DNA from: a virus
Lineage: Duplodnaviria > Caudoviricetes
DNA: 55,451 bases
IMG/VR virus record: IMGVR_UViG_3300030090_003512
Location: 1 to 55,451 of that record
Strand: one strand, 5' to 3'
Below are positions 1-55,451 of this stretch, in pieces (position 1 is the stretch's first letter; the number at the start of each line of letters is the position of its first letter). Under the pieces are notes generated by a model that saw nothing but the letters and a program-made list of their open reading frames with translations, ran no database searches and was not told where the DNA came from. Both the position numbers and the translations under genes were made by a program.

Positions 1-4
1 AAAT

Positions 5-367
5 ATGAACAACGAAGATAGAAACCGAATAGCTAAACAACATTGCAATAAACTAATAGCAGAATTTATGGGTGCTGTGGGTACACCTAAATACAATCCT
101 ACTGAGTGGGATGTGTACATCACAGGGTGCTTAGACGTTGATTCAGATGATGAAAACGCACAACACTTTTATACACCTGATGAAATGAAATACGACACAT
201 CATGGGATTGGTTGATGCCTGTACTTAAGAAGATTACTATCGGAAAACTAAACCCAAGCAACTATCGTAAATGGAGAATGATTAACACACCTACAGAGTA
301 CAACATAGAGGAGGTGTACAAAGCAGTAGTACGATTTATTAAAAAATATAACGATGGAAAACAATAA
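5..367 (+). CDS. Small early protein with NKLIAEFMG...SWDWLMPV motifs (possibly ABA-sandwich-like); may be the 3' part of the ORF starting at 55303
   Basis: ORF track; paralogue of 354..632; in frame with the terminal ORF if the ends are joined. Confidence 0.75.
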   Translation: MNNEDRNRIAKQHCNKLIAEFMGAVGTPKYNPTEWDVYITGCLDVDSDDENAQHFYTPDEMKYDTSWDWLMPVLKKITIGKLNPSNYRKWRMINTPTEYNIEEVYKAVVRFIKKYNDGKQ

Positions 368-632
368 ACTAATAGCAGAATTTATGGGGCTTGAAGTCTT
401 GTATAGACCAAACTCAAATGGGTTTATAGAAATATCAGATACAGAACTTTGTGATGTTGATGACTTGATATACCACAGATCATGGGATTGGCTGATGCCT
501 GTAGTACAGAAGTGCTTTGAAGTTGCTGAGCATGAAGATGACTTTTTCGCAATAAGCGGTAATCTACCCTACATGGATAGCACATACAAAGCAGTAGTAG
601 AATTTATTAAACAATACAACGATGAGCAATAA
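354..632 (+). CDS. Small early protein, paralogue of 5..367
   Basis: Shares NKLIAEFMG, SWDWLMPV and YKAVVxFIKxYND blocks. Confidence 0.8.
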   Translation: MENNKLIAEFMGLEVLYRPNSNGFIEISDTELCDVDDLIYHRSWDWLMPVVQKCFEVAEHEDDFFAISGNLPYMDSTYKAVVEFIKQYNDEQ

Positions 633-768
633 ACTATGGAGAATAATCGATAGGCACAACGATACTATCAAAACACAAGGTAAACTAATTACACAACTGC
701 GTGCAGAAAACGAACAGCTAACAATAGAAATCAATAAACTTAAAAACACAGATGAGCAAGAAACGTAA
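622..768 (+). CDS. Small coiled-coil early protein (48 aa)
   Basis: Read manually: MSNKLWRIIDRHNDTIKTQGKLITQLRAENEQ...; resembles the N-terminus of 54009..54308; overlaps neighbours in operon fashion. Confidence 0.65.
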   Translation: MSNKLWRIIDRHNDTIKTQGKLITQLRAENEQLTIEINKLKNTDEQET

Positions 769-904
769 AACACAAATCGGATATGAGTCATTCCCATTCG
801 ATGAGTTCGCTGACATGCTAACGATCAACCCAAGCGAATCACAGAAGCTGTTGCGTAAACTAGCAACGGAAAGTAAAACGAAAGTAAAACACAATAATGG
901 ATAA
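752..904 (+). CDS. Hypothetical protein (50 aa)
   Basis: Read manually: MSKKRKTQIGYESFPFDEFADML...; fills the gap between overlapping + strand genes. Confidence 0.55.
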   Translation: MSKKRKTQIGYESFPFDEFADMLTINPSESQKLLRKLATESKTKVKHNNG

Positions 905-1124
905 GAGAGAGGTGTTATTTGAATTAGGTTGTGGTATTGAAGCTACATTGGTTTACTATGTAGTCGATTACCCTGAAGGTTTAAGTATAGATGTAGATTA
1001 TGTGTACTATGGGTACGGCAAGAACAAGCACGAGATGACTTTCTTACTAGACGATAAGCAATTCTATGACTACATGCAGGAGTTGGCCAATGAAGACTTT
1101 GAAGAACCTACATACGATGAATAA
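897..1124 (+). CDS. Acidic hypothetical protein
   Basis: ORF track; A-rich leader; tightly packed. Confidence 0.7.
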   Translation: MDKREVLFELGCGIEATLVYYVVDYPEGLSIDVDYVYYGYGKNKHEMTFLLDDKQFYDYMQELANEDFEEPTYDE

Positions 1125-1130
1125 ATTCAC

Positions 1131-1358
1131 ATGAAAAGACTAATAGGAGTTAAAGAGTTACGCACTCTGTTAGAATCAAATAAATCTCTCTATGAGATCA
1201 TGGATGACCTGAACACTAGGGCTAGGGTGTACGCTATTGAAGAGAGTATCCAAATTCTACACGGTCATTCAGGTAAGGCTGAAAAACAACGAGCTGAGTA
1301 CATTAATAAGCAATCAGCTGCAAACCCACCTAGGTATGGGACCAAACACACATATTAA
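1131..1358 (+). CDS. Hypothetical protein
   Basis: ORF track; tightly packed. Confidence 0.65.
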   Translation: MKRLIGVKELRTLLESNKSLYEIMDDLNTRARVYAIEESIQILHGHSGKAEKQRAEYINKQSAANPPRYGTKHTY

Positions 1359-1381
1359 TTCCTTGAAAATTATTAACAACG

Positions 1382-1413
1382 GTTGCAATTAAAGTTTGTA
1401 ACACATATATTTG
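1382..1413 (+). promoter_or_regulatory. Bacteroidota sigma70-type promoter (-33 GTTG, 20-nt spacer, -7 TATATTTG) for the replication block
   Basis: Matches the TTTG-N19-21-TAnnTTTG consensus; intergenic, 8 nt upstream of ATG 1422. Confidence 0.75.
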
Positions 1414-1421
1414 TCAACGCT

Positions 1422-1901
1422 ATGGGAAAAATGAAGGAAGTATTTATCAAGGATATTGAAGATTTTGGGGAGCATCGTGATCACATTGACGATCAGTACC
1501 AATACAAGCAGTATCTACAAAAAAAAGCTATGAAAGAATTTAAAAACACACTAAAAACACTATCGTTAGTAACGTTTATGTTACTCACTACGATATCGTA
1601 TGGACAGCATATTGTCGACACTTTTTCTTTAGAATACATTCCTTGGGGGTGTGGATCACAAATTGTTTCTAATGAAAACCCACGACAAGATTGGTGGACA
1701 TTCGAGCAACCTGCACCACCTACTAAATGGATTGTAACACAAAATAACGTGACATTAAACGTCAAAGAGATGTCGTTTTACAACAACCTACCATATATGT
1801 GTATAGATGTTACAGAATACGGTGAGTACAGTTTTCAAATAAAAAATTCTCTTACTGATGAAACTCTAGGTGAAGGATTGTTTTACATAACAAGACCATG
1901 A
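1422..1901 (+). CDS. Probable exported protein; signal peptide begins at internal ATG 1530
   Basis: MKEFKNTLKTLSLVTFMLLTTISYG/Q resembles a Sec signal with +1 Gln; the track's TTG start at 1383 lies within the promoter. Confidence 0.65.
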   Translation: MGKMKEVFIKDIEDFGEHRDHIDDQYQYKQYLQKKAMKEFKNTLKTLSLVTFMLLTTISYGQHIVDTFSLEYIPWGCGSQIVSNENPRQDWWTFEQPAPPTKWIVTQNNVTLNVKEMSFYNNLPYMCIDVTEYGEYSFQIKNSLTDETLGEGLFYITRP

Positions 1902-2125
1902 TAGTAGAAGAAGTAACAAAAATCACTGGTGCTACTGGTGACGAAGCATTACGCTTAGCTATAGCATACTTAGCAAAGCACAAGGACATGAGCTATACAG
2001 CCATATCCGAGGCTGTTAATGTGCATAAAGATCCTTTGTTTATGCATTGGATTATGACAGATAGAGCTATGGATCACAGACCAGCATTTAGAAAACAATA
2101 TCAACTATTAATTCAAACCCTTTAA
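1898..2125 (+). CDS. Small protein, possible HTH
   Basis: ATGA overlap with the upstream gene; MSYTAISEAVNV is HTH-like. Confidence 0.6.
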   Translation: MIVEEVTKITGATGDEALRLAIAYLAKHKDMSYTAISEAVNVHKDPLFMHWIMTDRAMDHRPAFRKQYQLLIQTL

Positions 2126-2135
2126 ATTTAAAACT

Positions 2136-2429
2136 ATGGGATCATTAATCAAAGGTTCAATTAATTTGAACAAACTGCCGAAAGAAAAACTTATCAAAGG
2201 CAAAAACGGAACGTACTATGACTTCACTATTTCAGTGAACGATGAGACGGGAGATTATGGTGACAACTGCAGCATGTTTGATTCACAAACAAAAGAAGAG
2301 CGTGAGGCAAAGACACCTAAAAATTATGTAGGTAATGCAAAAGTTATCTGGACTGATGGAACTATCACTACTGCTGAAAGGCGAGAAGAGGTAGAGACAG
2401 AAGCAGAAACTTCTGACTTACCATTTTAA
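2136..2429 (+). CDS. ssb: Single-stranded DNA-binding protein (phage type)
   Basis: Small beta-rich protein with an acidic tail ending SDLPF, beside ERF and exonuclease genes. Confidence 0.7.
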   Translation: MGSLIKGSINLNKLPKEKLIKGKNGTYYDFTISVNDETGDYGDNCSMFDSQTKEEREAKTPKNYVGNAKVIWTDGTITTAERREEVETEAETSDLPF

Positions 2430-2433
2430 TTAA

Positions 2434-2450
2434 TGCGGCCTTGTGCCGCA
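2434..2450 (+). other. GC-rich hairpin TGCGGC-CTTGT-GCCGCA immediately 5' of the tRNA-like element
   Basis: Perfect 6-bp stem without a U tract; possible processing or stability element. Confidence 0.55.
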
Positions 2451-2453
2451 CAC

Positions 2454-2528
2454 CTCCTGCTACCCACTGGGATGGGCTCGTGTTTAATTGGTTTTCCGAG
2501 AGTGTAGGTTCGAATCCTACGCAGGAGT
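2454..2528 (+). ncRNA. tRNA-like RNA with a 16-nt loop in place of the anticodon loop
   Basis: Acceptor CTCCTGC/GCAGGAG; D-like stem CCCA/TGGG; stem CTCG/CGAG closing TGTTTAATTGGTTTTC; canonical T-arm GTAGG-TTCGAAT-CCTAC; no encoded CCA. Confidence 0.8.
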
Positions 2529-2555
2529 CTAATTTTTAATTTAATAAAATATATC

Positions 2556-3125
2556 ATGGTAGATAAACTAAGCCTTATTCAAGGCAACCTCAAAGCTCCG
2601 AAAGGGCAAATGAACAAGTTCGGTGGATACAAATACAGATCTGCTGAAGACATTTTAGAATCGGTAAAACCTTTACTATCAGAACATGGTCTGATCCTAA
2701 CATTGTCAGACGAAATGGTAATGGTTGGTGACAGAGTTTACGTCAAGGCTACAGCTAGGCTTACTGACGGTCAGTCTGAGGTTCAAACAACAGCATTCGC
2801 TAGAGAAGAGGAAAGTAAAAAAGGTATGGACGGTAGCCAGGTAACGGGAGCGTCGTCTAGTTATGCAAGAAAGTATGCACTTAACGGACTGTTTTGTATT
2901 GATGATACAAAAGACAGTGACGCTACAAACACAGGCGCTGGTACTCCAGCTAAAAAGAAAGCTCCTGCAAAGAGTATTTACGAAAAGAGCTTAGCTCACA
3001 TAAACAATTCTAAAGACAAGGCGTCTGCAGTAAAGCTTATACTAGGTAAGTATGAATCTGAGCTTACAAAAGATCAAGTTAAAAAGTTAAAGGCGTTAGG
3101 AAATCTTGCTGAAGTAGTTAAGTAA
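2556..3125 (+). CDS. erf: ERF-family ssDNA annealing protein
   Basis: NKFGGYKYRSAEDIL and QVTGASSSYARKYALNGLFCIDD signatures. Confidence 0.9.
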   Translation: MVDKLSLIQGNLKAPKGQMNKFGGYKYRSAEDILESVKPLLSEHGLILTLSDEMVMVGDRVYVKATARLTDGQSEVQTTAFAREEESKKGMDGSQVTGASSSYARKYALNGLFCIDDTKDSDATNTGAGTPAKKKAPAKSIYEKSLAHINNSKDKASAVKLILGKYESELTKDQVKKLKALGNLAEVVK

Positions 3126-3880
3126 TGGATCTAGCACTTAAGTTATCAGAAAAATATGGGAAGGGATACCTCTCTTACTCGTCGATAAAATACGCATTAA
3201 AAGACATGCAGTTGTTTGAGATGAAGATGAGGGACCAGCTCAAAATAGAAAGTCCAGCCCTTGCTTTTGGTAAGCTATACGACTGTCTGCTCCTCACTCC
3301 TGAGTCGTTTAGCGATCAGTTCGTGGTCGCAGACGATACAGCTATCTGTTTAGAGATAGGTGGTAAAGCTCCACAGAGGACCAAAGCTTACTCAGAATGG
3401 AAAGATTCTTTAGCCGAGCCAGGAAAACAAATAGTTTCTGTTGAAGACAAGGTGAAGGCTGAGGAAATGATACAGAGGTTACAAGAAACTGGAGTCCACG
3501 AAATATCACTACAGGGCAATGCTCAATATGAGTTCAACGACTTTATTGGGGACGTCCCTGTACGTGGATTCCTAGACATCTTAAATGATGAATACATAGC
3601 TGACTCAAAAACCACACAAAAGTTAGATAAGTTTAAGTGGGCTGTGCGAGACTTTGGTTACGATATACAGGCATATATCTATACAGAAGTTTTAGGGATA
3701 AAAGATTTTAGGTGGGTAGCACAAGAGAAAGCATACCCATATGCAGTAGGATTATACTTTGCTTCGGATCAAACGCTAGAGTATGGGAAGCAGAAGTTTG
3801 ATACTGCTGTAGCTAGGATACGTGAACACTTAGATAGTGGAGTTAAAGCAACGACATACTACGAAACATCATACATATGA
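3125..3880 (+). CDS. PD-(D/E)xK exonuclease (RecE/exonuclease VIII-like)
   Basis: LSYSSIK, ALAFG, VRGFLD...IADSKT, GYDIQAYIY; coupled to erf. Confidence 0.85.
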   Translation: MDLALKLSEKYGKGYLSYSSIKYALKDMQLFEMKMRDQLKIESPALAFGKLYDCLLLTPESFSDQFVVADDTAICLEIGGKAPQRTKAYSEWKDSLAEPGKQIVSVEDKVKAEEMIQRLQETGVHEISLQGNAQYEFNDFIGDVPVRGFLDILNDEYIADSKTTQKLDKFKWAVRDFGYDIQAYIYTEVLGIKDFRWVAQEKAYPYAVGLYFASDQTLEYGKQKFDTAVARIREHLDSGVKATTYYETSYI

Positions 3881-4146
3881 GCACGGAAAGTAAAATTAAG
3901 TCAAAGCTTAAAAGCCTACATGATTTATTGATACAAAAAAATAGAAACTATGGAGACAGCGCTTTAATACCTGCCAATATATTTTCTAAACTTACATCTG
4001 TGGAGGCGATAAAAATACGCATTGATGATAAACTTAAAAGAATAGAGAATAAAGGTATCAATGATGACACAGAAGATTCTGTTATGGATCTCGCTGGTTA
4101 TTTAGTACTGCTAATGATAGCAAGAGATAATGAGAAAGTTAAGTAA
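3877..4146 (+). CDS. Nmad1/DUF1599-like protein
   Basis: KNRNYGDS...IRIDDKLKRI...EDSVMDLAGYLVL. Confidence 0.8.
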   Translation: MSTESKIKSKLKSLHDLLIQKNRNYGDSALIPANIFSKLTSVEAIKIRIDDKLKRIENKGINDDTEDSVMDLAGYLVLLMIARDNEKVK

Positions 4147-4486
4147 AATACGCAAGCCAAAACATAAAGGATATTCTTTTGAAACTGTTGAGCAATTGAA
4201 AAAAGAGTATGTGGATCTAGTTTTTCCTGCAGATATGCAAAAAGATATAGCTACACGTAAGCATGAGTCTGTGTTTTTGCGTTATGCTTTTATCAATGCT
4301 TTTAAAACATACTGTCACCACAATGTGCTGGCGCAGACATGGGATATGGCTAGAACAACAATGTATCATGTGTTTGATAAGCATGAAGACAATCTAAAGG
4401 CACATCCTTTATACAGGGTGTGTTACCAAACAGCATTAGGTCTCAAAGAAAAGAACGACTCTCAAAATGCTGACGATATATCGTGA
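4130..4486 (+). CDS. DnaA C-terminal (domain IV)-like DNA-binding protein
   Basis: TRKHESVFLR...LAQTWDMARTTMYH resembles the DnaA-C pattern R..V..R...RDHTTV.H; directly upstream of the primase-helicase. Confidence 0.55.
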   Translation: MRKLSKIRKPKHKGYSFETVEQLKKEYVDLVFPADMQKDIATRKHESVFLRYAFINAFKTYCHHNVLAQTWDMARTTMYHVFDKHEDNLKAHPLYRVCYQTALGLKEKNDSQNADDIS

Positions 4487-6257
4487 TCTATACAGCAAAG
4501 ACTCTCCTAACTATATTTCTTTAGAGCAATGCTTAGAAAGAGTAAAGTCTGGTAAGCAAAAAGATGCTATAGAAAAAATAAGAGGGGGAGACAAATCTTT
4601 AAAGTCAAAGCTGCCTGTTGTTTTATTTAGTGGGAAGTTCAATGAACGCAAGGACTCTTCGCTGATAAAACACAGTGGCTACATTGTCCTGGACTTCGAT
4701 CACATTGATGTAGACAACAGCAAAGCTGTGCTTGCTCTAGATCCTTTTGTCAAAGCCTGCTGGGTTAGCCCTTCTGGTGACGGGTTAAAAGCTGTTGTAA
4801 AGGTTACAAACTCAGAGAATCATAGAGATCATTTCAGAGCTCTTGTAGAATACTTTGATAACAAGTATAATCTAGAGGTTGATAGCACAGGTATCAATGA
4901 AAGTAGGGCATGCTTTGAAAGCTATGATCCTGACGCTGTTATCAAGATAGAGTCAGAGCCTTTTGGGAAGATGCTTTTTGAAGATATCCCTAAGACTCAA
5001 GTAGCTGAGGTAAAGGAAATATCTACAGACTACACTAAGCTACACCTTGCAGCTAGGATGATACGCAACGCTCCTGACGGAGAAAAGCACAACGTACTTC
5101 TGAAAGCTTCTATACTTATGGGTGGGTACATATCTGTGGGTAGGGTAGATGAGCTTGAAGCATATCGTGTTTTAGAGCGTGAGATAGAGCTCCGTGAAGT
5201 TGACGATATGTACGTCGCTAGGAATACTATTCGTGACGGTATAGAGCGTGGCAAGATGGCGCCTATACATGAAACGATAGAGGCAGAAGAGGAAGCGCAA
5301 AGAGAGTTACTACTATCAGACGGCGACATGTCGTTTATGAGTTCCGATGTAGAAGATCTAGACTGGATTATTAGATACAAAAACGGAGAAATAGAGAAGG
5401 GGTGTGGTACAGGCAATGTCCTGTTTGATAAAAACTTTATCTACAAAAAAGAGTTTGTTATGATCTCAGGTCATAGCTCTGTAGGTAAAACTACCTTTAT
5501 GCTGTACATGATGGTTACTATAGCAGTAAACCATAGTTGGGTATGGGTTATTTATTCCTCTGAAAACAAAACTGCTAACGTCAAGATCAAACTTATGCAG
5601 TTTGCTTGTGGCAAGTCTCTAGACGAAATGACTGAGGGGGAGGTAAGGTACATGATGAAGTGGGTGTCAAAGCATTTTATCCTTATAGACAATACTAAAA
5701 TGCTTAGCTACGCAGACCTACTTGTTTATACTGAAAAGATAACTAGGCACAGGAAGATAGATGGATTACTAATAGATCCATACAATTCGCTCAAGGTTGC
5801 TCTTACATCGAACAAGTCAGGATCTGCCTTCGAGTACCACTACGAAGCCGCTGGTGCGTTCCTTACATTTTGTAATAGGTTAGACATAGCTGTATGGGTA
5901 AATGCACACTCAATTACATCAGCTCAAAGGCAAAAAGGTGACGACGGTCAACCTGTTGCACCTCTAGCCCCTGACACAGAGTACGGTGGTATGTGGGTTA
6001 ATAGAGCCGACTGCTTCTTAACAATACACAGAAAGATACATCATCCAGACGTAGAAAAGCGTAGTAGGACAGAGTTTCATGTACGTAAAGTCAGGGAGCA
6101 AGAAACTGGTGGAGAGCCAACAGCAATAGACGATCCATTCTACTTTGACTTCAATGCAAATCACGCAGGATTTACTATGACAGGCCCCTTCTCATCACTC
6201 TATCAACATATTAACATAGAAGATGTTGATAAACAGCTAGAGTTTGAACACTTTTAA
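4467..6257 (+). CDS. Primase-helicase (BT4734/VirE-N-like primase domain + DnaB-like SF4 helicase)
   Basis: KSKLP, LDFDH, SPSGDGLK and SRACFESYDP motifs; Walker A GHSSVGKT; Walker B LLIDPYN; KVRE. Confidence 0.88.
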   Translation: MLTIYRDLYSKDSPNYISLEQCLERVKSGKQKDAIEKIRGGDKSLKSKLPVVLFSGKFNERKDSSLIKHSGYIVLDFDHIDVDNSKAVLALDPFVKACWVSPSGDGLKAVVKVTNSENHRDHFRALVEYFDNKYNLEVDSTGINESRACFESYDPDAVIKIESEPFGKMLFEDIPKTQVAEVKEISTDYTKLHLAARMIRNAPDGEKHNVLLKASILMGGYISVGRVDELEAYRVLEREIELREVDDMYVARNTIRDGIERGKMAPIHETIEAEEEAQRELLLSDGDMSFMSSDVEDLDWIIRYKNGEIEKGCGTGNVLFDKNFIYKKEFVMISGHSSVGKTTFMLYMMVTIAVNHSWVWVIYSSENKTANVKIKLMQFACGKSLDEMTEGEVRYMMKWVSKHFILIDNTKMLSYADLLVYTEKITRHRKIDGLLIDPYNSLKVALTSNKSGSAFEYHYEAAGAFLTFCNRLDIAVWVNAHSITSAQRQKGDDGQPVAPLAPDTEYGGMWVNRADCFLTIHRKIHHPDVEKRSRTEFHVRKVREQETGGEPTAIDDPFYFDFNANHAGFTMTGPFSSLYQHINIEDVDKQLEFEHF

Positions 6258-6284
6258 CATTTATTTGTTTATATATTCCCATAC

Positions 6285-6743
6285 GTGGGAAAGAAAGTAA
6301 AGAATAGATCTAAGGCTAAAGGCCATAGAAGAGCAGGGAACAAACTTAAAAGCGCTCTTGAGGCATACTGTTATGACAGACTCAAGGATGCTAAACTAAA
6401 GTTTGGATATGAAACAGATGTCTTTTATTTAATGGATGGTTTTAGATACAACGGTATCTACCATAAGATGACAAAGGGTAGGGATGTTATGAGAGATAAC
6501 ACTCAGAAGGCAATACAAGGAATTAAGTACACTCCTGATTTTGTTTCCCACGATCACAAGTTTATCATCGAAACAAAAGGGTACGTGCATGGACAGCACA
6601 CCTTTCCGTTACGGTGGAAACTTTTTCTTAGGTATCTAATTGATAATCAGATGGATGACTACATGTTGTTTATCCCTAAGAATAGAAAACAAGTGGACGC
6701 AACAATCAAAATTATTCAGGATGAACTCAAAGGAACTAAGTAG
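6285..6743 (+). CDS. T7 endonuclease I-like resolvase
   Basis: KSALE...YE...YTPDF...IIETKG. Confidence 0.8.
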   Translation: MGKKVKNRSKAKGHRRAGNKLKSALEAYCYDRLKDAKLKFGYETDVFYLMDGFRYNGIYHKMTKGRDVMRDNTQKAIQGIKYTPDFVSHDHKFIIETKGYVHGQHTFPLRWKLFLRYLIDNQMDDYMLFIPKNRKQVDATIKIIQDELKGTK

Positions 6744-6945
6744 ATTGTACTTCGTCACCTGCGATGAGATACAATCGATAACGACACAGCTGTACGAAGA
6801 TCTACACAAAGACAATGGAGAGCCAATAAACAACTGGGAAACCGTTATAGATCTAGCGCTAGACTACAGAAAGGGAGTGCTAGCAGAAATAGAGGGTATA
6901 CGAACAGCATGTGAGGAATACAACGAAAATAAAGTAAAGCTGTAG
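6721..6945 (+). CDS. Hypothetical protein (likely start ATG 6721)
   Basis: 3' part of track ORF 6640..6945; the short-overlap start is more plausible. Confidence 0.6.
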   Translation: MNSKELSRLYFVTCDEIQSITTQLYEDLHKDNGEPINNWETVIDLALDYRKGVLAEIEGIRTACEEYNENKVKL

Positions 6946-6946
6946 G

Positions 6947-7390
6947 ATGTCAGCTCGAAAGCCTTTCGATAAAAAGTTATATGAAAAGTATGACAAGCTA
7001 GCCAGAGTGGCTACAAAAGCTCACCTTAAAAAGAAAGGATTTACTGCTGTAGATCATCACGATAAGTACGCACAGGATCTTATAGCTTCTAAAACAGATG
7101 AGTGGGGAGTTAACTATAGCGATCCCTTTTGTGTAGAGTGCGAAGTAAAAATAGTGTGGTCTGGCGCAAACTTCCCTTACGATACAGTACAATTACCGCA
7201 ACGCAAAAAAAAGTTTTTTAAAGAGCTTACTTTGTTTTACATTTGGAACAAACAATTAACGCATGCCGTTATGTTCTGGAGTCAAAAGGTAAAGCACCTA
7301 AAACCTGTAGAAGTAAAAAACAAATACGTAGGAAGGGGTGAGTACTTCTATCAAATACCTTTAGATCTTACGACAATTATAAAAAGATAA
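6947..7390 (+). CDS. PD-(D/E)xK-type nuclease-like protein
   Basis: QDLIA...VECEVK motif. Confidence 0.6.
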   Translation: MSARKPFDKKLYEKYDKLARVATKAHLKKKGFTAVDHHDKYAQDLIASKTDEWGVNYSDPFCVECEVKIVWSGANFPYDTVQLPQRKKKFFKELTLFYIWNKQLTHAVMFWSQKVKHLKPVEVKNKYVGRGEYFYQIPLDLTTIIKR

Positions 7391-7465
7391 TGTACGTAAC
7401 CACATCTACAATAAGTCACGAATGTATTATAGAACCACACTATGATTCTACATACACTTTACACT

Positions 7466-7894
7466 TTACTTTTTAGCCTTTTCAATCGTACGTCCAGCAA
7501 AGTAAGCTCCGAAGGCAGTAAGCATGAGGATTTGAAGTAGGTCTACGTAAGAGTCCTTTACGTTAAAAGGCACGTTATCCATGCTGTCAATAAACATTGT
7601 CACCATAAACATGCTCATCAAAGCAATCAATGTTACAGGGCGGATAAGCTTTGCTAGCTTTACATCGCTACCCATATCAGCTTTCCAACGCTCCGTTACA
7701 TTTTCTTGAAACCTTACCTCAGCATCGATCTGAGCTTGAGCATCTACAGAGTCTACCTCTGGATCTTTATCGATAAGATTTTTTACTACACCCAATCCAC
7801 CGCTATCTGGTAGCAAGTCTCCTACTACATCCAAAACCTGTGGGGCTTTGCTAGCAAGCCAGCTGCCTAGTTTTGTCTCTTTTATCTTTTTCAT
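7466..7894 (-). CDS. Holin (3TM holin-like)
   Basis: RWKADMGSD...IRP followed by hydrophobic helices and AYFAGRTIEK; ATGA overlap with the endolysin puts the start at 7894. Confidence 0.8.
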   Translation of the reverse strand: MKKIKETKLGSWLASKAPQVLDVVGDLLPDSGGLGVVKNLIDKDPEVDSVDAQAQIDAEVRFQENVTERWKADMGSDVKLAKLIRPVTLIALMSMFMVTMFIDSMDNVPFNVKDSYVDLLQILMLTAFGAYFAGRTIEKAKK

Positions 7895-8358
7895 AGTACT
7901 ATATTTTCTTTCACCTCTTTGTAGCACGTATCTCCATCATTGTCTTTGTATGCTTCGAGGATTCTGTTTCTATTGTCTTTGTCTTTTAACGATATGTGTA
8001 TCCACGAGAAGTCAAACTCGTTAATCATCTGATCAAACTCAACTCCGTTTTGTACAATGTAATCGTATATAACTTGGTTTTTCATAACGCCTTTGTCCCA
8101 GAACTGGATGTCTACAGCTTGGCCTTTGCAGTGCTGCGACTTTGTACTACCTCCGATAGAGCGATTTAATTTAGGTGATCTGTATCCGCTAGTTACACGG
8201 ATAGGACCTAACTGATCACGCATAGGCTGTAGTATCTCTGTTACAATACGTTGTAGATTTTTCTTATGAGCTTCTGTAGGCTCATTTTTTATACCCTTTC
8301 TTTTTGCTGTACTACTGCGTGTAAGCTCAGAAAGAGTAAAGTTTTTGCTTAGTCTCAT
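7891..8358 (-). CDS. Endolysin, peptidase M15 family
   Basis: LSKNFTLSE, SGYRS, SQHCKGQAVD and WIHIS zinc-peptidase motifs. Confidence 0.9.
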   Translation of the reverse strand: MRLSKNFTLSELTRSSTAKRKGIKNEPTEAHKKNLQRIVTEILQPMRDQLGPIRVTSGYRSPKLNRSIGGSTKSQHCKGQAVDIQFWDKGVMKNQVIYDYIVQNGVEFDQMINEFDFSWIHISLKDKDNRNRILEAYKDNDGDTCYKEVKENIVL

Positions 8359-11300
8359 TCTACTGTGTTTATATCCAACTCTATCAGCACGTTGTTAAAC
8401 GTTGCTTCAGAGTTTAAAGCGATGTAATATAGTAAGAAATTGTTATACCTTTTGAAGTCATCAGGATTCATCTCACCTTCCTTACCTCTGATAACAGCCG
8501 CTATTTCTTTTGGGGAGCGTCTAGATATTCTGCGCACCTCTGCAGAATATTTCTTGTACTCTTGAGGGAACATCATCTCCGTTACCTTGTCTCCTACAGC
8601 TCCCTTTAACGCTGACTTAAATTTAGCCTGGCTTAACCCTCTAGCTAAAGTCACTGGATCTTCTTCAGCTTGCTTCTGTAGTATGCTAAGCAACCTTCCT
8701 GGTCCTGCACTTTCTGCACCCTCAATGGTAGCTTTGATTTCAGGATCGTTACCTATCGCAATCAATATGGTTTCAAATGCTGCAAGCTGTTCTTCTGAAG
8801 AAAGCGCCCTGTCTTTTGGCATATCATCTAATGCTTTAGCTACGTAGTCAAGCTCCTTAACTCCTACACCTGCCAGGTTAGCAAAAGATAAAAGCGTTCT
8901 TAATGTGTTACTCAACATAAAGTCTGCTCGATCTTCTGGTCTAATAAACCTTTCACGCCCTGATCCTGTGGTATATGAAGTACCACCGTTAAGTGTGGGC
9001 TCAAGCATCTTTTCTAAGTCCATTGCAAACTTACCACCAGGTCCAAGCACACTAAGCGCTGTTAGTATAGCGTTTTGTACTGGCCCTTTTTTGTCTGTTA
9101 CTCCTGATCCGTAAGTTGTTACAGCATCACCGTATTGTTTAAACAATTCAAAAGCATCTTTATCTTCAAGCCCTGGAGCATCATAGTCCGAAGCGTTAAA
9201 GAATAAGTAGTAGTTAAAAAAGTCTTTTACTTTGTTATCAATAGCAGGTGTAGACGGAAGTGGAATTGCGTCTAATACTGTTTGTACAGCAGACTCCCTT
9301 ATTGTTTTAGTATCTGTAAGTATTTCATCTAAGTTCGATTCATCGTCGTCATCTCCGAAGCCTTTAACAAACTCAGATATTAGTGCGGTCATAACTCTTG
9401 AAATGTAAGCAAACACAAACAAAGAAGCTGTTGTTCCTGCTAATCCTCTCAACCCATCTTTTCTAGCTTGAGCATTAGAAGGATCAATAATACGACCAAC
9501 ATCACCAGTAATCGATCTCTTTGTATTGATAGCAAAGCTTTGGAATGGGAGCATAGTCTGCACTAAAAATCTTACAAACGCACTTTTATTTTTATAAACA
9601 TTCGCAGCAAGTCTAGAGCTAGAGACGTTTTGGTCTTTGCTAACTATGTTTTCTGCATAAGCTATAGCCTCCATGTTTGGATTAGCAGCCTCTTGCTCCC
9701 AATTGATTTCTGAGATATCATTAACTACACCCTCAGATAATAAGAAGTCTGCATAGAAAGCATAGAAAGAACTTATAGCAGCTACTTTGTCTGTCGTTGT
9801 TAGCGTCCACATAGACTTGTCTTGCAGCCAGTCACGAGTTTTATCAAGTCGACTCTTATCAAATTCTACCCTACCTGTAAACGGATCTATGTTACCAGCC
9901 TTGTAGTCTCTTAAGAATAAAGTGGTGTGACGCAATAGCTCATATCTTCCGTCGTTAATTTTTACTTTAGGATCGCTAAGAACTTTGAGTTTCCCATCTC
10001 TATCCTTACCTACAAAAGTCAGAGCCAGCATCTCCCCAAAAGTTCTTATAAGGTATGCTTTACCTTGTAGTGTTTTAGTGTTTGCAAAAGCAGATAGCAT
10101 AACAGTAGACTGTTTAAAGAACTGTACAAACACACCACCAAAAGCATTTATTACAGCAGCAACCCTAAACATCTCAAATGGGTTACGTATCGTCTTTCCT
10201 GCTACCTTTATATTTTTTTGGAATATAAACGGAACTTCTGTAGCGTCAGCAACAAGGTAGTTGTCTATCATCTCTGACAGCTTAGCCTTTATGCTTTTAG
10301 GCATAAGGCCTTGCATAGCTTCAGTTTGGAAAGCATACTTCATAGCAAGAACATCCTCAAGCGACATCATAATAAACGAGTTCTGCCTTAGCGTTGATTC
10401 GTTTATCTTCAAGAAGTTTAGTCCTAAAATAGAATCACCACCGACAGCTCTTGCTTCCCTTTCAAATGTAGCGCCAGGAGTCTTTGTGTAATTGCTGTTG
10501 CCTGCACTACTCAGAGCACTTATCAGTTGTCTACGTATCTCCATAACAGAATCTAACTGATCATCAAAGCCTTTTTTCCTAACCTTAAACGGCGTGTAGT
10601 TTTCTAATACCTCTAAAGTTTTTCCTAGATATCTTTCTGTAAAGTTTTCAAAATCTGGGCGCATAGACTCATGCATCTGAGATAAAAACTCTACGATTTC
10701 TACGATGTCTGTTCTTTCGTTTCTAACTTTATCTAACAGCTCTTGCAGGTTATTAGTCTGCCCAAACAAATATTCACGGGCGTCTTTAAACTCTTGTATA
10801 GTTTCTGGATCGTATATATCTGACTGCTCTACCTCGTACTCTTGAATCGTAGAGTCCATAGCGTCACGTAGATTCATAAACCACTCTGCTTCAGATAGAG
10901 CCTCTGGCTTTTGATTAGCCATAGAAAATATCTGTGCTATAGCATTGGATAGATCTGATGTTATTTCCCCACCTTTTTCTGTTATTTCATCGATCTTGTT
11001 TTGTAGGGCAGTGACTCTTTCCATATGAGCCTGCTCATGAAGGTTTACGCTAGACATAACATCTTGGAAGCCTATAGCTACTAATATCTTAGCTACGTCA
11101 ACGTTACTTACTTTAAATACGTTACGTATAAATGAAGGAACGTTATCGGCAAAGCTTCCGTAAGATTTGTTTTTAGATCTAACACCTTTTGCTACAAGAG
11201 CTTTGATATCACTAGCTAAAGATATCTTACCCCTTACTATAGACGCTAAGTATCCAAGACCTACAGTAGAAGAGTTTACTAAGTAGTCATTGATCTTGTA

Positions 11301-14300
11301 CTCCAAAGCAGCTAGATGTCTCATATCGAGCTGCATAAGTCTAGCCTTAAGTTCTGGCACAGAAACGTTTTCTATACTAAACAAACCTAGTATTGTTCTA
11401 AACGACTTGTCCCGCAGCAACTCCTCAAGGTTAGCTATAACTCTTGGTATGATGGCGTCAGATAAAATAAGTTCTTTTTTATCTTCTGCTAACTCAGCGC
11501 TATCCTTAGCTAACTCATCAAGTATAATCTCTAGATCTTCCACGTTGTTTACATCAAGGCCTAGCTTCTTTGCTGTATCCTCAATCTTCTTACGTGTAGG
11601 GCTTAGTCTACTTCTCTGATATTTCTCCAGTAGAGCTGTATATTCTTCTGCAAACGTCGTTGACTTCCCAGCTTTTTTTGCTGCTTCAACAGCTTTTGTT
11701 GCCCTAGCTCTAAAGTTTGCATCCCTCTCTGTTTCTTCTATAGCTTTAAAGTTTGTAGCTATAGCCATCAGAGATTTTACTTCTTTAAGGTTAGACTCTG
11801 TTACAACAAGATTACCCTCTTCGTCTTTGCTAAACCTAGCCCTCTTCATACTGTTGTTGATGTCGTTAACAAAGTCAGAGAACGACTGCATCTGATCAAC
11901 AGGTATAAGCGAAGCATCTATTCCAGCTACAATTCTTGCAAGAGATCTGTATGCCCCAAAATCTTTTTGTCTAGACTTTCTAAGCAAAGTCTTTTGCAAC
12001 TTACGCATACTCTTAACAAGGTTAAGGTGATCGTCCATCGCTTTCCTTGCATCTTGCTTATCGAATATAGTAGCTAGTTTATCGAGGAATGAGTCTATAA
12101 TATCGAGATCGCTTTCCGATAGTTTTTTAGCTGAAGTTCGTGCCATCTGCCCAGCTATAGCGAAGAAGCTCTTTAGCTGTGTAGCACTAAACTTGTTAGA
12201 CGTCTTCCTATCTTTCATACGCTCTTTGATAAGAGCTTGCGCTTTCTTAAAAAATTCTTGCAAACTCTTAGACTTGTCCTTAAGTTCTTGCAATTTCTTA
12301 CGTAGATTTTTAGCCTCTGTAGATAGTTTACCTTGTCTACGTTTAGCCTGTGCAGCTATCTTAGCTGATTCTTTTCTAGCAGCTCTTCTCCCCCTAGCAA
12401 ACTGAACAGCATTTTTATATGTCTTTTCTGCTTGCTCTTTCTTCATACCGCTATCCTGAAGAACTTTAATTATCTCATCCTTCTTCATCTTAAACAAGTT
12501 GACTTGCTTAGATGGTTTAAGAACAAGCTTTTTGTTCTTACCCTTGCCCTCCATAACCAAGGTAAATCCATTCTCTGTAAGCATATCAGCTACAGTTTCT
12601 ACAATCTTCTGTGCGCTTTTACCCTCCTCTGCTGTGTTGTCATTTGATTCAGACTCATTTAAAGACTCTACCTCAGAAGCTATTGCTGGATCAGGTGTCG
12701 GCTCTGCTTGAGCTTCCTCAGCCTCATCATCAGTGGTTACTGTTGGTACATCTTTAAGACCTTCTGTAGCATCAGCTAGCGATTGCATACCTGCAAGACC
12801 AAAGCCACCTTCTATAGTGTTAGTAACAAACTTGATAGCATCAACTACGTTCTTCAACGTAGGGTTTTTAAATTCTGTACCAAACAACTTGGCTACATAA
12901 TTTTTTAGTGACGAGATAAGACCTTGCTTATACTCCGCTGACAAATCACCGTTAGTAATGTCAGCGAGTATTTCCATAACAAGTTCCTGAGCAGCTTGTG
13001 GGTTTTGCTCTACGATTTGTGACAACAACTTTCTAGCAAGCGCATCTGTTACAGCTACCTCTGCTAAAGCTTGTTGCTCTTTAGTAAGATACTCACTAAC
13101 AAAAGCTAAATATCTTTTAGCATTAGGTAAAGCCATAGCAAACTGGCGTGCAAGCTTACGCAACGCTGTTCCTGCACCTTGCTTCTCATCGATCTGCATA
13201 GCAGCAGAGTGGAAAGCTTCGTGGTATGGCGTGTTTGCTTTTAAAGCAGGTAAGAAAAGGTGGACTTGATTGCCGTCTTTTATATGAATACCTCTTGATA
13301 CATCTGCCCCTGTAGCTTTTTCAAAAGCTTTAGCTGTACCATGAATGAAGACCTTACCTCCCTGACCTACAACAGTCTGTATTATTTTCTTTACGTTTTG
13401 TAATCCACGTATAATTTCTTCACGACTAGAAAACTTAGTAGATATAATTTTACCAGCGTTGATAATTCTATCTATAACGCTGTTGGCATTTTCACCAGTA
13501 AGCTCTACTGAATTACCTCTGCTTACTCTTCCGTAATCTGTTATATCTGGATCTACTCTACCTACCTCATCTATAACAGCTTGAGTTTCAGGATCTTCTA
13601 AGTTTTGCTCTAGGAAAGATTGATTCTGTGAGTACTTACCCTCTATATTAAACTTAGCTTCAAAAGCTTGTTTTGTATCTGCTTGTAAAGCTGAAAGCTC
13701 TGCTTCGTACACAGCAACAGCATCCTCGTTACCTTGCTTTCTTGCGTCCTCTAAATTTTTTCTAGTATCAAAAGCTTTCCTTCTATTTTTTCTGATACGA
13801 GTATTTAACCCACTTATCTGTGTAAGATCCTCATCAGTAATATTTGCTAAAAAAGCCATGTCTCTAGCCGAAACCCTCCACATTTGATCTTGCGTCTCAA
13901 GCATCTCTTGCTTTATCTGAGCTTTCTTTTCAGAGTTTGTTTCTTTGGCTAATCTTTTTTGTAGAGCTTCATATTTACTTTCTAAAGCTAGTTGATCTTT
14001 AAAATTAAACTTCGAAGCTATATAAGAGGGTGCTCTTACAATACCCATTTGTATACCTCCTGCTGCAGTACCTATAGCAAAAGCATCAAGGGTTTCAATA
14101 TAGTTATACTTTATATTGGTTTTCTCTATTTCTTTACCCGCTATCTGTGATCTTAAATTAGACGCTACGTCATCAGCTATATCTTCTGTATTTAACCTCG
14201 TTTGTAAACTTGAAATTTCCCTATCTAAAGCTGTACGTTCAGCATAATTAGTAAGGTGCTGACTTGCAAAAGAAACTAACCCCTCCTCTATACCTTCTTC

Positions 14301-16391
14301 AAAAAACTTAAACACTCTATTGCCCGTAGTTTTTTTCCAACCTGTCTGTATGCTTCCTAACAACCCCCTCCTCGCTGTCGTCTGCGCTGTTTCTTGAGCA
14401 ATATCTTTTACCCCTATACCAAACATTCTACGTATAGCATTGGCAGAGATAACCTCTTGCTTCATAAATATTTTTTCTGACACATACTCAAACCCACCCA
14501 TCAGAGAAGAGTATAAAATCTTTTCTGCCATAGTTAAATTTGGATTGTCTTTCATATCGCTATACGCACTTCCTGTAGTACTTCCAGCAAAACCAACTAA
14601 CGCTACCTCTGGAGCACCTGCAAGCGTCATAACTATTGTTCCAGCAATTTGAGGTACAGCAGCTGCAACGCCATCTAAAAATAATGTAGCGGCTGCACTT
14701 TCATTACGATAAGGTCCAATTTCAAGGTTTCCAAAAATACCTCTTTCTATTTCTTCAAGACTTAAACCTTCTCTTAGTTTTTTGTTTTGATCCATAGCTG
14801 CAGCTAACTCATTCCAAGTAAACATGCCAGGCTCAAACTCCCTTCCGTATATGTCTTTATACCCTCCTTCTGCTAGCACAACCCCACCGCCAATTCTTTT
14901 TCGCAGAAGCACACTTTCAGAAGTTGAGTCAGTAAGCCCTATCATATTAGCCAAATCGATAAACCCATAAAGAATCATACCCCCAGTCGCATATGTGTTT
15001 TTCCAATATGTTTCGTCATCTAACTTCCTCCCAAAGTATTCAGCACTTTCTCTATATCTATTTATTGCAGTATCGCCATTCATAAACACCTCGTCCATAG
15101 ACATTTGCATAACCACATCAAAAATATCGTAAGCTCTTCTCTCTATTCCTAACACTTCATTTGCTTCGTTATATAGCGATATAACAGTAGCCTCTTTTTC
15201 TGCTTCCCTTCTTAACACATCATCTTGTTGAGCTCTAGTTGTAGCTCCAGAAAATTCATCTACAAAAATTGCTATGTGACTTTTAAGCTTACGCTTGTTA
15301 TCCAAAGCTTCTATAACCTCAGATCTAGCTGTGTAATAACCAGCCACTTTATTGTACTCCTCTGTTGTTAACTCTTTTCCAAAAGCACTATAGTACTCAG
15401 ATGCCTTTTCAAAAGTATTTATTTTTTCTGGCATCCTTCCCTGAGCTATACTTAACTCATCTTCATTTGTAGGTATGTAAGAAGTGTTAAATTGATCTAA
15501 GTGTGGCTCATAAAAAAAACTTGCTCCCTCTTCAGTATCTATTGTAGGGACCTCATTCAAAGCATCAACAGTATATGTGCCTATATCAAACGTAGAAGAA
15601 ACAATAGCTGTCTTCCTCATCTCTACATTTAACGTAGAGTTAGGATCTTCTATAAGCAACCCACTATTTTTTATAATAGCTTCAAAGCTATCTGCCGTTG
15701 TACCTGTGTTGATTATATAAGCGTTAGCTCTAAATGTATCATAAATTTCACTACTAAAGCTAGCAATATCACCAGGTCCTACGGGAGTGCCTAACTCTAT
15801 ACCTCTGCTTGTTAACCATTTTTTTGCTAAGTGATAGTTTTCGTAGTCTACATTATTTAAGTCTCCCTCTGTGGCAACAAAACCTTCACCAACGGATTCA
15901 GCAGAAAACTGTTCGGCAATGTCCAACCTAGACTGCTCATGGAATCTATCCTTTTCTTCTGGCCTTAAGCCCCCTGTTCCAGTAAGGTTATTACCGTCTA
16001 TGGGATCTGTTCTACTCCCGAATATACCCTCAAAGAAATCACCCTGTAGTGTCTCTTGTTGTGACGCCAATCGTGACAGTTCGTTCTCCCTTTCTATAGG
16101 TGGCACAGTAGTGTCCGTTGGAACATCTAAACCTCCACCTTCTACACCATATCCTAATAGAGTAGAGTACTCTTCCGATAGCGCTGAATCTTTTTTTTTT
16201 GGGGCTACGCCAGCTAAGAAAATAAAATCTCTTTCGTTACCCTCAAAGCCAGCTTGTCTAACTAGATTGAACGTGCTGTCAAAATATGTCTGCTGTTGCA
16301 TCATATCAAACAGTTGCTCTTGAGTACCTACGTATCCAGCGTCCCTTACAATATTAAATATATTGTTTTGATATTCTGTAAATCCGTTCAT
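8355..16391 (-). CDS. Giant internal virion/ejection protein (2678 aa) with a zincin-like HExxH domain
   Basis: Largely helical; last of three genes after the nozzle; PYHEAFH at 13209..13223. Confidence 0.75.
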   Translation of the reverse strand: MNGFTEYQNNIFNIVRDAGYVGTQEQLFDMMQQQTYFDSTFNLVRQAGFEGNERDFIFLAGVAPKKKDSALSEEYSTLLGYGVEGGGLDVPTDTTVPPIERENELSRLASQQETLQGDFFEGIFGSRTDPIDGNNLTGTGGLRPEEKDRFHEQSRLDIAEQFSAESVGEGFVATEGDLNNVDYENYHLAKKWLTSRGIELGTPVGPGDIASFSSEIYDTFRANAYIINTGTTADSFEAIIKNSGLLIEDPNSTLNVEMRKTAIVSSTFDIGTYTVDALNEVPTIDTEEGASFFYEPHLDQFNTSYIPTNEDELSIAQGRMPEKINTFEKASEYYSAFGKELTTEEYNKVAGYYTARSEVIEALDNKRKLKSHIAIFVDEFSGATTRAQQDDVLRREAEKEATVISLYNEANEVLGIERRAYDIFDVVMQMSMDEVFMNGDTAINRYRESAEYFGRKLDDETYWKNTYATGGMILYGFIDLANMIGLTDSTSESVLLRKRIGGGVVLAEGGYKDIYGREFEPGMFTWNELAAAMDQNKKLREGLSLEEIERGIFGNLEIGPYRNESAAATLFLDGVAAAVPQIAGTIVMTLAGAPEVALVGFAGSTTGSAYSDMKDNPNLTMAEKILYSSLMGGFEYVSEKIFMKQEVISANAIRRMFGIGVKDIAQETAQTTARRGLLGSIQTGWKKTTGNRVFKFFEEGIEEGLVSFASQHLTNYAERTALDREISSLQTRLNTEDIADDVASNLRSQIAGKEIEKTNIKYNYIETLDAFAIGTAAGGIQMGIVRAPSYIASKFNFKDQLALESKYEALQKRLAKETNSEKKAQIKQEMLETQDQMWRVSARDMAFLANITDEDLTQISGLNTRIRKNRRKAFDTRKNLEDARKQGNEDAVAVYEAELSALQADTKQAFEAKFNIEGKYSQNQSFLEQNLEDPETQAVIDEVGRVDPDITDYGRVSRGNSVELTGENANSVIDRIINAGKIISTKFSSREEIIRGLQNVKKIIQTVVGQGGKVFIHGTAKAFEKATGADVSRGIHIKDGNQVHLFLPALKANTPYHEAFHSAAMQIDEKQGAGTALRKLARQFAMALPNAKRYLAFVSEYLTKEQQALAEVAVTDALARKLLSQIVEQNPQAAQELVMEILADITNGDLSAEYKQGLISSLKNYVAKLFGTEFKNPTLKNVVDAIKFVTNTIEGGFGLAGMQSLADATEGLKDVPTVTTDDEAEEAQAEPTPDPAIASEVESLNESESNDNTAEEGKSAQKIVETVADMLTENGFTLVMEGKGKNKKLVLKPSKQVNLFKMKKDEIIKVLQDSGMKKEQAEKTYKNAVQFARGRRAARKESAKIAAQAKRRQGKLSTEAKNLRKKLQELKDKSKSLQEFFKKAQALIKERMKDRKTSNKFSATQLKSFFAIAGQMARTSAKKLSESDLDIIDSFLDKLATIFDKQDARKAMDDHLNLVKSMRKLQKTLLRKSRQKDFGAYRSLARIVAGIDASLIPVDQMQSFSDFVNDINNSMKRARFSKDEEGNLVVTESNLKEVKSLMAIATNFKAIEETERDANFRARATKAVEAAKKAGKSTTFAEEYTALLEKYQRSRLSPTRKKIEDTAKKLGLDVNNVEDLEIILDELAKDSAELAEDKKELILSDAIIPRVIANLEELLRDKSFRTILGLFSIENVSVPELKARLMQLDMRHLAALEYKINDYLVNSSTVGLGYLASIVRGKISLASDIKALVAKGVRSKNKSYGSFADNVPSFIRNVFKVSNVDVAKILVAIGFQDVMSSVNLHEQAHMERVTALQNKIDEITEKGGEITSDLSNAIAQIFSMANQKPEALSEAEWFMNLRDAMDSTIQEYEVEQSDIYDPETIQEFKDAREYLFGQTNNLQELLDKVRNERTDIVEIVEFLSQMHESMRPDFENFTERYLGKTLEVLENYTPFKVRKKGFDDQLDSVMEIRRQLISALSSAGNSNYTKTPGATFEREARAVGGDSILGLNFLKINESTLRQNSFIMMSLEDVLAMKYAFQTEAMQGLMPKSIKAKLSEMIDNYLVADATEVPFIFQKNIKVAGKTIRNPFEMFRVAAVINAFGGVFVQFFKQSTVMLSAFANTKTLQGKAYLIRTFGEMLALTFVGKDRDGKLKVLSDPKVKINDGRYELLRHTTLFLRDYKAGNIDPFTGRVEFDKSRLDKTRDWLQDKSMWTLTTTDKVAAISSFYAFYADFLLSEGVVNDISEINWEQEAANPNMEAIAYAENIVSKDQNVSSSRLAANVYKNKSAFVRFLVQTMLPFQSFAINTKRSITGDVGRIIDPSNAQARKDGLRGLAGTTASLFVFAYISRVMTALISEFVKGFGDDDDESNLDEILTDTKTIRESAVQTVLDAIPLPSTPAIDNKVKDFFNYYLFFNASDYDAPGLEDKDAFELFKQYGDAVTTYGSGVTDKKGPVQNAILTALSVLGPGGKFAMDLEKMLEPTLNGGTSYTTGSGRERFIRPEDRADFMLSNTLRTLLSFANLAGVGVKELDYVAKALDDMPKDRALSSEEQLAAFETILIAIGNDPEIKATIEGAESAGPGRLLSILQKQAEEDPVTLARGLSQAKFKSALKGAVGDKVTEMMFPQEYKKYSAEVRRISRRSPKEIAAVIRGKEGEMNPDDFKRYNNFLLYYIALNSEATFNNVLIELDINTVE

Positions 16392-16401
16392 GCTTATTTA
16401 A

Positions 16402-19400
16402 TTATCTAGTTGACTCGTCTAGTATTTCTGTTTCCCCACCTCTTGCTACAATTAAAGTACTTATCGCCTCTGCCTCTGCTGGGTTAAGCAAAGGAACAGA
16501 CACTCTTCTTATAGACTCTACTCCACCATTCCTAACTTTTGGTTTTGCCCCGTTATCCTTAGTTCCCTTTGTTCCATCTGGCAAATCTTCATAACCTATA
16601 ACTGTTTGTTCTATTATAGGGTATGTTGAAATTTTTACTCGGTCGCCTTGATTACCGCCAATTACCATAACCATATCATTTCCATCTGCATCTTGAGTAA
16701 ATCCAGCGAATAAACCAACGTGCTGTTGATAGCTCCAGCTTTTTCTTGTAATTTCAGTTGCACCATTATCTTCTGTTCCTGGAGTTCCGTCTGGTAAATC
16801 TTCATAACCTATAACCTCTGTCTTGCTAACCCACTTACCTTTTACAACAATATCTCCTACTCTTGCATCACTTAATTGTTCCTGCTGAACATTGCTGCCA
16901 AGCACCATTCCTACATTATTAAAAACATTTGTGCCTAGTTGAGTATAGTTTCTAGCTCTGATCGCACCCCAACCTTCAGGAACTTCTTCTTCTGCACCAG
17001 CTTCAATTAACAAATCTGCAATAAAAGCAGCACACCATGGCGGCACAGGATCATCATATTGAGCTTTAGATTTTTTCACTGCCTTTCCCCACCAACTTTT
17101 AAAGTCTGGATCGCTTTCAATTTGCCCAGATGTGCTCAAACTGCTTCTAAACATTTCTTTTATTGTAGCTACTATATCATCTTCAATAGAACCAAAATCA
17201 ATAATGTTTGACAGCAAACTCATAGCTTGATCTTCTTTAGAATCATTGAAGTCTACAAAATCACTTAATGGAGCTCCTCTATTAATTAGAGTAGATGTGT
17301 TTGGTATTGTAGCTCCTGCTTCTGCTGTTGTTATTCCATACTTGTTTATGTCAAGAGCTTGCGCAGCTTCGTAGTGTTTTGTCCCTTCCCCTGGCATACC
17401 AAATCTTAAAATCATATTAGCTAAATCAAACTCATAAGTATCTGAGCCTTCAACTAAAAGTTCTGCATTAGCATATGGCTCTTGATTTTTTTCGTCAGGA
17501 TTAAATGGGTTTGGTACAAGCCCTTGTAAATAGCCCCCCATAAACTCAGCAATTTTTTCATCAGACGCTGTTAACCCATCTGCAACTCGTGCTTTTTCCT
17601 CTTCAATACGCTTTGCTTCAGCTTCAATTTCAAATTTGTTTTGCTCAAGTTCTCTAGCAACTTTCTCTGCTAAAGCCTCTTCAGTTTCTCGCTCAAACTC
17701 ATCAATAACTTCCTGGCCTCCTAGCTGCTTTGTCATTTTAGCTATGTCCTTTTCGTCTCTTTTCTTACGCCTTTTTTCTCTTCTTTTTTCTTTTTTTGTA
17801 GGCTCGTTATAAGAAACTATTTGAGCAAAAAGGCTTGGAGTTTCAACACCAGTATCTATAGGACCAGCTTCCTTACCTGGTAGTTTTTCCATAGTTCCTT
17901 CCTTCGATTGTGCAAGGTCAGTTAGCTCCACAAATGTATTATTTACAGGATCATACCTTAAGTTTGGATTTACAGCAAATTCTAAAACTTCTGAGTCTTC
18001 TTCCTCTACTGGAACCATTTTCTGTAAAACGGGATCATACTTCATCTTCTGATCACCGTTTTCTTTCTGATCACCGTTTTCTTTCTGATCACCGTTTTCT
18101 TTCTGATCACCGTTTGTTTCGTCGTCACCATTGGTACCTCCAGGAACTACTCCCCCTTGATCCATTTGAATTTTTCCCCCTTGAGCATTATTGTTTTGAT
18201 TTCCTCCTCCAGCTCCTTGGTTTAAGTTATTTACGTTTGAATTTGCTTGACCTTGAGCTTGAGCTTGAATAGACGATCCAAGTTGACTCATAGCTTGAGC
18301 TAGTAAAGTGTTGTACGTAGAAGCTTTACCCGTTCTTTCTTGCCCCTCTAGCTGCTGCTGTATGTTAGTAAAGGCAGCGCTATCTGTTGCAGAGTTTACG
18401 TATATATCAGCTTCTTCTGTAAGAAGCGCTAATAAATCCGTTTGACTTTGGCTACGGTTTTGCATACCCTGTAATCTATCTATAAGCTCTTGATCTTTAG
18501 CAATCTTATAACCTATTACTTCTCCTGTCTGTAAGTTTATAATAGCTTTTTCTACATCTATCTGAACGTTACTTACTGTTACTTTTTTAAAGTTACCACC
18601 GTTAGCTATACTACCTACACTCATGTTTGAATATGCATTAGCTAAAGTAGGATCTGCAGCTGGTTGATCATCAGCATATGCTGTAAATATTGTTCTAGTA
18701 AGACCAGTAGGACCTGTCGTTACTCCCGATAGCATTTCTGCTACAGCATCTTCATCCACCTGCGGGAACTGACCACGTATAGTATTATAGTATTCTCTTG
18801 CGTGAATAGTCTGTCCATTTCTAAAGTTCTTTATGTGATCCATGGTTATACCTGAAGGAGAACTTGGCTGTCCACTTGCAGGATCAATAAACTGCATTTC
18901 ACCACTTTTAATACCTGTTTCTATGTCCTCTATGCTTATAGCATATATAGGAGTTCCGTCAGTTTCAAAGCCTGTAACTTTAGATATAGAAACACTATCT
19001 TGGTTTCGTAAATTAAACAGCTCTGGGTGCATTGTGTTGTTTATAGATTCTAAATCCCCAGACTGCAAGTCTCTATTGCCAGCATACATAAACTTATACC
19101 CCTCCATAGCAGCGGCGTTCCACATAGTACGGTTGTTGCTAGCAAATACATTGTACTGATCTGCTACGTCTGCAGAAAAACCCTCTTCGTCAAAACCAAT
19201 AACAACAGGTTGGCTAATGCCTTGTATAACTTGCGTTTCTTGATACCCTCCTTGCGAGGCGCTCAAGCCTTTTTTAGTAGCAAACTGCGAGTTAAAAACT
19301 TCTTTACCTACTGCGCTACCTAAAAACTTATAATCACCTACTATAGATCCTGTTTCGTAAAACAGATTGTCTGCATTCGATGCGGTAACACCAGAGTTAA

Positions 19401-19923
19401 AATAATCTTTTGCGTCAACACCCTGTCCAACCATAACAACGTTACCTTGCCTTGTATATATAGGAGGCATAGCGTACTCAGTAATAGCATTTATGTTAGC
19501 GTCTAAAAGTCCTGACTCAGCGAGCTCTGTATTGCCTTTTATTTCAGCAGTTTTTTTAGCTATAAACTCCGTCCCAAACTTAGCGTCTTGAACGATACTT
19601 AAATATTGATTTTTAGCCTGTACAAAAGCAGCTTCGTTAGCACCGCTAGGATCTAACTCAAAATTTGTAGCAGCTTCTTGATAAATATCTAAAGCCATCT
19701 GTGCTGCACCCTGATACTTTTGATTGATCTGTCCTGGTACAGCTTCCCCTGCAGCAGCTTGAGGGTTTAACGATTTCATTTTAGCGTCCCTTTGTGCGGC
19801 TCTTTCTTGAGCTACAGCAAGGATAGGGTTGGTAAATTGCTCTGCAACATTTCTTCCGATAGCCCCGTAGTCTATGTTGGGTGCTAAAAACCCTGTTTTA
19901 AATCGTGTACCTTGTTCAGACAT
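16402..19923 (-). CDS. Internal virion protein with C-terminal CHAP/NlpC-P60-like (TIGR02594-type) peptidoglycan hydrolase
   Basis: PWCAAFI...ARNY...GDIVV...HVG...GGNQGDRV. Confidence 0.8.
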   Translation of the reverse strand: MSEQGTRFKTGFLAPNIDYGAIGRNVAEQFTNPILAVAQERAAQRDAKMKSLNPQAAAGEAVPGQINQKYQGAAQMALDIYQEAATNFELDPSGANEAAFVQAKNQYLSIVQDAKFGTEFIAKKTAEIKGNTELAESGLLDANINAITEYAMPPIYTRQGNVVMVGQGVDAKDYFNSGVTASNADNLFYETGSIVGDYKFLGSAVGKEVFNSQFATKKGLSASQGGYQETQVIQGISQPVVIGFDEEGFSADVADQYNVFASNNRTMWNAAAMEGYKFMYAGNRDLQSGDLESINNTMHPELFNLRNQDSVSISKVTGFETDGTPIYAISIEDIETGIKSGEMQFIDPASGQPSSPSGITMDHIKNFRNGQTIHAREYYNTIRGQFPQVDEDAVAEMLSGVTTGPTGLTRTIFTAYADDQPAADPTLANAYSNMSVGSIANGGNFKKVTVSNVQIDVEKAIINLQTGEVIGYKIAKDQELIDRLQGMQNRSQSQTDLLALLTEEADIYVNSATDSAAFTNIQQQLEGQERTGKASTYNTLLAQAMSQLGSSIQAQAQGQANSNVNNLNQGAGGGNQNNNAQGGKIQMDQGGVVPGGTNGDDETNGDQKENGDQKENGDQKENGDQKMKYDPVLQKMVPVEEEDSEVLEFAVNPNLRYDPVNNTFVELTDLAQSKEGTMEKLPGKEAGPIDTGVETPSLFAQIVSYNEPTKKEKRREKRRKKRDEKDIAKMTKQLGGQEVIDEFERETEEALAEKVARELEQNKFEIEAEAKRIEEEKARVADGLTASDEKIAEFMGGYLQGLVPNPFNPDEKNQEPYANAELLVEGSDTYEFDLANMILRFGMPGEGTKHYEAAQALDINKYGITTAEAGATIPNTSTLINRGAPLSDFVDFNDSKEDQAMSLLSNIIDFGSIEDDIVATIKEMFRSSLSTSGQIESDPDFKSWWGKAVKKSKAQYDDPVPPWCAAFIADLLIEAGAEEEVPEGWGAIRARNYTQLGTNVFNNVGMVLGSNVQQEQLSDARVGDIVVKGKWVSKTEVIGYEDLPDGTPGTEDNGATEITRKSWSYQQHVGLFAGFTQDADGNDMVMVIGGNQGDRVKISTYPIIEQTVIGYEDLPDGTKGTKDNGAKPKVRNGGVESIRRVSVPLLNPAEAEAISTLIVARGGETEILDESTR
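18047..18115. repeat. 18-bp tandem repeat, ~3.8 copies (TTCTGATCACCGTTTTCT), encoding NGDQKE
   Basis: Direct inspection. Confidence 0.95.
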
Positions 19924-20791
19924 CTCTTTCGAATCTTAGTAATAATTTTAATAAATATTTATGCAGTGGAGTATCACCTTCCTTTGCTAACTTAAATAAT
20001 GTTTCAGACTGCTCTGGGTTGAATACATACTCACCCCCAGTAAGCTCCGCCTCCTTCACTCCGCTTTCCTCATCGACAACAGCTTTTTTGTTTGTGTCGT
20101 GATCGAACTCCCCTTCTGTAACAAATGGCGCTTCTTTAGTTTTTCCGCCCATTCGATACCCTACTTTCATGCCTTTTTTGCCTGTACCTATAGCAGCCCC
20201 AGTAATACCTCCAGCAAGCCCTGCAATACCCCCAGCTATATTAGCAAAGTTTTGTATTCTTTGCTGATCAGCTTGCGCTACTTGAGCTTCTGCTAAAGCT
20301 TTAGCGTCGTATCCAAACTCTATATTTCTTGCGCTACGAGCTTCTTGTAGCTGAGTACTTCTTTCTTCAGCAGCCCCTAACTGCATAAGAGCTTCGGATT
20401 GTAGCCTCTGTTGAGTAAGAGCTTCTTCTCTTTGCGACCTTTGCGCTTGTGCTGTAGCTCCAGCTAAAGCACCCAACCCTCTAGCACCAAACTGTGTAGC
20501 AGCTTGCGCTGTAGTAGCTAGCGACCTGTTTATATCATCCATCCTCATCTGCAAAAGCCTTTGATCATACGCTCCTTTAACACCCTCGTAATATGCTGAC
20601 GGTGTAGATAGAGATGGTTGCGAAGCTCTAAGGTCTGCCAGTTCTTGTAAAGCAGTGTCTAAATTTGCTGATGCTCGTTCCTCTAGCTCTTCTTGATTTG
20701 CCATACCAACAATACCACCTACAAGTTGGCCTATGCCACTTGCTGCTGAGCCTATTGATTGAACTTGTGCGACTGTTAATGGATTTGACAT
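19916..20791 (-). CDS. Small internal virion/ejection protein
   Basis: Gly/Ala-rich hydrophobic segments flanking a Gln/Ala coiled coil; first gene after the nozzle. Confidence 0.7.
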   Translation of the reverse strand: MSNPLTVAQVQSIGSAASGIGQLVGGIVGMANQEELEERASANLDTALQELADLRASQPSLSTPSAYYEGVKGAYDQRLLQMRMDDINRSLATTAQAATQFGARGLGALAGATAQAQRSQREEALTQQRLQSEALMQLGAAEERSTQLQEARSARNIEFGYDAKALAEAQVAQADQQRIQNFANIAGGIAGLAGGITGAAIGTGKKGMKVGYRMGGKTKEAPFVTEGEFDHDTNKKAVVDEESGVKEAELTGGEYVFNPEQSETLFKLAKEGDTPLHKYLLKLLLRFERDV

Positions 20792-20794
20792 ATT

Positions 20795-23700
20795 TTACTT
20801 TTTATCTTGTGATGGGACTGATGAATTATTATGCAAAGGAGAAGACTTGTACACCATGTTTACAGCAAACAACTCTACTGGTGTAGTAGCTGTATTTGTC
20901 AAAGCAACTTGAGCATGATAGTCTCTCATTTTATCCCCGTTTATACTAGCCGTTGATACAGCCATAACTGTATCGCCTGCTGAAAGGCCAGAAACAGTAC
21001 CACTAGCGGTAATCTGTTTTCTGCCTGATATAGAAGCAATAGTAACACTTAAACTTGTTTCTGATGAACTTTCTAATTTAAACAAGGTATCTCCAATTCC
21101 AAACGGCAAGTTACTAATTTTTGAGGTAAACGTTATAGTAGATCCGCTAACAGAGTCTACTTGACCTAACACAACTTTATGTGATGTATTGTTTGTAGAA
21201 TTTGCTGTAGTATCTTTTTCTATTTGCCTATAATACATACCCTCTCTTTCTTCAAACTCCGTCGAAGCCATCGTACCTGTAGTCTGTTCTGTATTAGAAA
21301 CTACGGCACTCCAAGAAGAGTTGCCTTCTAAACTCATAGCATCATATACCTTTACATCGCTAGGATTAGCTCTAGATACTAGCGTAAGTGTAGAATTGTT
21401 TTGACCTCCATAGAAGTTGTTTCTAGTTTCATTAACATTGTGCCTGTACATAACACCATCAAAAAAAGAAAAGAACCTATCATGAAGTTTTTCATACATC
21501 TCTGGCTGGAAAGAGTAAAACGTCAACCAAAAATCCTTAGTTGTAGAATAAGCTATTGTTTCTGCTGTTACATGAGCACTTGTTGATGTTAGCGTCAAGG
21601 ATATAGAAGATCCGTCAGATTGTTTTGTTACAGATGACGGTAAATTAACACTACTGTCTTTTAAAGAAACTGTAGCTGTACCACCTAAACTGCTATTGCT
21701 TGTAGTAAGTTTTACATTGATGCTACTTGTAGAACTTCTTAAAGCACTATCAACAACACAGCTTCCTCTATCAGCTAGTTTATCTAAAACAATAACGCCA
21801 TTACCAGAGTTATCCCACTCTTGATCTTCTAATTGAAAGTTATCTGAAAGTTTTTCCCAAGTGCTATTGCCACCATCTTTAAAAATAATATCGCATAAAG
21901 CATCACTAAAAGTAGTGGTACTAGACTTTTCTACGTTACTTAAAATTCCTCCATTTACTGAGGGCACACTGACTGCATTTTTATCTATAGCCTGGATAGT
22001 AACGATATACTCATCGTTGTCTGGATCTAATCCACATGGTATATATGCAGTTTGAACTATGGAGTTTATATCAGAAAATTTAGTTCCGAAATAAGAATCC
22101 ATATTATTTGCGCTTACAACTTTTATTCCTTTACCACTTATTTCTACAACAGCACCCTTTGCCACATCACAAAAGTATATTTTACCAAAACGCTCTACTA
22201 CGCTTTCTGGTTGTTTCCCTGGACCATAGTCACCACCAAAAAAAGTTTCTGTACCCATAACATTCATGGATGTTACAAGCTGCCCTCCGCCAGCATCTTC
22301 AATGAGCGTACGACCTATAGGTGTGCTAGAAACTTTGTTTTCTTGCATTACCATAAGAGTTTCACTGTTATCTAGCATAAAGCATATATCTCCATCACGA
22401 CTATTGTAATCTTTAAATGGAAATAAAGATGGGTTGAAAGACGATAGGTTTAGTCTACTAGAATCTAAAGCAAACGCATCGCTATACGTAACAGAAGAAG
22501 TCCTTTGTATTTCAGCTTGCTCTGGCATTTCTACATGTGGTCTTCCTATAGCAACAGCCTTAGAGTCGAAAAAATCGCTAACTGACTCGTCTTCAATGTA
22601 ATACCTTTTATAAAGCTGATCAGAAGGTTTAGCAGGGTTTGGTTGGTTGTTAATAGCAGAATCTCTGACATTAGATAAAAGACTTCTTCTTCTAAAATAT
22701 ACATCCCCAAAAGTTAAAGTGATAGCCCCAAAAAACATTCCATTAGCACTGTTTAAAGGTATGCTTTGCCCTATTAAAGATACCAATGGTTGAGGTAAAT
22801 TTGGTTGGAAAGTGTATGTAAAACCTCCGTCCTGAACAGGAAGAACTTGAGTGATAAAAACATTTTGATTAGCTAGTTGTTGAAAAAAAACTTGATCTCC
22901 TACATACAACCTCTGATTACTAAAAAATGTATTAAGTGAATCTACAGTTAAAGAAAACGGATCAGGGCTTGTGTTCGGCCTATCTCCTGCGTGTGTTCTT
23001 ACACCATTCACTTCTACTATATCAAATGCTTTTCCTACCTCATAAAAGATTTGATTTTCTACTTGAGACTTAGGTCTGTAAATTTCTACAATACAATCAT
23101 TATGAAAAAAATCTGTGTTTGATAATACAGAAGCAGCATTAAAATTATTGATTCCCTCATCTCGTATACCTAAATACCACCCTGTTCTTCTATAATTATT
23201 TTCGTTATCTAAAAGACTACTTGAGGACAAACTTATTGGGTTCGTTTCATCATCAGGAAAGTACTTGTAAAAGCTTATAGGAAACTCTACTAGCGGTCTA
23301 ATTATATTTAGATTAATATCTAAGCATTGCAAAATACGCAACATATCGCCCTCTTTATATTCATAAGAAAGCAACGATCCTTTTGATTCTTTATGAGAAT
23401 TATTTTTCCCCTCCAAAGCCCTCATAGAAAGATAAATTGTTCCTTGAGTAGCATTAGCTAAAGCAGATTCTATAGGCCTAGTAAGAGGAGCTGAATCCCC
23501 TGCGCCAGTTGGGGCTAATGGATCAGAGTATGTTTCTGTCTTACCTAAAGCCGCCTCCATAATCGATGTATGAAGTATTTTTTCATACGTTGTATTTTTC
23601 GAATATACAGGCGCCCATTTGCTAGCCCAGTAAGGAGGATCGTGAAGTACTTTTATATCTATATGTGTCTTCCCGTTATTGCCAAACCTGTCTTCTTTCC

Positions 23701-26071
23701 CAAAATGTGATACACTAACGCTATTTAATTTCTGAACTGCTGACGGTCTATTTTTTTCATCATAGTAAACTATCCCAAATTCATGATCTGCACCCGCTTT
23801 AAATGAAGGTCCTGAAATACCGTCTTCTGTAACATAATCTATACTAGAAAATGCTACACGAAAACCTTCATATCCTGTTACTATACCATTAGAAAAACTA
23901 TCTATTAGGGTATGCGAATCGTTATTTGAAGTAAAGTTTTCACTTCCTATATTGATTGGAACAAACTGAAAATTATCATAAAATTGACTTAGTGGCTCTG
24001 CTGTTTGTAAAATAGCATCTGCATCAAAAGCTGTTTCTGCAAATCCAAAACTAAAAAGCTCAAGTAACGCCTGACTAAAATTTTGATCGTCCTCAACAAC
24101 CGATTCAGAATAGATATTTCCTGTAAAACTACAGCTGTTAATAGCAAGATTACTTTCAACAACTCTCATGTGAAATCTAACTTTATCAACCCCGTTATCA
24201 TTAACATAATGTCCTTGATAAAGCTCAAATATAATAGGGCCGTCTATATTTAAGTGTACGGATTGACTGAACAGATTTGTCAATACAACTACCCCTCCTT
24301 GATTAATATTTGATTGGGGAGAAACTTCTGGAGGTAAAGCATTCGAAGTACCCCGTGCATTTATTCCTTCAGCTTCGAAAAGCCCAATACCCGTAAGACC
24401 ATTTAAAGAGTTTGCTATTTTGTTAGCAAAATTTTCTATTGCACTATTTCCTCCTCCAGATGCACTTGATGTAAGGAGAGATACTGTTTCAAAATTTATA
24501 CTGCCTTGAGGCGTTAAGCTGTTTATGCAGCGATCTGGGCTTGAAAAGCTTCCTTGATCGTAACGTGTTAAAAAATCAAATGCAAATGAGCTTGGTAAAT
24601 TCACATACCCACTTAAAGTTTCAATTAATCCTGGATTACTACCATCTTCATTAACAAAATTTGCTATGGCAGTAAAACCTCCAGAGTCGTCACTAAACAA
24701 ACCCATTGCTAAAGAATCACAAATTACACCTATACTACAAACAAAATTTCCTCCTGGTATAACAGCTAAATCAGAAAATTCACTTATGTCTATATCAACT
24801 GTAACTGGAGCGGTTGTAGGTGCAGAAGATGTAAGAGCGCTATTATTTGCATTTGGCGTTGATAGAAATTGAGAAAAAGTATTAGAGGTAAATGATAAAC
24901 TGTCTTGAGCAGGAATACCCTTAAAATACTTATATACCGTATTTTCATCTATAGTACCGTCAGCCCCAAAACTTTCTAAAAGCAAGGCTTCATCTGCGAT
25001 GATATTAAAGTCTTGTGGTGTAGTATTATACAAAGGGTTAATATCAACTCTAGCTTCTATGTTATCAAAGCCCTCTAAGTAATTGCCATAAAATAATCTG
25101 TTGTTACTTATTGCTTGTGCAAAAGCTCTTCTAGGCACAGAATCAAATAATTTATTAGCTTCCTGATCAGGCAAAAAAGTGTATATCCCATCATTAGTAA
25201 AGTCTATAGTTTGAGTACCAACTATATGATCTACCTCATCAATCCTAAAAAATGCACCCTCATTATTACGTCTAGCAAAAACTCTAATTTTTTCTATTGG
25301 AGCTTGTAATCCAGTTAGAGTAAGTCTTAGTGTATTATTTTGATTTTCAAAAAAGTTTTGCGTTGTAATGTTGTGAGCCATGTTAGTTCTACTGACAGTA
25401 AGCTCCGAGTATTGTGATAAAGCACTTACCTCTCCGTCATCATACACATATTGATATGCAAACTGAAAGCAGTTGTTTTTTAAAGCGTTAGAAGAAATAC
25501 CTTCTGTACTTAAAAACTCAAACGTAATAGGAGTTTGCGGAGCAGCCTTACATACAGTCAAATAATTGTCTGCTGTAGCAGTATTATCTACACCTGCATC
25601 ATAGTTATTTTCTAAAGCTTTGGTAGCATTTATCTTTCGTGGTTCGTTTCTGTTATCTGTAAAATACAGAAGGTGCTCCCCAAACTGATTTATAACCACA
25701 TCAGCTTTAATAAAACTACTCAAAGAAAAGTTTAACGCACTATTTTCATATATCTTGATGTATGTATTTGTAGCATGGCTATAATGATATATACCGTGAT
25801 TGCCGTTTGAGTTGTATAAAAAAAAGTATATGCATTTACCAGCTTCTGAAGCAACTGATCCTAACACACTATTCGTGCCAGTAGGATATGCTTCGCTAAG
25901 TCCCGAAGCTGCTATAGCAGTGTTACCAAGAACGTTTTTTAATATACCTTGATCTCCATCAGACTCATGAGATACACGCACATTAAGTGCGTCTGACATT
26001 TCTACTCCCTTAATAAGCCTAGCATCCTCATCTTTATTGAGGTACTGCGGTATGAGTTTATCAATAGCCAT
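20795..26071 (-). CDS. Tail nozzle/stabilisation protein (P22 gp10/T7 gp12/crAss muzzle-like)
   Basis: LNKDEDARLI...ALNVR start, LYFTDNRNEPRKIN, NRLFYGNYLEG, FGIVYYD, GLDPDNDEY; follows the ring proteins. Confidence 0.8.
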   Translation of the reverse strand: MAIDKLIPQYLNKDEDARLIKGVEMSDALNVRVSHESDGDQGILKNVLGNTAIAASGLSEAYPTGTNSVLGSVASEAGKCIYFFLYNSNGNHGIYHYSHATNTYIKIYENSALNFSLSSFIKADVVINQFGEHLLYFTDNRNEPRKINATKALENNYDAGVDNTATADNYLTVCKAAPQTPITFEFLSTEGISSNALKNNCFQFAYQYVYDDGEVSALSQYSELTVSRTNMAHNITTQNFFENQNNTLRLTLTGLQAPIEKIRVFARRNNEGAFFRIDEVDHIVGTQTIDFTNDGIYTFLPDQEANKLFDSVPRRAFAQAISNNRLFYGNYLEGFDNIEARVDINPLYNTTPQDFNIIADEALLLESFGADGTIDENTVYKYFKGIPAQDSLSFTSNTFSQFLSTPNANNSALTSSAPTTAPVTVDIDISEFSDLAVIPGGNFVCSIGVICDSLAMGLFSDDSGGFTAIANFVNEDGSNPGLIETLSGYVNLPSSFAFDFLTRYDQGSFSSPDRCINSLTPQGSINFETVSLLTSSASGGGNSAIENFANKIANSLNGLTGIGLFEAEGINARGTSNALPPEVSPQSNINQGGVVVLTNLFSQSVHLNIDGPIIFELYQGHYVNDNGVDKVRFHMRVVESNLAINSCSFTGNIYSESVVEDDQNFSQALLELFSFGFAETAFDADAILQTAEPLSQFYDNFQFVPINIGSENFTSNNDSHTLIDSFSNGIVTGYEGFRVAFSSIDYVTEDGISGPSFKAGADHEFGIVYYDEKNRPSAVQKLNSVSVSHFGKEDRFGNNGKTHIDIKVLHDPPYWASKWAPVYSKNTTYEKILHTSIMEAALGKTETYSDPLAPTGAGDSAPLTRPIESALANATQGTIYLSMRALEGKNNSHKESKGSLLSYEYKEGDMLRILQCLDINLNIIRPLVEFPISFYKYFPDDETNPISLSSSSLLDNENNYRRTGWYLGIRDEGINNFNAASVLSNTDFFHNDCIVEIYRPKSQVENQIFYEVGKAFDIVEVNGVRTHAGDRPNTSPDPFSLTVDSLNTFFSNQRLYVGDQVFFQQLANQNVFITQVLPVQDGGFTYTFQPNLPQPLVSLIGQSIPLNSANGMFFGAITLTFGDVYFRRRSLLSNVRDSAINNQPNPAKPSDQLYKRYYIEDESVSDFFDSKAVAIGRPHVEMPEQAEIQRTSSVTYSDAFALDSSRLNLSSFNPSLFPFKDYNSRDGDICFMLDNSETLMVMQENKVSSTPIGRTLIEDAGGGQLVTSMNVMGTETFFGGDYGPGKQPESVVERFGKIYFCDVAKGAVVEISGKGIKVVSANNMDSYFGTKFSDINSIVQTAYIPCGLDPDNDEYIVTIQAIDKNAVSVPSVNGGILSNVEKSSTTTFSDALCDIIFKDGGNSTWEKLSDNFQLEDQEWDNSGNGVIVLDKLADRGSCVVDSALRSSTSSINVKLTTSNSSLGGTATVSLKDSSVNLPSSVTKQSDGSSISLTLTSTSAHVTAETIAYSTTKDFWLTFYSFQPEMYEKLHDRFFSFFDGVMYRHNVNETRNNFYGGQNNSTLTLVSRANPSDVKVYDAMSLEGNSSWSAVVSNTEQTTGTMASTEFEEREGMYYRQIEKDTTANSTNNTSHKVVLGQVDSVSGSTITFTSKISNLPFGIGDTLFKLESSSETSLSVTIASISGRKQITASGTVSGLSAGDTVMAVSTASINGDKMRDYHAQVALTNTATTPVELFAVNMVYKSSPLHNNSSVPSQDKK

Positions 26072-26880
26072 TAATACTTAGGTGCTTGTTTAAAGTTTTT
26101 ACGAATAGTTTTAAGAGCTTCCTCTTTACTAAATGCTTTCAGTCTAGCGTTAGCTTTTCTACGCTCGTTATAGTACTCTGAGCGTGCCCTAGCTTTTTCA
26201 GCCATGGGGACATTGCTTTTCCTTTCTATAATCTTGTAGTATATATATGATCGCAAAGCTTCCTCTGCCTCTATATGTACAGTAGGATTTACAGATCTAG
26301 CTTCGTCAGCAATATATTCTATAACAATTTCGTTAACACTACTGTTAGAAGAAAACTCTATTCTGTTTTGATCGAGGTTAAGTCTATACTCCCCCTCGTA
26401 AAAGCCTCCGCCTAAACCGTAGATCTGACCAATATTGTTTTGGTATATGTAGTTAGAGAACACAATAAAGTCGTCAGCACCGAATACACCGCCAGTGGCT
26501 ATACTGCCTTTAGAATCTACTCTATCAAACACTCCGTCTCCATCGCTATCGATAGAATTACCTGCTGCATCAGTTCTATAAGCTTGAGAGTAGTTTATGT
26601 TTTTGTTTTCCCCAAAGACATGTACAAGTCCGTCGCTACCTACGATACCTACCTTTACTAAACTCACAAAGTCGTCAGGTAAATCAACAGTATTGTTGGT
26701 TCCTGCTGCAAGCTTTATAGAGCGTACTCTCTGCAACAAATCGAAACCCATTTCTCTAATACCACGCAAAGCATAGTTGTGAATAAGAGTATCTGAGGCG
26801 TTGTTTGCATAATCGTCACCCTCTAGTGTAAGAACAAAGTCATTGACTACTTGATCTACTGTAACTAAATTTCTTGCCAT
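26071..26880 (-). CDS. Tail ring/adaptor protein
   Basis: Position; VDLPDDFVSLVKV and EEALRSYIYY patterns. Confidence 0.7.
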   Translation of the reverse strand: MARNLVTVDQVVNDFVLTLEGDDYANNASDTLIHNYALRGIREMGFDLLQRVRSIKLAAGTNNTVDLPDDFVSLVKVGIVGSDGLVHVFGENKNINYSQAYRTDAAGNSIDSDGDGVFDRVDSKGSIATGGVFGADDFIVFSNYIYQNNIGQIYGLGGGFYEGEYRLNLDQNRIEFSSNSSVNEIVIEYIADEARSVNPTVHIEAEEALRSYIYYKIIERKSNVPMAEKARARSEYYNERRKANARLKAFSKEEALKTIRKNFKQAPKY

Positions 26881-26883
26881 CTC

Positions 26884-27624
26884 TTATCGTCTTTGTTGTG
26901 TTTGTTGTCCCCCTGTAGCATATGCATATACATCTCTATCACGAAGGTTTACTCCTATAAGTTTGCCCATCTCTAAAACCAACTCAGAGGTATAGTGTTC
27001 TGGTAACTCAAAGTCTACCGATGTTGATGCTTCGTAAGTTTCTTTACCATTTGATAAAGTAAAGCCAAACCTAGGAAGAGCAACAGTTTTTGCGTCAGTA
27101 CGAGGATCTAACCCTTCTGGTTGCTTGTAGTAACGCATGGTAATTCTGTTTACGCTTGTCGGGAATACAGTGATTGTATCCCTCACAAGCGCAACAGGCT
27201 TTGACTTAGTAGGAGCAGAAAGACTACTTAAAAGTATTCTGTCGATCTTTTCTTCGTCATATACTGAATCTATCATAACAGAGTTTGTTACGTCGAGAAG
27301 GACATCACCAAACGTCTTAAGGCTAATCAGTCTAGCAAAGTCGTCAGGTTTAGCAAACGATCCACTTGCCTTAGTGATGTTTGTCTGTACAGAAAAGACA
27401 GCGAGGTCTTCCTTAATCTGTTTACTTCTAGACTTATCTCTTGCAGGATCTACGTTTCTTTTACGTAGAGCCTCTACATTGGTAAGCTCTTGAAACAGCC
27501 TGTTAAAAATATTCTGTTGTGCTATAGGAGCAAAAGAGTTGAACTCCGTAGGAGTAACAAACCCTCGCTCATCTTTGTTAGCTAAATCGCTTAATGCGTT
27601 GTATACCTCTCTTACGCTTGCCAT
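26884..27624 (-). CDS. Tail ring/adaptor protein
   Basis: NKDERGFVTPTEFN, YYKQP and FELPE patterns; position. Confidence 0.7.
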   Translation of the reverse strand: MASVREVYNALSDLANKDERGFVTPTEFNSFAPIAQQNIFNRLFQELTNVEALRKRNVDPARDKSRSKQIKEDLAVFSVQTNITKASGSFAKPDDFARLISLKTFGDVLLDVTNSVMIDSVYDEEKIDRILLSSLSAPTKSKPVALVRDTITVFPTSVNRITMRYYKQPEGLDPRTDAKTVALPRFGFTLSNGKETYEASTSVDFELPEHYTSELVLEMGKLIGVNLRDRDVYAYATGGQQTQQRR

Positions 27625-27643
27625 TACATTTATAGTTGTATGG

Positions 27644-27651
27644 CAAATATA
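27644..27651 (-). promoter_or_regulatory. Late promoter -7 element TATATTTG
   Basis: One of seven identical octamers upstream of - strand genes. Confidence 0.7.
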
Positions 27652-27677
27652 AGAAAAAGGGAGCAGTGCCCCCTTTT
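27652..27677 (-). terminator. Probable intrinsic terminator
   Basis: AAAAGGG/CCCTTTT inverted repeat with a U-rich tail on the - strand, downstream of 27707..28561. Confidence 0.55.
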
Positions 27678-27706
27678 CCCATTAGCTATGAAGAAATGAA
27701 ATGTAT

Positions 27707-28561
27707 TTAAGCAATCTCTTCGAGTTGCCTGTTTATTTCATTGAGAACAGATGAGCCCTTGTCTGTTAAACAAAAGCGTGTCATGGTATCAATTGCATCC
27801 TGTCCTACAGGAACCGAAACTACGAGTTTTCCTGTATCTGACCAAACAATTACTCCCTTTTTTTCTGATATGATCTGGAAGTCCATGGCTTGCATAACGC
27901 TAGTTCGTGCGTGAACAAGTGGGTTATCGAACATCTCGATAAACTTTTGTGGCTTTTTCTTTGCGTATAATACCAAAGCTCTTTTTACCTGCAAGTCTTT
28001 TTGATTCGTATTGATTTTCAAAGACATAGCTACAGGTAGAAGCTCCTCTATAGGTCTAGCTTTAATTAAAGATATAGCATCGTGTACTAAGAACTCGTCT
28101 TCTATTTCTTTTTCTACATCTACAGTTTTATCTATAAGCTTAAATGCCCCACCACCATTTGCATAGTTATCTGGGTGCTTATCTAAAAACTCTCTAAGTG
28201 TAGGTTGATCGTAACGAACAAGAAGCATTTTATTTCTAAACACTACATGTTCCCTAACAGCTTGATCTGATTGCTCGTCTACATAAATAGATGGCTCTCC
28301 TGGGCAGTATCTAATTGCTCTTCTTTGCCCTGTCTCATCATCAAATACAGTAAGCCTGTTTGCTCTTAGTTTAAAAAACACACCTCCCTTTCCGCCGATA
28401 GTTTCATACAGCTTAGGTAGTTTTTCTTCATTAGGAAGTGTTCTTTTGATTGTAGACTTTTTAGCTTTTACAGCTTTCTTTGGCGCTGCCTCTGGAGCAG
28501 GGCTAGTCTCTTTGCGAGCTATAGGACGGCCTCGCTGTACCGTGGTTTTTTCTTGTGTCAT
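27707..28561 (-). CDS. Conserved phage protein downstream of the capsid genes
   Basis: ORF track; long ORF with an AT-rich leader. Confidence 0.8.
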   Translation of the reverse strand: MTQEKTTVQRGRPIARKETSPAPEAAPKKAVKAKKSTIKRTLPNEEKLPKLYETIGGKGGVFFKLRANRLTVFDDETGQRRAIRYCPGEPSIYVDEQSDQAVREHVVFRNKMLLVRYDQPTLREFLDKHPDNYANGGGAFKLIDKTVDVEKEIEDEFLVHDAISLIKARPIEELLPVAMSLKINTNQKDLQVKRALVLYAKKKPQKFIEMFDNPLVHARTSVMQAMDFQIISEKKGVIVWSDTGKLVVSVPVGQDAIDTMTRFCLTDKGSSVLNEINRQLEEIA

Positions 28562-28580
28562 AATTAAATCGTATTAAATT

Positions 28581-28617
28581 AAAAGGAAAGTGGGGAGAGC
28601 CATTCCCTCCCCCTTTC
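28581..28617 (-). terminator. Intrinsic terminator after the capsid operon
   Basis: GAAAG-TGGGGAG...CTCCCC-CTTTC stem followed by TTTT on the - strand. Confidence 0.65.
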
Positions 28618-28636
28618 GGTGTAGTATAAATTTAGT

Positions 28637-29014
28637 TTATGCTTGAGCAGCAGAAACTGAGAAGTCACCAACAGAGGTAATGCCTGAAACAGCATATTCT
28701 GCAGCATGATCATCAGCTACAACAATAAACTTGCTTCTAGAATTAGCAAATAATTCTACTAAATCTTTCATTACTGTTTTTTGAGTATTAGCAGTTGTTA
28801 TAGTAATAACAACTGAATCGTTTAAATAATCAGCATTTGCTCCTTCACCGCCACTGTAGGCATTTACTTTAGGTTTAAAGTAAAGTGTCATAGTGCTATT
28901 ACCAGTAGACTCCATTCCTAAGAATGATGATAACGGGTAAATGTTAGATCCTTTAGCATTATCATCGTCTTCAGCAAGAGTTGCATCGCTACGGAAGTAT
29001 AGATATTTTTCCAT
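28637..29014 (-). CDS. Probable auxiliary capsid/decoration protein
   Basis: Directly after the MCP and before the terminator. Confidence 0.55.
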   Translation of the reverse strand: MEKYLYFRSDATLAEDDDNAKGSNIYPLSSFLGMESTGNSTMTLYFKPKVNAYSGGEGANADYLNDSVVITITTANTQKTVMKDLVELFANSRSKFIVVADDHAAEYAVSGITSVGDFSVSAAQA

Positions 29015-29034
29015 TTTTTCTATTAATTAAAAGA

Positions 29035-30528
29035 TTAAACAGTACCTTGAATAAGAACGTGCTGGTTAGCAGATCTTGTTACTAGACAACACTCTGAACG
29101 GTAGTGGAACTTAGCAACGTCTTGCGTATCGTTAGTGAAACCAAGAACGCCACCACCAGTTACCCAGTGCTCCATCTCACGGTCATAACCGCCAGCAGAC
29201 TTAAAGTTCATTTCTAGAGCAGGAGCTCTTTCACCTGAACGTGGATCTACTACGTTAGCAAGAGGAATCATCACACCAGCAGCTAGTCTGTTGTGAACGT
29301 CATCATTACCAAGAAGTGTTGGATCGTTAAGAAGCTTGAAGCTGTTCTTGTGGAACGTGTATCCGCCACGAGAGAAAGACTTAAACCCAAGGTTTAGAGC
29401 CATGTCTCTGTCGTTGTTGAAAGCTCCAAAGCTTGCAGCAACACCTGCAGTAACGTTAGTACCAGCACCAGCACCAGCAACCATATCGTCAAGAAGAAGG
29501 TCTTGGCGAGTAGCTGAGTAAACAGCGTATTCAGCAGGACATCCGTTCTTATCCATCTCCTTAATTAAAGCGTCAAGGTCAGTAAGACCGTTGCTTCCAA
29601 GAAGATCTGAAGTTACCATACCACGATCCTCTAGTGCTGAGAAGTATCCCTCAGTACCGTCGATATTAGTGATACCGTTTGTACTATCGATGTTAGTTAC
29701 CTTTTGTCCAAGAAGCATTACCATCTCACGCTTATCCATAAAGCGCTGACGAGTATCCATCTCAGACTTGATGTAGTAACGGTAGTCACCACCACCTACA
29801 TCGATGTAACCGATGTTAGTAGCTTGTGATCCAGAAACCTCGAAAGACTCCTTTACGATAGCGTAAGGATTAGTTCTCTTAACAACGTTAGACTCTAGGA
29901 AACGATCTGGTTGATCAGAACCTTGAGCGAACATGTTACCGATGATAGGCATTGTGTATGCCGTCTCATCATTTAAAGCTACAGTTGGGGCAGCAGCACC
30001 GTCATCAGCGTTAGCTCCAAGAAGAGGCTTTGTAGTAAAACCCGTGCCAGTAGCAGCAGTAACTAATAAGCGGTCAACACCGTTGATAAGAAGAATATCT
30101 CCTACACGACAAACAACTTGAGCAGAAGAAGTATCATTAAAAGATCCTCCATCAGCAGTAAGCACTGTGTCAAAGATTAATCCTCCAGCGATATCTGAAA
30201 GGTCAGTTGCTTGAGCACCTCCATCTTTGTCAACAGCACTAGCAATAGTAGCAGTTTGCGTTTGGTGTAGACGAGCTTCTTCGTAATACTGAACGTTATC
30301 AGCAGTACCGTTAGACTTAATAGCTCCAGTCATTTTTAAAAATCCAGAAATGCCTTGGTTACCGAAAGACTTCGATAGTTTAGCACGTACGTCTGGGGCG
30401 TTTACTTCATCAATGAAGTCGTACAACGAAGTATACTTCGTTGGATCAGCCAAATTGTACAGGTTGTTGTTGATGCCTTTAGGGGCAGAGCTAAACGTAC
30501 CTGTACTTTGTGAAACATTAATCGACAT
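29035..30528 (-). CDS. Major capsid protein
   Basis: 497 aa, after the scaffold; GTEGYFSALEDRG, LNLGFKSFSRGGYTFHK and HYRSECCL patterns. Confidence 0.85.
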   Translation of the reverse strand: MSINVSQSTGTFSSAPKGINNNLYNLADPTKYTSLYDFIDEVNAPDVRAKLSKSFGNQGISGFLKMTGAIKSNGTADNVQYYEEARLHQTQTATIASAVDKDGGAQATDLSDIAGGLIFDTVLTADGGSFNDTSSAQVVCRVGDILLINGVDRLLVTAATGTGFTTKPLLGANADDGAAAPTVALNDETAYTMPIIGNMFAQGSDQPDRFLESNVVKRTNPYAIVKESFEVSGSQATNIGYIDVGGGDYRYYIKSEMDTRQRFMDKREMVMLLGQKVTNIDSTNGITNIDGTEGYFSALEDRGMVTSDLLGSNGLTDLDALIKEMDKNGCPAEYAVYSATRQDLLLDDMVAGAGAGTNVTAGVAASFGAFNNDRDMALNLGFKSFSRGGYTFHKNSFKLLNDPTLLGNDDVHNRLAAGVMIPLANVVDPRSGERAPALEMNFKSAGGYDREMEHWVTGGGVLGFTNDTQDVAKFHYRSECCLVTRSANQHVLIQGTV

Positions 30529-30546
30529 GATTTACAATTTTTGTAG

Positions 30547-31623
30547 TTATACTTTAAATGTCATGCCAGTACCACCTCCGAGTGCGTTTAATAATTGTTC
30601 TTCAAGTTTATTTCTTTGATCTGGTTGTTGATTGATATTTGGTCTGCTTGCGTCAACATTAGCTGCTTGTGCTACAACACCTTTTCTCCCATCGCTCAAT
30701 CCTTGATTATAGATTGACGATACGATACTATCTATGTTGTCTACAAGAGCCCTGTGTGCATTAAGCTTATCAAAGTTCCAATCTCCAGAATCACTTACGT
30801 AATCGTTGAAGTACTCATCAAGCTTTGAGTTTTTTTGTACAAGCTGCTTTCTATAGTTGTCGTCAATACCAAACTTAAACGTTTCGTTTCCTGGTAGATC
30901 AAACTCTAGATAACCGAAGTTATTTGTTCTAGCAGACATGCTATTAACCCAATCCTCGTCGATAGGACTATCCATGTTGCTCGTTTCTACTGCAGGAGCT
31001 TCATATGAAGACCTTAATTCTGTAATAGATTTACGAGCTTTTTCCGCATCCATCTTAAGCTGAAGCGTAGACAACTTTATTTCATCTTCACTGTGGTAAT
31101 CCTGGTCTAGCTTGTACTTGTTTTTAAGTAATAAAGCTACATCGTCAGATGTAAGACTAGGGTTTTCAGCGGAAACCTGCAAACGCACTAAGGACATCTC
31201 ATCCATTTCGGATGGATCTAATGATTGGTATCTATACCACTCCTCTGGAGTTCTACCAGTTTCTACGACGAACTTGTTGATCGCTGCTACACGCTCATCA
31301 ATTTCTACGGGTTTATAAGAAATAGCTTCAGAAATAGAATCAAAACTATCGAAGTCTTTACCAAGCCTTTCGCTTAGGAATTCAAGAACCTCTTGGTCTA
31401 CATTTATATCTTCTGCTTTCGCTTCCTGTTGAACAGGCTGTTCTGCCTGTGGTGTTTCTACCTGTTGAGTTTGTGGCTCTGGGGTAGGTGTTGAAACCTC
31501 GGCGTCAGGTTGTGCCTGAACCTCGGTTTCTTGTGGCTCCTGCGTAGGAGCTTCTTGCGTAGGTGGCGCATCGCTAATAGCGAAGCCAGCTGACGCCATT
31601 GCTTCTTCTAAGTCTTTATTCAT
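30547..31623 (-). CDS. Capsid scaffolding protein
   Basis: Acidic P/Q/E-rich N-terminus, helical body, YNQG near the C-terminus; upstream of the MCP. Confidence 0.75.
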   Translation of the reverse strand: MNKDLEEAMASAGFAISDAPPTQEAPTQEPQETEVQAQPDAEVSTPTPEPQTQQVETPQAEQPVQQEAKAEDINVDQEVLEFLSERLGKDFDSFDSISEAISYKPVEIDERVAAINKFVVETGRTPEEWYRYQSLDPSEMDEMSLVRLQVSAENPSLTSDDVALLLKNKYKLDQDYHSEDEIKLSTLQLKMDAEKARKSITELRSSYEAPAVETSNMDSPIDEDWVNSMSARTNNFGYLEFDLPGNETFKFGIDDNYRKQLVQKNSKLDEYFNDYVSDSGDWNFDKLNAHRALVDNIDSIVSSIYNQGLSDGRKGVVAQAANVDASRPNINQQPDQRNKLEEQLLNALGGGTGMTFKV

Positions 31624-31650
31624 ATTACATTAAATTTATTTATATACGTT

Positions 31651-32187
31651 TTAGTACTCTACGTGGAATACTATTCTAAGATCGTCTGTTGCAGTAAAGT
31701 TTAAAGTACCTACATCTAAACCTGCTACATAACAAGTGTTTCCTACGCCTGTACTCATATCACCTTGCAATACAATTCCTAGATCTCCAATATTCATATT
31801 ACCTACAGCCAAAGTGTTTTCTGCTCTGTGGCCTATCATAAATCTTACTTTAGGGATTTCATTATTCATTGCATCCGCCTCATCAGTAAGCTTGCATAAC
31901 CCTAAAAATTTATTTTTAACAAAATTAGGTGCAGTAATATCTGCTGCCGCATGGGCTGTTCCTAAATCACCCCCACTATTATCTTTAAAAAACAAAAGAT
32001 GCATTGAGTCTCCATCAACTGTTGTCGGAGCAGCCGTTCCATTTTGATCACCTACGTAAGCAAAGACACTTAAAAGTTTACAATGCTTGGCAGGTAGACT
32101 TATTGCTGTTAAGTTAAAAACAACATCTTTAGCGGTGTGCGCTCCTGCTACTACTGTTGGTTGTATTTCTATTGTTGCAAATCCCAT
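31651..32187 (-). CDS. Putative structural protein
   Basis: Beta-rich; head operon. Confidence 0.6.
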   Translation of the reverse strand: MGFATIEIQPTVVAGAHTAKDVVFNLTAISLPAKHCKLLSVFAYVGDQNGTAAPTTVDGDSMHLLFFKDNSGGDLGTAHAAADITAPNFVKNKFLGLCKLTDEADAMNNEIPKVRFMIGHRAENTLAVGNMNIGDLGIVLQGDMSTGVGNTCYVAGLDVGTLNFTATDDLRIVFHVEY

Positions 32188-32200
32188 AGTTTCTTAATTT

Positions 32201-32563
32201 TTAAACAGACCAGAATCCGTATTCTACAGATGTCGCCCCTCCGTATGATTCAGCTGTAATAGCTAAAGCGTTATACAGTGGGAAGAAAGCAAACTCTCCG
32301 ACTCTAATTTTAAAGACTACGTTACCATCAATCTTTACTTGCAAGAAGTCCGTACTGTTAGCTCCAGAAACAACTTTTATATATGCATATGAAAAAGCGC
32401 TGTTTGACGCAATTAATGCTTGCGCAGAGCCTGTAGCAATACTTGTTCTAGCAATATCAACCGTAGGGGCTGTTACAGTTAAGTTAGTAGTCACAGAAAA
32501 ACTCAGAGTATCTGATGAAGTATCTGAACTTGAAAATGATAAAGTCGGTGTTAGTGTCGCCAT
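32201..32563 (-). CDS. Putative structural protein
   Basis: S/T-rich beta protein; first gene after the promoter at 32593. Confidence 0.6.
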   Translation of the reverse strand: MATLTPTLSFSSSDTSSDTLSFSVTTNLTVTAPTVDIARTSIATGSAQALIASNSAFSYAYIKVVSGANSTDFLQVKIDGNVVFKIRVGEFAFFPLYNALAITAESYGGATSVEYGFWSV

Positions 32564-32592
32564 CTTATTTTAATTTCTTCTTTTATATAGTG

Positions 32593-32600
32593 CAAATATA
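32593..32600 (-). promoter_or_regulatory. Late promoter -7 element TATATTTG (capsid operon)
   Basis: Exact octamer, intergenic. Confidence 0.7.
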
Positions 32601-32616
32601 GGGAATCTAGGAAATC

Positions 32617-32940
32617 TTATTTTTTACCGTATGTCTTCTTCTGGCTCTTCGGTGGGCGCTTACTGTGCCCTCCTGCTTTCCATAAAAATCTATTAGCCCA
32701 ATATGCGGCACTACCTTTACGTTTAATATTTTTTGCGTGTCTACTCTTAAAAGCTTTTCGTGCTTCGGGGCTGTAATTGTTCCCCATCTTCTGATCACCA
32801 AAACGTACGACAACACCCTTCTCTTGTCCAGGCCCTATCGTAGAAAGAACCACAGCCTTTTTAGTAGGGTGGTTTCTTGTGAGCTTTGGTTTGTTAACTC
32901 CTTTAAGACCAAGCTTTTTTAATTTGTCTTTTATAGCCAT
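32617..32940 (-). CDS. Highly basic protein (DUF5754-like)
   Basis: VRFGD...RKAFKSRH...SAAYWANRFLW. Confidence 0.65.
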   Translation of the reverse strand: MAIKDKLKKLGLKGVNKPKLTRNHPTKKAVVLSTIGPGQEKGVVVRFGDQKMGNNYSPEARKAFKSRHAKNIKRKGSAAYWANRFLWKAGGHSKRPPKSQKKTYGKK

Positions 32941-33308
32941 TAGAAGTCGCTCATTATAATTTCGTCAATAGCACCCTGCACATCACTCTTGCTCGCCTCC
33001 ATTGTCATCATAATGTTTGCCTGGAAGCGATCCACCTCCTCTCCGTTGTTGAACACAACGATTGTTGGGACCACGACGATCTTGTGCTCCATTTGTAACT
33101 CTGGAGCAACGGCAATGTCTACACGAGTTGTTGTGCAGTCGTTTAGCTTTTCTATCCAAGGCACACTGTTTTGAGAGTTGAACGAAGCGTTAAACTCTGC
33201 AACACATATGCCGTCTTTATTAATTTCTGGGGCACTCTCCAGAGGAGATACATGCACCACCATTAATAATGATAGAAGCGATAATACAGATACTAGAACA
33301 GTTTTCAT
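32940..33308 (-). CDS. Exported thioredoxin-fold protein lacking CxxC
   Basis: Hydrophobic N-terminus; VAEFNASFN in place of VxFxAxWCxxC; RVDI; IVVVPTIVVFNNGEEVDRF. Confidence 0.75.
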   Translation of the reverse strand: MKTVLVSVLSLLSLLMVVHVSPLESAPEINKDGICVAEFNASFNSQNSVPWIEKLNDCTTTRVDIAVAPELQMEHKIVVVPTIVVFNNGEEVDRFQANIMMTMEASKSDVQGAIDEIIMSDF

Positions 33309-33317
33309 TTTTCATCA

Positions 33318-33599
33318 TTACAGGTTATCTATCTTTTCTTCGATACGTTTCATATCGTCTTTAATTTCTGTTACATCTTCTTGTGTTGTCATAATAGTCT
33401 GACGGATCAGCTGATCTTTCATATCAAACTCCATACGAGTAACTTCTGCAGGTAATGGCTCAGGCAGCTCTTTAGCTAAAGCTATGTCTGCTTGAAGAGC
33501 AAACCACATCCCAATAAGGGCTGCTAGCCCTGCTACGCCCATTCCTATTGTCTTTAGATCTAGTGTTACTTTAGTATCTTCTCCAATTTGTTTTGCCAT
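33318..33599 (-). CDS. Single-TM protein with a C-terminal coiled coil
   Basis: TIGMGVAGLAALIGMWFAL TM segment; heptad-rich tail. Confidence 0.7.
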   Translation of the reverse strand: MAKQIGEDTKVTLDLKTIGMGVAGLAALIGMWFALQADIALAKELPEPLPAEVTRMEFDMKDQLIRQTIMTTQEDVTEIKDDMKRIEEKIDNL

Positions 33600-34696
33600 T
33601 ATAGTATCACATAATTTAGTCCTACAGTAAAGTCATGCCATTCTCTATTCCAATACTTATTGTATTTGCCTTCTAAGAAAACACCAAGACTTTTATTTAA
33701 TCTCCATCCAAAGATAAGGCCTGCGCCGTAATCGATCCATTGAGCCCCGTCAGTGGTTTCAAAGTAAGAGTACTCACCCTCTGTCTTTAAATGGTACGGC
33801 ATAACACTAACCCAAGAGTGCAGCCAGTAATCTTTTGTAAAGTGGTAATAGTCATAACCTAAAACAACAGAATAGTTCCATTGATTGGGTAGCTCGCTAC
33901 GCTTACGATCTACATAGTCATCTATCACTTGAGGGATAACAACCTGCTCCCATACATCAGAACTATTTGCAATAAGCTCTCCGTTAGGAGTAAAGTATTC
34001 TTCTGCCTGTACGTCAACAGTATATCCCTCTTGTATAGCTAAACTTGTGTAGTGTAAATTCCCGTTAGGTAGTACCCACTCGTCTAAGGGATTGTAACCA
34101 TATGGCTCTGATATACGCTGAGCTATACCTACATTAAAACTAAACTTACTATTGACGTTTAAACGTAAACGTTGAGAACCCTCAAAGTATTCGACGTCAG
34201 CAAAACCATCTTGCAGATACTCAGCTTTAGCGATCCAGTTTTTTGCAACGTAACGAAGGAAGTAATCTTGATCTAAAAAGTTTCTACCCTGCTGTCTTCG
34301 CCAGTCAGCTTCAAACAAAAACTCAAAGCCTTTTACCTTACCGATGTTTGCAGCATCACTATACGATCTTTCAGTACCGTTGTAAAAAGTATTTGCTCTA
34401 TTCTCATATCCAAACCTAGCAATCTTTCTTACACCCAAAGTCATGGAGTAATCAAAAGGTGTTTCTACAACATCGGTTTGTAAGCCATTTGTTACAGAGT
34501 AGATATTGTCGTCAGCAACAGAATTACCACCGCTAACAGCGGCATAAAAGGTAGCGAACTTAAATGTCTTTTTTAACGTCTGTCCTTTTGCATCTAAAGA
34601 CGCACCCAAAATAAACACGACAAGCATTATTGTCATGTAAAGAAAAAACTGTAATCTTTTGTACTTACGGCAGTTATTTAATTGGTCTGGTGACAT
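33599..34696 (-). CDS. Predicted outer-membrane beta-barrel protein
   Basis: Signal peptide ...LDAKG/Q; alternating aromatic strands; C-terminal GVFLEGKY...DFTVGLNYVIL. Confidence 0.7.
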   Translation of the reverse strand: MSPDQLNNCRKYKRLQFFLYMTIMLVVFILGASLDAKGQTLKKTFKFATFYAAVSGGNSVADDNIYSVTNGLQTDVVETPFDYSMTLGVRKIARFGYENRANTFYNGTERSYSDAANIGKVKGFEFLFEADWRRQQGRNFLDQDYFLRYVAKNWIAKAEYLQDGFADVEYFEGSQRLRLNVNSKFSFNVGIAQRISEPYGYNPLDEWVLPNGNLHYTSLAIQEGYTVDVQAEEYFTPNGELIANSSDVWEQVVIPQVIDDYVDRKRSELPNQWNYSVVLGYDYYHFTKDYWLHSWVSVMPYHLKTEGEYSYFETTDGAQWIDYGAGLIFGWRLNKSLGVFLEGKYNKYWNREWHDFTVGLNYVIL

Positions 34697-34845
34697 CACA
34701 CTTCAAATCCTACATTTAAAATCATAAATCTAAACTTTTTTGCGTAACGTATTTCTAGGATGGTGATTGTTCCTAATCTCCATTCTAAATGATACTTTTC
34801 TTTTTTGTTGTTAGCGTTCCAGCTATTAATCCAATTAACTTTCAT
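34696..34845 (-). CDS. Small hypothetical protein (49 aa)
   Basis: Read manually: MKVNWINSWNANNKKEKYHLEWRLGTITILEI...; stop overlaps the barrel gene start. Confidence 0.6.
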   Translation of the reverse strand: MKVNWINSWNANNKKEKYHLEWRLGTITILEIRYAKKFRFMILNVGFEV

Positions 34846-34857
34846 AATTTAACAATT

Positions 34858-35199
34858 TTATTTTTTTCTTTTTTGTCTTCTATACTCTCTCATAGCTTTA
34901 CGTAAATCTTTACCTTTTTTCCACGATCCAGCTGCAAACTTTTCTGCCTCTTCTGCACTATCAAATTCATACAATTCTCCAGCTTCTTTTGCTTGTTCAA
35001 AGCTTTGTGTCTCATAACCTTCTTTAGTTGTAGTTATCGTTGGTGCTACAAAATATTTTTCATCAGCTTCATACGTGGCCATTAAATGCGTAGATTTCGA
35101 ACCTTCGGGCTGCCCTTCTACATAATGAGCGTACTGTCTAGATTCTCTAGCATGTTTTTTCATATCACGCAAACTTCTTTTTTTTTCTACAAACCTCAT
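34858..35199 (-). CDS. Hypothetical phage protein
   Basis: ATGA overlap with the upstream gene. Confidence 0.7.
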   Translation of the reverse strand: MRFVEKKRSLRDMKKHARESRQYAHYVEGQPEGSKSTHLMATYEADEKYFVAPTITTTKEGYETQSFEQAKEAGELYEFDSAEEAEKFAAGSWKKGKDLRKAMREYRRQKRKK

Positions 35200-37412
35200 G
35201 ATTTAATAATTTTCTTTTTAATAATTCTAGAGTTGTATTGTATAACGACCTCATACACACCGTTTGAAAGGTGTGAGAGGTCTATTGTTTTATCAGAAGT
35301 TTGTATAACGACTTGACCTAAATAGTTATACAAAGATATCATAGCTGTTGATGGAGCTTGTATATACAATAATCCGTTTGTCGGGTTAGGGTATACACCA
35401 TATACATCATGTATATCATATACACCTTGCGGCCAACCTTGCTCACAGTAAGAGTATAGATCTACACACGCTTCATCCCAAGCTACTTCGCAGCAGTAAG
35501 GATCTATATCGATAATCCATGCATAACACCCATCGTTAAGCCAGTAAGGCTCGCCAGGTCCCGTGATACAACCTGCGTCATATAAGCAAGATTCTTCATC
35601 TGAAGTGTTTGCTAACTCATTGTAGTTAAATGCATCAGGATCCATACAATCTGCTACTACCTCTATACAAGAATCTTCAAGCTCTGTGTTAGCGTCTTCG
35701 TTATAGTTAAATGCATCTGGATTCATACACCCATATATATAAGGTATACAACTTCCGTTTTCTGTATTTGCATCTGGATTATAATTAAACTGAGTTGGAT
35801 CAGTACACCCAAATATTACTGGGACACAATCTCCAGCGTCTGTTGCTAAGGCGTTGTAATTAAATGCTGTTGGATCTTGACAGCCAATAACTTCTAACTC
35901 ATCACATACTCCGTCGCCATCAGCGTCGTTGACACACATATTTGCACAATCATAATACTGAACAGGATAACTACAGTCTAAATCTGTATTAGCTTCTGGA
36001 TTGTAGTTACATGCAACTTCATCTGTGCAACCATATATATAAGGTATACAACTGTCTCCGCAATACGGCATAAAGTGATATACCGTCCAGTTAGGTCCAG
36101 TAAATGGTTGAAGAGCCCCCTGACCATTATTTATAAATGGGTTACTGCCTTCAGACAATAAAGTGTCCCCAGCTTCGTTAAGGACATATACAGAGTTATG
36201 TAAAGTCTGGAAAGCTAGCTCTTGAGATGATTGCTGTTGATTACCAGCTTGGAAGTAGTATATATCGACTTCTTCATCAGAGTCTAGCACAATATCCCAT
36301 GACTGAAAGAACTCGCCAGGACCTACGGTAAACAGCCACTGCTGCTCACCCTGTACCATACCTATGGTAGAATTACCCCACCCGTCAGCTGCGTCATCCT
36401 CAAGTACGATATGTAGTGTACATGGGCCAGTAAGATCTGCTATAGTTGCAGTGCTATCGTAATTCAAAGCATTTGGATTTGTACAACCCCAAGTGTGTAA
36501 AGTTTCGCAAGTATCTGGAAGTGTAGCCTCTGGATTATAGTCTACATAATCATCATCCATACAACCAACTACATCTGGTTCAGGCTCACATGGCTCAGTA
36601 AATATAGCTCCAGAGTACATCGTATTACCATCATCAAATGTGGTGAATGCTAGGTCTTCTAACTCCCATAACACACTATCGCAAGCAGTAATAACACAAG
36701 CTCCATCTTCGCCGCCTGAAGCATAACCGTTTAGTCCGTCACCAAACTCGTCTACTAATATTAATTCAAAACCTAAACTAACACAAAAGTTATAAGTGTA
36801 TGTAACTAATTGATCTCCAAAATCAAACTCTCCTGGTATTACCTGATCATAAAACTGACCAGTAGCTATATCTACTAATGTAAATCCAGTTTCTCCTGGC
36901 CACGTATCTAAAGTAAGATCCATAGAAACCAAAGTTTCTGTAGAGTCACACTCAAATACATTACAGCTTCCGTTGTCTATGTTAGCCCATGGGTTGTAGT
37001 TGTTAGCAACAGGATTAGTACACCCAGGAAGAGGAGGTATGCAAGGGTTTAGTGTAAATGGTATGGTGTCTAAAGCTGTATCAAAATCATACACTGCTGT
37101 ATCTAACCCACATGTATTGCTTATCCTATACCAGCCCTCTCCAAATTGACAGCATATACCGTCACCAAAAGCATCCATCATTACAAACTCGTAATCTCCA
37201 GACGGTAGAAACACCATGTGATTTTGAAAGGTATTATTTTGATATGGAGGGCTTACTGCTACAACTTCAGAGTTTTCATTAAGTATTTCCCAAGAAGTCT
37301 CCCCAGCATACTGATCTGTTTGAACCTGCACATCCAACCAACTTCCTTGACCTAGCACATATGATGCTAACACCCAAAATAAAAAAACCAATAAGTAAGA
37401 TTTGTTTTTCAT
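35196..37412 (-). CDS. T9SS type-A sorting-domain protein with Cys-rich GCxDPxAxNY repeats
   Basis: Signal peptide ...YVLG/Q; C-terminal VYPNPT...LYNYLGQVV...IDLSHLSNGVY...KKIIK; eight repeats. Confidence 0.9.
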   Translation of the reverse strand: MKNKSYLLVFLFWVLASYVLGQGSWLDVQVQTDQYAGETSWEILNENSEVVAVSPPYQNNTFQNHMVFLPSGDYEFVMMDAFGDGICCQFGEGWYRISNTCGLDTAVYDFDTALDTIPFTLNPCIPPLPGCTNPVANNYNPWANIDNGSCNVFECDSTETLVSMDLTLDTWPGETGFTLVDIATGQFYDQVIPGEFDFGDQLVTYTYNFCVSLGFELILVDEFGDGLNGYASGGEDGACVITACDSVLWELEDLAFTTFDDGNTMYSGAIFTEPCEPEPDVVGCMDDDYVDYNPEATLPDTCETLHTWGCTNPNALNYDSTATIADLTGPCTLHIVLEDDAADGWGNSTIGMVQGEQQWLFTVGPGEFFQSWDIVLDSDEEVDIYYFQAGNQQQSSQELAFQTLHNSVYVLNEAGDTLLSEGSNPFINNGQGALQPFTGPNWTVYHFMPYCGDSCIPYIYGCTDEVACNYNPEANTDLDCSYPVQYYDCANMCVNDADGDGVCDELEVIGCQDPTAFNYNALATDAGDCVPVIFGCTDPTQFNYNPDANTENGSCIPYIYGCMNPDAFNYNEDANTELEDSCIEVVADCMDPDAFNYNELANTSDEESCLYDAGCITGPGEPYWLNDGCYAWIIDIDPYCCEVAWDEACVDLYSYCEQGWPQGVYDIHDVYGVYPNPTNGLLYIQAPSTAMISLYNYLGQVVIQTSDKTIDLSHLSNGVYEVVIQYNSRIIKKKIIKS

Positions 37413-37416
37413 GTCA

Positions 37417-37424
37417 CAAATATA
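37417..37424 (-). promoter_or_regulatory. Promoter -7 element TATATTTG, 4 nt upstream of the ATG
   Basis: Exact octamer. Confidence 0.7.
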
Positions 37425-37430
37425 ATTTAT

Positions 37431-38102
37431 TTACACTCCTATTATTTTGTCAATATTCGCAGTAGCTACATTATTAACCTCACCTATGTTAGCACTAGCT
37501 ACGAGATTAACGTCATTACCATATCCTGCTAACGTAACCACTAAAGTTATTGTCCCAGAAAAATCTATACCTACAGTTGTATTTCCATTACCAGAAAGAC
37601 TGTCAGTGTCTTGGAAGTCACTATCATGATCTACAACAGCACATATAAAACTATTATTATTTTGAATAGCTGTACGAGCTGCCGCATTTAATGTAATAGC
37701 ATTATTTGCTCCGTTATCATTCCAAGTAGAAACTTCACTTGAATATGCAGTACTAAAATCTACATTATTAAAATCGTCATTTATAAGATCATCACTTGCC
37801 CCACCAAAAGCATCACTTGCACAAACTATAACATCAGCAGTGTCAGATGTACCTTCACTCTCTATATTTAAAACAGCAGCACCTACTGCAGATGTAATAG
37901 ATGATGAATCAAATTGTAAAAAAGATCTTATATATCTAAATGTACCTGAACCTCTACCTGTGCTTTTAAAGTATTGAACAGCACTGTTTTGAGCTGTGCC
38001 TTGTGCTGTAGATGTACCAGAAGCTTCATCTCTAGCTGCTGCTTGAGTTGTATCAACTGTACCTATAATGCTACCACCTTTATTTAAGTTTATAGTAGAC
38101 AT
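37431..38102 (-). CDS. Tail-associated protein
   Basis: Tail-fibre operon; C-terminal VNxVAxANI repeats. Confidence 0.6.
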   Translation of the reverse strand: MSTINLNKGGSIIGTVDTTQAAARDEASGTSTAQGTAQNSAVQYFKSTGRGSGTFRYIRSFLQFDSSSITSAVGAAVLNIESEGTSDTADVIVCASDAFGGASDDLINDDFNNVDFSTAYSSEVSTWNDNGANNAITLNAAARTAIQNNNSFICAVVDHDSDFQDTDSLSGNGNTTVGIDFSGTITLVVTLAGYGNDVNLVASANIGEVNNVATANIDKIIGV

Positions 38103-38669
38103 TTAAAATATTTTTTTAGGGAGATAATATGTAGTGGAGTTAAAATACATATTAGGTTCAGGGTTTACAGAAATAGCTTCATATGAAACACCGTCTATGT
38201 TATGAATAGTATTAGCAGAAGTATTTGTGTTCCACCATGTAACTTTTGCTCCAGACTTACATAATGATGCTATAGTAGTAGCAAACAAACTCCAGTCATC
38301 TTCCCCCCACGTATCGTAAAATACTCCATCGTAAGTAGACAAAGAATCTTTTACTTCATACCAGTCTCCCTCTACTATAGTGACATTAGGTTTATCCGCA
38401 GCCCAAGCTTTAGCTTTTTCTATAACTTGAGGGTGGTTTTCTACTATAGTGTGAGATGATATAGAGTTAGCTTGAATGTGTCCAGCGGATATACCCATAC
38501 CAAATCCTATCTCTAATATATCTCCACCTCCTTCACACACATAATCAGCAGATGCTTTCATTATAGGATCTTCCCAAGACATCATGACCTGCATTTCCCC
38601 TCCAAATGCCTCATCTGTATAATATATTCTATCAGACAGAAATACTAATGTTTCATCTATATAACCCAT
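38103..38669 (-). CDS. Class I SAM methyltransferase, GAMT/RMT2-like
   Basis: VMMSWEDPIM, ILEIGFGMGISA, HTIVENHPQV, GDW and YDGVFYDTW. Confidence 0.85.
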   Translation of the reverse strand: MGYIDETLVFLSDRIYYTDEAFGGEMQVMMSWEDPIMKASADYVCEGGGDILEIGFGMGISAGHIQANSISSHTIVENHPQVIEKAKAWAADKPNVTIVEGDWYEVKDSLSTYDGVFYDTWGEDDWSLFATTIASLCKSGAKVTWWNTNTSANTIHNIDGVSYEAISVNPEPNMYFNSTTYYLPKKIF

Positions 38670-41020
38670 TATGCTATTTTCACAAATGTGTTATCTGGGT
38701 TAAGGAACATTTTTTTGCTGCTTACATTAAAGGAATATCCAAGTATTCTAACAAATTGACCAGTAGAAGATGGAGCCGTAAGTGTAGCTTGTCCAGCTGT
38801 TGCCGATGCAAATACTATTGCTCCTTCAGCGTCACTCCCTGCGGTATACGCAGAAGCTAATGTTACACTCCCTTTTATAACCATACCGTCTGAAGAGTTT
38901 CCAGCTCCCGCAGCAATTGTAGCAACACCAACTAATTGACTAACTGTACTTAAAGTATCAGCATCCATTAATGTCCATACGCCATTTCTTAAAACATATA
39001 TGGCTCCAGCAGTAACGCTGTCATTACTTATGCCATATAGTATTTCAGCACCAGTTCCGTAATCACCAGCGTTATTACCACTAATAGTATGTTTAATAGC
39101 TGTGGGGGTAATTACTCCTGTGCTCACATCGCCCGTAGTGTCAAATGTACTAGAACCTATATCTATATTGCCAAAACCAGAAGTTATGCTACCACTATTT
39201 AAAGCGCCAGTAGCAACAATATTTGCTTGAGTAAAGTGTTCGTCTGCTGAAAAGTTTGCTAATGAATCATGATCAATAGTGCCTTGAGTAGCTACTTGTA
39301 TTACACCACTATTGTTTACAAATGCTGTACTACCCATAGTAAGAGTGCCAGCTATAGTAGTTGTTGAAGCAGCACCTGCTCCTATTGTAACATCTACCTC
39401 ACCACTTGCATCTCCATCTTCTATTGTTAGTCCAGTAACTGCACTTCCGTTATGAGAGGCAACTTGTAAAAATATTTTTCCACCCTCTTGGCCGCTACCA
39501 GTTTCTTTAGAATCACACTCTATTAAACCATACGTTTGCCCTGTATTACCAGCATCATCATGACCAATAAAAAAGATTTGCCCAATTCTATCTCCATCGG
39601 CAGAAGTACCTGCTGCTCTACTTTTTTGAAATATTATATTACCTGAAAGTGCGCTATTATGAGTATTTTCTATTTGTAATACAGGCTGAAAACTATCACT
39701 ATCTGTAATCTTAAAAATACTACCATCATATGTTAAGTTGCTTGAACTTTGTATTGCGCTTGTTCCATTACCAAAAAGTAATTCATTAGCTGTAAAACTT
39801 GTGGCACCTGTACCTCCATTAGCAACAGGTAGCGTTCCTGTTACATTAGATGTTAAATCACAATATGTTGTAGAAGTACTACCCGTACCTCCGTTAGCAA
39901 CAGGCAGCGTTCCTGTTACATCAGCGGTCAAGTCGATTTGATTTCTTGTAATCTCTTGACCTGATATAGTAATATAGTCTGGTGTACCAGCTAGAGTTAC
40001 AGCTGGAGCGTCTGCAAGAATTTGATCTTGAATAGCGGCAGACGTCATCAAGCTAGTGTCGTTATTAGCAAATGATTCAGCAGAAGTCTGTATCGTGGTT
40101 ACATCAACGCTATCCAGTATAAGCCCTGTTGTTACTGAAAGATCCCCAGACACCGTAGTAAGCGAAGCAGCACCGTTACCTATAATAACATCTACTTCGT
40201 CCTCAGCATCACCGTCCTTTATAACCAATCCTGGTTGTATTTCAGCATCGTGTGACGCTACACTTAAAGTGAGCTTACCTCCCTCTTGACCGTCTGCAGC
40301 TACCTCTACCTCCCCTAAAATATAAACAAACGTAGTTTGGGTTTGCCCTGCATCGTCAGCAGTAAAGCTGATATAACCTATATCATCACCATCAGCGCCA
40401 GCAGCACCCTTGTCTTTTTTAAACTGTATAAATGAAGGGCCAGCGTTAGACGAGTCTTCATTTTCTAAAACTATACTAGGTTCACCAGTTGCGTCACCAA
40501 TTAAATGCAACTGATTACCGCCTGCTATATCATAAAATGCAGAAGTTTCAGCGTTTAAAGTACCGTCAGAATTTACTGTAACAAGCCTTCCATTAAGACC
40601 GCTACCTAGATTTACAGCTATTTCAGAAGCATCTATATTAAAAGAGTCTGAGTCTAAGCTTACGTTAACAAAGTTTCCTGACGTAGCATCATAAGCTAAC
40701 ACTTGATTGTTAGCAACAGAAGATATTGTTACATCAGTTAAAGCATTTAAGTCAAAGTCAGAAGCTATAAAAGTATCACTAGAAGAGTCAAATTGTAAAA
40801 TTTGAGTATTCGTAATAGACGATGCATTTACATCGGTAAGACCTAATAAGCTTGTCGGAGTAACAGAACCAACAAGATCTATAGATAAAGTATTCTGTGT
40901 TTGTATAGCTGTAGTATGCACATTAGTAGTGCTAGATAAAGCTAAGTTTACCTCATCACTGCCTACGGCCTGAGTAAGCACATTAGTGCCTGTCGATATG
41001 CTTAAGTTTATATCGCTCAT
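38669..41020 (-). CDS. Tail fibre protein
   Basis: G/S/T/A-rich; LTDV repeats, VTGTLPVANGGTG x2, duplicated ~95-aa module. Confidence 0.8.
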   Translation of the reverse strand: MSDINLSISTGTNVLTQAVGSDEVNLALSSTTNVHTTAIQTQNTLSIDLVGSVTPTSLLGLTDVNASSITNTQILQFDSSSDTFIASDFDLNALTDVTISSVANNQVLAYDATSGNFVNVSLDSDSFNIDASEIAVNLGSGLNGRLVTVNSDGTLNAETSAFYDIAGGNQLHLIGDATGEPSIVLENEDSSNAGPSFIQFKKDKGAAGADGDDIGYISFTADDAGQTQTTFVYILGEVEVAADGQEGGKLTLSVASHDAEIQPGLVIKDGDAEDEVDVIIGNGAASLTTVSGDLSVTTGLILDSVDVTTIQTSAESFANNDTSLMTSAAIQDQILADAPAVTLAGTPDYITISGQEITRNQIDLTADVTGTLPVANGGTGSTSTTYCDLTSNVTGTLPVANGGTGATSFTANELLFGNGTSAIQSSSNLTYDGSIFKITDSDSFQPVLQIENTHNSALSGNIIFQKSRAAGTSADGDRIGQIFFIGHDDAGNTGQTYGLIECDSKETGSGQEGGKIFLQVASHNGSAVTGLTIEDGDASGEVDVTIGAGAASTTTIAGTLTMGSTAFVNNSGVIQVATQGTIDHDSLANFSADEHFTQANIVATGALNSGSITSGFGNIDIGSSTFDTTGDVSTGVITPTAIKHTISGNNAGDYGTGAEILYGISNDSVTAGAIYVLRNGVWTLMDADTLSTVSQLVGVATIAAGAGNSSDGMVIKGSVTLASAYTAGSDAEGAIVFASATAGQATLTAPSSTGQFVRILGYSFNVSSKKMFLNPDNTFVKIA

Positions 41021-41376
41021 ACTGTAACATCCTCATTTACTTGCAACACACCTTGAAGCCATGTTTGAGTTACACCAGCTACTATAGTTTGTAAATCGTA
41101 CGTGTACAATCCGCTAGTAATACCAGCCATAATGTTTGCTGGGATAGTAATCGTAATAACACCGCCAGATGTTCCAGTAATAGTCAACTGATCATTTGTT
41201 ATAACAGAGTCCTCAGAAGTATCTGTAGCACGCACCTCCATTTTAAAAGAGTACGTAGTAAGATCTACTGCTGCGCCAGCAGCGTCAGTAACATTTATAA
41301 CAAGATTAAACGTATCGCCTTTTCTGCAGGTAATATCTAATCTTTTGGATACATCGAGGTTTACTACTGAACTCAT
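41017..41376 (-). CDS. Tail-fibre adaptor-like beta-sandwich protein
   Basis: RKGDTF...VDLTTYSFKMEVR...YTYDLQ. Confidence 0.6.
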   Translation of the reverse strand: MSSVVNLDVSKRLDITCRKGDTFNLVINVTDAAGAAVDLTTYSFKMEVRATDTSEDSVITNDQLTITGTSGGVITITIPANIMAGITSGLYTYDLQTIVAGVTQTWLQGVLQVNEDVTV

Positions 41377-43823
41377 ATCATTGATTGTAAAAAGTTTTGT
41401 ATATCTTGATTGTCAGACTCTACATCTGCTAAGGGAGCACGCTCACCTTTTCTTTGAGAAATAAGTTTAGACTGCTCTACAGCTTGCTTCTTTACCCTCT
41501 GGTCTTTTCTATCGTCCTTCATTGTTTCAAGCTTCTCTCTAAACATCTGCTCCCCAGAGCGAGTTCCTCCAGAAACTTGAGCCTTTAACTGCTCTAGCTG
41601 CATACTCATCTGATGCATAGCCTGAGCTACCTGAACGTCTACCTGTCCTTTAAGCTGTATTTTTTGTGCTTCAAGCTGAGCCTGCATCTGCATCTCTTGC
41701 TGCTTAGCTTGAGAAGCAGCTTGAGCCGCTTGAGCGTTAGCTTGAGATTGAGCCTGGATGTTTTGCTGCTGCTGCTGCTGAAGCATTTTTATCCTTCTCT
41801 TTCTTCTTACGATAAGAAGCTTTTGAGCTTGATCGATATCTTTCAACTGACGTACGGCCATAGCGTCCTCTAGATCTATCTCCTTTTGAGCCAAAGAAGC
41901 TTGAAGATTTTGCTCTAAGAAGATGCGGTCATCATCAGACATCGTTTTAACAACCCTTACCCCAAAGTTGTACATAGGTAAATCTTTAAACGACGTAAGG
42001 ATCTCCATACTGTGTTTACCTATAGCCTTTTCATATACACCATAAAGAATAGATTCCTCTGGGATAATTTGTAGGCACTTAACAATATCAGAGCATACCT
42101 TCTTATATAAAACAAGGGATGCGTTAGTGATATCGTACAATGCGTTATTACCTGCAGCGATAGCCTGCTGCTGAACACCAACAAGAGCGTCACCTTTTGG
42201 AGTAGAAGCATCCATAACTTCGTTAACACCAGTAGCGTCACGAATCATACGTAGGTAGTGATTGTATAAACTAATAAAAGAGTTTATGTTTCTTATCTGA
42301 TTTTCTATAGCACGTATCGGTGGGTTTTGGAAACCTCCCTCTGGATTCTTAGAGCGATAGTACATAATACCTGTCTGCTCGTATATATCTTGAATCTCTA
42401 AAGGACTAAGCTCACCACCCCTGCCTAGCTGCACGTTTTCTAAACCTTCTATATCTATAATCAATCCATCAGGCTTAGCTTTAGCAATAGCTTGTTGGAT
42501 CTTGCAATGTGTTAATTGTAGTTGATCAGCAAATCCAGTAACGCTACCTACCAAAGACTTAGGCATCATTCTCCTAATATTTGTGCAGGCTATACTATAA
42601 GAAAGTGTACACTTAGATATATCATGAACATTTTTAGGGACGTTCTTTTGTTGACCGTAGTTAAACAGCCTGCCAGTATCTACAATATAGCACCCTCCAT
42701 ATACCGTTTCTACGTCCATCTTGTATGGCTGCCTTTCGTATACAGAATCAGAAACTGGTTTATACTCGCTACCCTTAAAGTAGAATCCTACATTACCAAA
42801 CTGAGATTCTTTACTCTCATAAAAAACTTCGTCTACGCTTTTAAACTCAAACTGTAAAACATCGATAAGGTAATCGTCATACCCATACGTCATCTTTCTA
42901 CCACTCCTATCGTAACCTCCGCTAGCAAACTTACCAGAATCGTTATAGCTTTTATGCATAACCTTTCTAGCCATTTCTTCATACTCCTTTTCTGTAAACT
43001 CATCGCCAGCCATACGCTTTAAATCCATAATAGACATGCGTTTTACATGACCTGCATAAACGATGTCATTCATATTAGGATCTTCAGTGTAGCTATGTAC
43101 GAAGAATGAAGGATCTACATACTCTTCAGTAATACCGTAGTTAGGATCGTTGTTTCTTTTTACAACACCTATACCGCATGTAACAAGATCGTTTACCGAG
43201 CGTCTATATATATGCTCGTCGAAATCATTCCAATCTAAAGTAAGAGACGTAGCTAACTGCGCCGCTATCTCTGCGCTAGTCTTTATGTTTTCGTCTAAGA
43301 ATATTTCTGCTTCCTCAGTAGTATCTGGTACACTTTCTGGATCGAGCTCCATAGTTAACCCAAGCTGCTTAGCCTCTGTAAACTCTGTTTTGTTTTTTAT
43401 CGTAGAGTTTATCTTAGCCTTCTGCATTTCTTTTTCTTGCTTAGATATTGGATCTATAGCTTCGACAGCAGGGTACGGCTTACGAGAAAGTATTCTGTTT
43501 ACAACGACCTTTACAAACTTAGGTACGATAGGTACAGGGGACCAATCTATATTAAGTAACGTCCCATCACCATTGTTGGGATCAAGAGAGTTAAGTATCT
43601 GTTTATAGATAGAGGTATCCTGCGTTCCGTTAGCGTAGTCTCTATTTTTCTCAAACTCATACATCCTGCGATTTAGTAGAGATGAAGAGTCTTCGCCAGA
43701 GCCCCACTGACCGTGGATAGCTTTAGCGTATTTTAGTCCGTATTCATTTGAAGCCTTTTCTATGGGACTTGCAAATGGATCTGGGAAGTTGCCGTATGTT
43801 CCTTTACTTTGTCCGTACTCCAT
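41373..43823 (-). CDS. Portal protein
   Basis: Follows terminase; PIVPKFVKVVV, TGVNEVMD and Q-rich helical C-terminus. Confidence 0.88.
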   Translation of the reverse strand: MEYGQSKGTYGNFPDPFASPIEKASNEYGLKYAKAIHGQWGSGEDSSSLLNRRMYEFEKNRDYANGTQDTSIYKQILNSLDPNNGDGTLLNIDWSPVPIVPKFVKVVVNRILSRKPYPAVEAIDPISKQEKEMQKAKINSTIKNKTEFTEAKQLGLTMELDPESVPDTTEEAEIFLDENIKTSAEIAAQLATSLTLDWNDFDEHIYRRSVNDLVTCGIGVVKRNNDPNYGITEEYVDPSFFVHSYTEDPNMNDIVYAGHVKRMSIMDLKRMAGDEFTEKEYEEMARKVMHKSYNDSGKFASGGYDRSGRKMTYGYDDYLIDVLQFEFKSVDEVFYESKESQFGNVGFYFKGSEYKPVSDSVYERQPYKMDVETVYGGCYIVDTGRLFNYGQQKNVPKNVHDISKCTLSYSIACTNIRRMMPKSLVGSVTGFADQLQLTHCKIQQAIAKAKPDGLIIDIEGLENVQLGRGGELSPLEIQDIYEQTGIMYYRSKNPEGGFQNPPIRAIENQIRNINSFISLYNHYLRMIRDATGVNEVMDASTPKGDALVGVQQQAIAAGNNALYDITNASLVLYKKVCSDIVKCLQIIPEESILYGVYEKAIGKHSMEILTSFKDLPMYNFGVRVVKTMSDDDRIFLEQNLQASLAQKEIDLEDAMAVRQLKDIDQAQKLLIVRRKRRIKMLQQQQQQNIQAQSQANAQAAQAASQAKQQEMQMQAQLEAQKIQLKGQVDVQVAQAMHQMSMQLEQLKAQVSGGTRSGEQMFREKLETMKDDRKDQRVKKQAVEQSKLISQRKGERAPLADVESDNQDIQNFLQSMI

Positions 43824-43845
43824 TATGCTTCAGTTGTCATATCTG

Positions 43846-43853
43846 CAAATATA
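43846..43853 (-). promoter_or_regulatory. Late promoter -7 element TATATTTG (portal operon)
   Basis: Exact octamer between terL and portal. Confidence 0.7.
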
Positions 43854-43860
43854 CTGTTTT

Positions 43861-45999
43861 TCACTTTTTTAGAATTGAGGGGCCAGAAGAGTTGTATTTG
43901 TATTTTCTGAAAAAAGTTTTCTCGTTAAAATTACTCTTTTTTATTTTCTTTTCTATTTTTTGAGAAGCTAGCAAAGCCAAGCCAGAACTTATTGTAAGGT
44001 CATACTTTGTTCTATCGTTTATTTTAAAACCTATCCAGTCTTCTAAGGTGCGGTTAAAATACATTTTTCCCATATCCCCTTCCTCATTATACCCAACATG
44101 TTGATGGATATAATCTTCTACAGCTTGAGCATGGGCTTGGAGTACGTCTTGTGAGTTAGACGGAATGCCTTTTGTTTTAACGTTGCTACTGTAACTAGAT
44201 GATTTTAAGTGATCTGGTCTATCCAACACATAACCGTCATAACCACGTTCTTCAAAATATCTAACGATCCCATATTTATTATTCTCTATAAGTAATGGAT
44301 ACCCATAAAAGAAAGAAGCCATAAGTATATCTTCATAAAAGATCTTGGCCATAGGAGGGCGGCTTACATATTCTGCAACAAACATATTAGACGGATGCAC
44401 CATATTGAACTTGTTAAATAAATGGCATGCACCTTTCGAACCTCTACCGTCAACAGTAGCGTCAAGATCGTAAGAGTCGACACCCCCACAACCGAATGAA
44501 GCGTTTGGTGCTATAAGCTTACCCTTTTCTAAAACTCTTTTGTTCTGCATTTCCGCTGGAGGCATCCATGCTACCCTCCACCTTCCGTCAGCCATAGGCC
44601 TAAAGGCAACCTTTCCATCACGCTTTCCACCTACCCATACAAAGTTTCCTTGAACTATAGGGTTAGGGTACAGCCCATCATTGTGTTCTATCTGCTCATA
44701 GATCTTTCCTATATTAAACAGGCTACCCTCTATACTATCCCTAAAAGCTTCTTCAGGAGAAAACGGGAACTGACGTATAAACTCATTAAGTTCCCTAGCA
44801 TCAGTTTTCATAGCAGACCTTTCGTTTTTTAAAAAAGTCTTAGAGCCAAAAGCTACTACCTCTCCATCGATACCTTCGACTGGAGACTTAGGATCTTCTA
44901 TAACGGGATCTCCGTGAATATCAAAGAATCCTTCTAGCGCATCATAAGCTGGGATAAACAGTCTATACAACCCAGACACAGTTCTTCCGTTAGCGTTACG
45001 CATACACGGATCAGAATCTTCCCATAACTTTTTATACTGCTTACCACCTTTGTCCATGGGGTTTACTGTACTACCAACCAAAGACTTACCCACTATCTTT
45101 CTACCTACAATAAGGCAAGTCCTCTGTATCCTCCAAGCCTCCTTTATATCAGTAGGCTTTTCCCACTTACCTGCCTCATCGAGATACAGTAGATGCAGCT
45201 TTTCTCCGTCATACGCATTATTAGTGGTGTTCTTCCAATTGATAATCGTATTTAACGCCTCACCTTTTGCAGAGGTTTTATTGTTTTTTGTTATACGTTT
45301 TGATGGCTCTCGGAAAGCTAGTTCCATACGTGGGTTTGTAGTACCGTCCTGTATAGGCTTAAAGAAAAAAGGGTACGATTTAAAAATCGGGACTACCTTT
45401 TTCATAAATATGTTTTCCTGAGCGTCTTTACCTGTTTTTGACTGAATCCCCAAAAGCTTGTCTTTAACCTGTGTAGCTTCGTCCACAAGAACAGAAGCAC
45501 AGATATTGGTATAGCCAGAGCGACGACACTTAGTATATAACTGACCGATACAACGAGGATCAGACTCGCACGCAGCCATGTGTAGATAGATTTCACGTTG
45601 GTAAGAAAGATACGACGGATAGCCGATATCTATTCTGGACCACTGTAGGAACATGTAATGACGCCCCGATATATATACAGGTGTGCCGTTATTATAAAAC
45701 CAAAAACCCTGACGCCTACGTCTATATTCTTCTTCGATATACGGACGAAACCTTTTTCTAAATTCGCTCGGCGCCTCCATCCACTCGTCCATACTGCGAA
45801 TCCTAAGCAGCTCTTTGGGTAGTTCTTGACGCCTCCAATATTGATCCTCCTGCGGAAGGTCGTGGAAGGCAATATCGGAATCGGCTGGTTGTTCGGGAAG
45901 CATAATGTGTAGACCACTGATTGTGATAACTTTACCCTGCGTGCCATCGGGGCATATGCCAACAGCTTGTTCATTATATTCATTAACATCGATAAGCAT
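43861..45999 (-). CDS. terL: Terminase large subunit
   Basis: Walker A-like KCRRSGYT, Walker B LYLDEAGK, VGST, nuclease GGVDSYD, LIENN, YDLTIS. Confidence 0.92.
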   Translation of the reverse strand: MLIDVNEYNEQAVGICPDGTQGKVITISGLHIMLPEQPADSDIAFHDLPQEDQYWRRQELPKELLRIRSMDEWMEAPSEFRKRFRPYIEEEYRRRRQGFWFYNNGTPVYISGRHYMFLQWSRIDIGYPSYLSYQREIYLHMAACESDPRCIGQLYTKCRRSGYTNICASVLVDEATQVKDKLLGIQSKTGKDAQENIFMKKVVPIFKSYPFFFKPIQDGTTNPRMELAFREPSKRITKNNKTSAKGEALNTIINWKNTTNNAYDGEKLHLLYLDEAGKWEKPTDIKEAWRIQRTCLIVGRKIVGKSLVGSTVNPMDKGGKQYKKLWEDSDPCMRNANGRTVSGLYRLFIPAYDALEGFFDIHGDPVIEDPKSPVEGIDGEVVAFGSKTFLKNERSAMKTDARELNEFIRQFPFSPEEAFRDSIEGSLFNIGKIYEQIEHNDGLYPNPIVQGNFVWVGGKRDGKVAFRPMADGRWRVAWMPPAEMQNKRVLEKGKLIAPNASFGCGGVDSYDLDATVDGRGSKGACHLFNKFNMVHPSNMFVAEYVSRPPMAKIFYEDILMASFFYGYPLLIENNKYGIVRYFEERGYDGYVLDRPDHLKSSSYSSNVKTKGIPSNSQDVLQAHAQAVEDYIHQHVGYNEEGDMGKMYFNRTLEDWIGFKINDRTKYDLTISSGLALLASQKIEKKIKKSNFNEKTFFRKYKYNSSGPSILKK

Positions 46000-46283
46000 T
46001 ATTTAGAAAAACGTTCTGCAAAGCCGCTACTGTAATCAACCTCTTCTTCTATCTTTCCGTTGCTAGAAAGATCTTTTAACATCTGCTCTAGCTTCTGGCG
46101 TTCTATAAGAAGCTCCTTACAATCAATAGCAGTTTGCTTTATAGATTGTAACTCAGCTTTACGTGCGCTACCATTTATTTCTTGATCAACAGGTTTTTTA
46201 ATTTCACTAATCATATTATCTATGGCCTGCTCCATAGAAGACATAAGCCTTTTAGCTGCACTCGCTGTCGTAAACTTTGACAT
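45999..46283 (-). CDS. Possible terminase small subunit
   Basis: Small helical protein coupled to terL. Confidence 0.5.
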   Translation of the reverse strand: MSKFTTASAAKRLMSSMEQAIDNMISEIKKPVDQEINGSARKAELQSIKQTAIDCKELLIERQKLEQMLKDLSSNGKIEEEVDYSSGFAERFSK

Positions 46284-46857
46284 AGCTTATATCATCTACC
46301 CTCATTCTATAAACAACATCGCCGTTATCTAGCTTTATTTTATAGTCAGAGTTTTTATCAAAACCTATAATATCACCTGGCTTTACACCTTGAGCTTCTA
46401 ACTCTGGATGAGGCATATATACTTCTGCCTCATCAGCAAGTTCTTTCTGTGTGGCAAGTTCCATTATGATACCGCCTTCAGAAACCTCATCCTCTCTTTC
46501 GTCGACAGGTAAAACAAACAACCAGTCACAAAGCATATGCAACTCATCAGAGTCTTTATCTCTATATGCTATTGCTTGACTCATCCTTCCGTTTACTGGA
46601 TCGTAAAGAACGAGATGCCTTTTGTCCCCTAAGCTTAACGCTGGGTTTGTCGTTACGTGATGGTGAAATATAAGGGTATCTCCAGGCTTACACTTTAGCT
46701 CTGGATGTTTCATAGGTGTAGCTACAATTTCTCCGTAGGAGATCCTATGCTCAAACTCGTTAAATTTATTTTCTAGGAATATCTCTTTATCCCCAAGCTT
46801 TAAAGTGTCCTCAAATTTCTTTGGGACACTTACAATAAAATGATATACGGCATTCAT
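46252..46857 (-). CDS. GroES-like co-chaperonin with two tandem GroES-like domains
   Basis: GEIVATP...KPGDTLIF; second domain DWLFVLP...SEGGII...VKPGDIIGF...YRMRVDDI. Confidence 0.7.
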   Translation of the reverse strand: MNAVYHFIVSVPKKFEDTLKLGDKEIFLENKFNEFEHRISYGEIVATPMKHPELKCKPGDTLIFHHHVTTNPALSLGDKRHLVLYDPVNGRMSQAIAYRDKDSDELHMLCDWLFVLPVDEREDEVSEGGIIMELATQKELADEAEVYMPHPELEAQGVKPGDIIGFDKNSDYKIKLDNGDVVYRMRVDDISYVKVYDSECS

Positions 46858-46859
46858 GT

Positions 46860-47099
46860 CTATTCAAATTTACAGTCATATTCAATTAATACTGGTTGAT
46901 TCTCAACCGTTTTCCAAAGGTAAGTAGAATCTTGGTCTTCTATATACACTTCGTATCTACGAACATTGTATTTGTATAAAGACCTTTCGTTTTCCATAAT
47001 AGCTGACACCTTGCCGTCTCCTGCACGCATACCTAGATAGTAAGCCATAGCGTCTTTAGGATTTGGGCCAACAACTATTTTTCTAATAATGTTTGCCAT
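46860..47099 (-). CDS. Conserved hypothetical protein
   Basis: ORF track; tightly packed. Confidence 0.7.
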   Translation of the reverse strand: MANIIRKIVVGPNPKDAMAYYLGMRAGDGKVSAIMENERSLYKYNVRRYEVYIEDQDSTYLWKTVENQPVLIEYDCKFE

Positions 47100-47111
47100 A
47101 TGTAATTAATT

Positions 47112-47390
47112 TTAATTTAGTGATATATTATTTAATAACTCCCACTTTCCATCATCACGGCTGTGGTAAGCGTTTTCTAGTATAGTAAGGATAGCATTAA
47201 ACTCTGTTTTACCCATTGTGCTCCAAGAGTATCCTGCTGTATATTCTGTTTCAAAAACATTAACTCCTATAGGTACAGCACAACAGAAGATATATGCAAA
47301 GTCATCTTCTAGTTCGTACTTAGATATAATCTCATTTAATGTATCTAATACTTCAGCTATCTCTTCTATGGCGTCGTGCTTGCTACTCAT
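47112..47390 (-). CDS. Hypothetical protein
   Basis: ORF track; stop/start overlap. Confidence 0.7.
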   Translation of the reverse strand: MSSKHDAIEEIAEVLDTLNEIISKYELEDDFAYIFCCAVPIGVNVFETEYTAGYSWSTMGKTEFNAILTILENAYHSRDDGKWELLNNISLN

Positions 47391-48262
47391 TATGAAGCGC
47401 CTATTACTGCAATACTAGATGGGTTAGCATTTGTTGTGGTTAGCCTTGCATCAACAACCCATGTCGCTACACTAGAAATAGTGCACCCATAAATTTCTAT
47501 TATATCACCTTCGATTCCACCGCTTGTTGCGGAATCTCCATCAAGAGACAAGGTATCGTTGTCATATGAATTTCCCGTATTTGTTACACGCTGAACAGCT
47601 ACTTGATCGTCAGTAGTACTTCCTACAACTACTTTACCTATAAACCTCTCTACTGTTCCTGACGTCCCAGCGTTTGCTGTAACAATATTAAACTCCGTTC
47701 CTTTTGTTGTAATAAATAAAAACTTAAAGTATAATCCTTCAGCACATGTAGGTAACGTTATTGTATTACCGTTTATTGCATTTGCATCTAGCAAGTGAGT
47801 TTTATGAGAGTCTGCAGCTGTTAGTGTAACTGCTCCTGTTATAGTATTTACCGTTGCTGCAGTTTGAGTAAACGTAATTGTATTGCCTGATTGTGTTACA
47901 TCTAAACCCTTGCCTCCACTAAAAGTAATTGCAGTAGAGTTTCCTGCTCTATCAGCTATTGTGACTGTAGGATCTGTAGCGCCAGTCACAGTAGTTGTTA
48001 TGGGATCAAATATTGGGAGTGGTCTTTTCGATACTGTTTTACTAGAACTATCCCAAACAAGAACAGTGCTAGACGATCCATCATCTACAGTATTTATTTG
48101 CAAAGACTCTGCTTTTACGGTGGTGGTAGAAAGTGATAAAGCACTATCTACTCCAGTACCATCTTCTATAACCTTTAGTGATGATGTTAGAGCAGCTGCA
48201 TCAGAAGTCTTTAATAAACCCTGATAAGTATTTTTTATTGCATTTCCAGAAAGAGTTCCCAT
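47390..48262 (-). CDS. Putative virion fibre/spike protein
   Basis: T/S/G-rich; TITLP...GLYFKF and GDIIEI...WVV patterns. Confidence 0.6.
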   Translation of the reverse strand: MGTLSGNAIKNTYQGLLKTSDAAALTSSLKVIEDGTGVDSALSLSTTTVKAESLQINTVDDGSSSTVLVWDSSSKTVSKRPLPIFDPITTTVTGATDPTVTIADRAGNSTAITFSGGKGLDVTQSGNTITFTQTAATVNTITGAVTLTAADSHKTHLLDANAINGNTITLPTCAEGLYFKFLFITTKGTEFNIVTANAGTSGTVERFIGKVVVGSTTDDQVAVQRVTNTGNSYDNDTLSLDGDSATSGGIEGDIIEIYGCTISSVATWVVDARLTTTNANPSSIAVIGAS

Positions 48263-48278
48263 ATTCTTATTTTTACAG

Positions 48279-48286
48279 CAAATATA
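48279..48286 (-). promoter_or_regulatory. Late promoter -7 element TATATTTG (terminase operon)
   Basis: Exact octamer in a 29-nt divergent gap. Confidence 0.7.
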
Positions 48287-48291
48287 ATCAA

Positions 48292-48723
48292 ATGAGTAGA
48301 TATCATAAAGGACGTAAGATACGAGAGTTTAGTTATCTTAATGATAGGTATGTCGGGAAGAACTATATGAAGTACTATAAGCATGCTATACGTGACATAT
48401 CTAATAGTACAGATCTTACCATGAACGAGATCAACGTTTTAATATTTATGTACGACTACGAGTTTTTTACAGCCGACCATATGGCTAATGCGTTATATCA
48501 GAGCCCACGTAAGTTCAAACAAAAAGTTCTGTATCCTTTACAGAAACGTGGGTGGATAGAAAAAGCATTCGACAGAACCAAAGTTAACGAGATGTCTTTT
48601 TCTGAAGCTTTATTCCATGAAAGGAAAAACTATAAAAACAGATACACTATAACCCAGCGTGCTAGGCTTACGATACAAAAGTTCTACAGGAAGCTAGAGG
48701 GGTTAGAGCAGATTGTTATTTAG
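48292..48723 (+). CDS. Winged-HTH (MarR-like) regulator
   Basis: LTMNEINVLIFM...LYPLQKRGWI...RYTITQRA; likely start ATG 48292. Confidence 0.7.
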   Translation: MSRYHKGRKIREFSYLNDRYVGKNYMKYYKHAIRDISNSTDLTMNEINVLIFMYDYEFFTADHMANALYQSPRKFKQKVLYPLQKRGWIEKAFDRTKVNEMSFSEALFHERKNYKNRYTITQRARLTIQKFYRKLEGLEQIVI

Positions 48724-48922
48724 CTTTTGGGTGAGTTACAACTTTAAACTTAGCTTTCTCTACAGCTCCGTCATGTGGTTGGTACTCTCCTTCCATAAGA
48801 TAAAATCTACCTGACTCTTCCATCCAGTGATATCCTTTTGGTGGATCTACCTTAACACTTTTGTTTGTTACGGTTAGCTTACCGCCTTCCTTTAATTTTT
48901 TACTTTTCTTACCGTACCTCAT
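48716..48922 (-). CDS. Small basic protein with an xxGGK motif
   Basis: ORF track; LKEGGKL, PPKGYHWM. Confidence 0.65.
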   Translation of the reverse strand: MRYGKKSKKLKEGGKLTVTNKSVKVDPPKGYHWMEESGRFYLMEGEYQPHDGAVEKAKFKVVTHPKAK

Positions 48923-48942
48923 TTGTTAAAAACATTTAAAAA

Positions 48943-48975
48943 CTTGACTCGTATTAAATAAAAACCATATACTTG
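48943..48975 (+). promoter_or_regulatory. Host-type promoter (CTTG, 21-nt spacer, TATACTTG) for 49001..49348
   Basis: Near-consensus elements with correct spacing. Confidence 0.55.
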
Positions 48976-48984
48976 AATCAAACA

Positions 48985-48992
48985 CAAATATA
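48985..48992 (-). promoter_or_regulatory. Promoter -7 element TATATTTG for 48716..48922
   Basis: Exact octamer. Confidence 0.55.
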
Positions 48993-49000
48993 TAAAAGCT

Positions 49001-49348
49001 ATGAAGAATTTATTTTTAACACTCGCCCTAGTATTTAGCGGCACACTTTTCTGTCAAGAAACAAATGTTAGCGTCACTCTAAAAGGAGTAGAAGACTCTA
49101 TGTGGATGTTTGGACTCTTAACCGACAACTACTACAAAGGATATAACTACCAAGCAGCAGACTTTACTGGTGAAGGATTAATAAGAGAAGGAAAAACAAT
49201 AGACTTTAATATCACAAAGCCAGGTGCTTACTGTGTAACAATGAAGACTTCAAAGTTTCAAAAAGTAACTTTAGTACACATCATTGTTGAAGAAGGCGAA
49301 GACTACAAAATTGTACAAAGAGTACGCAATAAGCAGTTGTACTTATGA
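49001..49348 (+). CDS. Small exported protein (moron-like)
   Basis: Signal peptide MKNLFLTLALVFSGTLFC/Q; beta-rich. Confidence 0.75.
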   Translation: MKNLFLTLALVFSGTLFCQETNVSVTLKGVEDSMWMFGLLTDNYYKGYNYQAADFTGEGLIREGKTIDFNITKPGAYCVTMKTSKFQKVTLVHIIVEEGEDYKIVQRVRNKQLYL

Positions 49349-50512
49349 TCTAGGGAACCTAAAGACAGTACGTCTAGCCATCTTTGCCCCTTGATTAGCC
49401 ATACGAAGCCTACCCCCAAAATTCATTTTCCCCTGATAAGGAACAGCGCCTTCTCTTATGACATCAGGGTTTGTTGAAGGAACACCCTCACCGAACCCTG
49501 GTGTTTGTACAGCGTCTGGGTTTACCTGAATAGTTTCTCCTTCAGGAGTAATTATAGTTTCTCCAGGCTTATTAGGATCTTCAGCAAATGCTTGTGTACG
49601 AATTATATTAGATGGCCCATACATTTTACTCCCCCCCTTTTCGTATTTTCCTGTTTCTTCATTAGTGGAACCATCTTGAAATACTTGAGAACGGAAAGTA
49701 ATACCTGCCTGTTTTACTTCTCCTGTTTCTGGATCTTTAGTAGTTTGTGTATTTTCAACTCTGTCGATACCATAAGGTGTAACACCTGATATTACATTTT
49801 TTGTTTTATCCTCATAAGGATTTAAAACAAGCCCCATAAGCTTTGGATCCCCAGTATTCAAAGCTGTTTCTATAATATCTAAAACTTCATATTTTTGACC
49901 AGTGAATGTAGTACCCTTCTTAAAAACTCCCTTTTCTGCTAGCTCGTCTTCACTTATCACTTTACCCTGACCATCAGTAGGTTGACCTTGAAAATTAGTT
50001 TTGTATCCTCGTAGCCCAACATATTTCATCAATGTCTCTTCGTCAATACCCTGTTGAGCTAAACCTACACCTTCCTTACCTGCATTTTCTACAAGGTAAT
50101 TATATACAATACCTGGGTTTGTAATTTTTTTTGAGAACGTTCCTTCCCGACCTTCTTGTACTTGGAAAAAACCAGCAGCGTCTGCGTCAAAATATATCTC
50201 ACCTTCTGGTCTATCTCCAGGATCACTACCCTCTTGCTTTTCTACTTTCCTTCCTTTTTCACCATACTTCATCCCCTCTTCGCCTAGTTTGATAACAAGC
50301 ATAGGCTCTCCATTATTCATGCCTCCGTGCCCCATAGTCTTACCTCCGTACTCCATCTTTCCAATACCGTCGTCAGCATAAAAGGGAACCAAGTCACCCT
50401 CATCATTTCTTACCATTTTTAGCTTACCGCCCTGTTTCATGTAATCGTAAAGGCGTCCTCCACCTGGCATTTTTAGGTGTCCTCCACCTGGCATTAATTT
50501 TCCGTGTTTCAT
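49343..50512 (-). CDS. Putative virion protein with many xxGG[KR] motifs
   Basis: MPGGG x2, MKQGGKL, MEYGGK, YEKGGS, MNFGGRL, ANQGAK. Confidence 0.75.
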   Translation of the reverse strand: MKHGKLMPGGGHLKMPGGGRLYDYMKQGGKLKMVRNDEGDLVPFYADDGIGKMEYGGKTMGHGGMNNGEPMLVIKLGEEGMKYGEKGRKVEKQEGSDPGDRPEGEIYFDADAAGFFQVQEGREGTFSKKITNPGIVYNYLVENAGKEGVGLAQQGIDEETLMKYVGLRGYKTNFQGQPTDGQGKVISEDELAEKGVFKKGTTFTGQKYEVLDIIETALNTGDPKLMGLVLNPYEDKTKNVISGVTPYGIDRVENTQTTKDPETGEVKQAGITFRSQVFQDGSTNEETGKYEKGGSKMYGPSNIIRTQAFAEDPNKPGETIITPEGETIQVNPDAVQTPGFGEGVPSTNPDVIREGAVPYQGKMNFGGRLRMANQGAKMARRTVFRFPRS

Positions 50513-50513
50513 A

Positions 50514-50936
50514 TTATAAGTCTGTATCGTGTTTTTTAGATCCTCGAATAAAGCTATTTACTCTGCCCATAGCCCAAGCAGCCATCGGTATACCTTTTCT
50601 ACTACCGCCAGACATCCAAGCTCCTTGGCCCCTGCGGTACACCTTTACTAAGGTGCTATATGATTTACCTGACTTCTTAGCTTTAGCTCTTAATGTTTTC
50701 TTTACTGCAGCACTCAAAGCTTTACGTGCAACCTTACCACCCTTCTTCATCTCCCCAGTCACTACCTTCATACCTAGATTGGCTACTTTTTTTAGGTCGA
50801 TCATCTCACCTTTTTCGTATGCTTCTTTTCGTTTATTCATTTTTGCTGCATGTGTTGCATCAGAAACAGAATCATCGCCCTGTGTAAAATATCTTTCAGG
50901 GAAACCTAGTCGATATGGCTGTGTTCTTTTGCCCAC
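50514..50936 (-). CDS. Basic protein (DUF5824-like)
   Basis: VYRRGQGAW..GGSR...WAMGRVNSF...HDTDL. Confidence 0.65.
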   Translation of the reverse strand: MGKRTQPYRLGFPERYFTQGDDSVSDATHAAKMNKRKEAYEKGEMIDLKKVANLGMKVVTGEMKKGGKVARKALSAAVKKTLRAKAKKSGKSYSTLVKVYRRGQGAWMSGGSRKGIPMAAWAMGRVNSFIRGSKKHDTDL

Positions 50937-50940
50937 ATCG

Positions 50941-50948
50941 CAAATATA
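50941..50948 (-). promoter_or_regulatory. Promoter -7 element TATATTTG, 4 nt upstream of the GTG start
   Basis: Exact octamer. Confidence 0.65.
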
Positions 50949-50959
50949 ATGATATAATA

Positions 50960-51280
50960 TTAATGCGGAGAGTAGATATGACCAGACACGTAATCGCCTT
51001 GAATAGTAAAATATCTATTTACATTATAGACTTCGTTTTTTGTAAACAGGTACATAAACTTATCGAGTAAAGAGATCTGTCTCCATAACGAGTTAGCGTT
51101 AGTTTCTACAAACGTATCCATAAGCTCCCTCCTCCTATTTTGCACTAGAGACTTAAGAAGCTTTCTTTCCGTGTCACTCATATTTAAGTATGTCGTTTGA
51201 AGATCTTTATGTCGCACCTTTTTACCGTTGCGCAAAGCATAAAGAGTTTCTTTAATACTTTTTGCTTTTAGCTCAGCCAT
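50960..51280 (-). CDS. Hypothetical protein
   Basis: ORF track. Confidence 0.65.
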   Translation of the reverse strand: MAELKAKSIKETLYALRNGKKVRHKDLQTTYLNMSDTERKLLKSLVQNRRRELMDTFVETNANSLWRQISLLDKFMYLFTKNEVYNVNRYFTIQGDYVSGHIYSPH

Positions 51281-51483
51281 CAGTTCGCATCTTTAATACG
51301 TGAGTAAAATTCTTCGTCGATATCTTTTATAGGGTTGATAAAGTTTACCCTACAGTATCTATTGATCTCTTTTCTTTTGGTCTTAGAGTTCGTCATACAA
51401 ACATTAGCTGCCTGATATGACGCATTCTTAGAAAGCAAAGCATCAATCTTTTTCTTGGTTGTCTTGTTCGTTTTGTAACTCAT
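51280..51483 (-). CDS. Hypothetical protein
   Basis: ORF track; coupled. Confidence 0.65.
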   Translation of the reverse strand: MSYKTNKTTKKKIDALLSKNASYQAANVCMTNSKTKRKEINRYCRVNFINPIKDIDEEFYSRIKDAN

Positions 51484-51694
51484 CTTTATTTATTTTAAAA
51501 AATTCTTCAACACGCTCTTTATCTATAGACTCTTGATCCTTTTGAAGATCGTCTAATTGTTTTTTGTATTGTCCAGCCATGATCTCCCAAGCGATAGCTT
51601 TTTCTAAGAGCTGGCTTTTTGTATGTGCCTTCAGTAACGCTTTGACCTGATCTTTCTCTAAAACGTTTTTAAGCTTAAACTCTTGATCACTCAT
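51443..51694 (-). CDS. Hypothetical coiled-coil protein
   Basis: ORF track. Confidence 0.65.
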   Translation of the reverse strand: MSDQEFKLKNVLEKDQVKALLKAHTKSQLLEKAIAWEIMAGQYKKQLDDLQKDQESIDKERVEEFFKINKDELQNEQDNQEKD

Positions 51695-51965
51695 CGCTAC
51701 CTTCTATTGTAAATGCTGGATCAGTGCAGTAAACAAAGATCGGTGTCTTTGGTCCTACATAACTACCAGCAATGTTGTAATCAAAATGCTCCATGGCATC
51801 TTCACGAGTCATACCATCTTCTCTTTGAAGGATATCTAAAACCTGATCTATATCATAGACAGCTCTAGTCTCTAACCCATAAGTGAAACCTATAATAGCT
51901 TCATCAAACCCAGTGGCGACAAGGGATTCATTGTCTTCTAGGATCTCTAGTAAGTATTTATTCAT
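51687..51965 (-). CDS. Conserved phage hypothetical protein
   Basis: GFDEAIIG...AVYD...EDAMEHFDYNIAGSYVGPKTPIF. Confidence 0.75.
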   Translation of the reverse strand: MNKYLLEILEDNESLVATGFDEAIIGFTYGLETRAVYDIDQVLDILQREDGMTREDAMEHFDYNIAGSYVGPKTPIFVYCTDPAFTIEGSDE

Positions 51966-52144
51966 ATGTATTTAATTAAAGTATATAGCTAGCCCTAGTC
52001 ACTACTTATCATATACTAGACAAGTAATATAAGACTCTAATCGGTAGTAGGAGGACCTGTAAGTTACTTACGTAATCTCCCTCTGAACAACCAAGGTCAA
52101 AGTCCTCAAGACCTTTGGCCATAAGGTTGTGACTAAAGTCGTAG

Positions 52145-52176
52145 CAAAGTTACTACAAAAAATTTAAAAAGTCAAG
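52145..52176 (-). promoter_or_regulatory. Host-type promoter (CTTG, 20-nt spacer, TAACTTTG) for the leftward arm
   Basis: Consensus -7 element plus near-consensus -33. Confidence 0.65.
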
Positions 52177-52770
52177 CCCTAAGAAAAGAATCTGCGTGGT
52201 CGGCACGTTTTAGGTGCCTCCACTACGATTCTTCTCTGCACCATAACGTCATTCCTACACCAAGTATTGCATAAATAGAAAATACAATTAAAGCTGTCAT
52301 ATCTATTGAATTAGTATATGCAAATTTAGTGAAAACACCGCTTCCTAAGTGTTAAAAAAAATCTGAGCTATACAGATCCTGGGGATTATACATACATGCA
52401 GCCGTTGGCGCACGCAAACCGAAACGCATCTGCAACCCTACCACCCTCTGCAATACTGGTAACTTGTCAAAACTTTCAGCTTTTTGCCTATACGATTTTA
52501 CAGCGACTTATACAAGTTTATTATGTTAACAAACGCAAAGACAAAAAAGTCTGTGACAATCCCCACCCCGAACACGGGCAACGCACCAAGCCACCCCCGA
52601 CGGGGTACGCTATACAAAACATTTACGACTTCTGCAACTATTTAACAACTCTTTGCATTTGCCACCTTATACAATTTTTTTTTGACATATGCAAGGCCGT
52701 TAACATCTATTAACGTGATATCGCTATATATCCCTTCAAATGTTAAAATACTGTTAAAGTGTCGATAATA

Positions 52771-52803
52771 TTTGCTTTTATCGAAGTGACTAACGTATAT
52801 TAG
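52771..52803 (+). promoter_or_regulatory. Early promoter (TTTG, 21-nt spacer, TATATTAG)
   Basis: Near-consensus; 21 nt upstream of the first early gene. Confidence 0.65.
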
Positions 52804-52824
52804 TACCAAGAAACAAACAAAGAA

Positions 52825-53022
52825 ATGAAAGTTTTAAATACCATACTATACGACAAGCGCTACCGCCGTGAGTACTCAAATAAGACTTACAGTAGTAGCA
52901 AAGGTCAGAAGACTAGCCGAGCGATGGCATCGACTGACCGCAAAGTTGTAGCGATATCTGACCGCATCGAGCGGAAAGACGCCCGCAAAGCATTTAACGA
53001 GATGAGACGCAAAAGAGCGTAA
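52825..53022 (+). CDS. Basic early protein
   Basis: A-rich leader; first gene after the early promoter. Confidence 0.6.
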   Translation: MKVLNTILYDKRYRREYSNKTYSSSKGQKTSRAMASTDRKVVAISDRIERKDARKAFNEMRRKRA

Positions 53023-53142
53023 CGCCTCACAACGTACGAGCCCATTGAAATACGTGGGATAAGTGGCAGAGAACACACTGAATTACAACGGCGCACGGGT
53101 AAAGCCGTGCCCTAAATTTTAATAAATAAAACCTTTTCAATA

Positions 53143-53247
53143 ATGAACGAAAACCAATTACCAAACGTGCAAGATTTAGCACTACAACAGGCTCTCCTAG
53201 ATATGGGAGCGGAGTTCGACCTAATTAATTTCGATAATGTACAATAA
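53143..53247 (+). CDS. Small early peptide (34 aa)
   Basis: Read manually: MNENQLPNVQDLALQQALLDMGAEFDLINFDNVQ. Confidence 0.5.
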   Translation: MNENQLPNVQDLALQQALLDMGAEFDLINFDNVQ

Positions 53248-53321
53248 TGCCGACAACCCAAGCGTTCTAGAAATGACGCTACTATTTATAATCATGTTAC
53301 TATGCTGTTGTGTATGGTAAC

Positions 53322-53336
53322 GAAAACCAATAAGAG
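53322..53336 (+). promoter_or_regulatory. Repeated early leader motif (G)AAAACCAATAAGAG-ATG; variants at 53547, 53713, 54388, 55283
   Basis: Direct inspection; immediately 5' of start codons. Confidence 0.85.
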
Positions 53337-53555
53337 ATGAAAGTAATAAATAACAACCTAAGCTTAAGAAACTTTGACGCTTGGTCAGGGGCAAAGGACA
53401 CCAAGCAGTTAATTATTGAGAACGACAAAGAATCAGACTTCGAGTTTTTGATGGAAGATCTATACCCTGACGGCATGACAGAAACTCAGCTAAACGATAT
53501 CCTATGGTTTGAAACCGATTGGATATGTGAAACACTTGGAATTGATAACCAATAA
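53337..53555 (+). CDS. Acidic early protein
   Basis: ORF track; motif leader. Confidence 0.75.
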   Translation: MKVINNNLSLRNFDAWSGAKDTKQLIIENDKESDFEFLMEDLYPDGMTETQLNDILWFETDWICETLGIDNQ

Positions 53556-53567
53556 AATTAATAAGAG

Positions 53568-53714
53568 ATGAAAGACGTAAGCAAAAAAGACGTATTACTA
53601 ATTATCAATACATACCAAAACCATATCAATGATTTTGTAAACGTATCAGATAAAGATTTAGATGCTATCTACTTAGAGGTAGCAAAGAAGGACTTTGAAA
53701 ACCTATTTTTCTAA
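53568..53714 (+). CDS. Small early protein (48 aa)
   Basis: Read manually; AATAAGAG-ATG leader. Confidence 0.6.
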   Translation: MKDVSKKDVLLIINTYQNHINDFVNVSDKDLDAIYLEVAKKDFENLFF

Positions 53715-53726
53715 AACCAATAAGAG

Positions 53727-53858
53727 ATGAAATATTTAGTATGGGTGGGCGGAACGCCTAACGAATTTGATAACATTCTAGACGCTATGATAGAGCAGAT
53801 AGAATGGGAAAGTAAAGGGTACGATAATGTAATAATTGAAACAGAACGTAAAATATAA
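53727..53858 (+). CDS. Small early protein (43 aa)
   Basis: Read manually: MKYLVWVGG...WESKGYDNVIIE; motif leader. Confidence 0.65.
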   Translation: MKYLVWVGGTPNEFDNILDAMIEQIEWESKGYDNVIIETERKI

Positions 53859-53862
53859 TATT

Positions 53863-54012
53863 ATGAAGAAATTTATTATCATCAGAATCGCTAGACTTAT
53901 TAGAAGAAAGGTGCACGTTGCAAAGAATATGCAACTAAAACACATAAACTATATGTATGACTACAACTATTTTAAGCTACTTAAATCTTACTATAAAGCA
54001 TTAATGTTATGA
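53863..54012 (+). CDS. Small basic early protein (49 aa)
   Basis: Read manually; ATGA overlap with the next gene. Confidence 0.5.
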   Translation: MKKFIIIRIARLIRRKVHVAKNMQLKHINYMYDYNYFKLLKSYYKALML

Positions 54013-54308
54013 GCAAGGAATTATTCAAAACAATTGAAGCACAAGGTCGTTTAATTACTGAACTGCGTGGCGAATTAGAGAATAGGAAAGTGTATGCTGT
54101 CCACGTAATGGACTCACTATTGGACTACTCAGAACAAAAACTATTTACAAACTATTCAGATGCTTTACATGAGTTTCAATGTGCTGTTAATGAAGCAAAA
54201 AGCGACGATAGGATAAAAGAAATCTATACATATGAGGAAGGTGCGCTATACTATCAAGGCGATGAAAGTTCTGTAAAGATATTTATAGAAGAACTTATAA
54301 TAAACTAA
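54009..54308 (+). CDS. Early protein with an N-terminal coiled coil
   Basis: ORF track. Confidence 0.7.
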   Translation: MSKELFKTIEAQGRLITELRGELENRKVYAVHVMDSLLDYSEQKLFTNYSDALHEFQCAVNEAKSDDRIKEIYTYEEGALYYQGDESSVKIFIEELIIN

Positions 54309-54310
54309 AT

Positions 54311-54377
54311 AACAAGGCGAGCACACTGCCTAGACGTAGGAGGAAGGAGAGTGTTAGGGTTTGGAGCCAGCCTTGTT
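54311..54377 (+). ncRNA. Candidate structured RNA (multi-stem junction)
   Basis: AACAAGGC/GCCTTGTT outer stem; ACACT/AGTGT; CCTA-GACG-TAGG; GGTT-TGG-AGCC. Confidence 0.55.
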
Positions 54378-54401
54378 GTTTTTAATTAAAACCAATAAAA
54401 C

Positions 54402-54674
54402 ATGGATATTAAGAAAGAACTTATTGAGAATCTTGCTCAATGTATGACAAAAAATCCAAGCGTATATGCGCATCAATTACTTACTCTGCGCTATCAATTA
54501 AATGACTTGCAGTCGAACTACGATTGGCTAGAGGCTGAGATGGAAATGCATCGTGATAGCTATGAAGGTATGGACGCAAGCCATAGAGCCGAATTGAGAG
54601 ACAAACATCACACAGCAAGGCGTGACTATTACGAGAATTTAAGGCAGTTAAAAGCACAATACTTAGAATCATGA
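54402..54674 (+). CDS. Early helical protein
   Basis: ORF track; motif leader. Confidence 0.7.
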   Translation: MDIKKELIENLAQCMTKNPSVYAHQLLTLRYQLNDLQSNYDWLEAEMEMHRDSYEGMDASHRAELRDKHHTARRDYYENLRQLKAQYLES

Positions 54675-55306
54675 AACAATTTACAAAAACACAAAAGCTA
54701 GTGTATGCTATGCTTACAGAAAGCACAGGTATTCACTTCTTAGATAGTGGAGGTACAAAAAATAGAATGTGGCAACGTAATAAACTCAAGACTATCGAGG
54801 ACTTTGATAATGAACAAGAGCAAACTATTGAGAAGTCTGAATGGACTGACAAAGACGGAAAGGTACACACCGAGTACGAGCGCACCGTTTCAGTATTCCA
54901 TTACCTGAGCGAATTAGAATTGGATCACGTGTGTGATAAGTTCAACGAACTCAACACGGACTGCCTAGAATGGGGTGGGGATATATCGTGGGGAGTATGT
55001 CAAGCAGGTGCTGACTTCTTAGAACTAATCAATATGGAAAGCAAACATCAATTCAATACATACAATGGAGATAGCGACCTATCCCAAGTGTTACAGGGTT
55101 CGTGGCTAGAGATGGACGGAGAGCCGTACCTACTCTTACAAATACATGGAGGTGCTGATGTCAGGGGCGGTTATACAGATGCTAAACTATTCAAACCAAG
55201 TGATGATTGGATAATACACCCATACTTACAAGAGTACATAGATAGCAATGAAATTGAGGAAGAATACGAATTATACCATGAAGAAAACCAAACCAAAACA
55301 AAATGA
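54671..55306 (+). CDS. Acidic early protein
   Basis: ORF track; HFLDSGG, QIHGGADVRGGYTD. Confidence 0.8.
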   Translation: MKQFTKTQKLVYAMLTESTGIHFLDSGGTKNRMWQRNKLKTIEDFDNEQEQTIEKSEWTDKDGKVHTEYERTVSVFHYLSELELDHVCDKFNELNTDCLEWGGDISWGVCQAGADFLELINMESKHQFNTYNGDSDLSQVLQGSWLEMDGEPYLLLQIHGGADVRGGYTDAKLFKPSDDWIIHPYLQEYIDSNEIEEEYELYHEENQTKTK

Positions 55307-55451
55307 CAAAGCAAGAACGAATAGAACACATAAGCAACGCACTAAATGAATCTGGTGCATACAAGAAACTTGAATACTTCCTCGTGTATGAAGATGAAAC
55401 TAATGACTTCTTACTTACAGACATGGAGAACTTTGCATACGATCTCGAAGA
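55303..55451 (+). CDS. Early protein running off the window end
   Basis: ATG 55303, open to the end; in frame with 5..367 if circular. Confidence 0.65.
   Translation, partial: MTKQERIEHISNALNESGAYKKLEYFLVYEDETNDFLLTDMENFAYDLE

Follow-up and report, generated by a model that had tools for sequence, protein, structure and literature searches.

Among the genes of a phage operon lies a stretch of 75 nt that has the shape of a tRNA, and at the position of the anticodon arm it carries an enlarged loop. What would such an RNA do for the phage? The first-pass annotation of this DNA (55,451 nt, called the window throughout) had proposed that the loop is antisense to the start regions of the phage's own early genes, and here we ask how far the structure, the relatives and the complementarity of the element carry that proposal.

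Fold, conservation and distribution of the element

Checked against the sequence, the tRNA-like architecture is as had been claimed, with a 7-bp acceptor stem, a D-like hairpin, a canonical T arm and a 16-nt loop (Table 1). As in canonical tRNAs, the acceptor stem is stacked on a T stem of 5 bp whose loop is of the TTCRAnY type, and parts of the tRNA elbow (the T loop TTCGAAT and a GG in the D-like loop) are retained; in place of the canonical 5-bp anticodon stem and 7-nt loop there are a 4-bp stem and the 16-nt loop. On folding, the cloverleaf has an energy of −24.4 kcal/mol versus −24.8 for the minimum free energy structure, and the predicted pair probabilities are at least 0.97 in the acceptor and T arm, a weak 0.38–0.48 in the D-like stem and just 0.22 in the loop-closing stem; the fold z-score is only −1.70. 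ARAGORN called no tRNA in the window, and so none at the element, at its default settings. With thresholds lowered to 80% it reads the element as a tRNA(UUA) with a 7-nt insert if introns are allowed and as a tRNA-Lys(UUU) if they are disallowed. The element has no Rfam match at the gathering score, the best local match being tRNA-Sec with 14.8 bits versus a cut-off of 47.

Table 1. Coordinates in the window of the element, its neighbours and the complements of its loop
Feature	Position	Strand	Remark
Promoter-like site TTGCAA-17-TATATT, contains TATATTTG	1383..1413	+	conserved before orthologous genes
GC-rich hairpin GCGGC-CTTGT-GCCGC	2435..2449	+	4 nt 5' of the element; no U tract behind
tRNA-like RNA gene, group A	2454..2528	+	stems read from sequence, folding and variation among relatives
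Acceptor stem, 7 bp, perfect	2454-2460/2521-2527	+	
D-like hairpin CCCA/TGGG	2463-2476	+	
Loop-closing stem CTCG/CGAG, 4 bp	2477-2480/2497-2500	+	closes the 16-nt loop
16-nt loop UGUUUAAUUGGUUUUC	2481..2496	+	anticodon-arm position
T arm, TTCGAAT loop	2504-2520	+	
Discriminator T	2528	+	
Trailer CTAATTTTTAATTTAAT..., the erf leader (ATG 2556)	2529..2555	+	its start TCTAATTT is common to group B elements
10-nt complement ACCAATTAAA, mRNA sense	34677..34686	-	10 nt after first start-codon base, late ORF 33599-34696
12-nt complement GAAAACCAATTA	53149..53160	+	codons 3-6 of 34-aa ORF 53143-53247
Leader box GAAAACCAAT	53322..53331	+	5 nt before ATG 53337 (72-aa ORF)
Leader box AACCAAT	53547..53553	+	14 nt before ATG 53568 (48-aa ORF)
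Leader box AAAACCAAT	53713..53721	+	5 nt before ATG 53727 (43-aa ORF); overlaps preceding ORF's stop codon
Leader box AAAACCAAT	54388..54396	+	5 nt before ATG 54402 (90-aa ORF)
Box variant GAAAACCAA	55283..55291	+	11 nt before ATG 55303

Close relatives carry the same type of element, which we call group A. Among its 13 distinct haplotypes 5 of the 75 sites vary; in the same haplotypes 10/31 sites of the flanking spacers and 33/97 and 103/189 third codon positions do so. Two of the five variable sites face each other in a single T-stem pair, which changes from G-C to A-U, and another retains its pairing as G-U. Loop variation is confined to 2 of 16 sites (2482 and 2495, loop positions 2 and 15), both of them outside the core described below. 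About a third of neutral sites thus vary as compared with 5/75 in the element, which is under purifying selection.

A diverged type, group B, is present in seven further contigs (L187, which is the contig of L135, and L163, L166, L169, L271, G003 and G005). Its acceptor, T and loop-closing stems differ from those of group A and its D-side domain is longer; at the equivalent position it keeps a 13-nt loop UUUUAUUGGUUAU with the core AUUGGUU, and behind it the trailer TCTAATTT. Across the group the loop-closing stem has 3–4 bp and the loop 13 or 15 nt. Within group B 91.8% of cells are paired, 5/21 pairs change on both sides, and the covariation score is 0.222 versus 0.120 for shuffles (0/500 reach the real value) and at most 0.100 in slid registers. 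Between group A and subgroup B2, both partners are exchanged and still pair in 6/7 acceptor pairs and 3/5 T-stem pairs, a comparison read from a computed table, MAFFT having failed to align the 5' acceptor strand of A and B. The models R1 and R2 each miss the other group, so that common descent of A and B is unsupported by sequence. The tmRNA model matched only the 17-nt T arm of group B (11.6 bits versus a cut-off of 47). The tRNA-like scaffold is real and conserved and shows compensatory changes, and we conclude that the two element types are a real structured RNA family, undescribed and without an Rfam match, which has covariation support and which stands even if the antisense idea fails.

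The relaxed ARAGORN readings might be taken as traces of a decaying tRNA gene or of an attachment-site copy of a host tRNA, in either case without function. Purifying selection and compensatory changes speak against such an origin, a search with the 21-nt 3' half across 185,579 species, each represented by a single genome, found no host tRNA, and no integrase is present among the 30 window ORFs scanned; we regard it as extremely unlikely.

The search for distant homologues by neighbouring genes covered 80 loci with erf relatives and 28 in which the upstream ORF has a relative. Run on the window together with 48 of these loci (49 sources; 383,000 bases), R1 returned only the window copy, plus true tRNAs at about 20 bits, and a metagenome pattern scan, which like the other wide scans sought exact patterns, returned near-identical group A copies only. 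Scanning for the loop core together with the T loop gave at least 118 stretches; 113 match sites were extracted, 69 of these were called as tRNAs, and among the 44 listed sites not so called only L271 joins the family. Several candidates were set aside: the D-arm pattern matches in L118 and L119 are unrelated coding sequence, the single match of the 3' half, in a Sphingomonas contig, is unrelated and not a tRNA, and the tRNA-like units with the same trailer in L153, L195, L206 and G007 have no repeated leader box. Parts of a 3-kb stretch around the element occur in 20 run entries from 13 studies, all of them DNA, of which four may be the source sample and those with a small share are no evidence of habitat. 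In the DNA contigs of four runs none of 40 differences (out of 117) falls in 2414–2540, which we do not count as evidence. The element types are widespread in marine metagenomes, and their carriers are a group of marine Flavobacteriia-type phages.

The loop core and the early leader box

The loop core AUUGGUU (2487–2493) is the complement of a leader box, AACCAAU, that is repeated ahead of small ORFs near the end of the window, and the six sense-strand loop matches listed in the first-pass annotation all lie where it had placed them. The 12-nt complement at 53149 is kept as AAAAACCAATTA in L117, L134 and G001. The ORF that begins at ATG 55303 runs past the end of the record and resumes in frame at 2–367. 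GAAAACCAAT occurs four times (0.08 expected), and 5 of the 8 + strand box copies in the window fall within 53152–54390. Contiguous complement of at least 9 nt to the loop is found in 6 of the 67 start regions, a count reached by 4 of 5000 composition-preserving shuffles of the loop, and in 0/67 start regions in each of three orientation controls. Six of the seven mRNA-sense sites of at least 9 nt in the window lie between −20 and +6 of a start codon; the match at 34677 is possibly due to chance. The late mRNAs (45 kb) hold one box copy in sense and three in antisense, too few to judge avoidance.

Pairing energies do not single out the loop in this way. When RNAduplex was run with the loop against the 67 start regions, the mean over + strand genes was equalled by 101/300 shuffled loops and the best-five energy by 87/300, and A-rich leaders pair about equally well with any U-rich loop. 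The leader copies are, in addition, homologous, so their matches are not independent events. The enrichment at start regions that had been claimed thus holds for contiguous complement and fails for duplex energy.

The box itself is found beyond the window: the early regions of eight genomes contain 40 distinct instances of AACCAAT, with the consensus AAAACCAAT. In G001, 7 of the 9 early-strand copies are at most 2.5 kb upstream of the element. Seven start regions of L117 and six of L163 have a complement of at least 8 nt to the loop (reached by 3 and 6 of 2000 shuffles, respectively), and three of G001 have one of at least 9 nt (27/2000); the three of at least 9 nt in G005 are reached by 95/2000 and are not significant. 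In L187 the real loop is equalled by 376, 706 and 628 of 2000 shuffles at thresholds of at least 7, 8 and 9 nt, the start regions of G003 contain no complement of at least 8 nt, and the L271 locus, which is itself free of the box, contains no complement. Single leaders of relatives have matches of 12–14 nt (AACCAATTAAAC in L117, L007 and L008), and the common complement is mostly the 7-nt core with A/U flanks. Box and element, the latter of either type, are both present in every genome of the clade with enough sequence (the window, G001, L117, L002, L005, L187, G003, G005 and L163), and box-plus-ATG sites number 0.35/kb in 21 element-bearing loci versus 0.08/kb in 99 element-free loci. Leaders of the AACCAA type also occur in the element-free phage loci L055, L057, L085 and L088, in which analogous loops were sought and not found.

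If the loop guided pairing it might be expected, as the first-pass annotation had it, to co-vary with each genome's leader motif, and this it does not do: no loop-leader covariation was found among the relatives. The loop change U42C (in L003, L004, L008 and L012/L117) is unanswered by the leaders and shortens the match. The loop core of G003 carries an extra U (AUUUGGUU) and 8 of that genome's leaders retain AACCAAT; the contiguous match is broken, so pairing there would need a bulge. Of the claim that the loop is antisense to early starts, what is supported is that it is the complement of a genuine early-leader box; the lack of covariation and energies no better than those of shuffled loops count against the rest.

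A core conserved as sequence, not through covariation with targets, is also what would be seen if the element were a tRNA mimic directed at a protein or at host defence, that is, a decoy or sponge for a tRNA-binding enzyme or tRNA-cleaving nuclease, or the ligand of a phage protein, with the core as recognition site. AAUUGGU resembles the D loop of class II tRNAs, for example in the tRNA-like unit of L151/L175, and this likeness makes a structural or protein-binding role of the core possible. Phage small RNAs with tRNA features and without known function do exist: sRNA2 of PAK_P3, with an 11-nt T-loop stretch, and the band C and D RNAs of T4 are small and abundant and lie in or beside tRNA genes, according to the available part of PMC4933390. 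Their likeness to the element is one of description only, and no leader-box complement is reported for them in that part. Bacterial Y RNA-like YrlA shows tRNA mimicry by a non-decoding RNA (PMC4201824, in the portion available), which the element shares with it and with the tRNA-like domain of tmRNA; the element differs from YrlA in having no Rfam match and no Ro-binding stem, and from tmRNA in having no tag reading frame. However, an anticodon-nuclease decoy would be expected to mimic the usual 7-nt loop and the loops here have 13–16 nt, nor does the element have a linked partner protein: the family of the upstream ORF is present without it in L097–L116, and its flanking genes differ between groups A and B. 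We think a mimic of this kind rather unlikely.

The box lies 4–5 nt before the ATG in 20 of the 34 instances that have an ATG within 18 nt. So narrow a spacing suits a positioned element, and taken with the retained elbow parts it could mean that the RNA pairs with AACCAAU at the Shine-Dalgarno position, brings or holds the ribosome there and activates translation. The same spacing can arise by copying one intercistronic junction, and the genes with the box, which are upstream of the RNA gene and closer than it to the early promoter region, should be translated before the RNA exists; activation in this manner seems to us very improbable. It is also improbable that the ribosome, or factors that handle tRNAs, would receive the tRNA body as the 13–16-nt loop reads the box at the Shine-Dalgarno position, switching the early regulon on or off. 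If true, this last reading would make the element a natural tRNA-scaffolded guide RNA acting on translation initiation, in hosts that do not use Shine-Dalgarno pairing.

Genomic setting and proposed excision

The promoter-like site at 1383 ends about 8 nt ahead of ATG 1422 and heads the operon that holds the element. Its sequence also precedes the orthologous genes in G001 and L117, and the TATATTTG in it fits what we take to be the Bacteroidota −7 box; the separate promoter proposed for this place in the first-pass annotation is plausible as one of the Bacteroidota type. No promoter-like site was seen between the element and the same-strand genes that flank it. Of the 20 sites of the hairpin just upstream and its linker (2434–2453) two vary, 2442 within the hairpin loop and 2451 within the linker; in group B1 elements another hairpin takes the equivalent upstream place. 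If the element were cut at its 5' side, the hairpin could shield the new 3' end of the mRNA upstream.

These features raise the question of whether the element is punctuation and nothing else, a cleavage signal for RNase P and RNase Z between the regulatory and the recombination/replication genes, with the hairpin protecting the new 3' end, the loop having no target and the box match being due to chance or some other cause. Conservation and stability within the element are highest in the acceptor and T arm, there is no promoter directly upstream, a stable hairpin stands 3–4 nt before the 5' end in groups A and B1, and the element marks a module boundary, before erf in group A and behind a sigma-factor gene in L187. 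One tRNA-like processing signal is mascRNA. The t-elements of plant mitochondria are an established kind, tRNA-like signals that are recognised by RNase P and RNase Z and define RNA ends (PMC1920247, in the part available). Like both, the element has a non-decoding acceptor/T-arm fold, with same-strand genes on both sides, and would lie within a longer transcript; unlike it, they are organellar or nuclear, with no conserved guide-like loop described, and in the element processing is putative. Punctuation leaves unexplained that the loop core is kept across two types whose stems differ, that 2/16 loop sites vary as against about a third of neutral sites, and that the core is the complement of the box. 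It is compatible with an antisense shut-off and does not exclude one; as the whole explanation we consider it unlikely, though it carries appreciable weight.

A possible antisense shut-off and its precedents

Antisense shut-off of the early genes is, tentatively and with considerable doubt, our best explanation of the element. On this view the element, which lies inside the delayed-early/replication operon and lacks a promoter immediately upstream, would encode a small and stable RNA in the shape of a tRNA. RNase P, followed by RNase Z or by exonucleases and the CCA-adding enzyme, would excise the RNA from the polycistronic transcript, the canonical acceptor/T-arm minihelix being what host tRNA end-processing enzymes would act on and what would leave the RNA stable. 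In place of an anticodon loop it would show a single-stranded loop of 13–16 nt whose core AUUGGUU would pair with the box AAAACCAAU, which stands 4–5 nt 5' of the AUG of promoter-proximal small early ORFs, in part overlapping the preceding stop codon. Such pairing would mask positions from about −15 to −6 and keep the 30S subunit from binding. Made only after transcription reaches the replication module, the RNA would then prevent the immediate-early mRNAs, or their counterparts from a superinfecting relative, from being translated. What the sequences show is the fold with its conservation and covariation, the box and where it stands, and a complementarity that accompanies the box in both element types; that the RNA is transcribed, excised and stable, pairs in vivo and represses is inferred.

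The statement that no described system is like this one was too strong, and the idea has a precedent in the C4 antisense RNA of phages P1 and P7, which by analogy is the closest known system. As described in the available portion of PMC5320573, which cites Citron & Schuster 1990 and Hartmann et al. 1995, C4 has about 77 nt and arises when host RNase P cleaves a longer transcript at the base of the terminal stem of C4; phage mRNA is bound by its exposed loops, of which one occludes a ribosome-binding site. C4 is, according to the same portion, made of three stem-loops, has no T arm and serves immunity through a single operon (icd-ant). In the element the acceptor stem and T arm form a complete minihelix, there is a single large loop, and the putative target is a box that recurs ahead of many early ORFs. 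The Rfam C4 model did not match group A (E up to 10) or group B (E up to 5).

The logic of the proposal, in which a later product acts on a short motif in many early-mRNA initiation regions, is that of T4 RegA, a repressor, and RegB, an endonuclease, which shut off early mRNAs at their ribosome-binding sites; these are proteins with other motifs, and the candidate here is an RNA. In engineered tRNA scaffolds a cargo replaces the anticodon arm, and the cell processes and stabilises the chimera. Those scaffolds are man-made, whereas the arrangement in the element is natural.

Should the RNA be produced and work in this way, it would be the first natural antisense regulator known to be built on a tRNA scaffold and the first post-transcriptional early-to-middle switch described for Bacteroidota phages, whose hosts to our knowledge have neither chaperones of the Hfq type nor Shine-Dalgarno-led initiation. 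It would also account for the AAAACCAAT box that is repeated at the gene junctions of these marine phages, and stable guide RNAs for use in Bacteroidota could be modelled on its compact natural design.

The element and its place in the phage genome

The window record has an estimated completeness of 99% (IMG/VR) and is a circular permutation of the genome, since the ORF at 55303-55451 that runs off its end is continued in frame at 2-367. The + strand genes start at ~52,825, run past the record's ends as far as 7,390 and comprise, in order, many small ORFs, erf (2556-3125), a PDDEXK exonuclease and a primase/helicase; the remaining genome is on the - strand, with terminase, portal and virion protein genes, and also carries a single 2678-aa ORF (8355-16391, -) followed by ORFs of 1173 and 1758 aa. 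A 10-nt complement of the element's loop at 14115-14124 lies inside the 2678-aa ORF. No integrase was found among 30 window ORFs scanned. Because the primase/helicase has its best cultured relatives in phages of Maribacter, Cellulophaga, Flavobacterium, Nonlabens and Tenacibaculum, the host is probably a marine member of the Flavobacteriia.

The stems, 16-nt loop and T arm that the first-pass annotation had described are borne out in the sequence, as listed in the following table.

Features of the tRNA-shaped element and of the hairpin that precedes it (window positions)
Feature	Position	Strand	Description
GC-rich hairpin	2435-2449		4 nt upstream of the element
Acceptor stem	within 2454-2528	+	7 bp, perfect
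D-side hairpin	within 2454-2528	+	UA, then CCCA-CUGGGA-UGGG
Loop-closing stem	within 2454-2528	+	CUCG/CGAG around the 16-nt loop UGUUUAAUUGGUUUUC
T arm	within 2454-2528	+	AGU, then GUAGG-UUCGAAU-CCUAC
3' acceptor strand	end of 2454-2528	+	with discriminator U

ARAGORN at default calls no tRNA here, where a pseudo or undetermined call had been anticipated, and Rfam at gathering score reports nothing on the element (the best local match, tRNA-Sec, scores 14.8 bits where 47 is the cut-off). With its thresholds lowered to 80% ARAGORN gives tRNA-Lys(UUU) or, with introns allowed, tRNA(UUA) with a 7-nt insert; these readings appear only at such thresholds and were given no weight. The cloverleaf has a folding energy of -24.4 kcal/mol compared with a minimum of -24.8, and in the ensemble the acceptor and T arm are certain but neither the D-like stem (0.38-0.48) nor the loop-closing stem (0.22) is; folding of the whole sequence is equalled or bettered by 11 of 200 shuffles. 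That such a tRNA-like shape serves as a mimic directed at a protein or a defence system is in our view clearly improbable.

The element's trailer, beginning CTAATTTTTAATTT, doubles as the erf leader. No site resembling a promoter was found between the element and the ORF before it; the nearest, at 1383-1413, is conserved in relatives and agrees with the separate promoter claimed earlier at 1382..1413.

Elements of the window type (group A) were also found in 8 other IMG/VR contigs and in 10 contigs from metagenomes, the latter partly the same sequences as the IMG/VR contigs. A search of sequencing runs for the phage turned up no RNA run. Among 13 distinct haplotypes of the surrounding kilobase, variable sites number 5/75 in the element, 2/20 in the hairpin plus linker, 10/31 in the two flanking spacers, and 33/97 and 103/189 at third codon positions of the flanking genes. 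Of the five in the element, two form a single T-stem pair that changes from G-C to A-U in contigs L012/L117, a third makes the seventh acceptor pair a G-U, and the remaining two fall at loop positions 2 and 15, so that the central 12 nt are invariant. This low variability and the pairing-preserving changes rule out a decaying pseudogene, and the idea that the element is a relic is scarcely credible. An attachment-site copy of a host tRNA was likewise rejected: a search of 185,579 species, one genome each, gives the 21-nt 3' half a single match, which is not a tRNA.

A second element type in related phages

Relatives found through a 211-aa early protein (76-88% identity), in which the AACCAAT-type leader box is abundant, carry, where the early region ends, a tRNA-like element that differs from that of the window. 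This group B element, 95-105 nt long, occurs in five loci (L187, which is the L135 contig, L163, L166, L169 and L271) and in the complete records G003 and G005. Its acceptor strand GUGAGYG has its own partner strand, its D-side domain is longer than that of group A and includes a conserved hairpin with the loop GUGAUG, a 13-nt loop UUUUAUUGGUUAU closed by a 3-4-bp stem stands directly before the T arm, the T loop is UUCGAUU or UUCGAUC, and the trailer in most copies is (T/A)CTAATTTAATTAAC, as in group A. The minimum-energy fold of the G003 copy is exactly this four-way junction. Within group B 91.8% of cells are paired, 5 of 21 pairs are changed on both sides, and the covariation score is 0.222 compared with 0.120 ± 0.021 in shuffles (0/500 reach it) and at most 0.100 in slid registers.

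Between the groups, both sides differ with pairing kept in 6 of 7 acceptor pairs and 3 of 5 T-stem pairs, and the loop-closing stem is CUCG/CGAG in A and CUAC/GUAG or UGC/GCA in B; what stays constant is the loop core AUUGGUU with its U-rich flanks. The group B loop is not the normal 7-nt anticodon loop that the first-pass annotation had named as an argument against its own proposal. Covariance models of A and B each fail to detect the other group, so what connects the two is architecture, loop core, trailer, genome position and the kinship of the phages; homology at the sequence level is not demonstrable. Class II tRNAs also commonly have AAUUGGU in the D loop (the L151/L175 unit is an example), but in both groups the loop is in the anticodon-arm position and the D side is taken by another hairpin. 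Directly upstream of the group B element in L187 is a phage sigma-factor gene (6164-7057; phrog_351, E 3.8e-69); the ORFs of the window that correspond to it (1422-1901 and 1898-2125) gave no recognisable sigma factor, and the second has a weak HTH_23 match (E 0.0095).

Other tRNA-like units were seen in the compared loci. Those at L153 8341-8430, L195 1381-1493, L206 537-628 and in G007 (L339/L340, two copies) are not called by ARAGORN and have a 7-bp acceptor stem, T loop GGTTCGAATCC and trailer TCTAATTT as in the element, with long central regions that lack ATTGGTT; no repeated leader box is visible in these loci. In another phage group, tRNA genes with a 6-nt anticodon loop (L016 3030-3101, L022 1336-1407 and 3025-3096, L026 2596-2667; ARAGORN 'tRNA-?(tc)' or '(tt)') lie ~0.9 kb, in one case ~2.6 kb, upstream of erf. 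A recurrent unit not called by ARAGORN, found among the matches listed in L227, L229, L233, L258, L261, L282, L300 and L314, mostly adjoins tRNA genes, mostly on large-phage contigs, and combines an anticodon-arm-like CGTG-CTGATAC-CACG with a long arm in which GGTTAATTGGTTAC occurs.

The leader box and its possible pairing with the loop

All six loop-complement matches that had been reported near early start codons are at the coordinates given for them; each is a copy of a single leader box (consensus AAAACCAAT), so they are not independent. Across 40 distinct instances in 8 genomes the box often starts inside the preceding ORF's stop codon, and its end is 4-5 nt ahead of the ATG in 20 of the 34 that have one within 18 nt. 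It is found at promoter-proximal small ORFs (53.3-55.3 kb in the window; in genome G001, 7 of the 9 copies on the early strand, all 7 within 2.5 kb; 8 copies in L117; 8 exact copies plus variants in L137), and genes nearer the element or beyond it are not marked by it. Leaders of the AACCAA type were also seen in four phage loci that lack the element (L055, L057, L085 and L088). Two leaders at L117 1838 and 1998 (= L134 6841 and 7001) have AAAACTAAT or AAACTAAT in place of AAAACCAAT and could still pair with the loop through G-U pairs. Just before the first box-bearing leader of the window is a 15-codon ORF for a very hydrophobic peptide (53274-53321). A ~22-nt motif with ATTGGTT within CATCATGGGATTGGTTGATGCC (window 207; L117 4023 and 4282; L002 1295 and 1545) is repeated across several small early ORFs, which suggests that they form a paralogous gene family; these ATTGGTT copies are coding and have no relation to the element's loop.

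GAAAACCAAT occurs 4 times in the window compared with 0.08 expected, and a contiguous loop complement of at least 9 nt is present in 6 of 67 start regions, a value reached by 4 of 5000 composition-preserving loop shuffles; the loop forward, reversed or complemented without reversal gives 0/67. Of the mRNA-sense sites of at least 9 nt, 6/7 lie between -20 and +6 of a start codon. Enrichment over background is seen for contiguous complement but not for RNAduplex energies, which are ordinary: the mean over + strand genes is -6.39 compared with -6.13 ± 0.62 in shuffles (101/300 as low), and that of the best five is -10.76 compared with -10.21 ± 0.91 (87/300). U-rich loops pair with A-rich, Bacteroidota-type leaders regardless.

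Matches in relatives are uneven. L117 and L163 have matches of at least 8 nt at 7 and 6 start regions (3/2000 and 6/2000 shuffles), and G001 and G005 have matches of at least 9 nt at 3 each (27/2000 and 95/2000); the contiguous-match test is not significant in L187, no G003 start region has a match of at least 8 nt, and the L271 locus, which is without the box, has no contiguous match. The G003 loop has one extra U (AUUUGGUU) and its leaders retain AACCAAT, so that pairing there needs a bulge, and the loop change U42C in four group A contigs has no matching change in their leaders. The envisaged covariation of loop and leader was thus not found, and the complement common to all is the 7-nt core plus A/U flanks.

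Proposed function and known systems

The interpretation offered at first, an antisense block of early translation, is supported in part: it is favoured by the enrichment of contiguous complement and the selected structure, but not by the ordinary duplex energies or the missing loop-leader covariation. In the proposed mechanism the tRNA minihelix would make the RNA a substrate of host tRNA end-processing enzymes and keep it stable, after cleavage the hairpin in front of the element would cap the upstream mRNA, and the large loop would pair with the box at about -15 to -6 of immediate-early messages and block initiation, once transcription has reached the replication module. T4 RegA and RegB are protein analogues of such a shut-off of early mRNAs at initiation sites. 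This whole account (tRNA-type processing, a stable RNA and an antisense block of immediate-early initiation) is the best supported, and we hold it tentatively. An element that is purely a processing signal, for which plant mitochondrial t-elements (PMC1920247) are the closest analogue, is unlikely; processing and antisense roles are mutually compatible. A ribosome-directed activator is in our view highly doubtful.

Full-text search of open-access papers and preprints found no published description of the element, and it had been said that no such system was described. That claim goes too far: according to PMC5320573, RNase P releases the C4 antisense RNA of P1/P7, ~77 nt long, from a longer transcript, and one loop of this RNA occludes a ribosome-binding site. 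By this analogy C4 is the closest system; the element is not a member of the C4 family, since an Rfam search of the element types gives no C4 match, and it differs in its full acceptor/T-arm scaffold and its many putative targets. PAK_P3 sRNA2 and the T4 band C/D RNAs are, according to PMC4933390, further phage small RNAs with tRNA features, of unknown function. The observation itself is confirmed and extended to an RNA family of two types with covariation support, and by its likeness to C4 the element would belong to a kind of system already known and be no new category.
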